Assembly (NCBI GenBank): GCA_050954865.1
Contig: JBPBQN010000160.1
Span: forward strand, 695-64,694
Direction: 5' to 3'
DNA: 64,000 bases
Source of the DNA: Janthinobacterium lividum
Lineage (GTDB): Bacteria; Bacteroidota; Bacteroidia; Sphingobacteriales; Sphingobacteriaceae
The notes beneath the pieces are model-generated. The model did not search any database. It had not been told where the DNA came from and worked only from the letters and a program-made list of their open reading frames with translations. Shown piece after piece: positions 1-64,000 of the stretch. A program made the translations under genes and the position numbers. Every line of letters begins with the position of its first letter. The first letter of the stretch is position 1.

Positions 1-541
1 GGATAGAATCAATAATCACCAGATTTGGCTGCACTACTTCTATCTGCTTAAAAATATTTTGCGTTGAAGTTTCTACCAGCACATACGGGTTGTTAATTGG
101 TGTGGTAAAAGAAGCACTGATGCGCTCCGAACGCATTTTAATCTGCCGGTCGCTTTCCTCGCCAGAAACATAAAGCACTTTAATGCCCGGCATAATCAAG
201 GCCAGCTGCAGCATTAAGGTTGATTTACCAATGCCAGGTTCGCCGCCAATTAAAACCAGCGAACCGCCGACAATTCCTCCGCCTAAAACACGGTTTAATT
301 CTTTATCCGGCGTAATTAATCGGTCTTCTTCCGAAAAAACAATTTCAGAAACCGGAACCGGTTTGTTGGAACGCTGCAAACTGCTGGTGGCCGGTTTCCA
401 CTCAGGCACAGCCAGGTTTGCTTTTTCAATTACTTCTTCTACAAACGTATTCCATTGCCCGCAGGCCGGACATTTGCCCAGCCATTTTGGTGTTTCAAAG
501 CCGCAGCTCTGGCAGAAATAGGCACTTTTAGTTTTAGCCAA
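1..541 (-). CDS. radA: DNA repair protein RadA/Sms, N-terminal part (C-terminus lies beyond the window start)
   Basis: Reverse translation from TTG at 541 reads (M)AKTKSAYFCQSCGFETPKWLGKCPACGQWNTF (RadA zinc ribbon), then the GGEPGIGKSTL Walker A. The + strand track ORF 183..521 is its antisense shadow. Confidence 0.85.
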   Translation of the reverse strand, partial: MAKTKSAYFCQSCGFETPKWLGKCPACGQWNTFVEEVIEKANLAVPEWKPATSSLQRSNKPVPVSEIVFSEEDRLITPDKELNRVLGGGIVGGSLVLIGGEPGIGKSTLMLQLALIMPGIKVLYVSGEESDRQIKMRSERISASFTTPINNPYVLVETSTQNIFKQIEVVQPNLVIIDSI

Positions 542-640
542 TTTTTATAAGATTAAAAGAGTTTTAGAATGATTTCAGGATTAAAAACGAGAATACTCCT
601 ACTGATTTAGCTTACAATTTACGGCTTTCTCACCAAAAAA

Positions 641-659
641 CACCTGTAAAAACAGCATA
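641..659 (+). repeat. 25-mer family short interspersed repeat, variant copy
   Basis: cacctgtaaaaacagcata. Confidence 0.4.
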
Positions 660-736
660 TAAAAGTTCAGGCTTACCATTTTACACTGCATCAACACAAT
701 ATAAAAGGATAAGCCTGAAAATGAGAAAAACGAAAA

Positions 737-2287
737 TTAAAGCTTGATTTCTTCTTCTTTGGAAGATAGAAAATGAAACTCGTTCATGGTATAATTGGGC
801 ATACTTTTCACTTTGATCCATTGGTGATAATGGAAAAACCATTTCATCTGTCGGTTGTACAATCCGCGTTTGATATATGCTTCAATAAAAGGATGAACAC
901 ACAGCGTTATGCCTTTTTCATTTTGTTCCTGTAGCACGTAATTGAGGTTGCTTTCGATATCATCCAGCAACAAAACACTTGGCCGTACGGTTCCTGTCCC
1001 GTGGCAGGTTGGGCAGATTTCGGAAGTAACAATATTCATTTCCGGCCGAACGCGCTGCCTTGTAAGCTGCACCAAACCGAATTTACTTGGTGGTAAAATG
1101 GTGTGTTTGGCACGATCCAAACGCATTTCATCCCGCAAAAATTCAAACAAATCTTTACGGTTGTTCGGGTTGTGCATATCGATAAAATCAATTACCACAA
1201 TGCCGCCCATATCGCGCAAACGCAGTTGTCGGGCAATTTCTTTCGCGGCTTCCTTGTTCACCATGAAAGCATTTTCTTCCTGATTTTCCTTGTTCGCTGT
1301 GCGATTGCCGCTGTTTACATCGATTACATGCAATGCTTCAGTGTGCTCAATCACCAGATAAGCACCGCCCGGAAGGTTAACCGTTTTACCGAAAGCAGAT
1401 TTAATTTGCTTTTCGATACCAAAATGTTCAAAAATCGGAACACTGTTTTTATGCAGTTTTACGATTTTTTCCAGATCGGGAGAAATTTCCTGAACGTAGG
1501 CTTTAACTTCTTCAAACATTGATTGATCGCCAACGGTAATGCTTTGAAAATCAGGATTCAGCAAATCACGTAAAAGAGTTGATGTGCGATCAATCTCACC
1601 TAAAATCTTTTTTGCTGGCTCGGTGGCTGGCAGGCGTGTCATGAAGTTTTCCCATTTGGCAATTAAATCCAGCAGGTCTTTTTGCAGTTCTTCAACGCCT
1701 TTATCTTCAGAAACCGTACGGATAATTACCCCAAATTTTTGGGGTTTGATGCTTTCCACAATTTTGCGCAACCGCGTACGTTCGGTATTGCTTTTAATTT
1801 TTTTGGAGATAGAAATAGCATCGGAAAAAGGCACCAAAACGACGTAACGACCTGCAATTGACAGATCAGAACTTAGCCGTGGGCCTTTGGTAGAAATCGG
1901 TTCTTTAGCGATCTGAACCGGAATCAGCTGGTTTTTACTTAGAATATCAGAAATTTTACCAGTTTTGGTAATATCCTGTTCCAACGTAAAATGATCCAGC
2001 AGTTTTGATTTGTAACTTCCGCCGCGAACTGTTTTTGCCAGTTTTAGTAAAGACTGTACCTGCGAACCCAGATCAAGGTAATGCAGAAATGCGTCTTTTT
2101 CATAGCCCACATCAACAAAGGCGGCATTTAAACTCGGCATGATTTTTTTGATCCGCCCAAGATAAATATCGCCAACTGTATAATTATTGTTGATCTGATC
2201 TTTATGAAGTTCTACAAGCTGCTTGTTTTGCAGCAAAGCAATAGTTGCACCAGCCGGGGAAGCATCGATAACTAATTCTTTTATCAA
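737..2287 (-). CDS. rng: Rne/Rng-family ribonuclease (RNase G-like)
   Basis: 516 aa. N-terminal S1-like segment GDIYLGRIKKIMPSLNAAFVDVG, core motifs ALHVIDVNSG and GGIVVIDFIDM, and a CPTCHGTG zinc link. Apparent TTG start. Confidence 0.85.
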   Translation of the reverse strand: MIKELVIDASPAGATIALLQNKQLVELHKDQINNNYTVGDIYLGRIKKIMPSLNAAFVDVGYEKDAFLHYLDLGSQVQSLLKLAKTVRGGSYKSKLLDHFTLEQDITKTGKISDILSKNQLIPVQIAKEPISTKGPRLSSDLSIAGRYVVLVPFSDAISISKKIKSNTERTRLRKIVESIKPQKFGVIIRTVSEDKGVEELQKDLLDLIAKWENFMTRLPATEPAKKILGEIDRTSTLLRDLLNPDFQSITVGDQSMFEEVKAYVQEISPDLEKIVKLHKNSVPIFEHFGIEKQIKSAFGKTVNLPGGAYLVIEHTEALHVIDVNSGNRTANKENQEENAFMVNKEAAKEIARQLRLRDMGGIVVIDFIDMHNPNNRKDLFEFLRDEMRLDRAKHTILPPSKFGLVQLTRQRVRPEMNIVTSEICPTCHGTGTVRPSVLLLDDIESNLNYVLQEQNEKGITLCVHPFIEAYIKRGLYNRQMKWFFHYHQWIKVKSMPNYTMNEFHFLSSKEEEIKL

Positions 2288-2344
2288 CTACTTACGCCTT
2301 ATCAACGGAAAACCGTTGTATTAAAATTTCAGGTGAATTATCAT

Positions 2345-2381
2345 AAAAATAAGAAAAGGCGCTTTGCTTTTACAAAGTGCC
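2345..2381 (-). terminator. intrinsic terminator after the bS22-like gene
   Basis: On the minus strand, ggcactttg-taaaag-caaagcgcc (one G:U pair) is followed by ttttcttattttt. Confidence 0.6.
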
Positions 2382-2404
2382 CCAATCTTAAAAAAAGGAG
2401 TAAA

Positions 2405-2494
2405 TTACTTCTTTTTGTGTCTGTTTTTTCTCAAACGTTTTTTGCGTTTATGGGTGGCCATTTTATGACGTTTTCTTTTTTTACCGCTTGGCAT
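2405..2494 (-). CDS. 29-aa lysine/arginine-rich mini protein, bS22-like (AURKAIP1/mS38-type) ribosomal protein
   Basis: Not in the ORF track (<60 aa). ATG 2494..2492 to TAA 2407..2405 encodes MPSGKKRKRHKMATHKRKKRLRKNRHKKK. A hairpin plus U-run terminator follows on the same strand. Confidence 0.6.
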   Translation of the reverse strand: MPSGKKRKRHKMATHKRKKRLRKNRHKKK

Positions 2495-2515
2495 AACTTC
2501 TTTTAATTAGATTAT

Positions 2516-3376
2516 TTAATTTTTTAACTCTTTAATGTACTCGTCCATTTTTTGGTTGAAAGCCGGATCGCCTGCCAGTCCTTTACATTTCTGATAAGCA
2601 TCAATTGCTTCCGGTTTCATTCCTAATTGTTTGTAGCTTTCTGCCAGATAAAAATAAGGTTCCAATTCCGGTTTCTGCTCCACCACATTTTTAAACCGGG
2701 TTACCGCTTTTTCAAATTGTCCGGATTTCATCGAAAATAAACCTAAGTTCAAATTCGCTTTTAAATTTTTCGGCTCTTTAGCAACCACACCCAGCAACAA
2801 TGAAATTCCAGTCATCGGGCTTGGTGCACCGCCATTCACATCAGCAATACCTAAACCCGTTTGTGCATCCAGATTATCCGGTGCAATTTGCATGGCTTTT
2901 TTAAATGATTCTACGTCATTCACCAAAAAAGCAGGTTTTGCAACCGTATCTTGCGTTAGTTTGTAAGCATCATTAAAACGATCGCCAGCATTTAACCAGT
3001 TTTGCAGATTATTGTCTTTTCGCGCTGCTGATAGATAATAAAAAGCAGCCGGCGCCGGCACATTTAAATCATCCCAGGTTTTTGCCAAATCTTTTTCCAT
3101 TTGCAAACGCTCGTCATCTACGGTAGCTTTTTGCAATCGGGCTTCTTTATCAGAAATTTCAGCTTGCATCTGCGAGGTCAGCAGTTTTTTTGCAGCTGTT
3201 GAAACATATTCCTCGTTAATGCTGGAAGAGGCTTCTTGCTCTGGCGCGGCAGAAGTTGTAGTGCCAGGTTTAACACGTGCTTCTTTTGGCCTAATTAATC
3301 CTTTTACAGGTAAAGAAATTAAATAGGTCATCATTGCAACAACAATTACAACTACTCCTATTTGCTTCTTTTTCAT
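2516..3376 (-). CDS. membrane-anchored tetratricopeptide-repeat protein
   Basis: 286 aa. N-terminal TM helix IGVVVIVVAMMTYLISL. C-terminal TPR-like periodicity (FEKAVTRFKNVVEQKPELEPYFYLAESYKQLGMKPEAIDAYQKC). Confidence 0.6.
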   Translation of the reverse strand: MKKKQIGVVVIVVAMMTYLISLPVKGLIRPKEARVKPGTTTSAAPEQEASSSINEEYVSTAAKKLLTSQMQAEISDKEARLQKATVDDERLQMEKDLAKTWDDLNVPAPAAFYYLSAARKDNNLQNWLNAGDRFNDAYKLTQDTVAKPAFLVNDVESFKKAMQIAPDNLDAQTGLGIADVNGGAPSPMTGISLLLGVVAKEPKNLKANLNLGLFSMKSGQFEKAVTRFKNVVEQKPELEPYFYLAESYKQLGMKPEAIDAYQKCKGLAGDPAFNQKMDEYIKELKN

Positions 3377-3384
3377 GCTGAAAA

Positions 3385-3684
3385 TTATTTACCTGCTTTG
3401 CTTTTGTTACCAGTACGCACTTTTTCTACAAAAGTCTTTGCAGGTTTAAAACTCGGAATAAAATGTTCAGGAATGATGATTGCCGTGTTTTTGGAAATAT
3501 TGCGAGCTGTTTTCTTTGCCCGTTTTTTTACTACAAAACTACCAAAGCCACGCACGTAAACGTTTTCTCCACCAACCATTGCTCCTTTTACCACCTTAAA
3601 AAAGGCCTCAACTGTTTCTTGTACATCTACTTTTTCTATCCCGGTCTTGGTAGAAATTTCAGATATAATCTCTGCTTTAGTCAT
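3385..3684 (-). CDS. HU/IHF-family DNA-binding protein
   Basis: 99 aa. MTKAEIISEISTKTGIEKVDVQETVEAFF...VRGFGSFVVKKRAKKTARNISKNTAIIIPEHFIPSFKP is the classic HU fold signature, with a basic C-terminal tail. Confidence 0.85.
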   Translation of the reverse strand: MTKAEIISEISTKTGIEKVDVQETVEAFFKVVKGAMVGGENVYVRGFGSFVVKKRAKKTARNISKNTAIIIPEHFIPSFKPAKTFVEKVRTGNKSKAGK

Positions 3685-3733
3685 CTGCTCTCTGTTATTA
3701 TTTAATTGTAATACTATAGTTGTTTTGGGGTTG

Positions 3734-3741
3734 CAAAAGTA
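3734..3741 (-). promoter_or_regulatory. -7 box for the HU gene
   Basis: Minus strand TACTTTTG (TAnnTTTG), about 50 nt upstream of ATG 3684. Confidence 0.4.
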
Positions 3742-3806
3742 TTGCTTTAAAACGAAACAGCGAAAAAAAAACAGTTTTTTTTATTTACACATCTGCCTAA
3801 CAATGA

Positions 3807-3836
3807 TTTGGTTAAGGTTTTGACTACCTATTTTTG
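3807..3836 (+). promoter_or_regulatory. Bacteroidota-type promoter for mutY (near-leaderless)
   Basis: TTTG at 3807-3810, 18-nt spacer, TATTTTTG at 3829-3836. ATG follows at 3841. Confidence 0.5.
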
Positions 3837-3840
3837 CAGC

Positions 3841-4920
3841 ATGAATTGGAGTGAGGAAATACAAAACTGGTACCTGCAACACAAACGCAACCTGCCCTGG
3901 CGCAACACCACCGATGCTTATACCATCTGGCTTTCGGAAGTAATTTTACAGCAAACTCGGGTAGAACAAGGCATGCCGTATTTTTATCGTTTTCTGGAAA
4001 AATACCCCACGGTTACGGATTTTGCCAATGCTACAGAAGATGAAATTTTAAAACTCTGGCAAGGTTTGGGCTACTATTCGCGCGGAAGAAATATGTTGAC
4101 AACGGCACGGCAAATTGTAGCAAATAACAATAGCATTTTCCCAACAACGTATGAAGAACTGATCAAATTAAAAGGAATTGGAGAATATACCGCGGCCGCT
4201 ATTTCTTCGTTTGCTGCCGATGAAGTAAAAGCGGTGGTTGATGGCAACGTTTACCGCGTTTTGGCACGATGGTTTGGCATGGAAGAACCGATCAATTCTC
4301 CGGCCGGGAAAAAACTTTTTCAGGTTCTGGCAGATGAAGTTTTGGATCGAAATCATCCCGGCCAGCATAACCAGGCGATGATGGAATTTGGAGCGATGTT
4401 GTGCAAACCCAAAAATCCGGATTGTAAAATCTGTCCGGTTCGGGAAGCTTGCAACGCTTATCAAACCAAACGAATCCATTTATTGCCGGTGAAACTGAAA
4501 ACCGTAAAAATCCGCGAACGTTATTTTAATTATTTCTTGATTTCGCACCAAAACCAAATTTTACTCAATAAAAGAAGCATTGATGATATTTGGGCAAACC
4601 TGTACGATTTACCACTGATTGAAACGCTCAATTACACACCTGTTGAAGAATTGACTGCACTTCCAACGTTTAAACAGTTTTTTCGAGATCAGTCAACGAT
4701 TATTTCTGCTTCGCCGATTCGCAAACACATTCTTACGCACCAGCGTGTTTTTGCACATTTTATTCATCTGCAAGTTAATCCGCAGGAAATTAACATGCAG
4801 CCCAATTGGTTTTTTGCAGATTTGGAGGAATTGGAAAAACTGGCTTTACCAAAAATTATTGACCAGTTTTTGAAGGATTTTTTCCACTTAAACCAAATTC
4901 AAACAGAACTTTTATTTTGA
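3841..4920 (+). CDS. mutY: A/G-specific adenine DNA glycosylase MutY
   Basis: HhH-GPD core (LKGIGEYTAAAISSFA), a 4Fe-4S loop CKPKNPDCKICPVREAC, and a NUDIX-like C-terminal domain. I prefer ATG 3841 (MNWSEEIQNWY) to the track's TTG 3808, because a -7 box sits at 3829-3836. Confidence 0.9.
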   Translation: MNWSEEIQNWYLQHKRNLPWRNTTDAYTIWLSEVILQQTRVEQGMPYFYRFLEKYPTVTDFANATEDEILKLWQGLGYYSRGRNMLTTARQIVANNNSIFPTTYEELIKLKGIGEYTAAAISSFAADEVKAVVDGNVYRVLARWFGMEEPINSPAGKKLFQVLADEVLDRNHPGQHNQAMMEFGAMLCKPKNPDCKICPVREACNAYQTKRIHLLPVKLKTVKIRERYFNYFLISHQNQILLNKRSIDDIWANLYDLPLIETLNYTPVEELTALPTFKQFFRDQSTIISASPIRKHILTHQRVFAHFIHLQVNPQEINMQPNWFFADLEELEKLALPKIIDQFLKDFFHLNQIQTELLF

Positions 4921-4922
4921 TG

Positions 4923-4980
4923 AATTTAGGTCGATAAAAGAAGCATCATCAAATTAATGCTTCTTTTATCGCCTAAAAAT
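4923..4980. repeat. 25-mer family, convergent pair forming a hairpin between mutY and the DPP-IV gene
   Basis: aatttaggtcgataaaagaagcatc (4923-4947) and atgcttcttttatcgcctaaaaat (4957-4980). Probably acts as a bidirectional terminator. Confidence 0.8.
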
Positions 4981-7154
4981 TAGCGTGCGCCCGGCGGACA
5001 ATGTTCTTTTAAAAACTGTGTGTAAGTGCTGGCCAGGTGTCGGCTCGTCCCTGCTCCTTCCGAAATGGCGTGCGTTCTGTTTGGATAACTCATCAGCTGG
5101 AAAACTTTGTCATTTTTAATCAGCTCATTAATCATCTGCTCGGCGTTGTTATAATGCACGTTATCATCGCCTGTTCCATGGATGATCAGCAAATTGCCAC
5201 GCAGGTTTTTGGCGTGCGCTAACGGCGATCCATCTACAAAATAATGCTTGTCTTCCGGCAGCAAACCCATGTAACGTTCCTGATAAATGTTATCGTAATT
5301 GAGTTGATTATCCACCGCCGCAACAGAAATCCCGGTTTTATAAATTTCCGGATACTGAAACATCAGGTTCAAGGTTGATGATCCGCCACCACTCCAGCCC
5401 CAAACCGCAACGCGGCTCGTATCAACATAAGATCGTTTTAGAATTTCTTTTGCAGCCATCGCCTGATCACGAATATTGATCACACCAATATTATGGTAGA
5501 TGGATTTGCGCCACTCTCGGCCTTTTGGTGCCGGCGAACCACGGTTTTCTACTGAAGCATAGATGTAACCATCGCTGGCCATGTTGCCAATGTACAAGCG
5601 ATTGAAACCAGTGCCATAACTATCTGTAACCGTTTGACTTGCAGGCTCTCCGTAAACATAAAATACAATCGGGTACTTTTTAGTCGAATCAAAGTTGAGC
5701 GGTTTTACCATCCAGCCGTCCATCGTTACGCCATCTACTGTTTTTACCCTAAAAAATTCAGGTTTATTAACCGGAATAGTGCTTTTGCGTGGCACAGCGT
5801 TACCTAACGTTTGATGTTCTGGCAGAGAAACCACGTTTGATGTTGGATATGTGTAGCTGTTTGAAAAATAATGCAAAGCCACTTTCCCATTCGGCGAAAT
5901 ATCATAACTATGCGTTCCAGGTTCATCGTTTGGCGTTACACGTGCTGCTTTTCCGTTCCCATTTAAAGCAACTTTATATAGATATTTTTGGGTGGCATTT
6001 TCGGGCGAGGCCATAAAATAAATTAAACCGTTTTTCTCGTCGATGTCTTCAACACTGATTACATCAAAATCGCCTTTGGTCATTAATTTTTCCTGACCAT
6101 TTCTGCTGATATTATAGATGTGCCGCCAGCCGTCTTTTTCACTCAGCCATAAAAAACTTTTGCCCTGATCAACCCAATCCCAGCCAATCGCTTCTGGCTT
6201 GGCATCAATCCAGGCTTTATCGGTTTCTGTTGATACTGTTTTTACCGTACCAAATTTGGCATCGCAAAGCATGATTTTGCTTTCGTTTTGGCGGCGGTTT
6301 AATTGCTGAATGATCAGTTCCGATGAATTTGCGGCCCACTCCATCCGCGGAATATAATGCTGCACGTCATCGCCCGGAACTTTCATCCAAATATTTTTGC
6401 CAGTATTTATATTGATTACGCCAATTCTGCACCGGCTCGGATTTTCTCCAACCACCGGATATTCTACCGGAACTGTAAAAGGATACAAGGAATCGGTCGT
6501 GTTCAACATCAGATAACTTCGGGTTTTGTTAGCATCCAACTGCCAGTAAGCAATTGATTTTCCATCGGGCGACCAGCGGAAACCATCGCGGCAATCCAAT
6601 TCTTCTTCATAAACCCAATCAAAAGTGCCATTGATTAATTTTTTTGTTCCATCTAATGTAAGTTTAGAAACCTTACCGGAAACTAAATCCTCCGTAAAAA
6701 TATTGTGTTCGCTCACGTAAGCAACCTTTGATGCATCCGGAGAAAACTTGGCAAACATTAACGAAGAAACGGGACGCGCAACACCAATTTGTTTTAGAGT
6801 TTTGGCCGATAAATCTGCCACCCAATAATCTCCACGCGTATCATAACGCCAAACTTTTTTTGAATTGGTGTAGATTAAAACCTTTTTGCCATCATCAGAA
6901 AAAATAAAACTTCTAATTTTCAGGGGTTCTGTTCTACCTTTTGGAGTGAATAATTGTGCATCTACCAAAGTGGTTTGTTTGGATGGATCACTGATGGAAG
7001 TTTGTACAATAGAACCATCTTGTACTTGCATGTAATTATTTCCGTCTTTGGTCCATTTAATGCCAGAACCAAATTGAGCTTTAGACTCAAAAACAAAAAT
7101 TATTTGAAAAATTAAACTGATTAAAACCGCAAAAACGTGTGATTTTTGTTGCAT
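4980..7154 (-). CDS. S9B-family dipeptidyl peptidase IV-like serine peptidase (secreted)
   Basis: 724 aa. Signal peptide, DPP-IV type beta-propeller region, and nucleophile elbow VWGWSGGGS with a downstream GTGDDNVH. Confidence 0.85.
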   Translation of the reverse strand: MQQKSHVFAVLISLIFQIIFVFESKAQFGSGIKWTKDGNNYMQVQDGSIVQTSISDPSKQTTLVDAQLFTPKGRTEPLKIRSFIFSDDGKKVLIYTNSKKVWRYDTRGDYWVADLSAKTLKQIGVARPVSSLMFAKFSPDASKVAYVSEHNIFTEDLVSGKVSKLTLDGTKKLINGTFDWVYEEELDCRDGFRWSPDGKSIAYWQLDANKTRSYLMLNTTDSLYPFTVPVEYPVVGENPSRCRIGVININTGKNIWMKVPGDDVQHYIPRMEWAANSSELIIQQLNRRQNESKIMLCDAKFGTVKTVSTETDKAWIDAKPEAIGWDWVDQGKSFLWLSEKDGWRHIYNISRNGQEKLMTKGDFDVISVEDIDEKNGLIYFMASPENATQKYLYKVALNGNGKAARVTPNDEPGTHSYDISPNGKVALHYFSNSYTYPTSNVVSLPEHQTLGNAVPRKSTIPVNKPEFFRVKTVDGVTMDGWMVKPLNFDSTKKYPIVFYVYGEPASQTVTDSYGTGFNRLYIGNMASDGYIYASVENRGSPAPKGREWRKSIYHNIGVINIRDQAMAAKEILKRSYVDTSRVAVWGWSGGGSSTLNLMFQYPEIYKTGISVAAVDNQLNYDNIYQERYMGLLPEDKHYFVDGSPLAHAKNLRGNLLIIHGTGDDNVHYNNAEQMINELIKNDKVFQLMSYPNRTHAISEGAGTSRHLASTYTQFLKEHCPPGAR

Positions 7155-7165
7155 AAAAGAAGCAT
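7153..7165 (+). repeat. 25-mer family, partial copy overlapping the DPP-IV start codon
   Basis: ataaaagaagcat. Confidence 0.35.
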
Positions 7166-7314
7166 TGAGTTTGAAAATTATTGGAAACTACGACGAAACA
7201 AGCAGATTAAGGAACTTCATCATCAGATGCAATTTTAGCCAACACTTTCACAGTAAATTAAGGAGAAAAAAATATAATTACAGATTAAACAATTGTTTAA
7301 TCAAACGATCATTT

Positions 7315-7782
7315 TTAAGACAATAATTTTTGCCGAAGTAAGAATTCTAACTGGCCATTTGAAACAGCAAGTTTGTCGTTCATTTCTTTCAACTTTTGAT
7401 CTTCTTCGTACTTAGCATATGCCTTTTGAATGGTAGCATCCAACTCATCCTCGTTCCATGGTTTAGTTAGATAATGAAAAACTTTTCCTTTATTAACTGC
7501 CTCAATAACAGCACTTATATCAGTATAACCGGTTAGTAAAATACGCATCGGATCAGGGTATTTTTCCAATACTTTTTCTAAAAACTCGCTGCCCGACATG
7601 TTCGGCATACGCTGATCAGTAATAATGATTTCTACCGGTTCAGTTTCCAAAATACGTAATGCTTCGGCAGCATCAATAGCTGTAATTACCTGGTATTTTA
7701 GCCGGAAAACCGCTTTGAAAGAGATTAAATTATTTTCTTCATCATCAATAAAAAGAATATTTATTTTTTTTTCTGACATCAT
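7315..7782 (-). CDS. REC-only response regulator with a short C-terminal coiled coil
   Basis: 155 aa. ILFIDDEENN...IIITDQRMPNMSG...LLTGYTD...KPW receiver signature with no output domain. Roughly half its positions match the REC of 13044..14135 by eye. Divergent from the 7899 operon. Confidence 0.85.
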   Translation of the reverse strand: MMSEKKINILFIDDEENNLISFKAVFRLKYQVITAIDAAEALRILETEPVEIIITDQRMPNMSGSEFLEKVLEKYPDPMRILLTGYTDISAVIEAVNKGKVFHYLTKPWNEDELDATIQKAYAKYEEDQKLKEMNDKLAVSNGQLEFLLRQKLLS

Positions 7783-7898
7783 TAAAAAAGATTAATACCT
7801 TGTAAGAAGTTAAATGTAGAAAATAGAATTGAAAAAGATATTTTTTCTTACTACTCCTTAAAAAACACAACCTGACTTTAACTATATAAACTGACTTT

Positions 7899-10175
7899 AT
7901 GAATAAAGATGTTTACAAACCAGTATTTTTTAGATTGAATATTGCTGAAGAAAAACTACAGTATGAATTATTATTAAAATCCAATCCTTCAATTCAAATA
8001 TATGACGAGATTGAGGGGCAACTAAGAGAACTATTAAAAATATTAAGCCCTTCAATTAGAATCAAAACTGAAGATTATCCGGAGCTGGTAAAGAAACATA
8101 TTAATAATCAAGGTTTATTTGAGTATGGAGTTTGGGTATATTATCCATGGAGTAACAATTTAATACATTTATTAGATGAAGAAGAGTTTGTAGAAGTAAG
8201 AACTAATAGAAATAAATATAAAATCACACAAGAAGAACAAGAAATACTCCGAACAAAAAAAATTGGAATCGTTGGATTATCTGTTGGACAATCTATTGCT
8301 TTGACTTTGGCAATGGAAAGAACATGTGGAGAACTTCGGTTAGCCGATTTCGATGACGCGGAACTTAGTAATTTAAATCGTTTAAGAACAGGATTACATA
8401 ATTTAGGAACAAAAAAAACGATAATTGCAGCACGAGAGATTGCAGAGTTAGACCCATTTTTAAATGTTGTAGTTTTTAATGATGGATTACATGAAAATAA
8501 TTTTAATAATTTTTTTACTGATAATGGAAAGTTAGATCTACTTGTAGAGGTTTGTGATGGATTAGACATAAAGATTGAAAGCCGCTTTAAAGCACGAGAA
8601 CTTGGAATACCAGTTGTGATGGATACAAACGATCGCGGTATGTTAGATGTTGAAAGATTTGATTTGGAACACGAACGACCAATACTTCATGGGCTATTGG
8701 GGAAACTTGATTCCAAATCTCTAGCATCTCTTACAAATGAAGAAAAGATACCAATAATTTTAAAAATAGCAAATCTTGATACTATTTCATTAAGAGGCAA
8801 AGCTTCTATGATTGAAGTAGGACAATCAATATCTACGTGGCCACAATTAGCATCATCTGTTGTTTTGGGTGGTGCAGCTGTTACTGATATTGCTAGAAGA
8901 ATTTTTTTAAATCAGTTTAATTCTTCAGGTAGATATTACATAGATTTTGAAGATATCATTACTGATATACAACATAATAATATTTCACAAATAAATCAAA
9001 ATAAAAGGTCTGAGGTTTTTACAGATAATACTGCAAAATCATTAATATCGAAAACAAAAAATAAATTCCAAAATGTAAATAAAATAAGTTTAACAGAAAA
9101 TCAGCTAAGAGAAATTGTCCAAGCTGGTATAGCAGCACCATCAACAGGAAATGATCAACCTTGGAAATGGTATTATACTGATGATATACTTTACTTATTT
9201 CATATAGAGGCACGTTCAAAATCTTTTGGTAATTACAAAAATGTAGCATCGTATTTAACATTTGGTGCTGTTTATGAAAATGTTATACTTAAATCTCAAT
9301 GTTTATTTTTGAATTTAACTTCAGATATTTTTCCATTAGGATATAATGAACCTCTTGTTTTTTCATTTTGCTTTACTAATCAATTAGATTTAGATCATAA
9401 ACTACACCAATTTGATTATTTATCAAAATTCATTTTTTCTAGATCAACCAATAGAAATCCTTCAAAAAAATCATCTATTGAAAACTACATATTGAAAAAT
9501 CTAAAGGAAGTAACAGAATCGATTCATGAAGCCAACTTGTCTTTTATAACAAGTAAAGAGAAGATTGATACTATTGCTAGTATTATTGGTGCTTGTGACA
9601 AAATTCGAATTCTTAATAAGGATGGTCATTCCGATTTTGTAAACCGCGAAATGCGTTGGAATGAACAACATGTAAATCTTACAAAAGATGGAATTGATAT
9701 AAAAACTTTAGGACTTACTCCTTCACAAACATCTGCTTTAGAAATAATTAAAAGTTATAATATAATTGATTTTATAAAAAAAATTGAAGGTGGAAATGTA
9801 TTAAAAAATGCCAGTATAAAATCACTAGAAAATACACCGGTTATAGGTTTAATTTCAATGAAAAATTCTCTACCACTGGATTACATAAATGGCGGTCGGG
9901 CTTACGAGAGATTATGGTTAGCTTCTGAAAGTCACAGTCTAGCTTTATACCCTATGATCTCTCCGATTTATTTGTTTTTAAGGCTCGAAAACAAAAATAA
10001 TGATTTGTCAGAAAATGAAATAATATCACTAAAAAGCTTAAAGGAAACTTTTGATAATATTTTTCCGTTAAATAAAAAAGAAAATGGCATTTTCCTTTTT
10101 AAATTATCGTATGCAGAAAAACCTCTTATTAGATCTTTAAGAATACCCATTGATCAAGTTTTGACAAGAGTATAA
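7899..10175 (+). CDS. E1-like (ThiF/MoeB) adenylyltransferase domain fused to tandem nitroreductase-like domains (Rv1355c/MoeY-type architecture)
   Basis: 758 aa. Rossmann motif KKIGIVGLSVGQSIALTL followed by LRLADFDDAELSNLNRL (ThiF signature). C-terminal half has LTENQLREIVQAGIAAPSTGNDQPWKWYY (nitroreductase N-terminal signature) and a second SRSTNRNP-type segment. Confidence 0.7.
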   Translation: MNKDVYKPVFFRLNIAEEKLQYELLLKSNPSIQIYDEIEGQLRELLKILSPSIRIKTEDYPELVKKHINNQGLFEYGVWVYYPWSNNLIHLLDEEEFVEVRTNRNKYKITQEEQEILRTKKIGIVGLSVGQSIALTLAMERTCGELRLADFDDAELSNLNRLRTGLHNLGTKKTIIAAREIAELDPFLNVVVFNDGLHENNFNNFFTDNGKLDLLVEVCDGLDIKIESRFKARELGIPVVMDTNDRGMLDVERFDLEHERPILHGLLGKLDSKSLASLTNEEKIPIILKIANLDTISLRGKASMIEVGQSISTWPQLASSVVLGGAAVTDIARRIFLNQFNSSGRYYIDFEDIITDIQHNNISQINQNKRSEVFTDNTAKSLISKTKNKFQNVNKISLTENQLREIVQAGIAAPSTGNDQPWKWYYTDDILYLFHIEARSKSFGNYKNVASYLTFGAVYENVILKSQCLFLNLTSDIFPLGYNEPLVFSFCFTNQLDLDHKLHQFDYLSKFIFSRSTNRNPSKKSSIENYILKNLKEVTESIHEANLSFITSKEKIDTIASIIGACDKIRILNKDGHSDFVNREMRWNEQHVNLTKDGIDIKTLGLTPSQTSALEIIKSYNIIDFIKKIEGGNVLKNASIKSLENTPVIGLISMKNSLPLDYINGGRAYERLWLASESHSLALYPMISPIYLFLRLENKNNDLSENEIISLKSLKETFDNIFPLNKKENGIFLFKLSYAEKPLIRSLRIPIDQVLTRV

Positions 10176-10178
10176 TAT

Positions 10179-10877
10179 ATGAATACTCTTAACCTAAGTA
10201 TACGTGTGTTTAAAGCGACTGATGATTTAATAGCGTGTGAAAATTACATAAATCAACATATACGCGTTTTAGCTTCTTATGGTATTACAAAGTTATCATC
10301 CGCAAATACACAATGGAAGAACGACCCTAATTGTTATATAATTTTGTTTGAATCTGAAAACAAAACAAAAATATATGGAGGAGGTAGAATACAGATAAAA
10401 TCAGAGCATTTTAATTTGCCAATTGAAGAAGCTGTATCTGTTGTAGATAAAAATATTCATTCTTATGTTAAAAGAATAGGAAATTACAAAGTTGCAGAAT
10501 TTTGTGGTTTATGGAATTCAAGAGAAGTTGCAGGCTATGGAATCGGTAGTATAATTTTAGGTAGAATTGGTGTAGCAATTGCATCACAATTAAATTTAAA
10601 ACACTTAATGGCACTATGCTCACCAGCAACCTTACTTAATTGTACTAGGATTGGGTTTGAAGTAATATATGAACTTGGAAATAATGGAACTTTTTATTAT
10701 CCAAAAGAAGGACTTATTGCAACAGCATTAATAATAAAAAATATTGATCTCTTAGAAAAGGCCAATCCTAATGAGAGAAATTTAATTTATAGCTTGAGAG
10801 AGAAACCTATACAAAATTCAGTAGAAGCTGGACCAAAGGGAACTATGATAATTGATTATAATATTAGAATCTCTTGA
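10179..10877 (+). CDS. orphan 232-aa protein, possible GNAT-fold LuxI / N-acyl-amino-acid-synthase-like acyltransferase
   Basis: ATG lies 3 nt after the upstream stop. Motif order YIILFESENKTKIYGGGRIQI, then VAEFCGLW, then REVAGYGIGSIILG (R-x3-G-x-G-x-G, resembling GNAT motif A). The assignment is by pattern only. Confidence 0.35.
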   Translation: MNTLNLSIRVFKATDDLIACENYINQHIRVLASYGITKLSSANTQWKNDPNCYIILFESENKTKIYGGGRIQIKSEHFNLPIEEAVSVVDKNIHSYVKRIGNYKVAEFCGLWNSREVAGYGIGSIILGRIGVAIASQLNLKHLMALCSPATLLNCTRIGFEVIYELGNNGTFYYPKEGLIATALIIKNIDLLEKANPNERNLIYSLREKPIQNSVEAGPKGTMIIDYNIRIS

Positions 10878-13060
10878 TGATGAAAAATATTTTCTTGATC
10901 ATACTAATTCAACTTATTGTTTTAGTTACAAATTTTAATATTTATGCTAAAAACATAAATTATAAAGGTGGAAGATTATTGATTGGAAAGGAAATTGAGG
11001 TGTTTGAAGATAGATTCAACACTTACAATTTAAATAATGTTTTACAAAGTTCTAAATTTCAAAATAACAAACAATTGATTCCGAATTTCGACATTAGTAA
11101 TTCTAAATTTTGGATTAAATTTAAAGTAACTAATAATTATTATCAATCAAACTTATTTCTTGAGGTGGACAATGCTTTAATAAATATCTGTAATTTATAT
11201 ACATTAAAAAACAATCGGTTAACACTATTGGAATCTTTTGGAACAAATAAAATTTACAATCAACGAAAATACAAATACCCAGACTTTATTTTCGATTTAA
11301 ATATACCGATTGATTCAACGATAAGTTATGTTTTAGAAATAAAAAGTAATGATCAATTATTGGTTCCAATTAGCTTAAATTCTCCACAAGCAATAGCCGA
11401 ATTGCAAAACACGAAAGATATAATATCTGGTATTCATATCGGAGCTTTATTAGTCATGATATTTTATAATATTTTTATATATTTTTCAATTAGAGATAAA
11501 AGTTATATTTTTTATGTATTGTATATTACTTTTATTGGATTGACTCAGATTACATTAACAGGATACAGCTATAAATATTTGTTTTTTAATCATCCAACTA
11601 TATTCAAACTATGCATTGTAGTTGCTCCTTCTTTAGCAGGAATTAGTGCTGTTTACTTTATTAAATTTTTTTTAAATACAAAAGTATTAACGCCTACCTT
11701 AAACAAATTATTATATATTATTATATTTTTATATATTATTGCTTTATCCTTAAGAGTAGTTGGACAAGATCAACTAAGTTCAAGAGCGATTGACATAACT
11801 GCTCTTTTTGTTGCTGTAATAGTTTATTGTATCGCAATAAAACTTACAATGAAAAATTATCGGCCAGCCAAGTTTTTTTTATTTGCTTGGTCTTTGTTTA
11901 TTGTTGGTCTAATTTTGTTTGTTTTAAGAAATTTAAATATTCTCCCTGATAATAGCTATACAAATTATACAATGCAAGTAGGTACTGTTTTAGAAGTTAC
12001 TTTATTATCGGTAGCCCTCGCCGATAAAATAAACATTTACAAAAAAGAAAAAGAACTTTCCCAAGCAGCAACATTATCTGCTTTACAAGAAAATGATCGA
12101 ATTATTCGCGAACAAAACAGTACTCTAGAACGTAAAGTGAATGAACGAACAAACGAATTGGTTGCAACAAACAACAACTTAAATAAAACTTTAACTGACT
12201 TGAAAGAAACACAAACGCAATTGGTAGAAGCAGAAAAGATGGCTTCGTTAGGACAACTTACTGCTGGTATTGCGCATGAAATTAATAATCCTATCAATTT
12301 TGTTACATCTAATGTTGCACCATTAAGACGAGATGTGGATATTTTAGTTGATGCAATTATAAACATAGAATCTTTAGGTTTATCTGAAGTATCCACAGAC
12401 GAAAAACAACAACAAATTGAAGATTATAAAGAAGAGATTGACCTTGATTATTTGAAAATAGAAATTAATCACTTGTTAAATGGTATTCATGAAGGTGCTA
12501 CCAGAACGGCTGATATTGTGAAAGGATTAAAAATATTTTCACGTTTAGATGAAGATGATCTAAAAAAAGCAGATATTAATGAAGGTTTACAATCTACCTT
12601 AACTATTGCAAATAATTTGATTGGAAACAAAATACAAGTTATCAAAAACTTTGGAAATATTCCGTTAATTGAATGCTTTCCCGGTAAATTAAATCAGGTA
12701 TTTTTAAATATGATTTCTAATGCCGTATTTGCAATTCAGGAAAAATTTACCAATCAGGCTGGTGGCATTTTAAAAATTACAACCAGCAATAATGATCAGT
12801 ATCTAACTATAAAAATAGACGATAATGGTACAGGAATGAGCGAGGCTACAAAAAAGAAAATATTTGAGCCTTTTTTTACGACTAAAAATGTTGGTGTAGG
12901 TACTGGTTTAGGTATGTCTATTGCTTACAATACTATCAAAAAGCATAACGCAGAAATTTATCTAAACTCTACCGAAGGAGTTGGTACTGAATTTATAATA
13001 CAACTAAACTTGGTTTTTAAAGAACCAGTAGCAGATTATCAAAGTGAGCAACAAGGATAA
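10877..13060 (+). CDS. 7TMR-DISM family sensor histidine kinase
   Basis: Signal peptide, a ~150-aa extracytoplasmic domain and seven predicted TM helices (about residues 185-385). Then a coiled coil, H-box LTAGIAHEINNPINF, and HATPase boxes NMISNA, DDNGTGM, GVGTGLGMS. ATG 10877 overlaps the upstream TGA; the track starts at TTG 10874. Confidence 0.8.
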   Translation: MMKNIFLIILIQLIVLVTNFNIYAKNINYKGGRLLIGKEIEVFEDRFNTYNLNNVLQSSKFQNNKQLIPNFDISNSKFWIKFKVTNNYYQSNLFLEVDNALINICNLYTLKNNRLTLLESFGTNKIYNQRKYKYPDFIFDLNIPIDSTISYVLEIKSNDQLLVPISLNSPQAIAELQNTKDIISGIHIGALLVMIFYNIFIYFSIRDKSYIFYVLYITFIGLTQITLTGYSYKYLFFNHPTIFKLCIVVAPSLAGISAVYFIKFFLNTKVLTPTLNKLLYIIIFLYIIALSLRVVGQDQLSSRAIDITALFVAVIVYCIAIKLTMKNYRPAKFFLFAWSLFIVGLILFVLRNLNILPDNSYTNYTMQVGTVLEVTLLSVALADKINIYKKEKELSQAATLSALQENDRIIREQNSTLERKVNERTNELVATNNNLNKTLTDLKETQTQLVEAEKMASLGQLTAGIAHEINNPINFVTSNVAPLRRDVDILVDAIINIESLGLSEVSTDEKQQQIEDYKEEIDLDYLKIEINHLLNGIHEGATRTADIVKGLKIFSRLDEDDLKKADINEGLQSTLTIANNLIGNKIQVIKNFGNIPLIECFPGKLNQVFLNMISNAVFAIQEKFTNQAGGILKITTSNNDQYLTIKIDDNGTGMSEATKKKIFEPFFTTKNVGVGTGLGMSIAYNTIKKHNAEIYLNSTEGVGTEFIIQLNLVFKEPVADYQSEQQG

Positions 13061-14135
13061 AATCAAGATTTTATATTTAGACGATGAAATCAACAATTTG
13101 GTTGGATTTAAAGCATCTTTTAGAGTAGATTATAATATTTTAATTGCTAACAACAGCGCAGAAGCATATCAGCAATTAGAGAAACATAAAGATATTCGTA
13201 TCATCTTCTGTGATCAGCGCATGCCAGACCAAACTGGTGTAGAGTTTTTTGAAGAAATTAGAAATATTTATCCGCTTCCAATTCGCATTTTATTAACAGG
13301 ATATACTGATATAGAATCTGTTATTGAATCGATTAATAGAGGTAATATTTTTAGATATGTTAAAAAACCTTGGGCAACAGAAGAAATTGTATCCAGCATT
13401 GATCAGGCTAACAAGTTCTACACCGTTAACTCAATGCTTTCTGTTAAAAATGTTGAGTTACAAAAAGCTTACAATGAGTTAGAAAAGTTTGCCTACAGTG
13501 TAACACACGATATCCGAGGTCCATTACTAAGCATTTTAGGTGCAACTGATGTAGCACAATACATTGATGATATTGGAGAGATCAAAGAAATGTTGCGGCT
13601 GATGGAAAAATCAGTTAAAAAACTTGATGCTTTTATCCTGAATATTCATGATTATTATAGTTTAAAACAAGGTGAACTTCAAATTAAAGATGTAAAACTG
13701 GAAGATATTGTTAAAGATCAAATAGAAAATTTTAAGGTTACGACCACTATAAAAAACATTACGTTTACAACGCATGTAGAACAAAACGAACCTTTCAGAA
13801 CTGATGAAGTATCACTTAAAATTATACTAAACAATCTGCTTTCAAATGCTTTTAAATATCAGCAAAAAAACAATGCTGATAAACGTGTTGATTTGGATAT
13901 CCAAGTAAAAAAAGGAATTGCAATTATTCAAATAAAAGATAACGGAATAGGTATTTTAGAAAAACATATAGGTGATATATTTAATATGTTTTTTAGAGCA
14001 ACTGCGGAAGAAGTTGGATCTGGAATTGGATTGTATAATGTTAATGATGCTGTTACAAAGTTAGCCGGAGAGATAAAGGTAACTTCTGTTTTTAATGAAG
14101 GAACAACTTTTTTAATCACAATACCCACAAGATAA
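13044..14135 (+). CDS. hybrid REC-HisKA-HATPase histidine kinase
   Basis: GTG start overlaps the upstream gene by 17 nt. REC domain (ILYLDDEINN...IIFCDQRMPDQTG...KPW), H-box YSVTHDIRGPL, N-box LLSNAFKY, G-boxes DNGIGI and GSGIGL. Confidence 0.85.
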   Translation: MSNKDKIKILYLDDEINNLVGFKASFRVDYNILIANNSAEAYQQLEKHKDIRIIFCDQRMPDQTGVEFFEEIRNIYPLPIRILLTGYTDIESVIESINRGNIFRYVKKPWATEEIVSSIDQANKFYTVNSMLSVKNVELQKAYNELEKFAYSVTHDIRGPLLSILGATDVAQYIDDIGEIKEMLRLMEKSVKKLDAFILNIHDYYSLKQGELQIKDVKLEDIVKDQIENFKVTTTIKNITFTTHVEQNEPFRTDEVSLKIILNNLLSNAFKYQQKNNADKRVDLDIQVKKGIAIIQIKDNGIGILEKHIGDIFNMFFRATAEEVGSGIGLYNVNDAVTKLAGEIKVTSVFNEGTTFLITIPTR

Positions 14136-14136
14136 T

Positions 14137-14538
14137 ATGCCACAAACTACTAATGTTATTATTATAGATGATAGTGTAGAAGATTGTTATCTGATCAAAA
14201 AAAGATTAAAAAATTTAGATTTAAATGTAAATGTTATTTCATTTTCTAACGGCCTGGAAGCATACAATTATTTGACTGATATTAATTTAAACTCATCTCA
14301 TTCATCAGCTAAAAACATAATTATTTTAGATATATACATGCCGTTGATGGATGGATTTGAATTTGTAGAAGAGTTTGAGAAACTACCAACAACTATCCAA
14401 AAGCAATATACAATTTGTGCTTTAACTTCTTCAGTATGGAAAAGCAATATGGAAAGAATGGTAAGTTATAAATCTATAAAATCATTTTTAGAGAAGCCAA
14501 TTAAAACAGAAAGTTTGTTAGAACTGATTGAAAGTTAG
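14137..14538 (+). CDS. REC-only response regulator
   Basis: 133 aa. VIIIDDSVEDCYL...IILDIYMPLMDGFEF...EKP receiver signature with no output domain. Starts 1 nt after the upstream stop. Confidence 0.8.
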   Translation: MPQTTNVIIIDDSVEDCYLIKKRLKNLDLNVNVISFSNGLEAYNYLTDINLNSSHSSAKNIIILDIYMPLMDGFEFVEEFEKLPTTIQKQYTICALTSSVWKSNMERMVSYKSIKSFLEKPIKTESLLELIES

Positions 14539-14548
14539 ATAATATTAC

Positions 14549-14562
14549 ATGCTTCTTTTAGC
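14549..14562 (-). repeat. 25-mer family, partial copy
   Basis: atgcttcttttagc. Confidence 0.4.
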
Positions 14563-14595
14563 AACAAAAAGTTGCAAGTAAATTTAATCATTTAC

Positions 14596-14620
14596 AATTT
14601 TAGGCGATAAAAGAAGTATC
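14596..14620 (+). repeat. 25-mer family copy
   Basis: aattttaggcgataaaagaagtatc. Confidence 0.7.
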
Positions 14621-14643
14621 TGAATTTGCAAAAGTTATGATGC

Positions 14644-14680
14644 AAAAAGAGCATTCTTAAAATTTAAGAATGCTCTTTTT
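14644..14680. terminator. bidirectional terminator between the island operon (+) and pyk (-)
   Basis: Perfect 37-nt palindrome aaaaagagcattcttaaa-a-tttaagaatgctcttttt, with a U-run on both strands. Confidence 0.75.
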
Positions 14681-14698
14681 ATTAATATAAATTATAAG

Positions 14699-16132
14699 TT
14701 AGATTGTACTAACCTTAATCATGTTAGTTCTTCCTTTTTTCTCCATTGGGATGGCTGCAGTATTAATTACAACATCACCTTCTTCTACCAGGTTCTGGCT
14801 TTTTAAAATGGCGTTGATTTCTTCGATAGTTCCATCGGTAGAATTGGTATCAAATTTATCGTAATAAAAACCTCTAACACCCCAAAGTAAGCTTAAAGTT
14901 CTAAGCAAATGGCGGTTTCTGGTGAAGATAAAGGTATTTGCTTTTGGGCGGTGACTGGAGATTTCAAACGCAGTATAACCAGAAGATGTCATGGTTACAA
15001 TCCCGGCTGCATTGGTATGTTCAGAAAGATAAACAGCAGAACTGCAAACTGCATCAGACAAAACCGTAGAAGATTGTTCATTAACCGGTTTTGGTGTATG
15101 GAAAGGATAACCAAACTCTTCTACATTTTTGATGATTTTTTGCATCGTCTCGATTACAATCACCGGATATTCTCCAACAGAAGTTTCGCCACTCAGCATT
15201 ACTGCATCTGCACCGTCTAAAACGGAGTTGGCTACATCATTTACTTCTGCACGGGTTGGGCGCGGCGTAGTGATCATGCTTTCCAGCATTTGAGTGGCTA
15301 CAATTACAGGTTTGGAAGCTGCACGACATTTACGTGCAATCATTTTTTGTAACAACGGCACCTGCTCCATCGGCATTTCAACACCTAAATCACCACGGGC
15401 AACCATTACGCCATCTGTTGCTGCAATAATAGCATCAATATGTTCTATCGCTTCGGGTTTTTCAACTTTAGCAATTACTCTTGCAGATTTGCCGCTGCGG
15501 CTGATGATGCGTTTCAAATCAACAATATCTTCCGCATTACGCACAAAGGACAAGCCGATCCACTCTATATCGTTTTTTAAGGCAAAATCCAGGTTAAACA
15601 AATCTTCTTCTGTTAAACTTGGGATAGAAACTTTAGTATTTGGCAAATTAACACCTTTACGGGAAGTTAAAATTCCACCATAAACCACTTCGCACACTAC
15701 AGTATCACGATTGTTGGTTTCTTTCACTTTCATTTGCAACTTTCCGTCATCCAGCAAAATCATTTCACCGGCAACTACATCTTTCGGGAAACTTTCATAA
15801 GTGATGTAAATCTGGTTTTCATCACCGATACATTCTTTGGTAGTCATGTTGATGGTTTTTCCGTTAATTAACTGGATACCACCTTCTTTAACCATACCAA
15901 TCCTGATTTTCGGTCCTTGCAAATCAGCCAAAATACCGACATTTAACTTATACTGATCGTTAATTTCGCGGATATTATCAATCGCTATCTGATGGTCTGC
16001 TTGTTTTCCATGAGAGAAATTCAATCTGCAAACGTTAACACCTGCCCGAATTAAAGATAACAGCATTTCTTTTTGCGACGAAACCGGCCCAAGCGTGGCA
16101 ACTATCTTAGTTCTTTTGTGCGAAATTTTCAT
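14699..16132 (-). CDS. pyk: pyruvate kinase
   Basis: 477 aa. KIVATLGP, NFSHG, MVARGDLGVE and VIVATQMLESM motifs. Confidence 0.95.
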   Translation of the reverse strand: MKISHKRTKIVATLGPVSSQKEMLLSLIRAGVNVCRLNFSHGKQADHQIAIDNIREINDQYKLNVGILADLQGPKIRIGMVKEGGIQLINGKTINMTTKECIGDENQIYITYESFPKDVVAGEMILLDDGKLQMKVKETNNRDTVVCEVVYGGILTSRKGVNLPNTKVSIPSLTEEDLFNLDFALKNDIEWIGLSFVRNAEDIVDLKRIISRSGKSARVIAKVEKPEAIEHIDAIIAATDGVMVARGDLGVEMPMEQVPLLQKMIARKCRAASKPVIVATQMLESMITTPRPTRAEVNDVANSVLDGADAVMLSGETSVGEYPVIVIETMQKIIKNVEEFGYPFHTPKPVNEQSSTVLSDAVCSSAVYLSEHTNAAGIVTMTSSGYTAFEISSHRPKANTFIFTRNRHLLRTLSLLWGVRGFYYDKFDTNSTDGTIEEINAILKSQNLVEEGDVVINTAAIPMEKKGRTNMIKVSTI

Positions 16133-16159
16133 GTATTTGTAATAAGTTTTAATTTTATC

Positions 16160-16184
16160 GTGCTTCTTTTATCAGAACAAAATT
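16160..16184 (-). repeat. 25-mer family copy
   Basis: gtgcttcttttatcagaacaaaatt. Confidence 0.6.
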
Positions 16185-16215
16185 AGTGTAATTTTCACAC
16201 TAAGAATGAAATTGT

Positions 16216-16635
16216 TTAAAATAAGAGGTTTTCGTTAGATTTGATTTTCTTCGGATCAACACGAACTACCTTTTTAATATTTTCTATCTGCTTTAAACGG
16301 CAAATCATGTTGCCCAGATCTTCATCATCAAAATGATTTTTAATCAGCATAAAATAATTCACGCTTGCCATTTCCGGAATTAAAAAACCGGCTGCACCGC
16401 GGTTGGCAATAATATAAAATTCTGTTTCGAATGTTTTAATTTGATAAAAATACTGCGAAAACTGCATCGGCTCGTTGCCCGCAAACAAGTTTAGTTCGTA
16501 ATCATTAACCTTCCTGAAATCCGCATTAAGTTCTTTGTTGATGTGATAGCAAAGCCGATAATCTTTTAATTGCGATGTAATTGCGATTAAAATAAAATCC
16601 AGATCTAACTCAAAACTTAGTATTCTCCTGTTCAA
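16216..16635 (-). CDS. IPExxxVDY-family protein (Bacteroidota-specific, function unknown)
   Basis: 139 aa. Contains FLIPEMASVNYF, matching the family's name motif. Lies divergent from acpP. Confidence 0.6.
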   Translation of the reverse strand: MNRRILSFELDLDFILIAITSQLKDYRLCYHINKELNADFRKVNDYELNLFAGNEPMQFSQYFYQIKTFETEFYIIANRGAAGFLIPEMASVNYFMLIKNHFDDEDLGNMICRLKQIENIKKVVRVDPKKIKSNENLLF

Positions 16636-16736
16636 CTCTATAAATTATAAATTATTTTTACACTACAAATGAAACTATAAATAGCTTTACGGTATTACGC
16701 TTTTACTAATAAATTTTAATTTTTGGTGCAAAAAAA

Positions 16737-16790
16737 CATCGATAAAAACAGCATTTAAATTGCAGCATATTTAGGCGCGGTAAAAGTGAT
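16737..16790 (+). repeat. 25-mer family, two tandem copies upstream of acpP
   Basis: catcgataaaaacagcat and atatttaggcgcggtaaaagtgat. Confidence 0.5.
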
Positions 16791-16861
16791 TGTTAGATTT
16801 GATATTTGATTTAATTTATTTTTCTTTGCACAGATTTATTTAACCCATAAAAACTAAGACT

Positions 16862-17098
16862 ATGTCTGATATCGCTTCCAGAGTAAAAGCAATTATCGTA
16901 GAAAAATTAGGTGTTGACGAGAACGAAGTTACGCCAGAGGCAAGTTTCACTAATGATTTAGGTGCAGATTCTTTGGATACTGTAGAACTGATCATGGAAT
17001 TTGAAAAAGAATTTAATGTAGCCATCCCTGATGATCAGGCAGAAAACATTGGCACTGTAGGCCAGGCTATTGCTTACCTGGAAAAAAACGTTAAATAG
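16862..17098 (+). CDS. acpP: acyl carrier protein
   Basis: 78 aa with the phosphopantetheine site [11 protein letters not shown]. Confidence 0.95.
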
Positions 17099-17116
17099 TA
17101 GCGCTTTTACAATTAA

Positions 17117-18370
17117 ATGGAGTTAAAAAGAGTAGTTGTAACAGGTCTTGGCGCACTTACTCCGATTGGTAATAATGTTCCGGCTTATTGGAATGCTTTG
17201 CTTGCCGGAGTAAGTGGTGCTGACTTCATTAAAAGTTTCGACACTAGCAAATTTAAAACCAAGTTTGCCTGTGAAGTAAAAAACTTTTCTGCGGAGGAAA
17301 TTTTTGGCAGAAAAGAAGCACGTAAAATGGATCCTTTTGTTCATTATGCGATGTTTGCAGTGGACGAAGCAGTACGCGATGCCAATCTGGATTTTCCCAA
17401 TCTTGATACCAACCGCATTGGTGTGATTTGGGGTGCAGGTATTGGCGGATTAAAAACTTTTTTAGATGAAGTTTCCAACTTTGCAAAAGGTGATGGAACA
17501 CCACGTTATAATCCGTACTTTATTCCAAAAATGATTTTGGACATTGCTCCTGGCCATATTTCTATCAAGTATGGCCTGCGCGGCCCGAATTTTTCTACCG
17601 TTTCTGCTTGTGCTTCTGGTACAAATGCATTGATTGATTCTTTCAATTACATTCGCTTAGGTACTGCGGATGTACTCATTTCCGGTGGTTCTGAAGCCAT
17701 TATTAATGAAGCTGGAATGGGCGGATTTAATGCCATGCACGCTTTATCTACCAGAAATGATGATCCAAAAACAGCATCGCGCCCTTTTGACAAAGACCGT
17801 GATGGTTTTGTAGCCGGCGAAGGTGCAGGTGCGCTCATTTTAGAAAGTTTGGAACATGCCAAAGCTCGTGGTGCAAAAATTTATGCAGAACTGATTGGCG
17901 GTGGCATGAGTGCCGATGCAAATCATATAACTGCTCCGCATCCGGAAGGTTTAGGTGCAAGATTGGTGATGACGAATGCTTTGCGTGATGCCAACCTGAC
18001 TACCAGCGACATTGATTACATTAACGTTCATGGCACTTCTACTCAATTGGGCGATATCAGCGAAACCAAAGCTATCGTAAGCTTATTTGGAGAAGATGCT
18101 TATAAATTAAACATTAGTTCTACCAAATCTATGACTGGCCACTTGCTTGGTGCAGCCGGTGCCATCGAAGCTATTGCATCCGTTTTAGCTGTACAAAATG
18201 ACATTATTCCGCCAACAATAAACCATTTTACAGATGATCCGGAGTTTGATCCGCAATTAAACTTCACTTTTAATCAGGCACAAAAACGCCTGGTGCGCAC
18301 AGCTCAAAGCAATACATTTGGCTTTGGTGGCCATAATGCTTCAGTTATTTTCAAAAAATACGAAGAATAG
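17117..18370 (+). CDS. fabF: beta-ketoacyl-ACP synthase II
   Basis: 417 aa. Active-site Cys in VSACASG, HGTSTQLGD, and GHLLGAAG. Confidence 0.95.
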   Translation: MELKRVVVTGLGALTPIGNNVPAYWNALLAGVSGADFIKSFDTSKFKTKFACEVKNFSAEEIFGRKEARKMDPFVHYAMFAVDEAVRDANLDFPNLDTNRIGVIWGAGIGGLKTFLDEVSNFAKGDGTPRYNPYFIPKMILDIAPGHISIKYGLRGPNFSTVSACASGTNALIDSFNYIRLGTADVLISGGSEAIINEAGMGGFNAMHALSTRNDDPKTASRPFDKDRDGFVAGEGAGALILESLEHAKARGAKIYAELIGGGMSADANHITAPHPEGLGARLVMTNALRDANLTTSDIDYINVHGTSTQLGDISETKAIVSLFGEDAYKLNISSTKSMTGHLLGAAGAIEAIASVLAVQNDIIPPTINHFTDDPEFDPQLNFTFNQAQKRLVRTAQSNTFGFGGHNASVIFKKYEE

Positions 18371-18375
18371 CCTTA

Positions 18376-19101
18376 ATGCCGGTTTTAAAGTTTTATAAGC
18401 TTTATTTATCTCCCAGCAGAAAATACGTTAAACTGTTAAAAAACCTGTTGGGCTTTGTACCGGGCAATTTGATGCTTTACCGTTTGGCTTTTCGGCATAA
18501 ATCTGTTGCGCAGGTTATAAAAAAAGGCGTTAAAAACAGTAACGAACGTTTGGAGTTTTTGGGTGATGCTGTGCTTGGTTCGGTTATAGCTGAAGTACTT
18601 TTTAAAATGTATCCTTATGAAGATGAGGGTTTTTTAACAGAACTTCGCTCTAAAATAGTGAGTCGTGTTAACCTCAATCAATTGAGCCGAAAACTTGGCT
18701 TTGAACAATTGATTGAGTTTGATAATCGCGTAATCAATACCAGCCGGCAAAGTTCTTTGTTAGGCGATGCTTTTGAAGCTTTGATTGGAGCGGTTTATCT
18801 AGATAAAGGTTACGATTTTACTAAAAACTTCCTGACCAATCACATTATCAAATCTCATATTGATATTCATACGCTGGAAAAAACGGAAACCAATTTTAAA
18901 AGTAAATTGATTGAATGGTGCCAGCGGCATGGCAAAGACATTATTTTTGAATTAACTACTAACCAGCAGGGCGAAAATTCAAAACTGTTTACCGTTCAGG
19001 CCAATGTTGATGGCGAAGTTTTAGGCAGCGGTAAAGAATTCAACAAAAAAACAGCTGAAAAACTGGCTGCCGAAAAAGCTTGCGAAGCTTTAGGAATTTA
19101 A
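18376..19101 (+). CDS. rnc: ribonuclease III
   Basis: RNase III signature NERLEFLGDAVL, plus a C-terminal dsRBD (KSKLIEWCQR...KTAEKLAAEKA). Confidence 0.9.
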   Translation: MPVLKFYKLYLSPSRKYVKLLKNLLGFVPGNLMLYRLAFRHKSVAQVIKKGVKNSNERLEFLGDAVLGSVIAEVLFKMYPYEDEGFLTELRSKIVSRVNLNQLSRKLGFEQLIEFDNRVINTSRQSSLLGDAFEALIGAVYLDKGYDFTKNFLTNHIIKSHIDIHTLEKTETNFKSKLIEWCQRHGKDIIFELTTNQQGENSKLFTVQANVDGEVLGSGKEFNKKTAEKLAAEKACEALGI

Positions 19102-19116
19102 CTCACATTATCTTTG

Positions 19117-19230
19117 TTGTTATTTTGACCGAAGGGAGAAATCCTATTCCAATAAACCAATTTTTTGCCAATAAAAGAAGTATTGTACAAATCACTTCAA
19201 AGAAGCTTTCCTCCTGTGGTCGAAATGACA
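19117..19230. mobile_element. MITE-like hairpin element, family 1 (GTCATTTCGACC termini), degenerate copy
   Basis: Left arm tgttattttgaccgaagggagaaatcc. Right arm gctttcctcctgtggtcgaaatgaca. The loop carries a 25-mer repeat copy. Lies just after the rnc stop. Confidence 0.55.
19161..19184 (+). repeat. 25-mer family copy inside a MITE loop
   Basis: ttttttgccaataaaagaagtatt. Confidence 0.5.
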
Positions 19231-19259
19231 AAACCGAGAATCTAACTAAAACACTTCTT

Positions 19260-19997
19260 TTAATACAGCTTTTTAAGCGGCGGCGGCGCTTTGCCATCTT
19301 TTAGTTGCTTGGCAGAAGCTTTGATATAATTAATTAGATCATATTCATTCCAACGAATTAACTGATCATAAGACGGCCGGAAAGTATTCATAAACACCTC
19401 AATTTGCGCATCCGTTAAATCCGTATTTTGCTTAACAATAGCCGCATTAAAGCGTTTGTCAATATTAATCTGCTCGGTTTCCGTTTTAGAAAAGGCCTGA
19501 AAACGCCTTGCCTGTCCTGGCGTTTTACCAAAAAGTTCATACAAACCAGTTATGGGCGAAGCTATTGCTGCAAGCGCCGGCGGTTTCCCGTTATAAAAAC
19601 TTCCCTGACCGCGATATTGCCGCATCGCTTCATCCAGTTCCTGCTTTTTACTTTGGCCAACAATTCGCACTTCATTTAATTGGATTACTTGCGAAAGCTG
19701 AATTATGGCATCTTTTTGATTTTCAACCACATAATAGTTATCAGAATAATCTTTTTTGGTGATTTTTAGCGTATCACCCAAAGTTACTTTTATAGTAAAT
19801 GCGCCTGTATAATCTGTATTAACTGTCAACTTATTTTTAAGGTTGAGGATGAACGCATTGGACACCCGAAAATCACTTTGCTTTTGAAAAATAACACCTT
19901 TCAATATAAAACCTTGCTGTGCAAATATAGTAGATGTATTGCAAATTTGCAATACAATCATCAACAAAAAAGCATGAAAAATGGGTTTTCGCATCAA
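19260..19997 (-). CDS. secreted hypothetical protein
   Basis: 245 aa. Signal peptide MMRKPIFHAFLLMIVLQICNTSTIFAQ followed by a beta-rich N-terminal segment. I do not recognise a family. Confidence 0.5.
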   Translation of the reverse strand: MMRKPIFHAFLLMIVLQICNTSTIFAQQGFILKGVIFQKQSDFRVSNAFILNLKNKLTVNTDYTGAFTIKVTLGDTLKITKKDYSDNYYVVENQKDAIIQLSQVIQLNEVRIVGQSKKQELDEAMRQYRGQGSFYNGKPPALAAIASPITGLYELFGKTPGQARRFQAFSKTETEQINIDKRFNAAIVKQNTDLTDAQIEVFMNTFRPSYDQLIRWNEYDLINYIKASAKQLKDGKAPPPLKKLY

Positions 19998-20050
19998 CGC
20001 AAACTTACAAAAAGCAAAAATGCCAAAGCGTTAAAGTTTGTTAATTGCCA

Positions 20051-20077
20051 ATTTTGGGTCGATAAAAACAGTATCAG
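20051..20077 (+). repeat. 25-mer family copy
   Basis: attttgggtcgataaaaacagtatcag. Confidence 0.7.
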
Positions 20078-20122
20078 CCTTGTGCAAAGCCTTTTAAAAC
20101 GTTAGCGGTATCGATAAATTTT

Positions 20123-20130
20123 TATCTTTG
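20123..20130 (+). promoter_or_regulatory. -7 box for yicC (near-leaderless)
   Basis: TATCTTTG ends 3 nt before ATG 20134. Confidence 0.4.
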
Positions 20131-20133
20131 CAG

Positions 20134-21009
20134 ATGATTAAATCCATGACCGGTTTTGGCTTGATCAGTCAGGATCTGGGCAACGTAAAATACACCGTTG
20201 AAATAAAATCACTCAACAGCAAATTCCTGGAGCTGTCTATCAAATTACCGCGCGTTTTTGCTGATAAAGAGTTTGAACTACGCAACGAATGCAGTCGTTT
20301 AATTGAGCGCGGCAAAGTAAACCTCAGCTTTAACATCGAACAAAACGAAGCTAAAAACGCCGCTTTAGGCATCGACATAAATCTGTTACAGCAATATTTA
20401 GAGCAGCTAAAAGAAGTATCGGTAAAAACAGCACAGCCGGCAAATAACTTGCTGCAGCTGGCTTTGGGTTTGCCCGATGTGATGAAATATCAGGAAGAAA
20501 AAGCAACCGAAGATGAGTGGAAAACGGTTGCGCAACTGTTTAAAAAGGCAGTTGAAGCATTCCAGCAATTTCGGTTGGATGAGGGAAATGTGCTGGAAAA
20601 TGATTTGAAACTGCGCATTGGTATTATTTTGGAAAACTTATCAAAAGTTGCCATTGAAGAACCTGTACGCATCACCACAATAAAAGATCGCTTAAATAAT
20701 TTTTTGGCTGAAGCTGTTGGCCGCGAGAACATCGACCAGAATCGTTTTGAACAGGAATTAATCTATTATATTGATAAATTGGATATTACGGAAGAAAAGA
20801 TCCGCCTGAAAACGCATTGCGATTACTTTCTGGAAACGTTGAAAAGTGCGGATGCCAATGGCAAAAAGCTTGGTTTTATTGCCCAGGAAATTGGCCGCGA
20901 AGTAAACACGTTAGGTTCTAAAGCCAACAATGCTATTATCCAAAAGTTGGTGGTTGGCATGAAAGAAGAACTGGAAAAAATTAAAGAACAATTGTTAAAT
21001 GTGTTGTAG
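20134..21009 (+). CDS. yicC: YicC-family protein
   Basis: MIKSMTGFG N-terminus and the C-terminal DUF1732-type EIGREVNTLGSKAN motif. The track's TTG 20128 start is unlikely. Confidence 0.85.
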   Translation: MIKSMTGFGLISQDLGNVKYTVEIKSLNSKFLELSIKLPRVFADKEFELRNECSRLIERGKVNLSFNIEQNEAKNAALGIDINLLQQYLEQLKEVSVKTAQPANNLLQLALGLPDVMKYQEEKATEDEWKTVAQLFKKAVEAFQQFRLDEGNVLENDLKLRIGIILENLSKVAIEEPVRITTIKDRLNNFLAEAVGRENIDQNRFEQELIYYIDKLDITEEKIRLKTHCDYFLETLKSADANGKKLGFIAQEIGREVNTLGSKANNAIIQKLVVGMKEELEKIKEQLLNVL

Positions 21010-21047
21010 CTGAAAGCTATCAGCCATTAGCTATCATCTGTAAATTT

Positions 21048-21620
21048 ATGAACCAATCGGGCAAACTCATTATATTTTCTGCGCCGTCGGGAGCTGGCAA
21101 AACCACCATTGTGCAGCATTTGCTTGGTAAATTTCCGGATCTGGAATTTTCTATTTCGGCAACCACACGGGAGCCTCGCGGAGACGAACAAAACGGAAAA
21201 GATTACTATTTTATTTCTCAAAAAGAGTTTCTGCACCGCATTGCTAAAAAAGACTTTGTAGAGTTTGAAGAAGTTTATTCAGGCACTTTTTACGGTACGC
21301 TGCGGGCCGAAATTGAACGCATTTGGGCAAATGGCAAGCATGTAATTTTTGATATTGATGTGATTGGTGGCTTGCATTTAAAACGAAAATACGATGGCAA
21401 AGCTTTAGCCATTTTTGTACAACCACCATCATTGGAAGTGCTGATTGAACGCCTGAGCGGACGCGGAACCGACAGCGAAGAAAAATTACAGGAACGTTAT
21501 GCCAAAGCCGAAAAAGAACTGGCCTACGCGCCGCAGTTTGACGTAATTTTAAAAAATTACGAACTGGATGTTGCCTGCGAAGAAGCCAAAATGCTAGTTT
21601 CTGATTTTATTGGTCACTGA
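21048..21620 (+). CDS. gmk: guanylate kinase
   Basis: 190 aa. P-loop SAPSGAGKTT, TTREPRGDE, and YYFIS. Confidence 0.95.
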   Translation: MNQSGKLIIFSAPSGAGKTTIVQHLLGKFPDLEFSISATTREPRGDEQNGKDYYFISQKEFLHRIAKKDFVEFEEVYSGTFYGTLRAEIERIWANGKHVIFDIDVIGGLHLKRKYDGKALAIFVQPPSLEVLIERLSGRGTDSEEKLQERYAKAEKELAYAPQFDVILKNYELDVACEEAKMLVSDFIGH

Positions 21621-21647
21621 TTTTAGGTCGGTAAAAACAGCATCAGC
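21621..21647 (+). repeat. 25-mer family copy abutting the nadD ATG
   Basis: ttttaggtcggtaaaaacagcatcagc, followed directly by ATG. Confidence 0.75.
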
Positions 21648-22220
21648 ATGAAAATCGGTTTGTTTTTCGGTTCGTTCAATCCCATCCACACCGGCCATCT
21701 GATCATTGCCAGCTACATGGCGCACCACACGGAACTGGATAAAATATGGTTGGTGGTTTCGCCACACAATCCGCTTAAAAAAGCTTCTGATCTGATCAAT
21801 ACTTATGATCGTTTAGAGATGGCCAAACTTGCTACCGAAACTTCAGATAAAATTGAAGTAAGCGATATTGAACTGAAACTGCCGCGCCCATCATACACTA
21901 TTGATACGCTGACGCATTTACACGAAAAATTTCCGCAGCATCAGTTTGTACTGATTATGGGTTCTGATAATTTAAAATCGCTGCATAAATGGAAAAACTA
22001 TGAAATTTTGCTACGCGATTACCAAATTTACGTTTATCCACGACCAGGATTTGAAAATACGGAATTTAGCCAACATCCGTCTATCACGATAACGGATACG
22101 CCGCTGATCGAGATTTCTTCTACTTTTATCCGCAAATCCATCGCCCAAAATAAAAACGTTCAGTATTTTTTGCCGGATAACGTGCTGGAATTTATTGATA
22201 GCAAAAACTTGTACCGGTAA
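21648..22220 (+). CDS. nadD: nicotinate-nucleotide adenylyltransferase
   Basis: 190 aa. GSFNPIHTGH (HxGH) and ISSTFIR motifs. Confidence 0.9.
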   Translation: MKIGLFFGSFNPIHTGHLIIASYMAHHTELDKIWLVVSPHNPLKKASDLINTYDRLEMAKLATETSDKIEVSDIELKLPRPSYTIDTLTHLHEKFPQHQFVLIMGSDNLKSLHKWKNYEILLRDYQIYVYPRPGFENTEFSQHPSITITDTPLIEISSTFIRKSIAQNKNVQYFLPDNVLEFIDSKNLYR

Positions 22221-22232
22221 TTTTTTATTAAA

Positions 22233-22832
22233 ATGAGCGAGAAAACCATCCTGAAACTGCAATTGCCAACAGACCCAAATTGGGTTACCAATGTGGTGCA
22301 AAGTAATATTGAAGAAATTTTAACCGATCATGCTTTTTGCGAGCAGAAAGCGGCCAGCAACGCCATTACGTTGATCGTACAAAACCCCAATTTATCAGAT
22401 TTGGTACAGGAAATGGTACAATTGGCGCAAGAAGAGTTGGATCATTTTAAACGCGTGCACGATTTGATTTTGCAACGAGGTTTTGTTTTAGGCCGAGAAC
22501 GGAAAGATAATTACGTAAATGAACTAGCCAAATTCATCATCAAAGGCGGCGGCCGCGAAGCGCAGCTGATTGACCGTTTGCTGTTTTCTGCAATGATTGA
22601 AGCGCGCAGTTGTGAGCGTTTCAAAGTAATGTCGGAACATATCAACGATACCGAACTTGCAGCTTTTTACCACGAATTAATGGTAAGTGAAGCTGGTCAT
22701 TACACTATGTTTATTCGCTTAGCCAGAAAATACGCCGTTACGATTGATGTGGAAAGCCGCTGGAAAAGTTTTTTAGAATATGAAGCGCAGGTAGTGCAAA
22801 ATTATGGTAGAAGCAAAACGATACATGGATAA
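22233..22832 (+). CDS. miaE: tRNA-(ms2io6A)-hydroxylase MiaE-like di-iron protein
   Basis: 199 aa. DHAFCEQKAA, QEELDHF, EARSCERF and SEAGHY di-iron ligand motifs. Confidence 0.8.
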   Translation: MSEKTILKLQLPTDPNWVTNVVQSNIEEILTDHAFCEQKAASNAITLIVQNPNLSDLVQEMVQLAQEELDHFKRVHDLILQRGFVLGRERKDNYVNELAKFIIKGGGREAQLIDRLLFSAMIEARSCERFKVMSEHINDTELAAFYHELMVSEAGHYTMFIRLARKYAVTIDVESRWKSFLEYEAQVVQNYGRSKTIHG

Positions 22833-22846
22833 AAAGCTTCTTTGTT

Positions 22847-22938
22847 TGTCATTTCGACCAAAGAGAGAAATCTTAATCAAAAAATATATAAAACCATTTC
22901 GCTTTAAATAAGATTTCTCCCTTTTGGTCGAAATGACA
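22847..22938. mobile_element. MITE-like hairpin element, family 1
   Basis: tgtcatttcgaccaaagagagaaatctta ... taagatttctcccttttggtcgaaatgaca. The ~29-nt inverted arms are near-perfect, about 33 nt apart. Confidence 0.75.
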
Positions 22939-22942
22939 GCGC

Positions 22943-22958
22943 AATGCTTCTTTTACCC
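22943..22958 (-). repeat. 25-mer family, partial copy overlapping a stop codon
   Basis: aatgcttcttttaccc. Confidence 0.5.
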
Positions 22959-24563
22959 TGCTTTTTTGGTTGCGCTGCGATAACCCACAATCTTCTCCAG
23001 ATAATCTGCAATTAACTCGACATGAATGGCATCATTTAGATAACCGATATACATATCCGGGCGCACAATAATGGCTTTTCGTTCGCCTTCCTTCATCTCA
23101 AAACAATCGAAAACCGCTTTATTTTTAACAGAAAAAGGCAGGTAAAAAAAGTTCAGCTGTGGATAATTCAGGCTGATCCATCGTGCTAAACCAAATAAAT
23201 CATGCTCGCTTAATTTCCCCAAAGCAATAAACGTAAAACCTGGCTTGAAGCACCAAACGTGCAAATCAGTTTCCTGCTGCTTTTTCTCATCAAAAATTTT
23301 TATATAAGGTAATCTGTCGCCTGCTTTTATATTTTTGGTTTTACTTAAATTAAGGTTGATTTTACGATCACGATAACTGATTCCAATCTCCGAAATCGTT
23401 TTAAAACCAAATTCCCGCCAGTTTTCCTGCTTCCAGAAAAAACGAGTGGCAAACGGTAAAATCAAATTTTTGAGCAAACGGTTAATTGGGTTTTTCGAGT
23501 TGATAAAATTAAATGCCCGATCCGTAGTTTGCAGCAGTTTCCGTGCAACCGGCATTCGTTCTTCCGCATAACTTTCTAAAATTTGCGGTTGATAATTTTG
23601 GTTGATTACGCCGGCCAGCTTCCATGCCAAATTGTAAGCATCCTGCAAACCAGTGTTCATGCCTTGCCCGCCGGCGGGCGAATGAATATGTGCCGCATCG
23701 CCAATTAAAAAGCTGTTTTTATGCCTGAATTTTTCGGCCATGCGATGATGCAGTTTGTAAACTGAAAACGCATGACAGGTTTTTATACGGAAGTTTTGCG
23801 GAAGCATTTTTGCCAGATCAGTTTCAATGTCTTCAAACGTAAGGTTCTGCTGATTTTCAAATCTTTTTGGCAACGTAGCAACCACCCGAAAACGATTATT
23901 TTTCATCGGAAAAAGACCGGTAAAAGAAGCATTGCCTAATTTTAACGTAATTTGATTGTCGGCAAAAATCTGTTCAAACGCCACATCAGCCAGCAAAAAC
24001 TGATTGGCATACGCTTGTCCTTTAAAATCAATTTGCAAAAATTTTCGTACCGAACTGTGCGCGCCGTCTGCACCAATCAGCCAATCCGTAGTAACGATGC
24101 TGTTTTTATCGGTACTTTTTAGGTGTAATTGAAGTTGATTTTCTTCCTGAACCAAATCCGCTAAAGTAGTATCCCAATAAACCGGACAACATTTTTGGGT
24201 GAGGAAATCCAATAGCAAACGCTCGTTTTTACTTTGCTCGAAAAGATGCACAAACGGAAAAAGCGTACTGTTTTTGCCGAGGTTTTTTAAGGAAAGATGA
24301 ACAAGTTCCTGTTCTTCATTTTGGATGGAAACACTTTCTGCCTGAATTCCTTCCTGTAAAGCCCGATCTGCCAAACCCATTTGCCGGTAAATTTCCATCG
24401 ATCGTGCCTGAACGGCCAACGCGCGCGATTGATTTGTCGGGCCTTTTTTACTATCGATAATCAGCGGTTGCACGCCATAACGCAGCAGTTGCGCAGCCAT
24501 CATCAAACCGGAAGGCCCAGCGCCAACAATTAAAACCGGGAAATGGCCTTCAGGAACCAGCAT
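22953..24563 (-). CDS. FAD-dependent aromatic-ring monooxygenase with a C-terminal thioredoxin-like domain
   Basis: 536 aa. VLIVGAGPSGL dinucleotide fold and GDAAHIHSPAGGQGMNTGLQDAYNL. Confidence 0.8.
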   Translation of the reverse strand: MLVPEGHFPVLIVGAGPSGLMMAAQLLRYGVQPLIIDSKKGPTNQSRALAVQARSMEIYRQMGLADRALQEGIQAESVSIQNEEQELVHLSLKNLGKNSTLFPFVHLFEQSKNERLLLDFLTQKCCPVYWDTTLADLVQEENQLQLHLKSTDKNSIVTTDWLIGADGAHSSVRKFLQIDFKGQAYANQFLLADVAFEQIFADNQITLKLGNASFTGLFPMKNNRFRVVATLPKRFENQQNLTFEDIETDLAKMLPQNFRIKTCHAFSVYKLHHRMAEKFRHKNSFLIGDAAHIHSPAGGQGMNTGLQDAYNLAWKLAGVINQNYQPQILESYAEERMPVARKLLQTTDRAFNFINSKNPINRLLKNLILPFATRFFWKQENWREFGFKTISEIGISYRDRKINLNLSKTKNIKAGDRLPYIKIFDEKKQQETDLHVWCFKPGFTFIALGKLSEHDLFGLARWISLNYPQLNFFYLPFSVKNKAVFDCFEMKEGERKAIIVRPDMYIGYLNDAIHVELIADYLEKIVGYRSATKKAG

Positions 24564-24566
24564 TGA

Positions 24567-25280
24567 TCAGGAACGATGCAGCAAAAAAATTGTTGGTTTT
24601 TTATGCAGATCAGGTTCCTGCTTTTTCCAGTCGGCAATGGTTTTGGTTGCAATCATTTCATCTTCGGCAGTAATGTTGCAGGCGATGCACAACATCGTTT
24701 TTAAATGCGCACTTTTAAGCACTTCTTCCAGCAGCTGATTATTGCGGAAAGGTGTTTCAATAAAAATTTGTGTTTGCTGATAACGTTCGGAAAGTGATTC
24801 CAGCTCTTTGATTTTGCGCGAACGTTCGGCTTTATCAATCGGCAAATAACCGTGGAAAGTAAACCGTTGCCCATCAAAACCCGAAGCCATCAACGCCAGC
24901 AAAATCGAACTTGGTCCAACTAACGGAACGACTTTGATGTTTCGGCGATGTGCTTCCGCCACAATATCTGCGCCCGGATCAGCAACGCCCGGACAACCGG
25001 CTTCGCTCATCAAACCAACATCTTTTCCGGCTTCTAATCCGCCAAAAAAATACGATAAACTGCCGCCGCGCTGGTGTTTTCCGTAATCGTGCAGCGTTAA
25101 ATCTGCCTGCGACGTTTTTAAACCTGCTTCTTTTAAAAATTTTCGGGCAGTTTTTTCGTTTTCAACAATATATTCGCTGATCTGGTTAATCTTTTCGCGC
25201 AAAAAAGGCGTAAAAGACTTCAAGCCGACTTCCTCAGCAAGCGGCACAGGAATTAAAAACAAGGTTCCTTTGGTCATCAT
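24567..25280 (-). CDS. SAM-dependent methyltransferase, tetrapyrrole-methylase (RsmI-like) fold
   Basis: 237 aa. GTLFLIPVPL, SEAGCPGVADPG and GPSSILLALMASG motifs. Confidence 0.75.
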   Translation of the reverse strand: MMTKGTLFLIPVPLAEEVGLKSFTPFLREKINQISEYIVENEKTARKFLKEAGLKTSQADLTLHDYGKHQRGGSLSYFFGGLEAGKDVGLMSEAGCPGVADPGADIVAEAHRRNIKVVPLVGPSSILLALMASGFDGQRFTFHGYLPIDKAERSRKIKELESLSERYQQTQIFIETPFRNNQLLEEVLKSAHLKTMLCIACNITAEDEMIATKTIADWKKQEPDLHKKPTIFLLHRS

Positions 25281-25330
25281 TGCAAAAATGTGATTTTTTA
25301 TTTAACTTTTGATTTTGAAAGGAGCAATAA

Positions 25331-26047
25331 ATGAAGGCGTTAGGTATCAATTGGTTTATTGAAGGTTCGATTGATTTTGAACACAAAAAATATGTTTTGC
25401 TGGCTTATCTGCAAAATATCAACAAGCATTTCCGCAGCAGTCAGTTATATCCTGATCTGGGCGATTTGGTTTTCCATTACAACAACCTGCTTCATTTTAA
25501 AAACAACAAAGTTTTAATGCAGCAAAATTTTCCGCAGCGCTTAACCAAAGCTGATTTTGACGCACTGAAATTAACGTATGAAAAGATGGTGAAAGACGAT
25601 TATGTGATGCAGGAAATTGAACAAATCATCACGTTTTCGCTGGAGAAAATGAATCCGGCTTTACAGCAAGGTAAAGAAATTTATGATTTTGTAGAAACCC
25701 GTTTGCTGATTGATCCGGTTGGCGTTTTACCGCTGATTGCAGATTTTGGTTACCTTTTTATCCGCAATGGCGATGAAAAAGCACTGCATGTTTACGAATA
25801 TTCGATGACGGTTTTTGAAGGAAAAGATGATAAATTTCGCGGTATCAACACCAGTTACATTGCCAACTACAGTTTGAGTTTTGTGCACACGCCAGAATCC
25901 ATCAAAATAGATTTAATCAGCAGCCGGAAGCAATTGCCAAATCCGGCCGTTTATCAAGTTGCCTGTGATATTAATTTTCCGCTGGAACAAACACTGTTGC
26001 CGGTTGCCAAGCGCAGTTTGGTGAAGCATATTAGTAAAGCGGCGTAA
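25331..26047 (+). CDS. hypothetical protein
   Basis: 238-aa intact ORF in a coding-like frame. I do not recognise a family. Confidence 0.5.
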   Translation: MKALGINWFIEGSIDFEHKKYVLLAYLQNINKHFRSSQLYPDLGDLVFHYNNLLHFKNNKVLMQQNFPQRLTKADFDALKLTYEKMVKDDYVMQEIEQIITFSLEKMNPALQQGKEIYDFVETRLLIDPVGVLPLIADFGYLFIRNGDEKALHVYEYSMTVFEGKDDKFRGINTSYIANYSLSFVHTPESIKIDLISSRKQLPNPAVYQVACDINFPLEQTLLPVAKRSLVKHISKAA

Positions 26048-26060
26048 TTGGTTTTGGGTT

Positions 26061-26077
26061 GATGCTTCTTTTATAGC
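26061..26077 (-). repeat. 25-mer family copy
   Basis: gatgcttcttttatagc. Confidence 0.5.
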
Positions 26078-26151
26078 ATTATTTTTTGTCTGATTCAGGA
26101 ATCAATTTTATTTAACAAAATTATTCAATCGAGCGTTCCGCCCTTCTTTTC

Positions 26152-26433
26152 GTTCTTTTTGCTTGATCAAAAAGGACCAAAAAATCAAGACAAACCCGAT
26201 CCCTCCGGGCGTTTTGTCTTCCCACCACACTTGGGTGGCTAACTTGCAGGCGGCTCTGAAAAGTTCAATAAAAGAGTTAAAAATAGGTTGATAAAAGAAG
26301 TATGAGTGAGCAAGTTGAACACTTCGCAGAGACTCTTGCAAGATAACCACCCAGACGCGGTGGGATGAATGCCGCCCGGAGGCGATCCGAATTGCTTGAA
26401 TTTTTTGGTTCTTTTGTTTCAAGGCAAAAGAAC
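26152..26433. repeat. ~280-nt nested imperfect palindrome
   Basis: The left arm 26152-26250 matches the reverse complement of the right arm 26334-26433 at roughly three-quarters of positions, e.g. ccaaaaaatcaag / cttgaattttttgg and tcccaccacacttgggtggctaacttgcagg / cttgcaagataaccacccagacgcggtggga. A 25-mer repeat copy sits at the centre. Confidence 0.7.
26280..26306 (+). repeat. 25-mer family copy at the centre of the nested palindrome
   Basis: aaaataggttgataaaagaagtatgag. Confidence 0.6.
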
Positions 26434-26469
26434 ATCAAGCCAAGCAACCGCAAGTTTGCTTTCTACAAA

Positions 26470-26485
26470 ATACTTCTTTTACAAC
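26470..26485 (-). repeat. 25-mer family, partial copy
   Basis: atacttcttttacaac. Confidence 0.45.
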
Positions 26486-26488
26486 TCT

Positions 26489-27745
26489 TTATTTCAATTT
26501 AGCAAGCGCTGCTTCAATCCGCGGAATCATCGCTTCAATTTCTGCAACGGTACTTGCACCTAATGAAGCCCGAAACCAGTTTACAGAATGATCCGTACCG
26601 AAAGCAGAAAACGGAACCAAAGCTACCTGTGCTTCTTTTATCAGGTAAAAATTGATGTCTGCCGAGGTTTGTAATAATTGTCCGCCTGGCGTGGTTTTTC
26701 CCGCATAATCTACTTTTAACGTTAAGTAAATCGCGCCCATTGGTGCAATGGCATCTACCGCAAAACCTTTTTCTTTTAAGCTGATGAAACCTTGATATAA
26801 AGTTTCCAGGCTTTTTTGAATATTCTGCCGGAAAGTAGTAAGGTAAGATTTAACAGCCGTATCTTCCTGTAAAAATTTCGCCATGGCAACCTGCTCCGGT
26901 TTTGGCGACCACGCGCCCATGTGCCCAATAATGGCTTTCATGTAATTGATAATGGTTGCCGGACCAAATCCCCAGCCAACACGCACGCCTGTTGCGGCAA
27001 AACATTTAGAACTTCCATCTACAAAAACCACATAATCACGCAGTTCGGGCCGTAAAGAAACCGGATTAAAATGCTCATGATCGCCAAAAGTTAACTGCGA
27101 ATAAATTTGATCGTACAAAATGTATAATGGTTTTTCGCTTTCGTTACGGCTTTTGTTTTCTTCGATTACCAAATCGCAAATCGCTTCCAGATCTTCTTTA
27201 GAAAACATTGTTCCCGTTGGATTTAGCGGAGAACAAAGAGAAAGCAATGCAGCACCTTTTAAATGCGGGCGCAATTCATTTGCCGTTGGCATAAAATTAT
27301 TTTCCGGCTGGGTTTGCACGATAACAGCTTCTGCCCGCAACAAATCGCAATAATGGTTATTGTTCCACGATGGCGCCGGGAAAACCACTTTATCGCCTTC
27401 ATCAACCAAAGCTAAAAAGATGGCATAAATGAGCGGACGGGAACCGCCGGAAATGATAATTTCGTTTGTGCCGTAATCCAGATCAAAGCTCGATTTTAAA
27501 AACTTCGAAACACTTTCACGCAGTTCTAAAACGCCATCAGCAGGCGGATAATTGGTTTGATGCGCTTCGTAAGCTTTAATGATAAGTTGCTGTAATTCTT
27601 CAGGAATCGGGAAAATACCAGAATCAAAATCACCGATGGTTAGGTTGGCAATCTGCTCGCCTTTCTTTTTCAGTTCATTGATTTCGCCGGCAATTTTGAT
27701 AATCTCAGAACCGTGCAGGTTTTGAGCGAGGTTGGAAACTTGCAT
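26489..27745 (-). CDS. class I/II PLP-dependent aminotransferase
   Basis: 418 aa. NPTG motif and the PLP-lysine context DGSSKCFAATGVRVGW. Confidence 0.85.
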   Translation of the reverse strand: MQVSNLAQNLHGSEIIKIAGEINELKKKGEQIANLTIGDFDSGIFPIPEELQQLIIKAYEAHQTNYPPADGVLELRESVSKFLKSSFDLDYGTNEIIISGGSRPLIYAIFLALVDEGDKVVFPAPSWNNNHYCDLLRAEAVIVQTQPENNFMPTANELRPHLKGAALLSLCSPLNPTGTMFSKEDLEAICDLVIEENKSRNESEKPLYILYDQIYSQLTFGDHEHFNPVSLRPELRDYVVFVDGSSKCFAATGVRVGWGFGPATIINYMKAIIGHMGAWSPKPEQVAMAKFLQEDTAVKSYLTTFRQNIQKSLETLYQGFISLKEKGFAVDAIAPMGAIYLTLKVDYAGKTTPGGQLLQTSADINFYLIKEAQVALVPFSAFGTDHSVNWFRASLGASTVAEIEAMIPRIEAALAKLK

Positions 27746-27781
27746 TTTTATTGTTTTAGCAGCAGCAAAGATAATGGTTTG

Positions 27782-27808
27782 AATTTTTAGGTGATAAAAG
27801 AAGTATGC
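27782..27808 (+). repeat. 25-mer family copy
   Basis: aatttttaggtgataaaagaagtatgc. Confidence 0.7.
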
Positions 27809-27838
27809 AGGAAGTTAGGCACAAATGATTAAACTTGA

Positions 27839-28122
27839 GAAAGCCAAAAGCATTTGGGAAAACTGCTGATCTTATCTAAATACATCTTTGTAATTTATGA
27901 AGTGCACAGGCACATTCATATCACGTATAAACATAAAGGAGACAAAACATCTTGCAAATTTTGGTTGGAACCGCGGATAGAAATAGACGAAAACAAAAAG
28001 GTGATTTTGCAGCAAAAGAATTATTAGAAATTAAAAAATTAATTGTTAAAAATCAGCAATTATTGGAGAAGCAATTAGACTTATTTTACAGCAAGCAAAC
28101 CGTAAAAGCAATTAAAAAATGA
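27839..28122 (+). pseudogene. decayed DUF4160-family gene (no ATG, one frameshift)
   Basis: The frame from 27839 reads ..YIFVIYEVHRHIHITYKHKGDKTSCKFWLEPRIEIDENKK, then stops. After a +1 shift in the a-run near 27995-28003 it continues GDFAAKELLEIKKLIVKNQQLLEKQL..KK*. The TGA overlaps the ATG of the next gene. Confidence 0.55.
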
Positions 28123-28295
28123 ATACTTTAGAGAAAAGCATCAGTATAACTAACGTTTGGTTTGATGATCAAAATAGGATGATTCTTGATCTTTCAAACC
28201 AACATTTTGTTTCGATTCCAGCAAATGATTTTGAAGATATTGCGCAGCTTTCTTTTCAGGAAAGAGAAGATTTCGAAATTATTGATGGTGAATAG
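28119..28295 (+). CDS. DUF2442-family small protein (58 aa)
   Basis: Not in the ORF track. Sequence MNTLEKSISITNVWFDDQNRMILDLSNQHFVSIPANDFEDIAQLSFQEREDFEIIDGE. ATGA overlap with the DUF4160 remnant, which is the usual partner arrangement. Confidence 0.6.
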   Translation: MNTLEKSISITNVWFDDQNRMILDLSNQHFVSIPANDFEDIAQLSFQEREDFEIIDGE

Positions 28296-28389
28296 AATAT
28301 CTATCATTTTTGGCAATTGACGAAATTTATGATTTGAATGATTTGCTGGCAAAATACGATCGTTTTTAATTCTTCTATCCAAACAAAAC

Positions 28390-28417
28390 CGCATACTTCT
28401 TTTACCACCTAAAATTT
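28390..28417 (-). repeat. 25-mer family copy
   Basis: gcatacttcttttaccacctaaaatttt. Confidence 0.7.
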
Positions 28418-28428
28418 TCCTGCTAACA

Positions 28429-28459
28429 CTTTGTAATAAAACAATTTCCAGTATCTTTG
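28429..28459 (+). promoter_or_regulatory. Bacteroidota-type promoter for rplM-rpsI-rpsB-tsf
   Basis: TTTG at 28429-28432, 19-nt spacer, TATCTTTG at 28452-28459. Lies 55 nt upstream of the rplM GTG. Confidence 0.55.
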
Positions 28460-28514
28460 CAGTCCCGAAAATTGCGGGGAAAATAAACTGTTTAATTAAT
28501 TTAATACAAAGCAA

Positions 28515-28958
28515 GTGAATACGTTAAGTTACAAAACTGTCTCTGCCAATAAAAAAACCGTTACGAAAGAATGGGTTGTTATTGATGCACAAGGAGAGAT
28601 TTTGGGGCGCTTGTCTTCTAAGATCGCGATGGTGATCAGAGGAAAACACAAGCCAGGCTTCACCCCAAACGTAGACTGCGGTGATAATGTAATTGTTATC
28701 AATGCAGACAAGGTAAAACTGACCGGAAACAAATTCAGTGAAAAAGAATATGTTTCTTACACTGGTTATCCGGGCGGTCAAAAATTCATTTCTCCTAAGG
28801 AGTTAATGGCAAAACATCCAACCCGCGTGGTAGAAAAAGCGGTGCGTGGTATGTTACCTAAAACACGTTTGGGCAAAGCCTTATTTGGTAATCTGCACGT
28901 TTACGCAGGTGCCGAGCATCCGCATGAAGCACAAACCCCTAAAATCATTACACTTTAA
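28515..28958 (+). CDS. rplM: 50S ribosomal protein L13
   Basis: 147 aa, GTG start. KEWVVIDAQGEILGRLSSKIA and GYPGG motifs. Confidence 0.95.
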   Translation: MNTLSYKTVSANKKTVTKEWVVIDAQGEILGRLSSKIAMVIRGKHKPGFTPNVDCGDNVIVINADKVKLTGNKFSEKEYVSYTGYPGGQKFISPKELMAKHPTRVVEKAVRGMLPKTRLGKALFGNLHVYAGAEHPHEAQTPKIITL

Positions 28959-28977
28959 TTTTTAAAGGAGAAAAAGA

Positions 28978-29364
28978 ATGTCAGTTACCAACACATCCGG
29001 CAGGAGAAAAACTGCAGTTGCCCGCATTTATCTGCAAGAAGGCAACGGAGCCATTATTGTGAATGGCAAAGATTACAAAGAGTATTTTCCAACCTTACCA
29101 TTGCAATATGTGGTTACCCAATCATTAGAAGTTTCTGGTTCTACCGGAAAATTTGATGTGAAAGTTAACGTAGCAGGCGGCGGCGTAAACGGACAGGCTG
29201 GTGCCGTTCGTTTGGCAATTGCCAAAGCTATTGTAGAGTTAGATGCTGAAAAGAAACCAGGATTGAGCGCAAAAGGTTTGATGACACGTGATGACCGTAT
29301 GGTTGAGCGTAAAAAACCAGGCCGTAAAAAAGCTCGTCGTAAATTCCAGTTCAGTAAACGTTAA
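28978..29364 (+). CDS. rpsI: 30S ribosomal protein S9
   Basis: 128 aa. GRRKTAVARIYL and a C-terminal KKARRKFQFSKR. Confidence 0.95.
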   Translation: MSVTNTSGRRKTAVARIYLQEGNGAIIVNGKDYKEYFPTLPLQYVVTQSLEVSGSTGKFDVKVNVAGGGVNGQAGAVRLAIAKAIVELDAEKKPGLSAKGLMTRDDRMVERKKPGRKKARRKFQFSKR

Positions 29365-29385
29365 TTTTTTAAGGAGAACAACACA

Positions 29386-30246
29386 ATGGCAAGAACAACA
29401 TATCAGGATTTACTGGATGCAGGTGTACACTTTGGTCACCTTACCCGTAAATGGGATCCGAAAATGGCGCAGTACATTTTCATGGAGCGCAATGGCATCC
29501 ACATTATCGATTTAAATAAAACTTTAAGTAAAGTTGATGACGCTGCGGCGGCTATCAAACAAATTGTAAAATCAGGTCGTAAAGTATTATTCGTTGCTAC
29601 TAAAAAGCAAGGAAAAGACTTGGTTGCTGATTTTGCAAAATCTGTAAACATGCCTTTCGTAACCGAGCGTTGGTTGGGTGGTATGTTAACTAACTTCCAA
29701 ACTGTTCGCAAGTCAATCAAAAAGATGTCTAACATCGATAAGATGACTAAAGATGGTACGTACAGCATTCTTTCTAAAAAAGAAAGATTGATGATTCAGC
29801 GTGAGCGTATTAAATTAGAATCACTTTTGGGTGGTATTGCTGATTTAAACCGTTTGCCAGCTGCTTTATTTTTGGTTGATGTGAAGAAAGAGCACATTGC
29901 TGTTTCTGAAGCATTAAAACTGAACATTCCTACGTTTGCAATGGTGGATACCAATTCTGATCCATCAAACATTGATTTCCCGATTCCGGCAAATGATGAT
30001 GCAACCAAATCGATTTCTTTAATCTGCGGTATCATTACCAAAGCCATTGAAGAAGGTTTGGATGAGCGTAAACGTGATAAAGAAGACGAAACTGAAAAAG
30101 AAGCCGCTGCTGCAAAAGCTAAAGCTGATGCACCACAAGATGCTGCCGTTGCTGAAGGAACACGCCGCAGAAGAGCTGCTGCAGAAACTGAAGCATCTGC
30201 AAATGTTATTGACAGCACAGGTACTGAAGGACACGGAGCTGCTTAA
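29386..30246 (+). CDS. rpsB: 30S ribosomal protein S2 with an acidic/alanine-rich C-terminal extension
   Basis: 286 aa. LLDAGVHFGH, TERWLGGMLTN and VDTNSDP motifs, plus an E/A/K-rich tail of about 50 aa. Confidence 0.95.
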   Translation: MARTTYQDLLDAGVHFGHLTRKWDPKMAQYIFMERNGIHIIDLNKTLSKVDDAAAAIKQIVKSGRKVLFVATKKQGKDLVADFAKSVNMPFVTERWLGGMLTNFQTVRKSIKKMSNIDKMTKDGTYSILSKKERLMIQRERIKLESLLGGIADLNRLPAALFLVDVKKEHIAVSEALKLNIPTFAMVDTNSDPSNIDFPIPANDDATKSISLICGIITKAIEEGLDERKRDKEDETEKEAAAAKAKADAPQDAAVAEGTRRRRAAAETEASANVIDSTGTEGHGAA

Positions 30247-30286
30247 TTCCTTTTTTCGACATAAAGGAAAAACAATAATTTAAAAT

Positions 30287-30337
30287 TTTCGGGTTGTGGG
30301 TTTAAGTTTGAGAAACTTGTAATCTTCAACCCGAAAT
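30287..30337 (+). promoter_or_regulatory. nested hairpin in the rpsB-tsf intergenic region
   Basis: Outer stem tttcgggttg / caacccgaaa (10 bp) encloses an inner aagttt-gag-aaactt hairpin. Confidence 0.35.
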
Positions 30338-30403
30338 CAAATATTAACTGTTGTAATTGAGTTTTAAAAGCTCATTTTTTACAACTTATCAAATTAAAAA
30401 GAT

Positions 30404-31255
30404 ATGTCAACAGTACAAATTTCTGCAGCAGACGTAAACAAATTGCGCCAGCAAACCGGAGCCGGAATGATGGATTGCAAAAAAGCACTGACTGAATCTA
30501 ACGGTGATTTCGAAGCAGCTATTGATTACCTGCGCAAAAAAGGTGCTAAAGTTGCTGCCAGCCGTTCAGATCGTGAATTGAATGAAGGTGTTGTAATTGC
30601 ACGCACAACCAATGATGGTACACGTGGAGTTTTGATTGAATTAAATTGCGAAACTGATTTCGTAGCTAAAAATGCTGCGTTTATTGCTTTTGCAAATGAT
30701 ATTGCCAACCGTGCAGTAGAAGAAAAACCAGCAGACATTGCAGCTTTAACTGCTTTGGGCGTAGATGTTGATAATGATCGTTTAACGATTAGCGATGCGA
30801 TTTTAGATCAAACCGGAAAAATCGGTGAAAAAATCAGCATTTCTAAATACGAAGTTCTGGAAGGAACACGCGTTGTGCCTTACATTCACGGAAATTTCCG
30901 TTTAGGTGTTTTGGTTGCTTTAAATCAAGTTGCTGATGGTGTTGATGAAGCCGGAAAAGACGTAGCGATGCAAATTGCTGCTATGAATCCGGTTGCTATT
31001 GATAAAGGTGATGTTGATGCAACCACCATCCAACGTGAACTGGATATTGCGAAAGAGCAAATTCGGGCAGAAGGAAAACCGGAAGAAATGGTAGAAAAAA
31101 TCTCTCAGGGAAAACTGAATAAATTCTACAAAGATTCTACTTTATTGAATCAGGAATTTGTAAAAGATTCATCCAAAACCATTACTCAGTTTTTAAATGG
31201 CGTCCAAAAAGGACTAACGGTAACAGCTTTTAAAAGAGTTGCTTTAGGCTCTTAA
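30404..31255 (+). CDS. tsf: elongation factor Ts
   Basis: 283 aa. LRQQTGAGMMDCKKAL UBA-like N-terminus and LNCETDFVAKN. Confidence 0.95.
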   Translation: MSTVQISAADVNKLRQQTGAGMMDCKKALTESNGDFEAAIDYLRKKGAKVAASRSDRELNEGVVIARTTNDGTRGVLIELNCETDFVAKNAAFIAFANDIANRAVEEKPADIAALTALGVDVDNDRLTISDAILDQTGKIGEKISISKYEVLEGTRVVPYIHGNFRLGVLVALNQVADGVDEAGKDVAMQIAAMNPVAIDKGDVDATTIQRELDIAKEQIRAEGKPEEMVEKISQGKLNKFYKDSTLLNQEFVKDSSKTITQFLNGVQKGLTVTAFKRVALGS

Positions 31256-31266
31256 ATAATCATTCA

Positions 31267-31297
31267 AATCCCCGCCTAATCAGCGGGGATTTTTTTT
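31267..31297 (+). terminator. intrinsic terminator after tsf
   Basis: aatccccgc-ctaatca-gcggggatt (9 bp) followed by ttttttt. Confidence 0.85.
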
Positions 31298-31320
31298 GTG
31301 CTTTTTTTATCGGTATAAAA

Positions 31321-32448
31321 ATGACGACTGCTTTTTACAATTCAAAACTGATTACCAACGGAACCATCTCCGAAGGAAAAGTAGTTTTAGTTGAAAACGG
31401 TTTGGTAACCGATATTATTGATCAACACCAATTTTTACCCGATAAAAACAGCATCAACCTAAACGGTGCTTACCTTGCTCCTGGCCTGATCGATTTGCAA
31501 ATTTATGGTTGCGGCAATTCTTTATTCGGAGGAAAACCAACGGTTGAAGCTTTGCAGGAAATGGAAACTGGTTTGCTGCAACAAGGTACAACAGGCTTTT
31601 TTGCTACAATTGCTACCAACACAACCGAAATTGTTTTACAAGGAATTGAAGCCGCAAAAACATACCGTAAAAACAGCATCGGTAATTTTTTGGGTTTGCA
31701 TCTGGAAGGTCCGTTTCTCAACCCAAAACGAAAAGGTGCACATCCGGAGAACTTAATCCGCAAAGCTGGTTTACAGGAATTGAAACATTGGTTTGATCTC
31801 GCCGAAGGTGAAATTAAAATGATGACCGTTGCGCCGGAATTGCAAAGCGATGAAGTGTTGGATTTTCTGGATCAGCAAAATATAATTTTATCTGCCGGAC
31901 ACAGCAATGCTTCTTTTACCGAGGCAAATCGTTTTTTAAAATCGCCCGTAAAAGCGGTAACGCATCTTTACAATGCCATGCCGCAAATGCACCATCGCGA
32001 ACCTGGTTTTATTCCGGCCATTTTTGAGCAAAAGCCTTTTACAAGCATTGTTCCGGATGGAATTCATGTCGATTTTTCGATGATCCGATTGGCGAAACGT
32101 GAATTGCGCGACAAGCTTTTCATCATTACAGATGCGGTAACGGCAAGTAATAAAGGCGTTTATCAGCATAAATTCAACCAGAATCATTACGTAATGCCGG
32201 ATGGAACGTTGTCTGGCTCAGCTTTGACGATGTTAAAAGGCGTACAAAATTGTGTTGAGTTTGCAGGTATTGATTTGGCAGAATCGATTAATATGGCTTC
32301 GCTTTATCCGGCACAATTATTAAAAGACGAACAAATAGGTCGGGTTAAAAAAGGCTGCCGTGCAGATTTCATCGTATTTAATGCAGATTTTGAGCATTTG
32401 GGTACTGTTTTTAACCAGCAATTTTTACAACATCAGCCCAAAAACTAA
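31321..32448 (+). CDS. nagA: N-acetylglucosamine-6-phosphate deacetylase
   Basis: 375 aa. [26 protein letters not shown] and HLYNAM motifs. Confidence 0.85.
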
Positions 32449-32479
32449 TTTTTATACTTATTATATATTTTCCCTGAAC

Positions 32480-33184
32480 ATGAAATACAAAAGAATCCTC
32501 CTGAAATTAAGCGGTGAATCCTTGATGGGCGACCGCCAGTACGGCATTGACAACAAACGTGTTTTACAGTATGCAGAGGATATTAAAAGTGTGTTTGAAT
32601 CGGGAATGGAAATAGCCGTTGTAGTTGGAGGAGGAAATATTTTCCGCGGATTAAGTGCAGAAAAATCCGGAATGGAGCGCGCGCAAGCCGATTATATGGG
32701 CATGCTGGCCACCGTGATTAATTGCATGGCTTTGCAAAGTGCGCTGGAAGGAATTGGCGTAGAAACACGTTTGCAATCAGCCATTAAAATGGAGCAGATT
32801 TGCGAACCTTACATCCGCCGCCGTGCCATGACACATCTGGAAACCGGCCGCGTGGTAATTTTTGGTGCCGGAACCGGAAATCCATATTTCACAACTGACA
32901 CTGCTGCTTCTTTGCGCGCCATTGAAATTAAAGCTGATGTAGTTTTGAAAGGAACTCGTGTAGATGGGATTTATTCTGCTGATCCGGAGAAAGATCCGTT
33001 AGCGGTTCGTTATGACGAAATTACATTTCAGGAAGTGTACGATAAAGGTTTGAATGTGATGGACATGACGGCAATTACGTTGTGCCAGGAAAACAAGCTG
33101 CCCATCATCGTTTTTGATATGAACAAAACCGGCAATTTCAAAAAAATTGCGGATGGCGAACGGATTGGAACATTGGTTCACTAA
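32480..33184 (+). CDS. pyrH: UMP kinase
   Basis: [13 protein letters not shown] start at 32480, then GGGNIFRG. The track's 32360 start would overlap nagA by 89 nt and adds a non-homologous N-terminus. Confidence 0.9.
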
Positions 33185-33210
33185 TTTTAGATCGATAAAA
33201 ACAGCATCGG
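33183..33210 (+). repeat. 25-mer family copy overlapping the pyrH stop
   Basis: aattttagatcgataaaaacagcatcgg. Confidence 0.75.
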
Positions 33211-33236
33211 CTTTAAACTTTTTAGAACAGTATTTT

Positions 33237-33244
33237 TACTTTTG
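33237..33244 (+). promoter_or_regulatory. -7 box for frr
   Basis: TACTTTTG, 19 nt upstream of ATG 33264. Confidence 0.4.
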
Positions 33245-33263
33245 CCCTAAATAAACAGCAGCA

Positions 33264-33827
33264 ATGAGCGAACTCATTAAAACACAATTAAAAGATACCA
33301 AAGCTCAAATGGAACGCGCCATTGAGCATTTAGATAGCGAATTATTAAAAGTGCGTGCCGGAAAAGCATCTCCAGCAATGTTAGACGGCCTTTTTGTAGA
33401 TTATTATGGAACAGCAACACCTTTAGCACAGGTTGGCAGCGTTAACTCGCCGGATGCGCGTACTTTGGTGATCCAGCCCTGGGAAAAAGCATTGTTGGGT
33501 CCGATTGAAAAAGCGATTATCGAATCAAACCTCAGCTTAAATCCGCAAAACGATGGTCAGATTATTCGCATCAACGTACCGCCATTAACTGAAGAACGCC
33601 GGAAAGACCTGGTAAAAAAAGCACACGCTGAAGCAGAAAATGGTAAAATTACCATCCGCAACATTCGGAAAGATGCCAACGAGAAAATCAAAAAGTTTAA
33701 AACGGAAGGCGTTTCGGAAGATGACATCAAAGTTGGCGAAGGCGATGTACAAAAGTTGACTGATAGCTACATTATAAAAGTTGATCAGCTGGCCAGTGTG
33801 AAGGAAAAAGATATTATGACGGTGTAA
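33264..33827 (+). CDS. frr: ribosome recycling factor
   Basis: 187 aa. LKVRAGKASPAMLD, IRINVPPLTEERR and IRNIRKDANE. Confidence 0.95.
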   Translation: MSELIKTQLKDTKAQMERAIEHLDSELLKVRAGKASPAMLDGLFVDYYGTATPLAQVGSVNSPDARTLVIQPWEKALLGPIEKAIIESNLSLNPQNDGQIIRINVPPLTEERRKDLVKKAHAEAENGKITIRNIRKDANEKIKKFKTEGVSEDDIKVGEGDVQKLTDSYIIKVDQLASVKEKDIMTV

Positions 33828-33850
33828 AAACTATTTTTAAATTACTTTAG

Positions 33851-33884
33851 AGAGGGAATATCCGCACGGCGATTCCCTCTTTTT
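33851..33884 (+). terminator. intrinsic terminator after frr
   Basis: agagggaat...attccctct (9 bp) followed by tttt. Confidence 0.8.
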
Positions 33885-33894
33885 ATTTTATACT

Positions 33895-35649
33895 ATGAAG
33901 TTACTGATTACTTATTTGAAGGCGCATCGCGGCGTTGTTATGCTGGCACTGTTTTTAGCAGCTATAAATCAAGCGTTTTCGCTGCTTGATCCTTATATTA
34001 CCGGCCGGATTGTAGATCGTTTTATTAATAAAGCTGGCGTGTTACAACGTCATGATTACATTTACGGCGTGTTGGGTTTGGTAGGATTAGCGGTTAGCGC
34101 GGCCATGGTTTCGCGCATTGCCAAAAATTTTCAGGATTATTATACCAATATTATCACCCAGAAAGTTGGCGCACGCATGTATGCTGATGGTTTGGAACAT
34201 TCGTTGAAATTGCCTTATCAGGTTTTTGAAGATCAGCGAAGCGGAGAAACGCTGGGCATTTTGCAAAAAGTACGCCTCGATACTGAAAAGTTTATTACTT
34301 CTTTTATCAGTGTTTTGTTTGTGAGCCTGATTGGGATGATTTTCGTGATCGTTTATTCGCTCAGCGTAAGTTATAAAGTAACGCTGATTTACTTCGCCGC
34401 CATCCCGATTATCACCTTTGTGAGCATGTTTTTGAGCCGGAAAATCAAAACGATTCAGAAAAAAATCGTTTCGCAAACTACGGCACTGGCTGGTTCTACT
34501 ACAGAATCATTGCGGAATATCGAACTGATTAAGAGTTTAGGTTTGGCTGGGCAAGAAATCAAACGCCTGAACAAAACCACGTATCAAATCCTCGACCTCG
34601 AACTAAAAAAGGTAAAATACGTGCGCAGCATGAGTTTTGCGCAAGGCACAACCGTCAACTTTGTGCGCAGCGGTATGCTGATCGTTTTGCTGATTTTGAT
34701 ATTTGAAAAAACGATTTCAGCCGGACAATATTTCACGTTTTTGTTTTACTCTTTTTTCCTGTTTAATCCTTTGCAGGAACTGGGCAACGTTATTTTATCG
34801 TGGCGGGAATCAGAAGTTTCGCTAAATAACTTCAAACAGATTTTAAGTACCGAAATTGATGTAAAACCAGAAAATCCGGTTCATCTGCCAAAAATTAACA
34901 CTTTAACTTTTGACGAAGTAAGTTTTAAACACCTCACCGGAAAGCGAAACGCGATCAGCAATATTGCTTTTAGCGTTCAAAATGGAGAAACGATTGCTTT
35001 TGTTGGTCCTTCCGGTTCCGGGAAAACCACGCTGGTAAAAATGCTGGTTGGTTTGTATCAACCGTTGAATGGAAAAGTGCTTTACAACAACATCAGCAGC
35101 AAGGAAATCGATCTGGATCAGCTGCGCGAAAAAATCGGTTTTGTAACACAGGATACACAATTATTCTCTGGAACAATCCGCGAAAATCTGCTTTTTGTTC
35201 AGCCTAAAGCAACAGATGAAGAATGTTTATCGGCCATGAAACGGGCAGCTTGCTACAATTTACTGGCGCGTGCAGAAAACGGTTTGGATACGGTAATTGG
35301 TGAAGGCGGCGTGAAGGTTTCGGGCGGAGAAAAACAGCGTTTATCCATTGCCAGAGCATTGTTGCGCAAGCCTGATTTGCTGGTTTTTGATGAAGCTACA
35401 TCTTCCTTAGATTCAATTACGGAAGAAGAAATCTCCAAAACAATCCGCGATGTTTCTGAGCAGGAAAACCATATTACAATTTTGATTGCGCATCGTTTAT
35501 CAACTATTTTACATGCTGACCGGATTTATGTTTTGGAAAAAGGTCAGATTATTGAATCTGGAAAACATACAGAATTACTGGATTTGAAAGGTTTATATTA
35601 TGCCATGTGGCGCCAGCAAATCGGCGAAAGAACGGAAGCGGAAGTGTAG
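33895..35649 (+). CDS. ABC transporter, fused permease/ATPase (exporter type)
   Basis: 584 aa. Six-TM N-terminal half, Walker A GPSGSGKTT, signature VSGGEKQR, Walker B LLVFDEATSSLD. Confidence 0.85.
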   Translation: MKLLITYLKAHRGVVMLALFLAAINQAFSLLDPYITGRIVDRFINKAGVLQRHDYIYGVLGLVGLAVSAAMVSRIAKNFQDYYTNIITQKVGARMYADGLEHSLKLPYQVFEDQRSGETLGILQKVRLDTEKFITSFISVLFVSLIGMIFVIVYSLSVSYKVTLIYFAAIPIITFVSMFLSRKIKTIQKKIVSQTTALAGSTTESLRNIELIKSLGLAGQEIKRLNKTTYQILDLELKKVKYVRSMSFAQGTTVNFVRSGMLIVLLILIFEKTISAGQYFTFLFYSFFLFNPLQELGNVILSWRESEVSLNNFKQILSTEIDVKPENPVHLPKINTLTFDEVSFKHLTGKRNAISNIAFSVQNGETIAFVGPSGSGKTTLVKMLVGLYQPLNGKVLYNNISSKEIDLDQLREKIGFVTQDTQLFSGTIRENLLFVQPKATDEECLSAMKRAACYNLLARAENGLDTVIGEGGVKVSGGEKQRLSIARALLRKPDLLVFDEATSSLDSITEEEISKTIRDVSEQENHITILIAHRLSTILHADRIYVLEKGQIIESGKHTELLDLKGLYYAMWRQQIGERTEAEV

Positions 35650-35667
35650 ACTGTTATTGACAAATTT

Positions 35668-35749
35668 TGTCATCCTGAACTTGTTTCAGAATCTCTCGTG
35701 AAAAGCAGTAACCTTGCTTGTGAACTGCCAAAACAAGTTCGGCCTGACA
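35668..35749. mobile_element. MITE-like hairpin element, family 2 (GTCATCCTGAACTTGTTTCAG type)
   Basis: tgtcatcctgaacttgtttcagaatctc ... ccaaaacaagttcggcctgaca. The termini are inverted and include gaacttgttt / aaacaagttc. Confidence 0.6.
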
Positions 35750-35756
35750 AACGCAA

Positions 35757-35801
35757 ATGCTTCTTTTATCGCCCTAAATTTAGGCTGATAAAAGAAGCAT
35801 T
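35757..35801. repeat. 25-mer family, head-to-head palindromic pair
   Basis: aatgcttcttttatcgccctaaatttaggctgataaaagaagcat. Confidence 0.8.
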
Positions 35802-35822
35802 TGTGTTTGAATAAGCTTTATT

Positions 35823-35867
35823 TTTTGGGTTGAAGTAACAGCATACTTCTTTTATCAGCATAAAATC
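35823..35867. repeat. 25-mer family, degenerate pair
   Basis: ttttgggttgaagtaacagcat overlapping gcatacttcttttatcagcataaaatc. Confidence 0.5.
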
Positions 35868-35921
35868 AATCTACTCTAAACTTATACTATCTTCTGTTTG
35901 TCTCCAATATTTAAGGCATTT

Positions 35922-36009
35922 TGTCATTTCGACCGAAGGGGAGAAATCTTAATCAAAGCGTTTGATCAATAGGATTTGAATAGGAGTCCTCCCTTTGGTC
36001 GAAATGACA
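35922..36009. mobile_element. MITE-like hairpin element, family 1
   Basis: tgtcatttcgaccgaaggggagaaatctta ... ggagtcctccctttggtcgaaatgaca. Confidence 0.7.
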
Positions 36010-36033
36010 AAAAATTAAAGTTTCAAACTAAGT

Positions 36034-37323
36034 TTATGCTTTTGCTATTTCCGGCGCATTGATTTCATCCAAACGCATTGGCACTAATTTTTTGGTTTTG
36101 AGGAAGGTTGTCAATACTACAACCAGCGTCATCGTTCCGCCAAAAATTACGGAAGTTACGGTTCCCATCAATCGTGCGGTAACACCAGATTCAAAGGCTC
36201 CAATTTCGTTGGAAGAACCGATAAACATGGAATTTACAGCAGAGACCCGGCCGCGCATTTGATCTGGCGTGAGTAATTGCATGATGGTAGAACGGATTAA
36301 AACGCTGATACTATCAAACGCACCTAAAGTAAACAAGAAGAAAAGCGACAGGTAAAAGTTTTTGGATAATCCGAAGCAAATAATCGAAATGCCAAAACCA
36401 ATTACGGCAATCAGCAGGTTTCTCCAGGGTTTTCCCATGGGCGAAAAACGCGTCATGGCCAGCATCGTTAAAACTGCTCCAACGGAATCGGCAGCGCGCA
36501 TCAACCCAAAACCTTCTGCGCCTACTTTTAAAATATCGTTGGCAAAAATCGGCAATAAAGCAACGGCTCCGCCAAAAAATACGGAGAATAAATCCAGACT
36601 CAAAGCTCCTAAAAGCATCCGGTTTCCAAATACAAAGCTGATACCTTCGGATAGACTTTTGTAAATGCTTTCTTTCGGTACAAATTCGGCTTCGTGTTTA
36701 TTTAAAGTGATGATCGCAATGATGGCAGTTGTAATAAAAACGACTACCAGCGTAAACGTGACTGAAATTCCCAGCCGATCAAAAATTAAACCGCCGGCCA
36801 GCGGACCCAAAACCGAAGCGGTTTGATAAGCAGAACTGTTCCAAGTAGATGAATTTGGGTACAATTCGCGCGGGATTATTCTCGTCATGACAGAAAAAGC
36901 AGTTGGTCCGTAAAAACCACGCGCCAAGCCGATGAAAAATATCATTACATAAAGTACAACTACAATATGGCTGCTGCTTAAATATTGAGTTGTGGCCGGT
37001 AAAGTAACCAGCAACATAACGGTTGAACAAATCCACATTACCGAAAAAATGAGTAACAACAAGCTCTTTTTTTCTGATTTATCGGCTACGTAACCTCCGT
37101 ACAAAGCGATTCCGATGGAAGGAATAGCTTCAGTTAAACCAATCATACCTAAAGCTAAAGCACTGTGTGTAAGCTGGTAAATGTGATAGCCAATAATTAC
37201 GGCCTGCATCTGATAAGCAAATGTGAGGAAAAAACGCATGGCCAGATAAGACCGGAACTCCTTGAAACGGAGTGATGCAAATGGATCAGTTTTTTTTATA
37301 GGTTGAGGATCTTCGTCGGACAC
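36034..37323 (-). CDS. MFS transporter
   Basis: 429 aa with about 12 hydrophobic segments. Apparent GTG start. Confidence 0.8.
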   Translation of the reverse strand: MSDEDPQPIKKTDPFASLRFKEFRSYLAMRFFLTFAYQMQAVIIGYHIYQLTHSALALGMIGLTEAIPSIGIALYGGYVADKSEKKSLLLLIFSVMWICSTVMLLVTLPATTQYLSSSHIVVVLYVMIFFIGLARGFYGPTAFSVMTRIIPRELYPNSSTWNSSAYQTASVLGPLAGGLIFDRLGISVTFTLVVVFITTAIIAIITLNKHEAEFVPKESIYKSLSEGISFVFGNRMLLGALSLDLFSVFFGGAVALLPIFANDILKVGAEGFGLMRAADSVGAVLTMLAMTRFSPMGKPWRNLLIAVIGFGISIICFGLSKNFYLSLFFLFTLGAFDSISVLIRSTIMQLLTPDQMRGRVSAVNSMFIGSSNEIGAFESGVTARLMGTVTSVIFGGTMTLVVVLTTFLKTKKLVPMRLDEINAPEIAKA

Positions 37324-37330
37324 GGATACT

Positions 37331-37359
37331 AAATTTTATATGCTAAAAGAAGCATGATC
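37331..37359 (+). repeat. 25-mer family copy
   Basis: aaattttatatgctaaaagaagcatgatc. Confidence 0.55.
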
Positions 37360-37377
37360 TTTTGTGAATTGTTTTGA

Positions 37378-38763
37378 TTAAAATGATAAGCCATGCTGAT
37401 CAATCAGGTAAATTAAGGAAGCTATGGATGCTGCACCAAGTTCCAGTTCGCGTTTGTTAACGTTTTCAAAAACATCTTTTGCAGTATGGTGCAAATCAAA
37501 ATAACGCTGCGAATCCGGGCGGAAACCAATTAAAGTGATGTTTGGAACAGTTGCTTTTAAAGGTTCGATATCAGTTCCGGCACCGCCTTTTACCAAACGG
37601 TCAACTTCATAAGGTTCCAGTAAAGATTTCCAATTTTTGTTAATTCCTGATAAGAATGCTGGTTTTACATCACTAAAAGAAAAGCCGCGCGGCGTAAATC
37701 CGCCTTCATCTGATTCGATAGCGGCTATATGTTTTTCGTTACTTTTTTGGGCGAGTTCTGCGTATTTCAAGCCGCCTTTGTGTCCGTTTTCTTCATTCAT
37801 AAACATTACGGCACGTATAGAATGTTTGGGTCGATAATTTAAAGCTTTAAAAATCCGCAATACTTCTACTGATTGCATTACGCCGGTTCCGTCATCGTGC
37901 GCACCTTCCGCCAAATCCCAAGAATCTAAATGGCCGCCAATGGTAATAAATTCATTCGGGTTTTCGGTTCCTTTTAATTCGCCTACCACATTATAAGATT
38001 TCACATCCGGCAATGTTTCACAATTTTGCTTGAGATAGAATTGTACATTTTTTTGCTGCTTCAAAATTGCACTCAGCTGATTTGCTCCTTTGGTGGAGAT
38101 GGCTGCTGCCGGAATTTTATTTCCACCTTCATCATATTGTGTGGCACCAGTATGCGGATAATCATCCAGAATTTCCGTCATCGAACGCACAATTACGCCA
38201 ACTGCGCCATATTTAGCCGCTTCTGCCGGACCGCGAAAACGCTGATCGCTTGCTGTGCCGTAAGCAGCACCGGTTTCAATAAAACGCGGATCAAACGGAC
38301 GATTATAGAAAACGATTTTGCCCTTGATAGCAGATTCGCCCAAAGTTTTCAATTCTTGCAAACTTTGTACTTCAATTACGCTGGCTGTTAAACCATTTTT
38401 TGCCGTACCGATTGATCCGCCCAAAGCCACAACCGGAACCGAAACTTGCTGATTGCCTGACACTATTTTTGCCTGCTCTTTTTCACCCCGAACCCAATGC
38501 GGAACCATAACTTCCTGCAAAAACACACGATCAAAACCGTATTGTTCCATCAGCTTTTTTGTCCAGTCCACTGCTTTTTGTGCATTGGCGGAACCGCTTA
38601 AACGCGGACCGATTTTTTTGCACAAATATTCTAGGTTTTGGTACGGCTTTCCGTTCACCAAAGCTTCATCATAAATTTTTCTTAGATATAAAGAATCGTT
38701 ATTTTGAGCGGAAACAGCTAAAGAACTGCACAATAAAACAGAGAGTAAAAATTTCAACTTCAT
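37378..38763 (-). CDS. M28-family aminopeptidase (secreted)
   Basis: Start preferred at MKLKFLLSVLLCSSLAVSAQ (signal peptide). Zn ligand contexts GGHLDSWD, GAHDDGTG and FMNEENG. Confidence 0.8.
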   Translation of the reverse strand: MKLKFLLSVLLCSSLAVSAQNNDSLYLRKIYDEALVNGKPYQNLEYLCKKIGPRLSGSANAQKAVDWTKKLMEQYGFDRVFLQEVMVPHWVRGEKEQAKIVSGNQQVSVPVVALGGSIGTAKNGLTASVIEVQSLQELKTLGESAIKGKIVFYNRPFDPRFIETGAAYGTASDQRFRGPAEAAKYGAVGVIVRSMTEILDDYPHTGATQYDEGGNKIPAAAISTKGANQLSAILKQQKNVQFYLKQNCETLPDVKSYNVVGELKGTENPNEFITIGGHLDSWDLAEGAHDDGTGVMQSVEVLRIFKALNYRPKHSIRAVMFMNEENGHKGGLKYAELAQKSNEKHIAAIESDEGGFTPRGFSFSDVKPAFLSGINKNWKSLLEPYEVDRLVKGGAGTDIEPLKATVPNITLIGFRPDSQRYFDLHHTAKDVFENVNKRELELGAASIASLIYLIDQHGLSF

Positions 38764-38814
38764 AAAAAGAGCTTTAACAGCAAAGTACAAATTTATCAGG
38801 TTTTTTGCAATACA

Positions 38815-40920
38815 TCAGGAGATTTTATTCCAACTTAAACCTTCATCTTTTTGCTGGAAATGCTGGTTTAAGATTAGATTTTCCGGCAGTTCCAGCTGCG
38901 GATCAGTTTTAAAAATCTGCTCCACCTCAATTCGCGCTAATTGCAGCACAGCCTGATCTTCGGTTAAACTGGCAATTTTTAAATCCAGCACGCCACTTTG
39001 CTGCTTTCCTTCAATATTTCCCGGTCCGCGCAGCTGCAAATCTATTTCAGAAATCTGGAAACCATCGTTAGTTTGCACCATCGTATCCAGCCGAATTTTA
39101 CCTTCTTTAGATAATTTCTGGCTGCTCATTAAAATACAAAAAGACTGCTCCGCTCCTCGCCCAACGCGGCCGCGCAACTGGTGCAATTGCGAAAGTCCGA
39201 AACGTTCTGCATTTTCAATAATCATCACCGAAGCGTTTGGCACATTTACGCCAACTTCAATTACTGTTGTGGCCACCATAATTTGCGTTTCGGCTTTGAT
39301 AAAACGCTCCATTTCAAAAGCTTTATCGGCAGCAGAAAGTTGTCCGTGAACGATGCTGATCCGATAATCTGGTAACGGGAACTCTCTCGACATCACTTCT
39401 ACTCCATCGTTCAAATTTTTGAGATCCAGCTTTTCGCTTTCCTTGATCAGTGGATAAACAATGTAAACCTGCCGGCCTTTGGCAATTTCTTCTTTCATAA
39501 AACCGAACATGCGCAGGCGGCTGTTCTCATAAAAATGTTTTGTCTCGATGGGTTTTCGTCCGGCAGGCAATTCATCGATTACAGAAACATCCAGATCGCC
39601 GTACAAAGTCATGGCCAGCGTGCGCGGAATTGGCGTGGCCGTCATCACCAGAATATGCGGCGGAATGCTGTTTTTACGCCATAATTTTGCGCGTTGCTCT
39701 ACACCAAAACGATGCTGCTCATCAATCACCACAAAACCTAAATTTTTAAACTGAACTTTATCTTCAATCAAAGCGTGCGTTCCGATCAGGATTTGCAGTT
39801 TGCCGCTTTCCAAATCAGCATGAATTACGTTACGAACTTTTTTAGAAGTTGAACCGGTTAGCAAAGCAACTTGCACAAACTCATCACCCAAAAGCTGTTT
39901 TACAGATTGAAAATGCTGGTTGGCCAAAATTTCTGTTGGAGCCATCATGCAGGTTTGAAAACCGTTATCAATCGCCAACAAAATACTCATTAACGCTACA
40001 ACCGTTTTGCCACTGCCCACATCGCCTTGCAATAAACGGTTCATTTGGATACCTTTTTGCGTATCCAGCCGGATTTCTTTTACTGTTCTTTTTTGGGCGG
40101 AAGTGAGTGGAAATGGCAATTTTTTGTTGTAAAACTCGTTGAAATAAGCGCCGACTTTACCAAAAGTATTTCCTTTAAACTTGTGCTCGCGGAACAGTTT
40201 ATTTTTGAGTAATTTAAGTTGAAGGAAAAAAAACTCTTCAAACTTTAAACGCTTGGATGCTTCTTTTAGCTGCTCAAAATTATCCGGAAAATGAATTTGC
40301 TGGTAAGCTTTAGTCCGATTGATTAAATGATGTTTTGCAAGCAAATTTTCCGGCAGATTTTCAGTAATCATACGGCCGTATTGTTCCAGCAAAGCCAAAA
40401 CTAACTTTTGGATTCCTTTAGAATCGAGCAAAAACTTTTTTAATTTTTCGGTGGAAGTATAAGCAGGCTGCAAAGCTAGACTTCCTTTATTTTGTGCCGG
40501 ATTAGGACTGTAAGGTTCAGTTTCCGGATGCACAATTTGTGGTTTATTGTTGAAAATGCCAGGTTTTCCAAAAAAAACATAAACTTTTCCAACAATCAGG
40601 CTTTGTTCAATACGTGTAATGCCTTGAAACCAGACAAGTTCTATCGGACCGGTTTCGTCTTGTGCAACGGCAACCAAACGTTTGGCGGCTTTTTCGCCAA
40701 CAACTTCCTTATGCGTTAACCGCGCCAAAACCTGCACATAAGGTAAATCTGACGATACTTCTTTTACCTTATAAAAACGGGTGCGATCAATGTATTTATA
40801 GGGAAAATGCTGCAACAAATCGCCGTAAGTGGCAATGCCGATTTCTTTTTTCAAAGCATCGGCCCTGACTGTGCCCACACCTTTTAAATACTCAATTGGC
40901 GTTTGAAAAAATTCGTCCAA
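38815..40920 (-). CDS. recG: ATP-dependent DNA helicase RecG
   Basis: 701 aa. Wedge domain, GDVGSGKT, VIDEQHRFG and QLRGRVGRG. Confidence 0.95.
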   Translation of the reverse strand: MDEFFQTPIEYLKGVGTVRADALKKEIGIATYGDLLQHFPYKYIDRTRFYKVKEVSSDLPYVQVLARLTHKEVVGEKAAKRLVAVAQDETGPIELVWFQGITRIEQSLIVGKVYVFFGKPGIFNNKPQIVHPETEPYSPNPAQNKGSLALQPAYTSTEKLKKFLLDSKGIQKLVLALLEQYGRMITENLPENLLAKHHLINRTKAYQQIHFPDNFEQLKEASKRLKFEEFFFLQLKLLKNKLFREHKFKGNTFGKVGAYFNEFYNKKLPFPLTSAQKRTVKEIRLDTQKGIQMNRLLQGDVGSGKTVVALMSILLAIDNGFQTCMMAPTEILANQHFQSVKQLLGDEFVQVALLTGSTSKKVRNVIHADLESGKLQILIGTHALIEDKVQFKNLGFVVIDEQHRFGVEQRAKLWRKNSIPPHILVMTATPIPRTLAMTLYGDLDVSVIDELPAGRKPIETKHFYENSRLRMFGFMKEEIAKGRQVYIVYPLIKESEKLDLKNLNDGVEVMSREFPLPDYRISIVHGQLSAADKAFEMERFIKAETQIMVATTVIEVGVNVPNASVMIIENAERFGLSQLHQLRGRVGRGAEQSFCILMSSQKLSKEGKIRLDTMVQTNDGFQISEIDLQLRGPGNIEGKQQSGVLDLKIASLTEDQAVLQLARIEVEQIFKTDPQLELPENLILNQHFQQKDEGLSWNKIS

Positions 40921-40946
40921 ATAAAAATCAGTTTAAAACGAGCTTG

Positions 40947-40971
40947 AATTTATACCGGTAAAAACAGTATG
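40947..40971 (+). repeat. 25-mer family copy (AACAGTAT subfamily)
   Basis: aatttataccggtaaaaacagtatg. The first 24 nt are identical to the copy at 44375. Confidence 0.75.
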
Positions 40972-40977
40972 TATAAA

Positions 40978-41358
40978 TTATGATTTAATTGCAATTGCAG
41001 AGATTTCCACATTTACGTTTTTAGGCAAAACAGAAACTTCCACGGTTTCTCTGGCCGGAAAATCTTTGCTGAAGTAAGAACCATAAATCTCGTTTACCAA
41101 AGCAAAATTATTCATGTCTGATAAAAAAATAGTGGTTTTTACAATATGATTAAATGTTAATCCGGCTTCCGTTAAAATCGCTTTTAAGTTTTTTAAAACG
41201 GTATGCGTTTCATTAGTAATATCGTCTGTGTTGAGGTTTCCGGTTGCCGCGTCTATGGCAATTTGTCCGGAAATAAACAGGAATCCACCTGCGGCAACAG
41301 CTTGATTATATGGGCCAATTGGTTGCGGTGCTTCTTTTGTGTTGATAATTTCTTTCAT
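40978..41358 (-). CDS. ridA: RidA/YjgF-family reactive-intermediate deaminase
   Basis: 126 aa. PIGPYNQAV, GQIAIDAATG and PARETVEVSVLP. Confidence 0.9.
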   Translation of the reverse strand: MKEIINTKEAPQPIGPYNQAVAAGGFLFISGQIAIDAATGNLNTDDITNETHTVLKNLKAILTEAGLTFNHIVKTTIFLSDMNNFALVNEIYGSYFSKDFPARETVEVSVLPKNVNVEISAIAIKS

Positions 41359-41498
41359 CGTTTTAGTATAAACCAGTCAATTAATTTCCAGATAATTCCC
41401 AGCAAAAAAATCACAATTGCGGTTTTATTGATGAAATGCATCGCCCGGATGTTGAAATTATCAGGCTGGCTTTTATCTTTTTTTCTGAAAAAGTACAT
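41355..41498 (-). CDS. 47-aa small membrane protein, translationally coupled to ridA
   Basis: Not in the ORF track. Sequence MYFFRKKDKSQPDNFNIRAMHFINKTAIVIFLLGIIWKLIDWFILKR, with one clear TM helix. Its TGA overlaps the ridA ATG (ATGA). It begins just downstream of the ompA-family terminator. Confidence 0.5.
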   Translation of the reverse strand: MYFFRKKDKSQPDNFNIRAMHFINKTAIVIFLLGIIWKLIDWFILKR

Positions 41499-41504
41499 GG
41501 TGCA

Positions 41505-41541
41505 AATATAAAAAAAGGGGTTCAGAAAAAATCTGAACCCC
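41505..41541 (-). terminator. intrinsic terminator after the ompA-family gene
   Basis: ggggttcaga-aaaaa-tctgaacccc (10 bp). On the minus strand it is followed by tttttttatat. Confidence 0.85.
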
Positions 41542-41565
41542 TTATATATGAATTACTTTTATTAA

Positions 41566-42936
41566 TTACATACCAGCTTTCAACTCAACACGACGGTTTA
41601 ATACACGTCCTTGTTCGGTTGAGTTATCAGCAACCGGATTAGTTTCTCCGTTAGCTTTCACTTTCAAACGTTTAGCATCAACACCAGAGTTAACCAGGTA
41701 AGTTTTTACGGAGTTTGCTCTGTCTTTAGATAAACGCATGTTGTGTGCAGTAGAACCCTCAGATGAAGCATAACCATCTATCTCAAAAGTTGAAGTTGTA
41801 TTGCTTCTTAAATCTGCAGATAATTTATCTAATGTTGGATAAGCAGAAGTTCTCAATACTGAACTGTCAAACTCAAACTGGATGTTAGAATAAGTGCCGT
41901 TAGAAGCTGTTGCCATTGTAGTATCTGGTTTAGGGAACTTGATTTCGCAACCAGAACCATCAACAACAGTACCAGCAGGTGTACCAGGACATTTATCAAA
42001 TTGATCAGAAACACCATCACCGTCAGAATCTTTCTTCAAATCATCAACTGATTTTTCTACGTTAGAAACACGGCCTTTTAATGCTTCAACTTCTTCACGT
42101 AAGGTTGGGTCTTTCAACTCATCATACATTAAAGCCAATGGATTTACCCAATCCAAATTTGGTTTGGAAGCTTTACCTAAAGTAAACTCTAAGCCACCGT
42201 AACCGTAAGAGAATTTATCTTTTGTTGGATAATTAACGTTAGCTCCATCAAAGTTATCTCCATCAACAAAATTGGCTGTATAGCCTAAATTAAACGCGAT
42301 AACTTCTGACAGTTTGAATTTTACGCCAACACCAACCGGAATAACCAGTTCATGCACGTATTTATTATCGTGATTAGAACCAGCGATACCTTTATAATCG
42401 ACAACCTGCCCGCTTGCTAAAACAACTTTGGGTGCATAAGCAGCATAACCGCCACCACCGGTTACAAAGAAATTAACTGAATTTTTTCTACGGATAAAGT
42501 CAACAGTTGCAACATTAACTACACCCATTAAATTTGCATAATAAGCTAAATCAGTTTTAAATGACTGATAGCCATCTTTTACACCGTTAACAGCACCTGA
42601 ACGATTTCTGCTATTATCTCCTGATACAGTACCGCGCATTACATTCAGCTGCAAGCCAAATGCATGGCCTAACTGTTCTCTAAAAGAGATACCGTAGCCA
42701 AGCTCATAATTGCTTTTACTGAAATCATTAACACCAAAAGGAATATTAGGTGCCAATACGCCTGCATTTGCTCCAATGCTAAAGGTTTTGTACTGCCCTC
42801 TGCCACCAAATACTTTGGCGGAACCAGGAGCAACAGTTGTAGTCGAATCTTTTGAGGTTTGTGCATGGGCGGCAACAACACTCATCAGGGAGGCAATCGA
42901 CAGAACAACCGTTTTCTTTAAGGTAGAATAACTCAT
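41566..42936 (-). CDS. OmpA-family outer-membrane protein with thrombospondin type-3 repeats
   Basis: 456 aa. Signal peptide, beta-barrel-like N-terminal half, DSDGDGVSDQFDKCPGTP calcium-binding repeat, and a C-terminal OmpA domain (NRRVEL). Confidence 0.9.
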   Translation of the reverse strand: MSYSTLKKTVVLSIASLMSVVAAHAQTSKDSTTTVAPGSAKVFGGRGQYKTFSIGANAGVLAPNIPFGVNDFSKSNYELGYGISFREQLGHAFGLQLNVMRGTVSGDNSRNRSGAVNGVKDGYQSFKTDLAYYANLMGVVNVATVDFIRRKNSVNFFVTGGGGYAAYAPKVVLASGQVVDYKGIAGSNHDNKYVHELVIPVGVGVKFKLSEVIAFNLGYTANFVDGDNFDGANVNYPTKDKFSYGYGGLEFTLGKASKPNLDWVNPLALMYDELKDPTLREEVEALKGRVSNVEKSVDDLKKDSDGDGVSDQFDKCPGTPAGTVVDGSGCEIKFPKPDTTMATASNGTYSNIQFEFDSSVLRTSAYPTLDKLSADLRSNTTSTFEIDGYASSEGSTAHNMRLSKDRANSVKTYLVNSGVDAKRLKVKANGETNPVADNSTEQGRVLNRRVELKAGM

Positions 42937-42973
42937 AATTTTAAGATTAACGATTTTAATTGTGATTTTTTTT

Positions 42974-42981
42974 CAAAAATA
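42974..42981 (-). promoter_or_regulatory. -7 box for the ompA-family gene
   Basis: Minus strand TATTTTTG, about 37 nt upstream of ATG 42936. Confidence 0.35.
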
Positions 42982-43086
42982 GTTATTATGTTTGATTCGT
43001 TGTACCAAACTCCATTCCATTTTATATTTTATTTTCCTGAATAAATATATAAATTTTTAACACAAGATATAAATTATTGTTTTTTA

Positions 43087-44376
43087 ATGAAATATAACCA
43101 GATTGCTAATGAAGTGTTTTCTACGAACAGAACCAAATTTTGTTCAGCATTAAAGCCGAAATCATTAGTCTTGATTAATTCTAATGATGAATTTCCCAGA
43201 AGCGGCGATCAAAATCATGTTTTCAAGCAAAACGCAGATTTGTTTTATTTAAGCGGAATAGATCAGGAACAAACAATCTTATTATTATTTCCGGATTGTC
43301 CGAACCCTTTGTATCAGGAAGTTCTGTTTTTAAGACAAACCAGCGAACACATTGCTGTTTGGGAAGGACACAAATACACGCGTGAAGAAGCGGAAAAAGC
43401 CTCCGGCATTAAAAAAATTTACTGGTTGCAGGAGTTTGACGCAATTTTATCTGCTGTGATATTTTATGCAGAAAACATTTACCTCAACACCAATGAAAAC
43501 GACCGCTACGCACATTCGGTTTCTTACCGCGATTTGCGTTTTATCCAACAGTTAAAAGAGAAATATCCTTTACATCAATATTTAAGGGCTGCGCCGATTT
43601 TCAGAGATTTGCGCGCCTTAAAATCCTCCGCAGAGATAGAACTGATCAGCAAAGCCTGTCAGCTTACCAACGATGCTTTTTTTAGGGTACTAAAATTTGT
43701 AAAACCCGGCGTTGGCGAGTACGAGATTGAAGCTGAAATTATCCACGAATTTATCCGGCAACGAGGAACCGGCCATGCTTACAATCCGATTATTGCTTCG
43801 GGCAACAACGCAAACATTCTGCATTATAATGACAACAACCAGATTTGTAAAGACGGCGATGTGATTTTGATGGATTTTGGTGCTGAATATGCGAATTACA
43901 ATGCAGATATGACGCGCTCGATTCCGGTTAACGGTCGTTTTACACCTCGACAGAAAGCGGTTTATAACGCAGTTTTGAAAGTTTTGAAGGAATCAATACA
44001 ACTTTTAAAACCAGGTGTGATGTGGAATGCTTATCACGAAGAAGTGGGCAAAATCATGACTTCGGAACTGATTAATTTAGGTTTGCTTAACAAACACGAG
44101 GTTGAAAACCAAAATCCGGATATGCCGCTTTACAAAAAGTATTTTATGCACGGCAACTCGCACCATTTAGGTTTGGATGTGCATGATTTTGCTGGAAGAT
44201 ATACACCTTTTGCTGCCGGAAATGTACTGACAGTAGAACCCGGCATTTATATTCCTGTTGAAGGTTTGGGTATCCGCTTGGAAAATAATATTCTGATTAC
44301 TGAAAACGGTACAATTGATTTGATGGCTGCCATTCCAATTGAAGCCGATCATATTGAAGATATTATGAATGCTTAA
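43087..44376 (+). CDS. pepP: Xaa-Pro aminopeptidase (M24B)
   Basis: 429 aa. Creatinase-like N-terminal domain, DFGAEYANYNADMTR, HGNSHHLGLDVHD and VEPGIY. Confidence 0.85.
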   Translation: MKYNQIANEVFSTNRTKFCSALKPKSLVLINSNDEFPRSGDQNHVFKQNADLFYLSGIDQEQTILLLFPDCPNPLYQEVLFLRQTSEHIAVWEGHKYTREEAEKASGIKKIYWLQEFDAILSAVIFYAENIYLNTNENDRYAHSVSYRDLRFIQQLKEKYPLHQYLRAAPIFRDLRALKSSAEIELISKACQLTNDAFFRVLKFVKPGVGEYEIEAEIIHEFIRQRGTGHAYNPIIASGNNANILHYNDNNQICKDGDVILMDFGAEYANYNADMTRSIPVNGRFTPRQKAVYNAVLKVLKESIQLLKPGVMWNAYHEEVGKIMTSELINLGLLNKHEVENQNPDMPLYKKYFMHGNSHHLGLDVHDFAGRYTPFAAGNVLTVEPGIYIPVEGLGIRLENNILITENGTIDLMAAIPIEADHIEDIMNA

Positions 44377-44399
44377 TTTATACCGGTAAAAACAGTATC
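44375..44399 (+). repeat. 25-mer family copy (AACAGTAT subfamily) overlapping the pepP stop
   Basis: aatttataccggtaaaaacagtatc. Confidence 0.75.
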
Positions 44400-44408
44400 T
44401 TCTATAAT

Positions 44409-45467
44409 ATGGCTCAACCTTCAGTTTTAGTAACATTTGATTCTATGAAGGACACCAATCGTGGCTATTTTTCTTTTGGAAAGGGACTTGGTAATGCTTT
44501 GATTCAAGAAAACCAAAATAAATTTAGATTAACCTATTATTTGGCTGAACATACAGATTCTTATTATTTATTTAATGGAACAGTTAATATTTTACCTTTT
44601 TCCAGGTGGCATAGAATATTTTTTCCGTCAAATAACAAATATGATATCGTACACTTAAGCGATCAGTTCTGCAGGTTAAGGCCGAATAAAGTTAGTGCAA
44701 AAAGAATTATGACTGTTCATGATATGAACAAAGTTCATCTAAAATACAGTAAGCCGCGTCGTATTAAAGCATACTTGAAAAAATTAGGAGGTTTTATTTC
44801 TCAGTGCGATAAAGTGGTTGCTATTTCCAAGTTTGTAGCAAATGATTTATTAACATACTTTCCTGAAGCAGCTCATAAAATCAGTGTTATTTATAACGGT
44901 GCTGATAAACTTGTTGTTCCTGATAATCATCAGCCAGTTTATATCCCTAAAAAATCATTTTTGTTTACAATTGGTTTATTATCCGTACAAAAAGGATTTC
45001 ATTTTTTGCCTTGCCTTTTGGAAGATAACAATTACGAATTAGTTATTTCAGGAATCGAAACACCGCACAAAAGTAGAATTATTGAAGAAGCAGAAAAATT
45101 TGGTTGTCGTGATCGGGTCATCATTACCGGTCCAATTGCTGAAGCTGACAAAGCTTGGTATTACAAAAATTGTAGTGCATTCTTGTTTCCTTCCATTGCA
45201 GAAGGTTTTGGATTGCCTGTAATTGAAGTGATGCACTTTGGCAAACCGGTATTTTTATCAAAATACACTTCTTTACCAGAAGTTGGCGGCGATGCGGCTT
45301 ACTATTTTGACGATTTTGAACCACTACACATGCAACAAATATTTGCAAAAGGTATGAAGGACTTTAATAACCATATGCGCGCAGATGAAATAATCAATCA
45401 AGCTAATAAATTTTCTTGGGAACAGGCTGCACAGCAGTATTTAAAGCTTTATCAAGCGTGTTTGTAA
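44409..45467 (+). CDS. glycosyltransferase family 4 (GT-B)
   Basis: 352 aa. C-terminal PSIAEGFGLPVIEVMHFGKPV motif. Confidence 0.8.
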   Translation: MAQPSVLVTFDSMKDTNRGYFSFGKGLGNALIQENQNKFRLTYYLAEHTDSYYLFNGTVNILPFSRWHRIFFPSNNKYDIVHLSDQFCRLRPNKVSAKRIMTVHDMNKVHLKYSKPRRIKAYLKKLGGFISQCDKVVAISKFVANDLLTYFPEAAHKISVIYNGADKLVVPDNHQPVYIPKKSFLFTIGLLSVQKGFHFLPCLLEDNNYELVISGIETPHKSRIIEEAEKFGCRDRVIITGPIAEADKAWYYKNCSAFLFPSIAEGFGLPVIEVMHFGKPVFLSKYTSLPEVGGDAAYYFDDFEPLHMQQIFAKGMKDFNNHMRADEIINQANKFSWEQAAQQYLKLYQACL

Positions 45468-45498
45468 ACTATTAAAGCTATACAAACTCAAAATTTCC

Positions 45499-45506
45499 TA
45501 ATTTTG
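45499..45506 (+). promoter_or_regulatory. -7 box for the msbA-like gene
   Basis: TAATTTTG, 17 nt upstream of ATG 45524. Confidence 0.4.
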
Positions 45507-45523
45507 CAGGCTTAACGTTTTGA

Positions 45524-47347
45524 ATGAAAACCTATTTCCGCCTGCTTTCTTTTGCTAAACCGATAGAAAAATTTGCAATACCTTATGTGCTGGCCACTAT
45601 TTTATCGGTAGTATTTAACACGCTTAACCTAACTTTAGTTGCACCGCTTTTAACCACTTTGTTTGCCAAAGACAGAACGACAACCGTTATTGCAAAGCCA
45701 AAAAGTGTTTTTTCTATTGTTGATACTTTTACTTATTACGTGCAATATGCCAACGTACATTACGGCTTGCTTAATGCCTTAAAATTTGTTTGTATTGCCA
45801 TTATTATAGCTACGTTTTTAGGTAATCTTTTCCGGTATATTTCCCAGCGGATTATGGAAAATTTGAGGATTCATACGTTGCTAAATCTGCGCAAAGCGGT
45901 GTTTAACAACGTGATGGATTTACATTTGGGCTACTTTAGCAATGAGCGTAAAGGTGATATCATTTCTAAAATTGCTTCTGATGTACAGGTTGTACAGTTT
46001 TCTGTTACCGGAACATTACAAGTCGTTTTTAAAGAACCTTTTCAGCTGATTGCCTACATTGTAATGCTGTTTTTGATCAGTTATAAACTTACTTTGTTTT
46101 CATTACTGGTTATTCCGGTTTCGGCTTTTGTAATTTCTCGGATTGTAAAAAGCTTAAAACAGCAAGCCGCTGCATCACAACAATCGTACGGCAACATGAT
46201 CAGTTATCTGGATGAAGCTTTATCCGGCATCAAAATTATCAAAGCTTTTAACGCTACTGCTTTTATCAAACAAAAATTCAGTTCAGAAAACAGAAACTAT
46301 TCGCACATTGGCCGTTCAATGGCCAAACGGCAGCAGCTTGCTTCTCCAACTTCCGAATTTTTGGGCGTTTCGATGGTTGCCGGCATTGTTTTATATGGCG
46401 GATCGTTGATTATTAACCATCAATCTGCTGCGCTCACGCCCGAATCTTTTATTTTGTATATCATTTTATTTTCCCAGGTGATGCGGCCGGCCAAAGCACT
46501 TTCTGATGCTTTCAGCAATATTCATTCCGGCATTGCGGCCGGCGAACGCGTTTTAGAGCTGATCGATACAAAACCGCAAATTAATGATGCCACTGATGCT
46601 GTTTTTATCGATACTTTTTCGGACAACATCGAACTGAAAAATGTTTCCTTTGCTTACCAGGAAAAAGAGGTGCTAAAAGAAGTATCGCTTATCATTCCGA
46701 AAGGAAAAAACATTGCGCTGGTTGGTCCTTCCGGCGGCGGAAAATCTACGTTGATGGATTTGCTTCCGCGATTTATCGAACCCACAAATGGAACAATTTA
46801 TATTGATGGAAAAGATGTACAGCACCTGCAAACAGATTCCGTTCGTACATTAATGGGCGTTGTTAATCAGGAATCGATTTTATTTAACGATTCCATTTTT
46901 AATAATATCGCTTTTGCAAAACCGAACGCTACACAAGCAGAAGTTGAAGCCGCTGCCAGAATTGCGAACGCACACGAATTTATTTTGAATACAGAAAATG
47001 GTTATCAAACCAATATTGGCGATCGTGGTTCCAAGCTTTCCGGCGGACAAAAACAACGTATTTCCATTGCGCGCGCCGTTTTAAGCAATCCGCCGATTAT
47101 GCTTTTGGATGAAGCAACTTCTGCTTTGGATACAGAATCAGAAAAATTAGTGCAGGACGCTTTAAATAATCTCACAAAAAACCGAACTTCCCTTATTATT
47201 GCACATCGTTTAAGTACGATCCAAAATGCAGACGAAATTGTAGTTTTAGAAAACGGCCGAATTGCAGAGCAGGGAAACCATCAGCAACTCATCAACAAAA
47301 ACGGTTTGTACAAAAGGCTGATTGATATGCAAACTTTTACCTCATAA
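45524..47347 (+). CDS. MsbA-like ABC exporter (fused permease/ATPase)
   Basis: 607 aa. Walker A GPSGGGKST, signature LSGGQKQR, Walker B MLLDEATSALD. Lies inside a glycosyltransferase cluster. Confidence 0.8.
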   Translation: MKTYFRLLSFAKPIEKFAIPYVLATILSVVFNTLNLTLVAPLLTTLFAKDRTTTVIAKPKSVFSIVDTFTYYVQYANVHYGLLNALKFVCIAIIIATFLGNLFRYISQRIMENLRIHTLLNLRKAVFNNVMDLHLGYFSNERKGDIISKIASDVQVVQFSVTGTLQVVFKEPFQLIAYIVMLFLISYKLTLFSLLVIPVSAFVISRIVKSLKQQAAASQQSYGNMISYLDEALSGIKIIKAFNATAFIKQKFSSENRNYSHIGRSMAKRQQLASPTSEFLGVSMVAGIVLYGGSLIINHQSAALTPESFILYIILFSQVMRPAKALSDAFSNIHSGIAAGERVLELIDTKPQINDATDAVFIDTFSDNIELKNVSFAYQEKEVLKEVSLIIPKGKNIALVGPSGGGKSTLMDLLPRFIEPTNGTIYIDGKDVQHLQTDSVRTLMGVVNQESILFNDSIFNNIAFAKPNATQAEVEAAARIANAHEFILNTENGYQTNIGDRGSKLSGGQKQRISIARAVLSNPPIMLLDEATSALDTESEKLVQDALNNLTKNRTSLIIAHRLSTIQNADEIVVLENGRIAEQGNHQQLINKNGLYKRLIDMQTFTS

Positions 47348-47357
47348 AAACAGCATG
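47343..47357 (+). repeat. 25-mer family, partial copy overlapping a start codon
   Basis: cataaaaacagcatg. Confidence 0.35.
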
Positions 47358-47990
47358 AGCAAGCCTGTTAGTTTTATAAAATCAACTTGGTGGAGTATTG
47401 TTGATAAAAAAAGATACAGATTAAACAAGCTGCAGGTTCATCAGCAAAAAATTGAGAGTTTTTTATCCAACAATAAAATTCTTACGATTCCTGATATAAT
47501 TAAAATTGCACAAGCAAACGGCGAGCTTAATCACAGCCATACTAGTAATGCCGGCGATATTATATATGCGCTTCCAGTTATTAAACAGCTGAGTAATCTA
47601 ATTGATAAGCTGCAAAATTTACTGTTAAAAATTAATGTACCCATGCGCCTGTCTTTAGGTTTAGTACATCCGCTAAATAATGTAATGTTAAATGAGCAAT
47701 CTGTAAAATTACTATCGCCACTGTTAGAAAGTCAGAGTTATATTAGTAAATGTAGTGTTTATACAGATGAGCGCATTGATATCAATCTTAGCCTTTTCAG
47801 AAAATCCGGAATATACATTGACAGAGGCAATCAATCTTTCCCTTATTCGTTGGCAGAAGGGTTGAAAGTGCCGCGTATATTAGAAACGTATTATTCTGCA
47901 CCAAACGTTATTCCGGAAGGTAAAAATGGGCACGACTTTTATTTTCAGAAACATTTTGAATTTTTGGTTGAGGATTTATATTATAGTTAA
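47355..47990 (+). CDS. internally deleted paralog of the next gene (divergent GT9-like protein, possibly non-functional)
   Basis: 211 aa from ATG 47355. N-terminal SNAGDIIYALPVIKQL and C-terminal QSFPYSLAEGLKVPRILETYY...HDFYFQKHFEFLV align to 48015..48974. About 100 central residues are missing at the ..IDRGN|QSFPYS.. junction. Confidence 0.55.
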   Translation: MSKPVSFIKSTWWSIVDKKRYRLNKLQVHQQKIESFLSNNKILTIPDIIKIAQANGELNHSHTSNAGDIIYALPVIKQLSNLIDKLQNLLLKINVPMRLSLGLVHPLNNVMLNEQSVKLLSPLLESQSYISKCSVYTDERIDINLSLFRKSGIYIDRGNQSFPYSLAEGLKVPRILETYYSAPNVIPEGKNGHDFYFQKHFEFLVEDLYYS

Positions 47991-48014
47991 TAGCAATTAT
48001 CAAAAATACAAAGC

Positions 48015-48974
48015 ATGTTTAAAAAGAGAAACATAATCAGCAAACTTTGGCTGAAATATAAAGACCATAACCAATATAAACAGTATAAATGGGAACTGAA
48101 AAATTATACTGAACAGGAAGCCTTAAATTTTTTTACAGGTAATGATCGTTTAGATACACAAGAAAAAATTATAGAAGTTGCACAGAAAGATAAATTACTA
48201 AATATAATACATAGCGGTAATGCCGGTGATGTGATCTATGCTTTGCCTACTATTAAAAAAATTTACGAAACAACGAATGTACCAGTTAACCTGTATCTAC
48301 GCCTAAATCAGCCGTTGCCCGAGCCGGTTTACAGTAATACTGCTCATTCTATGGGAAGTGTAATGATTAACCAGAACATGGCCAACATGATATTTCCGCT
48401 ACTAAATGCACAAAATTACATCAATAGTTGTGAGGCATACAACGATCAGAAAATCCATATAGACCTGGATTTCTTTCGTTCTAAAACTATCCCTTTAAGT
48501 AATTCAAATTTAGCTAGGTGGTGCAGTTATGTTACCGGTTTTACACCTGAGCTTTGGAAACCCTGGATTACTGTTGAGCCAGATTTTTCTTATGCTGAAA
48601 ATATTATATTGGCAAGAAGTGAACGTTATCGCAATTCAACGATTAATTATTCTTTTTTAAAAAATTACAAGAATACTGTTTTTATAGGTGTAAAATCAGA
48701 ATACGAGGATATGAGAAAAGTTATTCCTGATTTGAAGTGGCATCAAATTCAAAATTTTTTAGAATTAGCACAAATAATTGCTGGCTGTAAATTTTTTGTT
48801 GGCAATCAATCCTTTCCATATTCTATTGCTGAAGGCTTGAAAACGCCGCGCATATTAGAAGCATATTATCATGTTGCACACGTTATCCCTGAAGGAGAAA
48901 ATGCACATGATTTTTACTACCAAAATCATTTTGAATCATTGGTGAAACAGTTAAATCAAAGAGCTATCAAGTAA
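48015..48974 (+). CDS. hypothetical protein, divergent glycosyltransferase-9-like
   Basis: 319 aa. SGNAGDVIYALPTIKKI resembles the GT9 N-terminal GD motif. FVGNQSFPYSIAEGLKTPRI resembles the GT9 C-terminal G-N-D-S-G..H-x-A motif with substitutions. Confidence 0.45.
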   Translation: MFKKRNIISKLWLKYKDHNQYKQYKWELKNYTEQEALNFFTGNDRLDTQEKIIEVAQKDKLLNIIHSGNAGDVIYALPTIKKIYETTNVPVNLYLRLNQPLPEPVYSNTAHSMGSVMINQNMANMIFPLLNAQNYINSCEAYNDQKIHIDLDFFRSKTIPLSNSNLARWCSYVTGFTPELWKPWITVEPDFSYAENIILARSERYRNSTINYSFLKNYKNTVFIGVKSEYEDMRKVIPDLKWHQIQNFLELAQIIAGCKFFVGNQSFPYSIAEGLKTPRILEAYYHVAHVIPEGENAHDFYYQNHFESLVKQLNQRAIK

Positions 48975-48998
48975 GGAAAATGTTAAAAGAAGAGAATA

Positions 48999-49709
48999 CT
49001 ATGCTCTTGGATTATTTCTATTTTTAAATCTGTGCCATTTATATCGTACCCAAATCTTTATTCCAAAATTCTTGAATACTAAACCTGCTTTGTCTTTTTG
49101 AAAACGTTTATCTATTTCAACTCCAGATACACCTTGGTGATTAAAATTTGCAATTAAATAATTTTTATAAATAAAATGAAATTCATAATCTCCGCATATA
49201 TTTAGTGTTAGTGCAAAATCTGCAGATATTTTATATTTGGTATCATAATTATGTTTACTAAATACTGCTGTGGGATAAATCATAGCTTGGTGATATATTC
49301 CAAATTTGGCTAACTGATAATAGGTTAACTCTCCTGACCGTTTTTCGCCATCGGCCCAAACATTAGCATAATATATAGCTGATGTATCTTTTAGTTCCAT
49401 TACCATGTTAGAAAAATCAGGTAATAACTCATCATCAGCACCTAAAAAATAAACCCAAATACTGCTAATTTGTAGTAAAGCTTTATTCATAGCATCATAA
49501 ATTCCACTGTCAGATTCACTTTTCCAATAGAAAATATTAGTTTTATTTGCTTCTATAATTGCAACTGTTTCATCTGTACTGTTCCCATCAATAATAATAA
49601 TCTTTATATCATGGAAAGCTTGTTTATAAATACTATCTAAACATTTTTGCAATGTAGCAGCTGCATTGTATGTTACGATAATTAAAGATATTCCAAGAGT
49701 TGAATTCAC
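48999..49709 (-). CDS. glycosyltransferase family 2
   Basis: 236 aa. ISLIIVTYNAAATLQKCLDS, IIDGNSTDET and LGADDE (DxD-like). Confidence 0.85.
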   Translation of the reverse strand: MNSTLGISLIIVTYNAAATLQKCLDSIYKQAFHDIKIIIIDGNSTDETVAIIEANKTNIFYWKSESDSGIYDAMNKALLQISSIWVYFLGADDELLPDFSNMVMELKDTSAIYYANVWADGEKRSGELTYYQLAKFGIYHQAMIYPTAVFSKHNYDTKYKISADFALTLNICGDYEFHFIYKNYLIANFNHQGVSGVEIDKRFQKDKAGLVFKNFGIKIWVRYKWHRFKNRNNPRA

Positions 49710-49724
49710 TTAAATAATTTAATT

Positions 49725-50894
49725 TTGAATTATGGTTTTATTTCTTCCTTTATGCCAATAAAGAACAGAAATTTATTTAGATTAACACGATTTATTCTAC
49801 TTAAACTTCCTTATATACTGCAAGTGCTTGCTAAATTTAAAAAGCCTGCAAAAAAAATCTTGATTATTAAAACCGATGCTATAGGTGATTATATTTTGTT
49901 TAGGAACTTTATAGAAGAAGTTAAAAAAGTTGCACAATTTCAAGATTATCAGATTGATTTAATTGGTAATATACTTTGGCAGGACATTGCTTTAAAGTAT
50001 GATAAAAACTTTGTTTTTCAATTTTACTTTGTTAATGCAAATGATTTATATCATCAACCCATACAAGTATTAAAATTAGCATGGAAACTTTTTTGCCAAA
50101 ACTATTCTCTTGTTTTACAGCCAAGTTATACGCGTAATTTTATAAATGATGGCTTAGCTGCACTTACTGCTGCTAAACAAATTATTGGTTTTGAAGGAGA
50201 TTTTGAAGCTATCACACAGAAAATAAAAAAGAAAACAGACCAATTTTATACAAAAAAAATAGTTCTTCCTACTTCTATCTATTTTGAATTTGATAGAACT
50301 CAGTTCTTCTTCGAAACGGTTTTAAAAAAACAAATAATTTTAAAAGGTCCATCATTACCAGTAGAAAGTTTTACCCAAAATTATGTTGCTTTTTGTTTAG
50401 GAGCAGGTAATCAAAAACGCAGTTGGGAAGCAACAAAATTTTTGTCATTAGCACAACTCATTTTACAACAAACTAATTATAATATTTACTTACTTGGAAG
50501 TTTAGATGCAGCAAGTGATACTGCTTTTATCGGTGCAAACTTATCATCTGAAAGAGTAAAAAATCTATCGCAAAAAACCACTCTTCCTGAATTTATCCAA
50601 ATTATTGCACAATCAGCTTTAGTAATTTGTAATGAAACGAGTGCAGTACATATTGCATCAGCTTGCGGCAAAAAAGTAGTTTCTGTTTTAGGTGGTGGCC
50701 ATTTTGAACGATTTGCACCTTACCCTATTTATTTTATTAATAAACCTGTTTTTTTATTTGAAAAAATGCCTTGCTACCACTGCAATTGGCTTTGTAAGTT
50801 TGAAACTGCTGTTGATGAACCTTTCCCTTGTATATCAAATGTGACTTTAAACCAGGTATGGAAAGAAGTAAAACAATTATTAAATATTAATTAG
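49725..50894 (+). CDS. glycosyltransferase family 9 (heptosyltransferase-like)
   Basis: ILIIKTDAIGDYILF N-terminal motif and LVICNETSAVHIASACGKKVV C-terminal motif. The track start is TTG 49725; ATG 49752 is an alternative. Confidence 0.8.
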   Translation: MNYGFISSFMPIKNRNLFRLTRFILLKLPYILQVLAKFKKPAKKILIIKTDAIGDYILFRNFIEEVKKVAQFQDYQIDLIGNILWQDIALKYDKNFVFQFYFVNANDLYHQPIQVLKLAWKLFCQNYSLVLQPSYTRNFINDGLAALTAAKQIIGFEGDFEAITQKIKKKTDQFYTKKIVLPTSIYFEFDRTQFFFETVLKKQIILKGPSLPVESFTQNYVAFCLGAGNQKRSWEATKFLSLAQLILQQTNYNIYLLGSLDAASDTAFIGANLSSERVKNLSQKTTLPEFIQIIAQSALVICNETSAVHIASACGKKVVSVLGGGHFERFAPYPIYFINKPVFLFEKMPCYHCNWLCKFETAVDEPFPCISNVTLNQVWKEVKQLLNIN

Positions 50895-50900
50895 TACCTA

Positions 50901-51989
50901 TTATCTTCCAATAGTCCACTTTAGTTTAGTATAATTTAAAGTTCTAACTAACGCAAACGTTATACCATACACAATCACAAAACGCAAAAGCTGGTAACCT
51001 AAAAATTCTATTAGCGGTAATTGTGATACATCATTTCCGATTGGCCTAAATATTTCAGGTAATAAAGAATCTACCAAAATATAATGAATTAAATAAATAC
51101 CATAAGTAGTTTCTCTTGGACGAAGAAAACCAGTAAATTTTAAATTTTTTATTCTCATTAATAAAAAGAAACATGAAACAGAATAAAGCATACTTGTAAT
51201 ACGTAAACTATTGTATGGGTCTATACTATGCATGCTTCTAAGTAACAATGCTTCTTTTACAGCTAAAAATAAAGTAAAGGCAGTAATTAAAATCCACATT
51301 AACAATGGTGTTTTACTTACCCAAGTTTCAAATGATTTAAAATCTTTGTTAAATTGTGCTCCAAGCCACAAAAAGAAAACAAATCCGAATATAGCAGTTG
51401 GATGCCGAGGTTCTACCCAATTGAAATAAATATTTGCAGCATAAAGTAAGCTACAAATTAAAAGAACTGCGCCAAGCCAGTAAGAATACAAGTATCGCCT
51501 AAAAATTAAGAGGATAGTAATACAACATAAAAAATTAGGAATAAACCAGTAGTTGCTGAAAATATAGATCATCCGAACCTGATAGATGATATTATCAAAA
51601 AAATCCTGATCAAATGTACCTTTATAAAATCGGTAAGCTATAACAACATCCTTAATTAACAATACGAATAGGAAAAATAAAGTCCAAAAAATCCAAGGTA
51701 CTACAGTACTTTTAATACGTCTTTTAAGGTATTCCAAAGGAGAATAGTCTGTAAATTTTACACTAATTAAAAATCCGGCTAACAGGAAAAAATTAATTGT
51801 TCCGAATTTAACAAATTGAAAAAGTATGGCATAAGCGTCGTATTGTAGTAAATTAGTAGGATGATAATTTTGCTCAGGAAAAAAAATAGCATGTTCTGAT
51901 ACGATACCGATCATAGCTATAGCGCGTATGGCATCTACAAAATCATAATTCTTTTTTGGTGTTGATATATCATTTACTAAATTTTGCAT
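50901..51989 (-). CDS. acyltransferase-3 family membrane protein
   Basis: 362 aa with about 10 TM segments. N-terminal DAIRAIAMIGIVSEH motif, typical of O-acyltransferases. Confidence 0.8.
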   Translation of the reverse strand: MQNLVNDISTPKKNYDFVDAIRAIAMIGIVSEHAIFFPEQNYHPTNLLQYDAYAILFQFVKFGTINFFLLAGFLISVKFTDYSPLEYLKRRIKSTVVPWIFWTLFFLFVLLIKDVVIAYRFYKGTFDQDFFDNIIYQVRMIYIFSNYWFIPNFLCCITILLIFRRYLYSYWLGAVLLICSLLYAANIYFNWVEPRHPTAIFGFVFFLWLGAQFNKDFKSFETWVSKTPLLMWILITAFTLFLAVKEALLLRSMHSIDPYNSLRITSMLYSVSCFFLLMRIKNLKFTGFLRPRETTYGIYLIHYILVDSLLPEIFRPIGNDVSQLPLIEFLGYQLLRFVIVYGITFALVRTLNYTKLKWTIGR

Positions 51990-52086
51990 AGACGAATATA
52001 TTTTATTTTAATAAGATGTTAACTGAATTGGATCAAAATGCCATTAACAATAATAGTTGCCAATTTTTATCCAATAAAAAAAGCAT

Positions 52087-52122
52087 AAAAAAAGAGCCTT
52101 GCTATATAAATAGTAAGGCTCT
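52087..52122 (-). terminator. intrinsic terminator after infB
   Basis: agagcctt...aaggctct (8 bp, extendable). On the minus strand it is followed by ttttttt. Confidence 0.75.
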
Positions 52123-52146
52123 CAGAATTATTTTGATAATTAGTTT

Positions 52147-55100
52147 TTAAGCCAATTTCCGTTTTACTTCCACATTTTCATAAGCTTCTACAATGTCTCC
52201 AACTTCAATATTGTTGAAATTGTTGATATTCAGACCACACTCATAACCTGTTGCTACTTCTTTTACATCATCTTTATAACGTTTTAAAGAAGCTAATTCA
52301 CCAGTATAAACGACTACACCATCACGTACAATCCGAATTTTACTGTTGCGGTTGATTTTACCATCAATTACCATACAACCAGCGATCGTACCAACTTTGC
52401 TGATTTTGAATGTTTCTCTGATTTCCACATTAGCTACAATTTTCTCTTCAAATGTTGGAGCCAACATGCCTTCCATCGCAGCTTTAATTTCATTGATCGC
52501 ATCATAGATAATAGAATATAAACGAATGTCTATCTGCTCTTGTTCTGCTAATTTACGGGCGCTTCCGGAAGGACGAACCTGAAAACCAATGATGATTGCA
52601 TCGGATGCAGAAGCCAGCAATACATCAGATTCTGAAATCTGGCCAACTGCTTTTCCAATAATATTAACCTGTATCTGATCGGTAGAAAGTTTCAATAGTG
52701 AATCAGAAAGAGCCTCAATAGAACCATCCACATCACCTTTAACAATAATATTCAGTTCTTTAAAGTTTCCAATTGCTAAACGACGACCAATTTCATCCAA
52801 CGTGATGTGTTTCTGCGTACGCAATCCTTGTTCACGTTGTAATTGCAAGCGCTTGTTGGCAATTTCTCTGGCTTCAACTTCACTTTCCATTGAGTTGAAC
52901 TTATCGCCAGCCGTAGGGGCACCTTGCATACCTAACACTTGTACCGGTGTTGAAGGACCAGCTTCTTCTACTCGTTGTCCGCGTTCATTTGTTAAAGCTT
53001 TTACACGTCCGCTGTAGCAGCCTGCTAAAATCGGATCCCCTACTCTTAGTTTTCCGGCCTGAACCAATACTGTGGTTACAATACCACGGCCTTTGTCTAA
53101 AGCAGCTTCAATTACGGTTCCTACTGCACGTTTGTTTGGATTGGCAGTAAGTTCTAACAATTCTGCTTCGAGTAATATTTTTTCCAACAACAAATCGATG
53201 TTCAGTCCTGATTTTGCTGAGATTTCTTGAGCCTGATATTTTCCACCCCAATCTTCTACCAAAATATTCATGGCTGCCAACTGTTCACGAATTTTATTTG
53301 CGTTTGCGCCCGGACGATCAATCTTATTAAACGCAAAAATAATTGGTGCACCAGCAGCCTGCGCATGATTGATGGCTTCCCGTGTTTGCGGCATAATGCT
53401 GTCATCCGCAGCAATCACAATAATTACAATATCTGTTACCTGGGCACCACGCGCACGCATGGCTGTAAAAGCTTCGTGACCAGGCGTATCCAAGAACGTA
53501 ATTTTCTTTTTATTTTCTAAAGTAACTTCGTAAGCACCAATATGTTGTGTAATTCCACCTGCTTCACCGGCAATTACATTGGTTTTACGAATAAAATCCA
53601 GCAATGATGTTTTACCATGATCCACGTGGCCCATAATTGTAACAATCGGTGCTCTCGGAACCAAAGTATCAGCGGCATCAGGCTCATCTAAACTTCCTTC
53701 TTCATCCTGAAGTTTAACAAACTCAACTTCATAGCCAAACTCATCAGCAACAATTGTTAAAGTTTCTGCATCCAAACGCTGATTGATTGACACAAAAAGC
53801 CCCAAACTCATACAAGTTGAAATAATTTGGGTAACAGAAACATCCATCATCGAAGCCAATTCGTTTGCCGTAACAAACTCTGTAACTTTTAAAATTTTAG
53901 ATTGTAATTGCTGCTCCATTGCTGCATCTTCTGCAGAGGATGCATAATCGTCCCTTTTCTGACGGCGCATTTTAGAACGCTGTGCAAATTTACTGGATTT
54001 ACCAGCTCCGCTTAAACGTGCTAAAGTAGCTTTAATCTGATCCTGAATTTCTTTCTCTGTAGGTTCTTCTTTTGGACCTGTTGAAACTGGTCGGTTATTT
54101 CCTGCATTATTTCGATTGTCCGGACGGGCATTATTCGCATTTCTGTTAAAAGGCGGTCGATTGCCCGGAACACCATTGGCTGGCGGACGTGGATTACTAT
54201 TATTATTATTTTGCCCAGGTATAAAACCATTATTAGTGCCGCCTTGCGGGGCTTGGTTTTGGTTATGATGGGGTGGTTGCCCAGGTGCGTTATCTTTACG
54301 TTTACGTTTACGTTTTTGATCTGCAGCACTGTTGTTTGCATTTGAAGATGCCACAGGCTGATCTTTGCGTTTTGGAGGAGTTACCGGTAAAGTAATTCTG
54401 CCAACCACATTTGGACCGCTTAACCGGTCTGCACGTGCACGGATTACACCTGTTTCAGGTTGAGGTTCTTCTACCGCAGTTGCAGTAATAGGCTGAGTTA
54501 TCGGTGTATTTTGTACAATCTTTGGTATTGCTGGCTGTACTTGTGCTACTACTGGCTCAGGTGCAACAACTATTAGCGCAGGCTCTTCAACTGGCTTCGG
54601 TGCTTCTTTTATCACCTCTTTTTCAACCGCTTCTGATTTTAAAACAGGAGCAGCTACAATTACTGGAGGAGTAATAGTTTCCGGTTGTTTTTGCTGTACC
54701 GGTTCTGGCTGAACAACAGGCTCTGGCTTAGCAACAGGTTCTAGTGCTTTTTCGGCAATTGGCTCTGGTTTTCTTTCAACTGGTTTTGGTGCTTCAACTG
54801 GTTTTGGCACTTCTACTTTCGGTGCTTCTTTTATCACCTCTTTTTGCTGAGGGCCTCTGCCATTCAAATCAGCTAAATTTATCTTGCCAACAACTTTTAC
54901 ACCAGGCAAATGAGAATCATCTTTTGTGCCTTGTGCAGCTGCCGGGCGAGCAGTATCAGTATAATTACCGGATCTTGTGTTCAGGATGTCCTGATTTTCT
55001 GTTTCACGGTTTTGGTAAGAAACAGACTTTTCAGCCACTTGTACAGCTTCATCTTTTCTAATTTTTCCGATGCTGATCTGTTTTGCCTCTTCCTTTATAT

Positions 55101-55275
55101 TTTTATCACCCTGAAATTCTTTCAAAAGAGCTTCATACATTGCACCACTTAACTGTGTTGTAGGCTTGTTTTCAATTTTGAACCCTTTTCCGCCTAAAAA
55201 ACCAACGATTGTGCCGGTGCCAATGTTCAGCTCTTTTGCTGCTTTAAATAATTTTATTGATTTGTCTTCTGACAT
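52147..55275 (-). CDS. infB: translation initiation factor IF-2 with a long low-complexity N-terminal region
   Basis: 1042 aa. GHVDHGKTSLLD, DTPGHEAF and NKID G-domain motifs. N-terminal P/E/V/K-rich and N/Q/P-rich tracts. Confidence 0.95.
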   Translation of the reverse strand: MSEDKSIKLFKAAKELNIGTGTIVGFLGGKGFKIENKPTTQLSGAMYEALLKEFQGDKNIKEEAKQISIGKIRKDEAVQVAEKSVSYQNRETENQDILNTRSGNYTDTARPAAAQGTKDDSHLPGVKVVGKINLADLNGRGPQQKEVIKEAPKVEVPKPVEAPKPVERKPEPIAEKALEPVAKPEPVVQPEPVQQKQPETITPPVIVAAPVLKSEAVEKEVIKEAPKPVEEPALIVVAPEPVVAQVQPAIPKIVQNTPITQPITATAVEEPQPETGVIRARADRLSGPNVVGRITLPVTPPKRKDQPVASSNANNSAADQKRKRKRKDNAPGQPPHHNQNQAPQGGTNNGFIPGQNNNNSNPRPPANGVPGNRPPFNRNANNARPDNRNNAGNNRPVSTGPKEEPTEKEIQDQIKATLARLSGAGKSSKFAQRSKMRRQKRDDYASSAEDAAMEQQLQSKILKVTEFVTANELASMMDVSVTQIISTCMSLGLFVSINQRLDAETLTIVADEFGYEVEFVKLQDEEGSLDEPDAADTLVPRAPIVTIMGHVDHGKTSLLDFIRKTNVIAGEAGGITQHIGAYEVTLENKKKITFLDTPGHEAFTAMRARGAQVTDIVIIVIAADDSIMPQTREAINHAQAAGAPIIFAFNKIDRPGANANKIREQLAAMNILVEDWGGKYQAQEISAKSGLNIDLLLEKILLEAELLELTANPNKRAVGTVIEAALDKGRGIVTTVLVQAGKLRVGDPILAGCYSGRVKALTNERGQRVEEAGPSTPVQVLGMQGAPTAGDKFNSMESEVEAREIANKRLQLQREQGLRTQKHITLDEIGRRLAIGNFKELNIIVKGDVDGSIEALSDSLLKLSTDQIQVNIIGKAVGQISESDVLLASASDAIIIGFQVRPSGSARKLAEQEQIDIRLYSIIYDAINEIKAAMEGMLAPTFEEKIVANVEIRETFKISKVGTIAGCMVIDGKINRNSKIRIVRDGVVVYTGELASLKRYKDDVKEVATGYECGLNINNFNNIEVGDIVEAYENVEVKRKLA

Positions 55276-55333
55276 TTATTTTGCTTTCTGCACTTTTACA
55301 CAAAAGTACATTTTTTAATTTGTTTTTTTGGTT

Positions 55334-56569
55334 TTATTCAAATTCTGACTGTAAAACCGACAGCACTTCTTTTACTGTTTCTTCTTCCAAATCAGTACGT
55401 TTTACCAACTCATCTACACTGAGGTTTAAAATTGATTTAGCAGTATCTAAACCGATACGTTTAAATTCATCCAGAATCCAACCATCAATTTCATCAGAAA
55501 ATTCTTCAATATCCACATCCTCTTCGTGCTCATCAACCTCACGGTAAACATCTACTTCATAACCTGTCAATTTACCTGCCAGTTTTATGTTGTGGCCGCC
55601 TCTGCCGATAGCTAAAGATACCTGATCCGGTTTTAAGTAAACTGCTGCTGTCTTCTTGTCATCATCTAATTTAATAGAAGTAATTTTAGCAGGAGACAAA
55701 GCACGCTGCACGTATAACGACAAGTTATTAGTGTAGTTGATTACATCGATGTTTTCGTTCTTCAATTCACGAACGATACCATGAATCCTGGAACCTTTCA
55801 TTCCAACACAAGCACCAACCGGATCAATCCGGTCATCATAAGATTCTACTGCAACCTTTGCTCTTTCACCTGGCTCACGAACAATTTTTTTGATCACAAT
55901 CAGTCCGTCAAAAATTTCCGGAACTTCCATTTCAAATAAACGCTGCAAAAATTCTGGTGCGGTTCTGGAAATAATAATCTTCGGATTGCTATTCATCATA
56001 TCCACTTTCAGGATCACAGCACGCACGGAATCGCCTTTTTTAAAGTAATCGGCCGGAATCTGTTCTGTTTTCGGAAGTAATAATTCATTACCTTCATCAT
56101 CCAGAATTAAAGCTTCTTTTTTCCAAACCTGATAAACTTCGCCGGTTACAATTTCGCCGACACGATCTTTATATTTTTTGTAGATTTCATCTTTTTCCAG
56201 TTCCAAAATTTTGGAAACCAGCGTTTGGCGCGCAGCCAAAATCGCCCGGCGGCCAAAACTTTCCAGCGTAATCAGTTCAATCTGTTCATCACCAACTTCC
56301 AGATCAGGATCGTAAGTTTTTGCTTCTGCCAGTTCAACTTCTAAATCGTCATCTTCAGAAAAACCGTCTTCCATCACCATCCGCGTACGCCAGATTTCCA
56401 AATCGCCATTATCCGTGTTCACAATAATGTCGCAATTTTCATCAGTACCGTACTTTTTTCTGATCATGCTCCGCAGCACATCTTCCATCACACTCATCAT
56501 GGTTGGGCGGTCGATGTTCTTGAAATCTTTAAATTCCTGAAAAGAATCAATTAAATTAATGTTGCTCAT
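55334..56569 (-). CDS. nusA: transcription termination/antitermination factor NusA
   Basis: 411 aa. S1 domain, KH domains (GACVGMKGSRI, AIGRGGHNIKLA). Confidence 0.95.
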   Translation of the reverse strand: MSNINLIDSFQEFKDFKNIDRPTMMSVMEDVLRSMIRKKYGTDENCDIIVNTDNGDLEIWRTRMVMEDGFSEDDDLEVELAEAKTYDPDLEVGDEQIELITLESFGRRAILAARQTLVSKILELEKDEIYKKYKDRVGEIVTGEVYQVWKKEALILDDEGNELLLPKTEQIPADYFKKGDSVRAVILKVDMMNSNPKIIISRTAPEFLQRLFEMEVPEIFDGLIVIKKIVREPGERAKVAVESYDDRIDPVGACVGMKGSRIHGIVRELKNENIDVINYTNNLSLYVQRALSPAKITSIKLDDDKKTAAVYLKPDQVSLAIGRGGHNIKLAGKLTGYEVDVYREVDEHEEDVDIEEFSDEIDGWILDEFKRIGLDTAKSILNLSVDELVKRTDLEEETVKEVLSVLQSEFE

Positions 56570-56573
56570 TTTC

Positions 56574-57038
56574 TTATTTGAATGATATTAAAACGATTGC
56601 TTCCTGTAGCTGATGGTATGGCAGTTGCACTTCTGCAAACGTAGCCTTTTTACCTTTTACAGCTGTTTTTTCTTCTATTACGATATTTTCTTCATCAGCA
56701 GATAACAATTTTCCTTCTTTTGTACTGTTGTCGCTGAGTTTTAAAAGCAAATTACGACCAACGTTTTTTTGAAACTGCCGTACAGATTTCAATGGAAAAT
56801 CAACCCCGGGAGAAGAAACTTCAAGATTATAAGCCTGCTCAATTACGTTGTTTTCTTCCAGATGAAAACCTACATGCCGACTGATGGCTGCACAATCCTG
56901 AATGCCAATTCCCTGATCGCTATCCACCAGCACAATCAGGCTGCCATTAGTGTGCATTTTCACATCTACCAAAAACAAGTCCGGCCGATCAGTTATTTTC
57001 TCTTCTACCAGGTTTTTTACCTGCTGCTCAATACTCAT
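56574..57038 (-). CDS. rimP: ribosome maturation factor RimP
   Basis: 154 aa, directly upstream of nusA. LEVSSPGVDFPL motif. Confidence 0.9.
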   Translation of the reverse strand: MSIEQQVKNLVEEKITDRPDLFLVDVKMHTNGSLIVLVDSDQGIGIQDCAAISRHVGFHLEENNVIEQAYNLEVSSPGVDFPLKSVRQFQKNVGRNLLLKLSDNSTKEGKLLSADEENIVIEEKTAVKGKKATFAEVQLPYHQLQEAIVLISFK

Positions 57039-57056
57039 CTATAAAAATTAACGGTT

Positions 57057-57089
57057 AAAAGAAAAGAGGGAACATTGTCCCCTCTTTTC
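57057..57089 (-). promoter_or_regulatory. terminator-like hairpin in the 5' leader of rimP-nusA-infB (candidate attenuator)
   Basis: Minus-strand RNA gaaaagaggg-gacaatgtt-ccctcttttc (10 bp) is followed directly by uuuu. It lies between the predicted promoter (57100-57128) and the rimP ATG (57038). Confidence 0.5.
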
Positions 57090-57099
57090 TTTAATATTA

Positions 57100-57128
57100 C
57101 AAATATAGATAAAATATTTAACTGTCAA
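57100..57128 (-). promoter_or_regulatory. Bacteroidota-type promoter for rimP-nusA-infB
   Basis: Minus strand reads TTGACA-N15-TATATTTG, matching -33 TTG and -7 TAnnTTTG. Confidence 0.6.
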
Positions 57129-57167
57129 GCTTTTAAAACTACAATTGCAGAAAACTGGTTTTTATGT

Positions 57168-57193
57168 AATACTGTTTTTACCACCTAAAAATT
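57168..57193 (-). repeat. 25-mer family copy
   Basis: aatactgtttttaccacctaaaaatt. Confidence 0.7.
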
Positions 57194-57214
57194 AGTATCA
57201 GTTTTTTATATTGA

Positions 57215-57222
57215 TAGCTTTG
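57215..57222 (+). promoter_or_regulatory. -7 box for the holin-4-family membrane protein gene
   Basis: TAGCTTTG, 17 nt upstream of ATG 57240. Confidence 0.4.
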
Positions 57223-57239
57223 CAGCCGAAATATTTACC

Positions 57240-57581
57240 ATGAAATTTATACTTGAAATTTTACTAACCGGACTGGCCGTATTTTTAGCTGCACAAATTA
57301 TTCCGGGCGTGCATGTAAACGGTTACTTTACAGCTGTATTAACCGGCGTTCTGCTGGCGGTAGTAAATGCCACAATTGGTTTTATATTGCGGATACTCAC
57401 TTTCCCAATCAACATTTTAACGTTAGGATTGATCAGCTTTGTCATTACCATTTGCATGGTTTTGCTGGTTTCTCATCTTTTAACCGGTTTTAGTGTTGAT
57501 GGATTTTTTACTGCTGCACTTTTTGCAATTGTACTTGCCGTGTTGAAAATGATTTTCGGCGCGCTGGAAAGAAGAGCGTAA
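57240..57581 (+). CDS. four-TM membrane protein of the phage-holin-4 (PF04020-like) family
   Basis: 113 aa with four hydrophobic helices and the LAAQIIPGVHVNG motif. No other phage genes nearby. Confidence 0.65.
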   Translation: MKFILEILLTGLAVFLAAQIIPGVHVNGYFTAVLTGVLLAVVNATIGFILRILTFPINILTLGLISFVITICMVLLVSHLLTGFSVDGFFTAALFAIVLAVLKMIFGALERRA

Positions 57582-57582
57582 T

Positions 57583-58830
57583 TTACTTTTCGGCCAGCAG
57601 CTGATTAATCAGCGTTTCAAATTCATGTGTAAATTCAGTGTAATGATCTCCGGTTCCAGGACCACTGAAACCAGTGTGGATTTTGCGCACATCGCCTTTT
57701 TTATCAATAATAATGGTGGTTGGAAAACCTACAATGCCTGATAGCGCAGGCAAACTTTTGGCTGCTTCGTTTTTGTTGTTGGTGTAGCCGGTAACCAATA
57801 TATCATAAGGAATATTGAAACGCGTTTTCAGCTGATCCAGATTTTTTTTGGATGTTGCAAAATCGGTTGTCCGTTCATAAGCTAAACCTAAAATATCTAC
57901 TCCTTTTGCATGGTATTTTTTGTAGAAATCATCGCTTAAATACGCCGTTTCGTCCATACAATTCGGGCACCAGGAACCTAAAATCTGCAGAATAACTACT
58001 TTGTTTTTAAACTGAGGGTCAGTGAGCGAAACCTGTTTTTTCTCTAAATCCGGGAAAGAAAAATCAACTTTTTTATAACCTGGTTTTAAAACAGTTAGCG
58101 AATAAGCATCCGGTAATTTGGCGTTTTCATCTTTCATGGCCGACCATAAGCTTACAGATGAAGCACCTGCATAAAACTTTCCGTTAACAATCGTTTTTTC
58201 ATTGCTGATTTTCCCTGTAAATAAAAAAGCATGCGAACCATCAAAGCAGGATAAATACAAATCATCGCCAGAAACTGTTCCTTGTAAAAAGCGGTAATCG
58301 CCGGTTGTGGTTAAAAACGTACCAGTTATGTCATTTCCGTTTTGCTTAAACTCGCCAACCGTAACATCTTTATTTTGTCCGTCTTGATCGGTAAATGGTG
58401 CAGACCACCGGCCGGTTATATTAAATTTTGCTTTCTGCGGAGAAGAGAAAAACCGATAAGATGCATCCGATTGTGCCGAAAATGGAATCAAAACATCTTT
58501 TGCTCCCAAATGCCGAACCCAGTTTCCTTCCAGCGTATTTCCTTTTAAAGCAGCACGAATTTCGCTATCAAACAAAGGCATTTTAATCAGTACAGAATCG
58601 CCCAGAACCTTTACATCGTTTACCTTAAATTTTTCTTTTCCGTTGATGATCGTCAACAGTTTTTGGCCAGAACTATCTTTCAATTCAAAATTAAAAGGAA
58701 TTTTGGCACCGGAAGTTGTTTTAAGTTTAGCCAGCCAGATACCGCTTTTGAAAGCAGAAATTGGTTTAAAAGCATTTAAGCCAAAGCATAAAACAACAAT
58801 TGTAAATAAATAAATAATTCTTTTTTTCAT
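57583..58830 (-). CDS. TlpA-family thiol:disulfide oxidoreductase with an N-terminal beta-rich domain
   Basis: 415 aa. Signal peptide and a thioredoxin CxxC in LGSWCPNC. Confidence 0.8.
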   Translation of the reverse strand: MKKRIIYLFTIVVLCFGLNAFKPISAFKSGIWLAKLKTTSGAKIPFNFELKDSSGQKLLTIINGKEKFKVNDVKVLGDSVLIKMPLFDSEIRAALKGNTLEGNWVRHLGAKDVLIPFSAQSDASYRFFSSPQKAKFNITGRWSAPFTDQDGQNKDVTVGEFKQNGNDITGTFLTTTGDYRFLQGTVSGDDLYLSCFDGSHAFLFTGKISNEKTIVNGKFYAGASSVSLWSAMKDENAKLPDAYSLTVLKPGYKKVDFSFPDLEKKQVSLTDPQFKNKVVILQILGSWCPNCMDETAYLSDDFYKKYHAKGVDILGLAYERTTDFATSKKNLDQLKTRFNIPYDILVTGYTNNKNEAAKSLPALSGIVGFPTTIIIDKKGDVRKIHTGFSGPGTGDHYTEFTHEFETLINQLLAEK

Positions 58831-58859
58831 GCTGATGCTTCTTTTATCGATATAAATTC
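58831..58859 (-). repeat. 25-mer family copy abutting the TlpA-like gene start
   Basis: gctgatgcttcttttatcgatataaattc. In gene orientation this reads ...cgataaaagaagcatcagc-ATG, the same junction as at nadD. Confidence 0.75.
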
Positions 58860-58909
58860 AGTCAAGCTTAATGAAGATTTCTCCTTTTAGATCGAACGGA
58901 ATTTATAAC

Positions 58910-58937
58910 AATGCTTCTTTTATCGACCTAAATTTTA
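58910..58937 (-). repeat. 25-mer family copy overlapping a stop codon
   Basis: aatgcttcttttatcgacctaaatttta. Confidence 0.8.
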
Positions 58938-59432
58938 TAAACTTTCTTTAATTTTTTTAATGATGTTGGTGCTCGAACTGTTGTCCAGATAATTAATCAG
59001 CTCTACTTTTCCGCCTTGATCCAGCACCCATTGTGCGCCGGCAATGTCTTCAATTTTGTAATCGCCGCCTTTTACCATTACATCAGGATTAACCAAGTGG
59101 ATCAATTTTTCAGGCGTATCTTCTTCAAAAATCACCACTAAATCCACAAAATGAAAAGCAGCCAGCAACAAGGCACGAGAATTCTGATTTTGAATGGGCC
59201 GGCTTGCAGATTTCAACCTTTTAACCGAAGCATCCGAATTTAAACCCACAATTAAACGGTTGCCAAACGATGCAGCACCAGCCAGGCTTTGCACATGGCC
59301 AGCGTGCAAAATATCAAAGCAACCATTAGTAAAAACGATTTTTTGATTTCCCAAACGCCAGGCCGCCAATTTACGCTGCAATTGTTTTTCGTCAACTATT
59401 TTGCTTTGTACAACGGCTAATTTATCCAACAT
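58935..59432 (-). CDS. D-glycero-beta-D-manno-heptose-1-phosphate adenylyltransferase (RfaE domain II type cytidylyltransferase)
   Basis: 165 aa. FTNGCFDILHAGH nucleotidyltransferase motif. Confidence 0.8.
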   Translation of the reverse strand: MLDKLAVVQSKIVDEKQLQRKLAAWRLGNQKIVFTNGCFDILHAGHVQSLAGAASFGNRLIVGLNSDASVKRLKSASRPIQNQNSRALLLAAFHFVDLVVIFEEDTPEKLIHLVNPDVMVKGGDYKIEDIAGAQWVLDQGGKVELINYLDNSSSTNIIKKIKESL

Positions 59433-59782
59433 CAGGTTAAAAGATTATTGTTGTTATCCGGAAAAACCAAAATCGGCTCGTAAACTTTTGCTTCTTCCAT
59501 CGGCAGAAAACCGTACGACATAATGATCACAATATCACCAACTTGCGCCAGTCGCGCCGTTGCACCATTTAAACATACCGTGCCCGAACCGCGTGCTCCT
59601 TTTATGGCATAAGTTTCAAAACGCGCACCGTTGTTATTGTTTACCACCTGCACCCGCTCGTTGGCAATGATGTTGGCGGCATCCATCAAATCCTCATCAA
59701 TGGTAATGCTGCCTACGTAATTAAGTTCGGCCTGCGTAATTTTTACCCGATGAATTTTAGATTTTAAAAGCTGAATAACCAT
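59432..59782 (-). CDS. panD: aspartate 1-decarboxylase
   Basis: 116 aa. [23 protein letters not shown], including the G-S self-cleavage site. Confidence 0.95.
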
Positions 59783-59828
59783 ACCGCAAAGTTATAGATT
59801 GATTTTTGATTATTGTAAACCCCAAATT

Positions 59829-60659
59829 TCAACCCAAAATCATATTATCAATTAAGCGCGTTTGGCCAACTTTAGCGGCTACAAGTGCAATAATTCCTTT
59901 TTGTTTGTGGCTGATATCGTTATCCAAATTCTCTGCATTTACAATTTCCAGATATTCCAGCTGCACGTTGGGTTCAACATTAATCAGTTCGATGGCTTCT
60001 TTCCGTAATTCTTCGGATGCTTCTTTTATATAGCTTTTTTTAAGCTGATCCAAAGCCCAAGATAACACCAACGCATGTTTTCTTTCTTGTGGAGATAAAT
60101 GGATATTGCGCGAACTCATCGCTAAGCCATCAGCCTCACGGATAATCGGACAGGTTACCATTTTTACCGGCAGATTTTTCTGCTTCACCATTTGCTCAAT
60201 CACTTTTACCTGCTGGAAATCTTTTTGTCCGAAGAAAGCAAAATCAGGTTTTACAGCCATAAAAAGTTTATATACAATCTGCATCACGCCCTGATAATGG
60301 CCCGGCCGGAATTTGCCTTCCAGCCGATGTTCAACTGCGCCAATATCCAAATACCAATGCTCTTTCTGCGGATACATTTCTGCTACATCCGGCATAAATA
60401 AAATATGGCAGCCAGCTTGTTCCAGTTTTTGGATGTCGTTCTCAATTGGTCGCGGATACTTGTCCAGATCGCTTGCATCCGTAAACTGCGTTGGGTTTAC
60501 AAAAATACTGCAAACTACCAGCTCAGTTTGCGCCAATGCTGTTTTTATCAGGGATAAATGCCCGTTGTGCAGCGCGCCCATTGTTGGCACTAAACCAACT
60601 GTTTTATTTTGATTTTGCAGCCGGTTTTGCAGGGCTGCAATGGTTTTAATGATTTCCAT
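59829..60659 (-). CDS. panC: pantoate--beta-alanine ligase
   Basis: Start preferred at MEIIKTIAAL (60659). PTMGALHNGHLSL and FGQKDFQQ motifs. Confidence 0.9.
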   Translation of the reverse strand: MEIIKTIAALQNRLQNQNKTVGLVPTMGALHNGHLSLIKTALAQTELVVCSIFVNPTQFTDASDLDKYPRPIENDIQKLEQAGCHILFMPDVAEMYPQKEHWYLDIGAVEHRLEGKFRPGHYQGVMQIVYKLFMAVKPDFAFFGQKDFQQVKVIEQMVKQKNLPVKMVTCPIIREADGLAMSSRNIHLSPQERKHALVLSWALDQLKKSYIKEASEELRKEAIELINVEPNVQLEYLEIVNAENLDNDISHKQKGIIALVAAKVGQTRLIDNMILG

Positions 60660-60749
60660 TGAAATAAACTTGAGTTCAAAATTGCGCATTTGCACAAAAT
60701 ATCCGGCCATGTGCTTGCATAATTGATTGATTAATGATAAGATAATGCC

Positions 60750-60757
60750 TATCTTTG
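60750..60757 (+). promoter_or_regulatory. -7 box for the glycogen-synthase-like gene
   Basis: TATCTTTG, 45 nt upstream of ATG 60803. TTG triplets lie 20-25 nt upstream of the box. Confidence 0.45.
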
Positions 60758-60802
60758 TACCCTTAATTGTAAATTCCTTTACATATAATTAACGTAGATA
60801 AG

Positions 60803-61627
60803 ATGAGTAAATCGAAGCTTTTGTTTATTACGCAAGAAATGTCTCCTTTTCTTGAACTTTCTAAAATTTCCGAAATCACCCGTCAGCTTCCGCAGGCCAT
60901 GCAGGAGAAAGGATTTGAGATCAGGATTCTGATGCCGCGGTTTGGAAACATTAATGAACGAAGGAACCGTTTACATGAAGTGATCCGCCTATCAGGCATG
61001 AACATTATTATTGATGATAATGATAATCCGCTGATTATTAAAGTCGCCTCGATCCCGTCTGCCCGGATGCAGGTTTATTTTCTGGATAATGAAGAGTATT
61101 TCCAGCGCAAGTATGTTTTTCGTGATAAGGAAGAAAAATTTTATGCCGATAATGATGAACGCATGATCTTCTTTTGTAAAGGCGCGCTGGAAACGGTTAA
61201 AAAATTAGGCTGGGCACCGGATATTATTCATTGCCACGGATGGCTGACTTCTTTAGTGCCGGCTTATGTTAAAACCAGTTATAAAGATGATCCGACTTTC
61301 AAAAACTCCAAAGTAGTTTACTCTTTGTATGAGAATGGTTTTACGGAAACTTTAAGCCCATCCTTTATACAAAAAAGTGTAATGAATGGCATGACTGAAA
61401 AGCAGGTTGAAACTTATGCAGCAGGTAACAGCTTGGCTTTAGAAAACGGTGCTTTGGAATACTCAGATGCAGTTGTTATTGGCAGCCTGGAAGTAAGCCC
61501 GGAACTGTTAAATAATGTTAAAAAGACTAGCAAACCAGTTTTGGAGTATGATTTAACTTCGGATTTGGAAAATTTTTACAACTTTTACGAAGAAATCACC
61601 AATGAAGAATTGGTACATGTTGCATAA
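60803..61627 (+). CDS. short glycogen/starch-synthase-like protein (GT5 N-terminal domain only)
   Basis: 274 aa. LFITQEMSPF and HCHGWLTSLVP motifs. Sits in the panC / DUF4270 / glmS synteny common in Bacteroidota. Confidence 0.75.
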   Translation: MSKSKLLFITQEMSPFLELSKISEITRQLPQAMQEKGFEIRILMPRFGNINERRNRLHEVIRLSGMNIIIDDNDNPLIIKVASIPSARMQVYFLDNEEYFQRKYVFRDKEEKFYADNDERMIFFCKGALETVKKLGWAPDIIHCHGWLTSLVPAYVKTSYKDDPTFKNSKVVYSLYENGFTETLSPSFIQKSVMNGMTEKQVETYAAGNSLALENGALEYSDAVVIGSLEVSPELLNNVKKTSKPVLEYDLTSDLENFYNFYEEITNEELVHVA

Positions 61628-61640
61628 GATTTAATCCTAT

Positions 61641-63071
61641 ATGAAATTTGTTAAAACAGACTTATTGACTTTGTTGATAAGTCTTTTTATTTTAAGCAGT
61701 TGTAAAAAACCAGATTCAGTTGGTTTAGCAATTGATCCATCGCAGGTAATTAACGGTACTCTGCTGGATACTGTTTCTATCATTACAAATACTTTGCGTG
61801 ATGATAGCGTTGTAACCAGCAACCTTTTCAACAGCTCAAGTATATCTATTGCACCGCTGGCTTATTATAAAGACCCAATTTTCGGTGTTACAGAAGCTAA
61901 TGTAGCCATGTCTATCGGTACCCCAACGGCTACTGCTTTTACCAAACCAACCGGTACGGTTACGGTAGATTCTGCCATACTGGTTTTACGCTATACGCCG
62001 CATGGTTTTTACGGTGATACAACCTCTACCAAATACAAGCTTAACGTTTACCAGCTGGCCGAACAGCCTTTAAACCAAACATATTACAATACCAAAACCT
62101 GGGCTTACAACCCAACAATAATTGGTACAGGCAGTTTTAATGCGCGGCCAAGTGATAGTGTTAAAGTTTTGCAGATTGTAACCGGTGCAAAAGATACAAT
62201 CAAGAAACTACTGCCTCAAATCAGGGTTCCGGTTAATACAGATTTTGTCAGAAGTAACATTTTATTAACAGATTCTTTAAAATTAATCGGTTCAGAAGCT
62301 TTTAAAAGATACTTCAAAGGTTTGTATTTAACGTTTGATAAAGCACAAACTACCGGCGGTCCGGGTGGTAATTTTTATCTCAGTACGGACTCTTGTCAGC
62401 TAAATATCTATTATAAAAACACCAGCAGCGCAGGTGTAATTGATACAATAATGGCTTCTTTTCCGGCATCAGGTAATTTTGCAACGCAGATCAGGCATGA
62501 TTATACCGGCACTGCAATTCCGGCAGCTTTAAGCAATACAAAATCTACCGGAACAGTTTACATACAGGGTTTAGCTGGGTTGCGGGCAAAAATCTCTTTT
62601 CCTTCTTTGGCTACCAGTGTTCATCAAATACTTGGAAATGCCGTTTTAAACCGCGCAGAACTGATTGTTACACCTGTTGCCAGCACGCAGCTTTATCCGT
62701 TTGCACCAGCACCACGACTGACTATGTATCGGTATAACATTGCCAAACAGCGTGTAGAATTGCCAGATGCAACAACAACAGATAAAAGAACCTATACTCT
62801 GCCTACATACCTATCAAGCTTTGGAGGATTTTATAATCCAACCCAAAACCAGTACCACTTTGTAATTACAAGTTATATCAGCGATTTAATTAGCGGTGCT
62901 ACTGTAGATTACGGTACATTTTTAGCACCGGCAGATTATTACAACACTACTACAATCGAGTATAGCACAGGCTCTGTCCAGGCTGCAGGAAGATTGGTTG
63001 CCGGCGGCGATAAAACTTCAGCCTATAAAATGAAACTGAATATCATCTATACGCCTGCCATCAAGCAATAA
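61641..63071 (+). CDS. DUF4270-family lipoprotein
   Basis: 476 aa. Lipoprotein signal LLISLFILSSC. Position after the glycogen-synthase-like gene is typical for this family. Confidence 0.65.
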   Translation: MKFVKTDLLTLLISLFILSSCKKPDSVGLAIDPSQVINGTLLDTVSIITNTLRDDSVVTSNLFNSSSISIAPLAYYKDPIFGVTEANVAMSIGTPTATAFTKPTGTVTVDSAILVLRYTPHGFYGDTTSTKYKLNVYQLAEQPLNQTYYNTKTWAYNPTIIGTGSFNARPSDSVKVLQIVTGAKDTIKKLLPQIRVPVNTDFVRSNILLTDSLKLIGSEAFKRYFKGLYLTFDKAQTTGGPGGNFYLSTDSCQLNIYYKNTSSAGVIDTIMASFPASGNFATQIRHDYTGTAIPAALSNTKSTGTVYIQGLAGLRAKISFPSLATSVHQILGNAVLNRAELIVTPVASTQLYPFAPAPRLTMYRYNIAKQRVELPDATTTDKRTYTLPTYLSSFGGFYNPTQNQYHFVITSYISDLISGATVDYGTFLAPADYYNTTTIEYSTGSVQAAGRLVAGGDKTSAYKMKLNIIYTPAIKQ

Positions 63072-63089
63072 TTTTATATTCGCATCTTG

Positions 63090-63114
63090 AATTTATATCG
63101 ATAAAAACAGTATG
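63090..63114 (+). repeat. 25-mer family copy overlapping the glmS ATG
   Basis: aatttatatcgataaaaacagtATG. Confidence 0.75.
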
Positions 63115-64000
63115 TGCGGAATTGTAGGTTATATTGGTTATCGTGATGCTTATCCGATTGTTATCAAAGGTTTACACCGGTTAGAATACCGCGGTTACGA
63201 TAGCGCAGGTGTAGCTTTGCTGGATCAGGATTTAAAAGTTTATAAAAAAGCCGGAAAAGTTAGCGATCTGGAAAATTTTGTAAAAGATATTCCGCTAAAA
63301 GGTACTATCGGCATGGGCCACACACGTTGGGCCACGCACGGTGCACCAAGTGATCGCAACTCGCATCCGCATTCTTCCGGCAACCGCAAACTCACCATTA
63401 TTCACAATGGCATTATCGAGAATTATGCAACGATAAAAGAAGCATTGATCGAAAAAGGCCACGAATTTAAAAGCGATACCGATACCGAAGTTTTAATTCA
63501 TCTGATTGAAAATATCCAGGATGAAACAAAACTCGACATAAAAGAAGCCGTTCGAGTAGCGTTAACGCAAGTTATTGGTGCTTACGCGATTGTGGTGATG
63601 AGCAGCGATGAGCCCGATTTGCTGATTGCTGCTCGAAAAGGAAGTCCGCTGGTAATTGGTATTGGCAAAGGAGAATATTTTATTGCTTCGGATGCTACGC
63701 CGATTGTAGAATACACCAAAAACGTTATTTACTTAAATGATAACGAAATTGCGATCCTCAACCGGGAAAATTTGCTGATCAAAAGCATTGATAACATCGT
63801 CCAAACACCTTACGTGCACGAGCTGGAACTGAAGCTCGAAATGCTGGAAAAAGGTGGTTTTGATCATTTTATGCTGAAGGAAATTTATGAACAGCCGCGA
63901 TCCATTCGTGATTGTATGCGTGGCCGTATTTATCCGCAGCAAGGCCGTGTTCAGCTGGGGGGTTTGGAACCTTATGCAGAAAAACTAAAAAATATTGACC
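63112..64000 (+). CDS. glmS: glutamine--fructose-6-phosphate aminotransferase, N-terminal part (runs off the window end)
   Basis: Not in the ORF track because it has no stop in the window. ATG 63112 gives MCGIVGYIGYRDAYPIVIKGLHRLEYRGYDSAGVAL (Ntn amidotransferase Cys2). Confidence 0.95.
   Translation, partial: MCGIVGYIGYRDAYPIVIKGLHRLEYRGYDSAGVALLDQDLKVYKKAGKVSDLENFVKDIPLKGTIGMGHTRWATHGAPSDRNSHPHSSGNRKLTIIHNGIIENYATIKEALIEKGHEFKSDTDTEVLIHLIENIQDETKLDIKEAVRVALTQVIGAYAIVVMSSDEPDLLIAARKGSPLVIGIGKGEYFIASDATPIVEYTKNVIYLNDNEIAILNRENLLIKSIDNIVQTPYVHELELKLEMLEKGGFDHFMLKEIYEQPRSIRDCMRGRIYPQQGRVQLGGLEPYAEKLKNID

Follow-up and report, generated by a model that had tools for sequence, protein, structure and literature searches.

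The window (the whole 64,000-nt stretch of DNA analysed) contains an island of six open reading frames at 7315–14538, five of which are tightly coupled on the + strand. Its genes and the features that bound them are as follows.

7315..7782, − strand: REC0, a divergent stand-alone receiver of 155 aa (PF00072, E 4.8e-20)
7783..7898, no strand: divergent intergenic (promoter) region of 116 nt, read directly from the sequence
7899..10175, + strand: TrzS/OxzB-type enzyme of 758 aa, matching NF005901
10179..10877, + strand: acyltransferase of 232 aa with the fold of synthases of N-acyl amino acids / AHLs (AF2 and Foldseek)
10874/10877..13060, + strand: 7TMR-DISM sensor histidine kinase (PF07695, PF07696, PF02518)
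13044..14135, + strand: hybrid kinase REC-HisKA-HATPase_c of 363 aa with a GTG start (domain matches)
14137..14538, + strand: REC5, a stand-alone receiver of 133 aa (PF00072, E 2.4e-12)
14644..14680, no strand: bidirectional intrinsic terminator formed by a perfect 17-bp hairpin, preceded by an A-run and followed by a T-run

Successive + strand genes are joined by a 3-nt gap, a TGATG, a 17-nt overlap and a 1-nt gap, all read from the sequence; at the TGATG between the acyltransferase and the sensor kinase, the kinase ATG at 10877 shares bases with the TGA. The terminator hairpin at 14644–14680 (ΔG −20.3 kcal/mol, z −5.05; 0 of 200 shuffles equally stable) lies between REC5 and a convergent pyruvate kinase gene, and the operon ends there. 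Coordinates and junctions are as given in the preliminary description, which had read the five + strand genes as a single coupled operon from which a REC gene diverges, and profile searches bear out all of its domain assignments: ThiF plus Acg/nitroreductase-like; 7TMR-DISMED2, 7TMR-DISM_7TM, HisKA and HATPase_c; REC-HisKA-HATPase_c; and two REC-only proteins. The 116-nt intergenic region contains neither a short peptide ORF nor a TAnnTTTG motif, nor does it have an operator that is shared between lineages.

The first gene of the operon encodes an N-terminal ThiF-like ATP-dependent cyclase (approximately residues 1–360, nt 7899–8978) fused to a C-terminal Acg-like flavin-dependent oxidase (FDO; approximately residues 396–758, nt 9084–10172). 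The protein scores 783 bits against NF005901, 'Rv1355c family protein' (cut-off 476), with residues 3–756 aligned, and is collinear with an annotated Rhodococcus Rv1355c-family protein at 32% identity over 680 aa (E 6e-115). Across 66 orthologues its Gly-loop, its ADFD..L.N.NR motif and C219-D220 do not vary, D220 being the catalytic ThiF Asp (D217 in TrzS; 66/66), and the FMN motif S415..N418.QPW422 is conserved. Against NF011424, a ThiF–nitroreductase fusion model that may represent the OxzB type, it scores 217 bits, far under the cut-off of 1170.

The 'Rv1355c family' is TrzS, the biochemistry of which has been characterised (PMC12856293); TrzAS (Rv1356c/Rv1355c) carries out N-acyl tryptazolone biosynthesis in Mycobacterium tuberculosis, M. 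smegmatis and Rhodococcus jostii (Kleetz et al. 2025, PMC12856293). Gene 1 shares with TrzS its NF005901 membership, the fused ThiF-cyclase and flavin-dependent oxidase, the ATP-site Asp and the FMN motif, and in both operons a small acyltransferase gene adjoins. The two differ in that gene 1 is just 32% identical to the actinobacterial enzymes, that the island acyltransferase comes from another sequence family, alike in fold alone and without detectable sequence homology to the proteins in the TrzA position (hhalign E 0.77), and that no kinase relay is hard-wired to the actinobacterial loci, some of which have GGDEF/EAL genes as neighbours (Mtb, one Rhodococcus plasmid) and others P450/TetR genes. 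OxzAB (Pseudoalteromonas rubra; de Rond et al.) and TyzACB (M. tuberculosis) likewise combine a synthase of N-acyl amino acids, a ThiF-like cyclase and a nitroreductase-family desaturase, activities that are predicted for the island, and OxzB has the same ThiF–nitroreductase fusion as gene 1; unlike in the island, signalling genes are not reported with either oxzAB or tyzACB. In three other phyla, this trio (NAS, ThiF and nitroreductase) is recognised as the way in which oxazolones and N-acyl dehydrotyrosines are made (PMC12479983). The earlier statement that the gene combination matches no named system thus fails for the enzymes, which are those of the OxzAB / TrzAS / TyzACB pathway, with gene 1 passing the TrzS model (PMC12856293, PMC10404671, bioRxiv 10.1101/2020.06.11.147165).

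Because the 232-aa sequence has no match in Pfam, NCBIfam or PADLOC, its proposed GNAT/LuxI-type identity was testable by structure alone; PDB sequences gave no match either. The AF2 model (pLDDT 90.8, pTM 0.88) has the guessed fold, with FeeM as the best Foldseek match (2g0b, E 4e-8; TM 0.58–0.60 query-normalised, 0.69–0.74 target-normalised), followed by BjaI, MesI, EsaI, TofI, LasI and RpaI; CoA-dependent AHL synthases rank after FeeM. The closest solved structures to TyzA are likewise FeeM and then BjaI (PMC10404671). The predicted α/β/α GNAT-related fold is shared with FeeM/NasY-type synthases and LuxI-type AHL synthases, whereas at the level of sequence profiles neither PF00765 nor PF13444 nor any solved structure is matched. 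The sequence family of the protein, for which no profile exists, comprises over 1300 clusters at 90% identity and, at 50%, 552 representatives. The protein carries a motif-A-like 'AGYGIGS' loop, a Glu on the central strand (E107) that is invariant, and an extra C-terminal helix and β-hairpin with the invariant motifs YYPKE and GPKG. TIR, LRR or Mrr-type nuclease domains are occasionally found fused to this domain in other proteins.

Because the enzymes match OxzAB, TrzAS and TyzACB, a specific product class is likely, namely an N-acyl oxazolone or N-acyl dehydro-amino acid derived from an N-acyl amino acid. We infer the substrates of the 232-aa enzyme from fold and context only, and on these grounds it probably acylates the amino group of an amino acid with a fatty acyl group taken from acyl-CoA or acyl-ACP, yielding an N-acyl amino acid. 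Membership in the TrzS family makes it very probable that the ThiF half adenylates the free carboxylate and cyclises the molecule to an oxazolone, which the fused flavin oxidase would desaturate with O2; the resulting N-acyl oxazolone would be hydrolysable to an N-acyl dehydro-amino acid. That the enzymes instead form a conflict/defence system or a peptide- or protein-modifying E1 system (microcin C MccB/MccE, TOMM C/B or anti-phage) is highly improbable. MccB (E1-like) and MccE (GNAT) are a known pairing, the ThiF domain has weak PADLOC E1–E2 matches (E 1e-5 to 1e-3), and the TIR, LRR and Mrr-type fusions point the same way; however, gene 1 lies above the cut-off of a curated equivalog for TrzS, a small-molecule enzyme, the acyltransferase fold is nearest to N-acyl amino acid/AHL synthases and not to RimL/MccE-type GNATs, the other five proteins have no notable PADLOC matches, the 116-nt leader has no precursor-peptide ORF, and the island contains no YcaO, E2, JAB or ubiquitin-like gene.

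The sensor kinase matches PF07695 (E 1.4e-46), PF07696 (E 3e-23) and PF02518 (E 4.5e-19). Hydropathy and the H-box give a layout of a signal anchor (nt 10889–10945), a periplasmic 7TMR-DISMED2 domain (~10985–11377), a 7TM bundle (~11417–12028) and a C-terminal half with HisKA (H467) and HATPase_c (~nt 12686–13012). This sensor architecture is that of the 7TMR-DISM kinases RetS and LadS of Pseudomonas aeruginosa (DISMED2, 7TM and kinase core), which are orphan hybrid kinases with no synthase linkage, whereas the island kinase belongs to a subfamily defined by its linkage to the acyltransferase. 7TMR-DISMED2 domains are generally viewed as carbohydrate-binding-like, and known inputs of the DISM family are Ca2+ (LadS) and glutamate (NicD), not lipids. 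Phospho-sites are present in the hybrid kinase (D57, H155), in REC0 (D56), which has the conserved C-terminal tail ...QLEFLLRQKLLS, and in REC5 (D65). Domain logic and these intact sites suggest that the sensor kinase would phosphorylate the hybrid-kinase receiver and/or REC0, and that the hybrid kinase would hand phosphate on to REC5. Because the encoded signalling proteins include no DNA-binding and no enzymatic output domain, the output of the relay is not in the island, and it would have to run via partner proteins encoded elsewhere.

The enzyme pair and the 7TMR-DISM kinase, taken together as a cassette in the preliminary description, co-occur across genomes in both directions of search. 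The same gene set is found in 79 of 80 genome loci, where the kinase adjoins the acyltransferase (the one exception is at a contig end), and the reverse test recovers the acyltransferase in 65 of 69 informative sensor-selected metagenome loci, the other four being attributable to contig ends. Tight junctions are repeated at 63 other loci, and the gene set and its junctions recur far beyond chance. The sensor kinase lies directly 3' of the acyltransferase or the tailoring enzyme in all informative loci, the hybrid kinase is kept at 40–64% identity in all loci with enough downstream sequence, and REC0 is the divergent gene in nearly all loci (50–69% identity); REC5 is found in Dyadobacter and Chitinophagales-type cassettes and went undetected in Algoriphagus/Litoribacter loci and in one freshwater clade. 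The cassette persists even at 29–40% acyltransferase identity. The tailoring enzyme differs by lineage, being ThiF-FDO in some, ThiF without the FDO half in others and an FAD oxidase in others again; the kinase linkage is retained where gene order is swapped (5 genomes), where ThiF-FDO is replaced by an FAD_binding_4 oxidase (6 genomes) and where the FDO half is lost. Present in 236 of ~185,000 species genomes, the cassette is rare. It behaves like a mobile island, lacking conserved flanks and showing a dip in GC (0.290 versus 0.385 in the flanks). The pairing of the enzymes with a 7TMR-DISM relay is conserved across hundreds of Bacteroidota, and we found no report in the literature in which this enzyme pair is hard-wired to a 7TMR-DISM kinase together with a hybrid kinase and REC proteins.

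Divergence of the kinase core, hybrid kinase and REC0 is mutually correlated (r = 0.96–0.98; 0.96–0.97 for REC0 with the other two), whereas the sensor half of the kinase correlates less well with its own kinase core (0.83) than with the acyltransferase (0.87) or the FDO domain (0.90). In partial Mantel tests that control for the cytoplasmic block, the sensor still tracks the FDO domain (0.77) and the acyltransferase (0.70; p <= 5e-4, a significance that Mantel-type tests overstate on related sequences); with the sensor controlled, the correlation between kinase core and enzymes is ~0. The pattern holds under Poisson correction, with ranks, with a quadratic control and when the set is dereplicated to 23 lineages. 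What remains of the link to the acyltransferase resides in the 7TM bundle (0.62) and not in DISMED2 (−0.11), which co-diverges to some extent with the FDO domain. The two blocks are not accounted for by a recombination breakpoint, because REC0 at the left end tracks the genes at the right end; shared lineage-specific rate shifts, instead of ligand–receptor matching, could underlie the co-divergence. Sensor change is greatest where the tailoring enzyme has been swapped, and the sensor has diverged in step with the tailoring enzyme of each lineage, as expected of signal 'dialects'. Co-divergence of the sensor, chiefly its 7TM bundle, with the acyltransferase and oxidase domain favours a reading of cognate signal and receptor.

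We consider the chances about even that the island is a self-contained 'make-and-sense' module. Its small, lipophilic and water-labile product would exit the cell and be read by the co-transcribed 7TMR-DISM kinase, most likely in the 7TM bundle, a step that comparative genomics makes nearly as plausible as its contrary. Counted against such a module are the lack of an exporter gene in the island, the carbohydrate-binding-like view of DISMED2 domains and the non-lipid inputs of the DISM family, and no autoinduction loop is visible because the cassette encodes no transcription factor. The chemistry is suited to a signal, since oxazolones resemble AHLs and are hydrolysed within hours at pH 8 (bioRxiv 10.1101/2020.06.11.147165; PMC12856293). 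Against a signal, oxazolones of Actinobacteria are mostly cell-associated, with extracellular accumulation only of the N-acyl-Trp intermediate (PMC12856293), and oxazolones added to producer strains gave no phenotype (de Rond et al., bioRxiv 10.1101/2020.06.11.147165).

Rather unlikely, in our estimate, is that the relay is a regulator through which an unrelated external cue (a polysaccharide via DISMED2, or envelope stress) controls an N-acyl oxazolone made as an antibiotic, surfactant or stress lipid. Biosynthetic genes commonly have regulators alongside, antibiotics induce oxazolone production in Proteobacteria, where a stress role has been proposed (bioRxiv 10.1101/2020.06.11.147165; PMC12856293), and related N-acyl tyrosines are antimicrobial and alter biofilms (PMC12479983); the periplasmic DISMED2 is conserved and partly co-diverges with the FDO domain, and the REC-only outputs could target enzymes directly. 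However, the enzymes are co-transcribed with the kinases and not placed under them, the island has no DNA-binding output, and this explanation predicts neither that the sensor half and 7TM bundle, but not the kinase core, co-diverge with the acyltransferase and FDO nor that the sensor changes most at tailoring-enzyme swaps.

The concentration of co-variation on the 7TM bundle would also fit an N-acyl amino-acid derivative that is kept in the producer's own membrane. As the 7TM kinase would then monitor lipid level or membrane state, the cassette would be a homeostatic circuit and not a means of cell–cell communication. The cell-associated oxazolones of Actinobacteria (PMC12856293; PMC10404671), the many N-acyl amino-acid membrane lipids made by Bacteroidota (PMC12479983) and the missing exporter agree with this idea, but we judge it improbable: the rarity and mobile-island behaviour of the cassette are unusual for core membrane homeostasis, and tailoring swaps with matching sensor divergence resemble diversification of specificity.

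For a kinase that reads the product of the enzymes, the comparative evidence is favourable, comprising linkage retained through rearrangements and sensor-specific co-divergence. Such an arrangement would recall LuxM/LuxN and CqsA/CqsS of Vibrio, in which a synthase of a lipophilic small molecule has as its neighbour a polytopic membrane histidine kinase feeding into a phosphorelay with no local transcription factor. The comparison is one of analogy only, because the island proteins have no homology to any of the four; chemistry, sensor family (7TMR-DISM with DISMED2) and phylum differ, and sensing is here a proposal from the genes. The OxzAB, TrzAS and TyzACB pathway for N-acyl oxazolones and N-acyl dehydro-amino acids comes from papers of 2021–2025, and its role has been termed 'a major unresolved question'. 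Here, a known lipid chemistry, that of N-acyl amino acids and oxazolones, is paired with a membrane sensor relay, a hard-wiring for which we found no earlier report; because the pairing of enzymes and sensor is conserved family-wide, the cassette is a testable candidate for a signal-and-receptor system.

The island at 7315-14538 comprises six ORFs, all at the positions proposed in the preliminary description, and the junctions between its five forward-strand genes also read as claimed there. Gene 1 and gene 2 are separated by a 3-nt gap (TAA-TAT-ATG); gene 2 and gene 3 meet in a TGATG, where the ATG at 10877 shares bases with the stop codon of gene 2 and an in-frame TTG at 10874 offers an alternative start; the hybrid kinase starts at a GTG located 17 nt within gene 3, and a 1-nt gap separates it from the final REC gene. 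The remaining REC gene is divergent, as had been described, across a spacer of 116 nt. The features are as follows.

7315-7782, reverse strand: divergent REC-only gene (REC0)
7899-10175, forward strand: gene 1, 758-aa TrzS/OxzB-type enzyme with a ThiF half and a flavin-dependent oxidase (FDO) half
10179-10877, forward strand: gene 2, 232-aa putative acyltransferase
10877-13060, forward strand: gene 3, 7TMR-DISM kinase with 7TMR-DISMED2 (PF07696, 82.7 bits), 7TMR-DISM_7TM (PF07695, 159.5 bits), HisKA and HATPase_c (PF02518, 69.4 bits)
13044-14135, forward strand: gene 4, hybrid kinase
14137-14538, forward strand: last REC-only gene (REC5)
14644-14680: perfect 17-bp hairpin with an A-run on its 5' side and a T-run on its 3' side (-20.3 kcal/mol, z = -5.05)

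The hairpin sits between the operon and a convergent pyruvate kinase gene. It was missed by the terminator scan, whose sole match lies within the hybrid kinase gene and is probably due to chance. A sigma-70 promoter scan was uninformative, returning fewer sites (39) than shuffled sequences did (47). Neither a universal operator nor a Bacteroidota -7 motif was found in the divergent promoter region across loci, TAnnTTTG was not found in that region of the window, and an Rfam search of the whole window gave no match. One clade of freshwater Bacteroidia has an intergenic motif, TATTTATATTGCGCTAAAAATAAT, conserved ahead of the ThiF-FDO gene, within the divergent promoter region (loci L015, L020, L027, L028 and L029); it is clade specific and occurs neither in the window nor in other lineages.

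Every domain assignment in the preliminary description was confirmed with Pfam and NCBIfam. Its statement that no named system matches did not survive: gene 1 passes the NCBIfam equivalog NF005901, "Rv1355c family protein" (783.1 bits, cut-off 476), the family of TrzS, which points to a pathway already known. The alignment pairs residues 3-756 of gene 1 with model positions 8-719 of 722, and a Rhodococcus protein annotated as Rv1355c family aligns collinearly with gene 1 at 32% identity across 680 residues (E 6e-115). Against the Acg-family model, gene 1 reaches 78 bits, short of the cut-off of 199. Rv1355c was characterized in December 2025 as TrzS, and the adjoining Rv1356c (TrzA) makes N-acyl-tryptophan (PMC12856293); OxzA/OxzB from Pseudoalteromonas rubra (bioRxiv 10.1101/2020.06.11.147165) and TyzA/B/C from M. 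tuberculosis (PMC10404671) provided the first demonstrations of the same pathway logic.

In 66/66 Bacteroidota orthologues the ThiF Gly-loop, the ADFD..L.N.NR motif and C219-D220 do not vary, and the C219-D220 region aligns with "ECDSFD" of the Rhodococcus protein. Mutation D217A abolishes cyclization by TrzS (PMC12856293), and motif and numbering point to D220 of gene 1 as the counterpart of D217. In the oxidase half, which is the fastest-evolving part of the cassette (mean pairwise distance 0.63), the FMN motif S415..N418.QPW422 and RxTNR at 515-519 are conserved in orthologues. R540 and Q651 line the FMN oxidase pocket of TrzS (PMC12856293); D567-K568-I569-R570 of gene 1 is aligned with DRIR 538-541 of the Rhodococcus protein. 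The enzyme half of the island is probably a new, sequence-divergent member of the known oxazolone pathway, with gene 1 predicted to cyclize an N-acyl amino acid using ATP and to desaturate it using O2.

The oxidase half varies considerably among relatives. It is so divergent in Dyadobacter tibetensis that only the full-length family model finds it, and the C-terminal 267 aa of the D. jejuensis homologue are without any match; divergent or degenerate versions occupy L008 7764-10004 and L018 8103-10004. In some lineages the oxidase half appears to be in decay or shifting to another function. Actinobacterial plasmids carry further ThiF proteins. On the Kitasatospora plasmid NZ_CP108248.1 (L091 6239-9123), with which Streptomyces plasmids H13-H15 are grouped, the C-terminal half of a 616-aa protein is ThiF; halves of this type are 42-47% identical to the E1 half of gene 1, and mycobacterial TrzS is more distant (32%). 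A ketoacyl-ACP synthase III gene follows this gene, with a LuxR-type regulator nearby, and the N-terminal 255 aa of the Kitasatospora protein show no relationship to the 232-aa family (hhalign E 0.19).

The 232-aa protein has no match in Pfam or NCBIfam (E <= 0.1), in PADLOC or by phmmer against the PDB, and its family profile found nothing among PDB sequences, leaving the predicted fold as the sole informative evidence on its identity. The family is large and tightly conserved: grouping at 90% identity gives more than 1300 clusters, and at 50% there are 552 representatives. From an alignment of 40 sequences, AlphaFold2 produced a confident model (pLDDT 90.8, pTM 0.88), whose top structural match is FeeM (2g0b; E 4e-8; TM-score 0.58-0.60 when normalized to the query, 0.69-0.74 when normalized to the target). 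The CoA-dependent AHL synthases BjaI and MesI follow, then EsaI, TofI, LasI and RpaI; ordinary acetyltransferases have lower TM-scores. FeeM and BjaI were also reported as closest to the biochemically characterized TyzA (PMC10404671). The GNAT/LuxI-type fold that had been guessed from motif layout is thus predicted by the structure model. The suggested Autoind_synth check came out the other way: the protein matches neither PF00765 nor PF13444, and its likeness to LuxI is structural only and ranks below that to FeeM. We therefore dropped the identification as a LuxI-type AHL synthase. No relationship was detected between the family and the Rhodococcus protein in the TrzA position (hhalign E 0.77), so the 232-aa proteins form a separate family within the same structural class. 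Their gene adjoins that of the ThiF-like cyclase, most loci having junctions between -4 and +6 nt, and one protein (P0228) fuses ThiF and acyltransferase. As a putative N-acyl amino acid synthase of the FeeM/NasY/OxzA/TyzA/TrzA type, the 232-aa protein is predicted to acylate the nitrogen of an amino acid from acyl-CoA or acyl-ACP.

Elsewhere, the 232-aa domain is fused to TIR_2, leucine-rich repeats, an Mrr-type restriction endonuclease, ThiF or HATPase (P0146, P0149, P0233, P0228 and P0188; L082 269-1981), and those with TIR, leucine-rich repeats or the nuclease may reflect a second, conflict- or immunity-type use. A plasmid search with the 232-aa protein gave no match. On a single metagenomic contig (L081 4174-6867; P0251), an acyltransferase is fused in frame to a 7TMR-DISM kinase. 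No membrane segment lies between the parts of this protein, and its YYPKE and GPKG motifs are gone; the copy may be decaying or misassembled, and because of these missing elements and its single occurrence we did not rely on it as a "Rosetta stone" link.

In the signaling half of the island, every phospho-acceptor residue is intact. The gene 3 kinase has an N-terminal signal anchor and carries H467 within an intact H-box, "AHEINNP". Gene 4 is a REC-HisKA-HATPase_c protein, and the two further genes encode REC only; the phospho-acceptors of the hybrid kinase (D57 and H155), REC0 (D56) and REC5 (D65) are likewise all present. The C-terminal helix-like tail of REC0, ...QLEFLLRQ(K/Q/N)LLS, is strongly conserved in distant lineages (window 7315-7440, L036 9146-9622, L058 8067-8540) and may be a docking motif for a partner protein.

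We examined the association of the enzymes with the kinase from both sides. In the forward scan, with one genome per species, relatives of the 232-aa protein were present in 236 species, and the best 80 loci were read by tblastn and ORF analysis. A 7TMR-DISM kinase lies beside the enzymes in 79 of these 80; in the sole exception, L041, the sequence ends 1.1 kb downstream, inside a FAD-oxidase gene. All six genes occur in the order of the window in 36 of the best 80 loci, only the last REC gene is missing in 17, and in five the order is acyltransferase, ThiF-FDO, kinase. The tailoring enzyme varies as well. Three loci encode a ThiF-only protein (L051, L055 and L058) and two a degenerate oxidase half (L008 and L018). 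Six Chitinophagales genomes without ThiF-FDO have instead a 539-aa FAD_binding_4 (PF01565) oxidase between acyltransferase and kinase (L036 10704-12323, L041, L056, L060, L067 and L079; distantly also L140), with the rest of the cassette unchanged, which implies that the constant scaffold carries another kind of tailoring chemistry. Every variant keeps the divergent REC gene and the hybrid kinase, and junctions are tight throughout. Even distant acyltransferase relatives (29-40% identity) keep the arrangement of divergent REC, ThiF or ThiF-FDO, acyltransferase and 7TMR-DISM kinase.

The reverse scan searched metagenome contigs with an alignment of the sensor half of gene 3 only (DISMED2 and the 7TM part), yielding at least 566 relatives, of which we took the best 80 (33-59% identity). 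An acyltransferase (family profile E < 1e-5) is present in 65 of the 69 informative loci, defined as those with at least 900 nt upstream. Of the four others, two have ThiF-FDO abutting the kinase and reaching the contig edge, as in the swapped gene order, and two have less than 1.2 kb upstream. Among the forward and reverse loci, we found no clean case in which this sensor subfamily or the synthase occurs without the other. The co-occurrence of enzymes and 7TMR-DISM kinase, raised as a check in the preliminary description, therefore holds in both directions.

The cassette itself has no fixed address. The genes flanking it in the window are housekeeping genes (mutY, an S9 peptidase gene, pyk, an IPExxxVDY-family gene, fabF and rnc), and none of the window's flanking genes reappears in the 80 other genomes at a distance of 10 kb or less from the cassette. 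AT content is higher in the cassette than in its flanks in 60 of 63 loci. The mean GC dip over these 63 carriers is 2.1 points, and the window shows the largest (0.290 in the island versus 0.385 in the 5-kb flanks, 2315-7314 and 14539-19538). Because it is AT-richer and shares no flanks, the cassette behaves as a relocating unit, possibly a recently acquired one.

Labels of some carrier genomes look out of place. The NCBI protein identical to the 232-aa protein comes from a MAG labeled Janthinobacterium lividum, in conflict with relatives that essentially all belong to the Bacteroidota, and further carriers are labeled Rickettsiales, Azovibrio restrictus and Vulcanococcus limneticus. As the remaining relatives are all Bacteroidota, the oddly labeled bins are probably contaminated or mislabeled; judged only from these relatives, the window would likewise come from a member of the Bacteroidota.

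The main rival to a kinase that responds to the synthase product is a relay that senses something else and controls the enzymes. Pairwise distances among seven cassette parts in 58 loci bear on this choice, in tests that ignore phylogeny. The kinase core (the cytoplasmic HisKA/HATPase_c part of gene 3), hybrid kinase and REC0 co-vary almost perfectly (r = 0.96-0.98). For the sensor half, r is 0.90 with the oxidase domain and 0.87 with the acyltransferase, versus 0.83 with its own kinase core. With the three cytoplasmic signaling parts regressed out, sensor divergence still follows both enzyme parts, at r = 0.77 for the oxidase domain and 0.70 for the acyltransferase (permutation p <= 5e-4 for each), whereas the kinase core shows no residual correlation with either enzyme part once the sensor is regressed out. 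The sensor-enzyme link holds under Poisson correction, ranks, a quadratic control and dereplication to 23 lineages (r = 0.45-0.70). The ThiF domain, which performs generic chemistry, follows the background and not the sensor, and the residual link to the acyltransferase is 0.62 for the 7TM bundle versus -0.11 for DISMED2 with 7TM controlled. REC0, at the left end of the cassette, groups with the right-end genes, so the two blocks are not due to a recombination breakpoint. Such sensor-specific co-divergence is not predicted if the relay senses another cue and controls the enzymes, a reading that we hold less probable yet still credible; since the tests are uncorrected for phylogeny, we treat it as suggestive support for a kinase response to the synthase product.

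Two other readings of the island were rejected. A peptide system, either microcin-C-like (MccB plus the MccE GNAT) or TOMM-like (E1-like C plus dehydrogenase B), was rejected for the lack of a precursor ORF in the 116-nt leader, the lack of YcaO and the passing of the TrzS equivalog by gene 1. An anti-phage defense system was rejected on PADLOC results, which comprise only weak generic E1 matches.

In the literature, c-di-GMP genes beside trzAS in M. tuberculosis have been cited in speculation about oxazolone signaling. A Rhodococcus qingshengii plasmid (L090 2820-7022) echoes this neighborhood, with an Rv1355c-family gene accompanied by one for a GGDEF-domain protein and, divergently, one for a hypothetical protein of 252 aa. 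Signaling neighbors are not general for actinobacterial trzS homologues: GGDEF occurs on this one plasmid, and on two mycobacterial plasmids with a trzS homologue the neighbors are P450, TetR and dienelactone hydrolase genes. Our literature searches found no report of oxazolone-type enzymes obligately coupled to a 7TMR-DISM kinase relay and none joining 7TMR-DISM with oxazolones or N-acyl amino acids, and the key oxazolone-pathway papers mention neither Bacteroidota carriers nor kinases.

In the best-supported mechanism from our analysis, the membrane bundle of the kinase would read the operon's own product, and output would run through the REC-only proteins to partners encoded elsewhere; the substrates, product, export, sensing and output are all ones that we infer. 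This make-and-sense logic is analogous to that of LuxM/LuxN and CqsA/CqsS, in which a synthase is likewise genetically linked to a polytopic receptor kinase, but homology is absent: the sole LuxN match is REC5, at 25 bits versus a cut-off of 1550, and the synthase is unmatched. Tentatively, and as a reading that we rate plausible if somewhat short of probable, the cassette would serve cell-cell signaling in Bacteroidota (Cytophagales and Chitinophagales), with an N-acyl oxazolone or dehydro-amino acid autoinducer made by the FeeM-like synthase and the TrzS-type enzyme, the 7TM bundle as receptor, and dialects arising through swaps of the tailoring enzyme.

To our knowledge, quorum-sensing-type circuits are poorly defined in Bacteroidota, and the cassette, if this reading is true, would be a native one. 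It would also give bacterial oxazolones their first physiological role and the 7TMR-DISM receptor family its first small-molecule lipid ligand. N-acyl oxazolones and dehydro-amino acids were discovered between 2021 and 2025 in Proteobacteria, Actinomycetota (including M. tuberculosis) and Planctomycetota; the discoverers describe what these compounds do physiologically as "a major unresolved question", with signaling only speculated. The cassette provides what the oxazolone systems described so far have been missing, a candidate receptor, encoded in the same operon, conserved across hundreds of genomes and with a presumed ligand-facing half that evolves with the synthase. The question of what oxazolones do thereby becomes directly testable through phosphorylation of the kinase.
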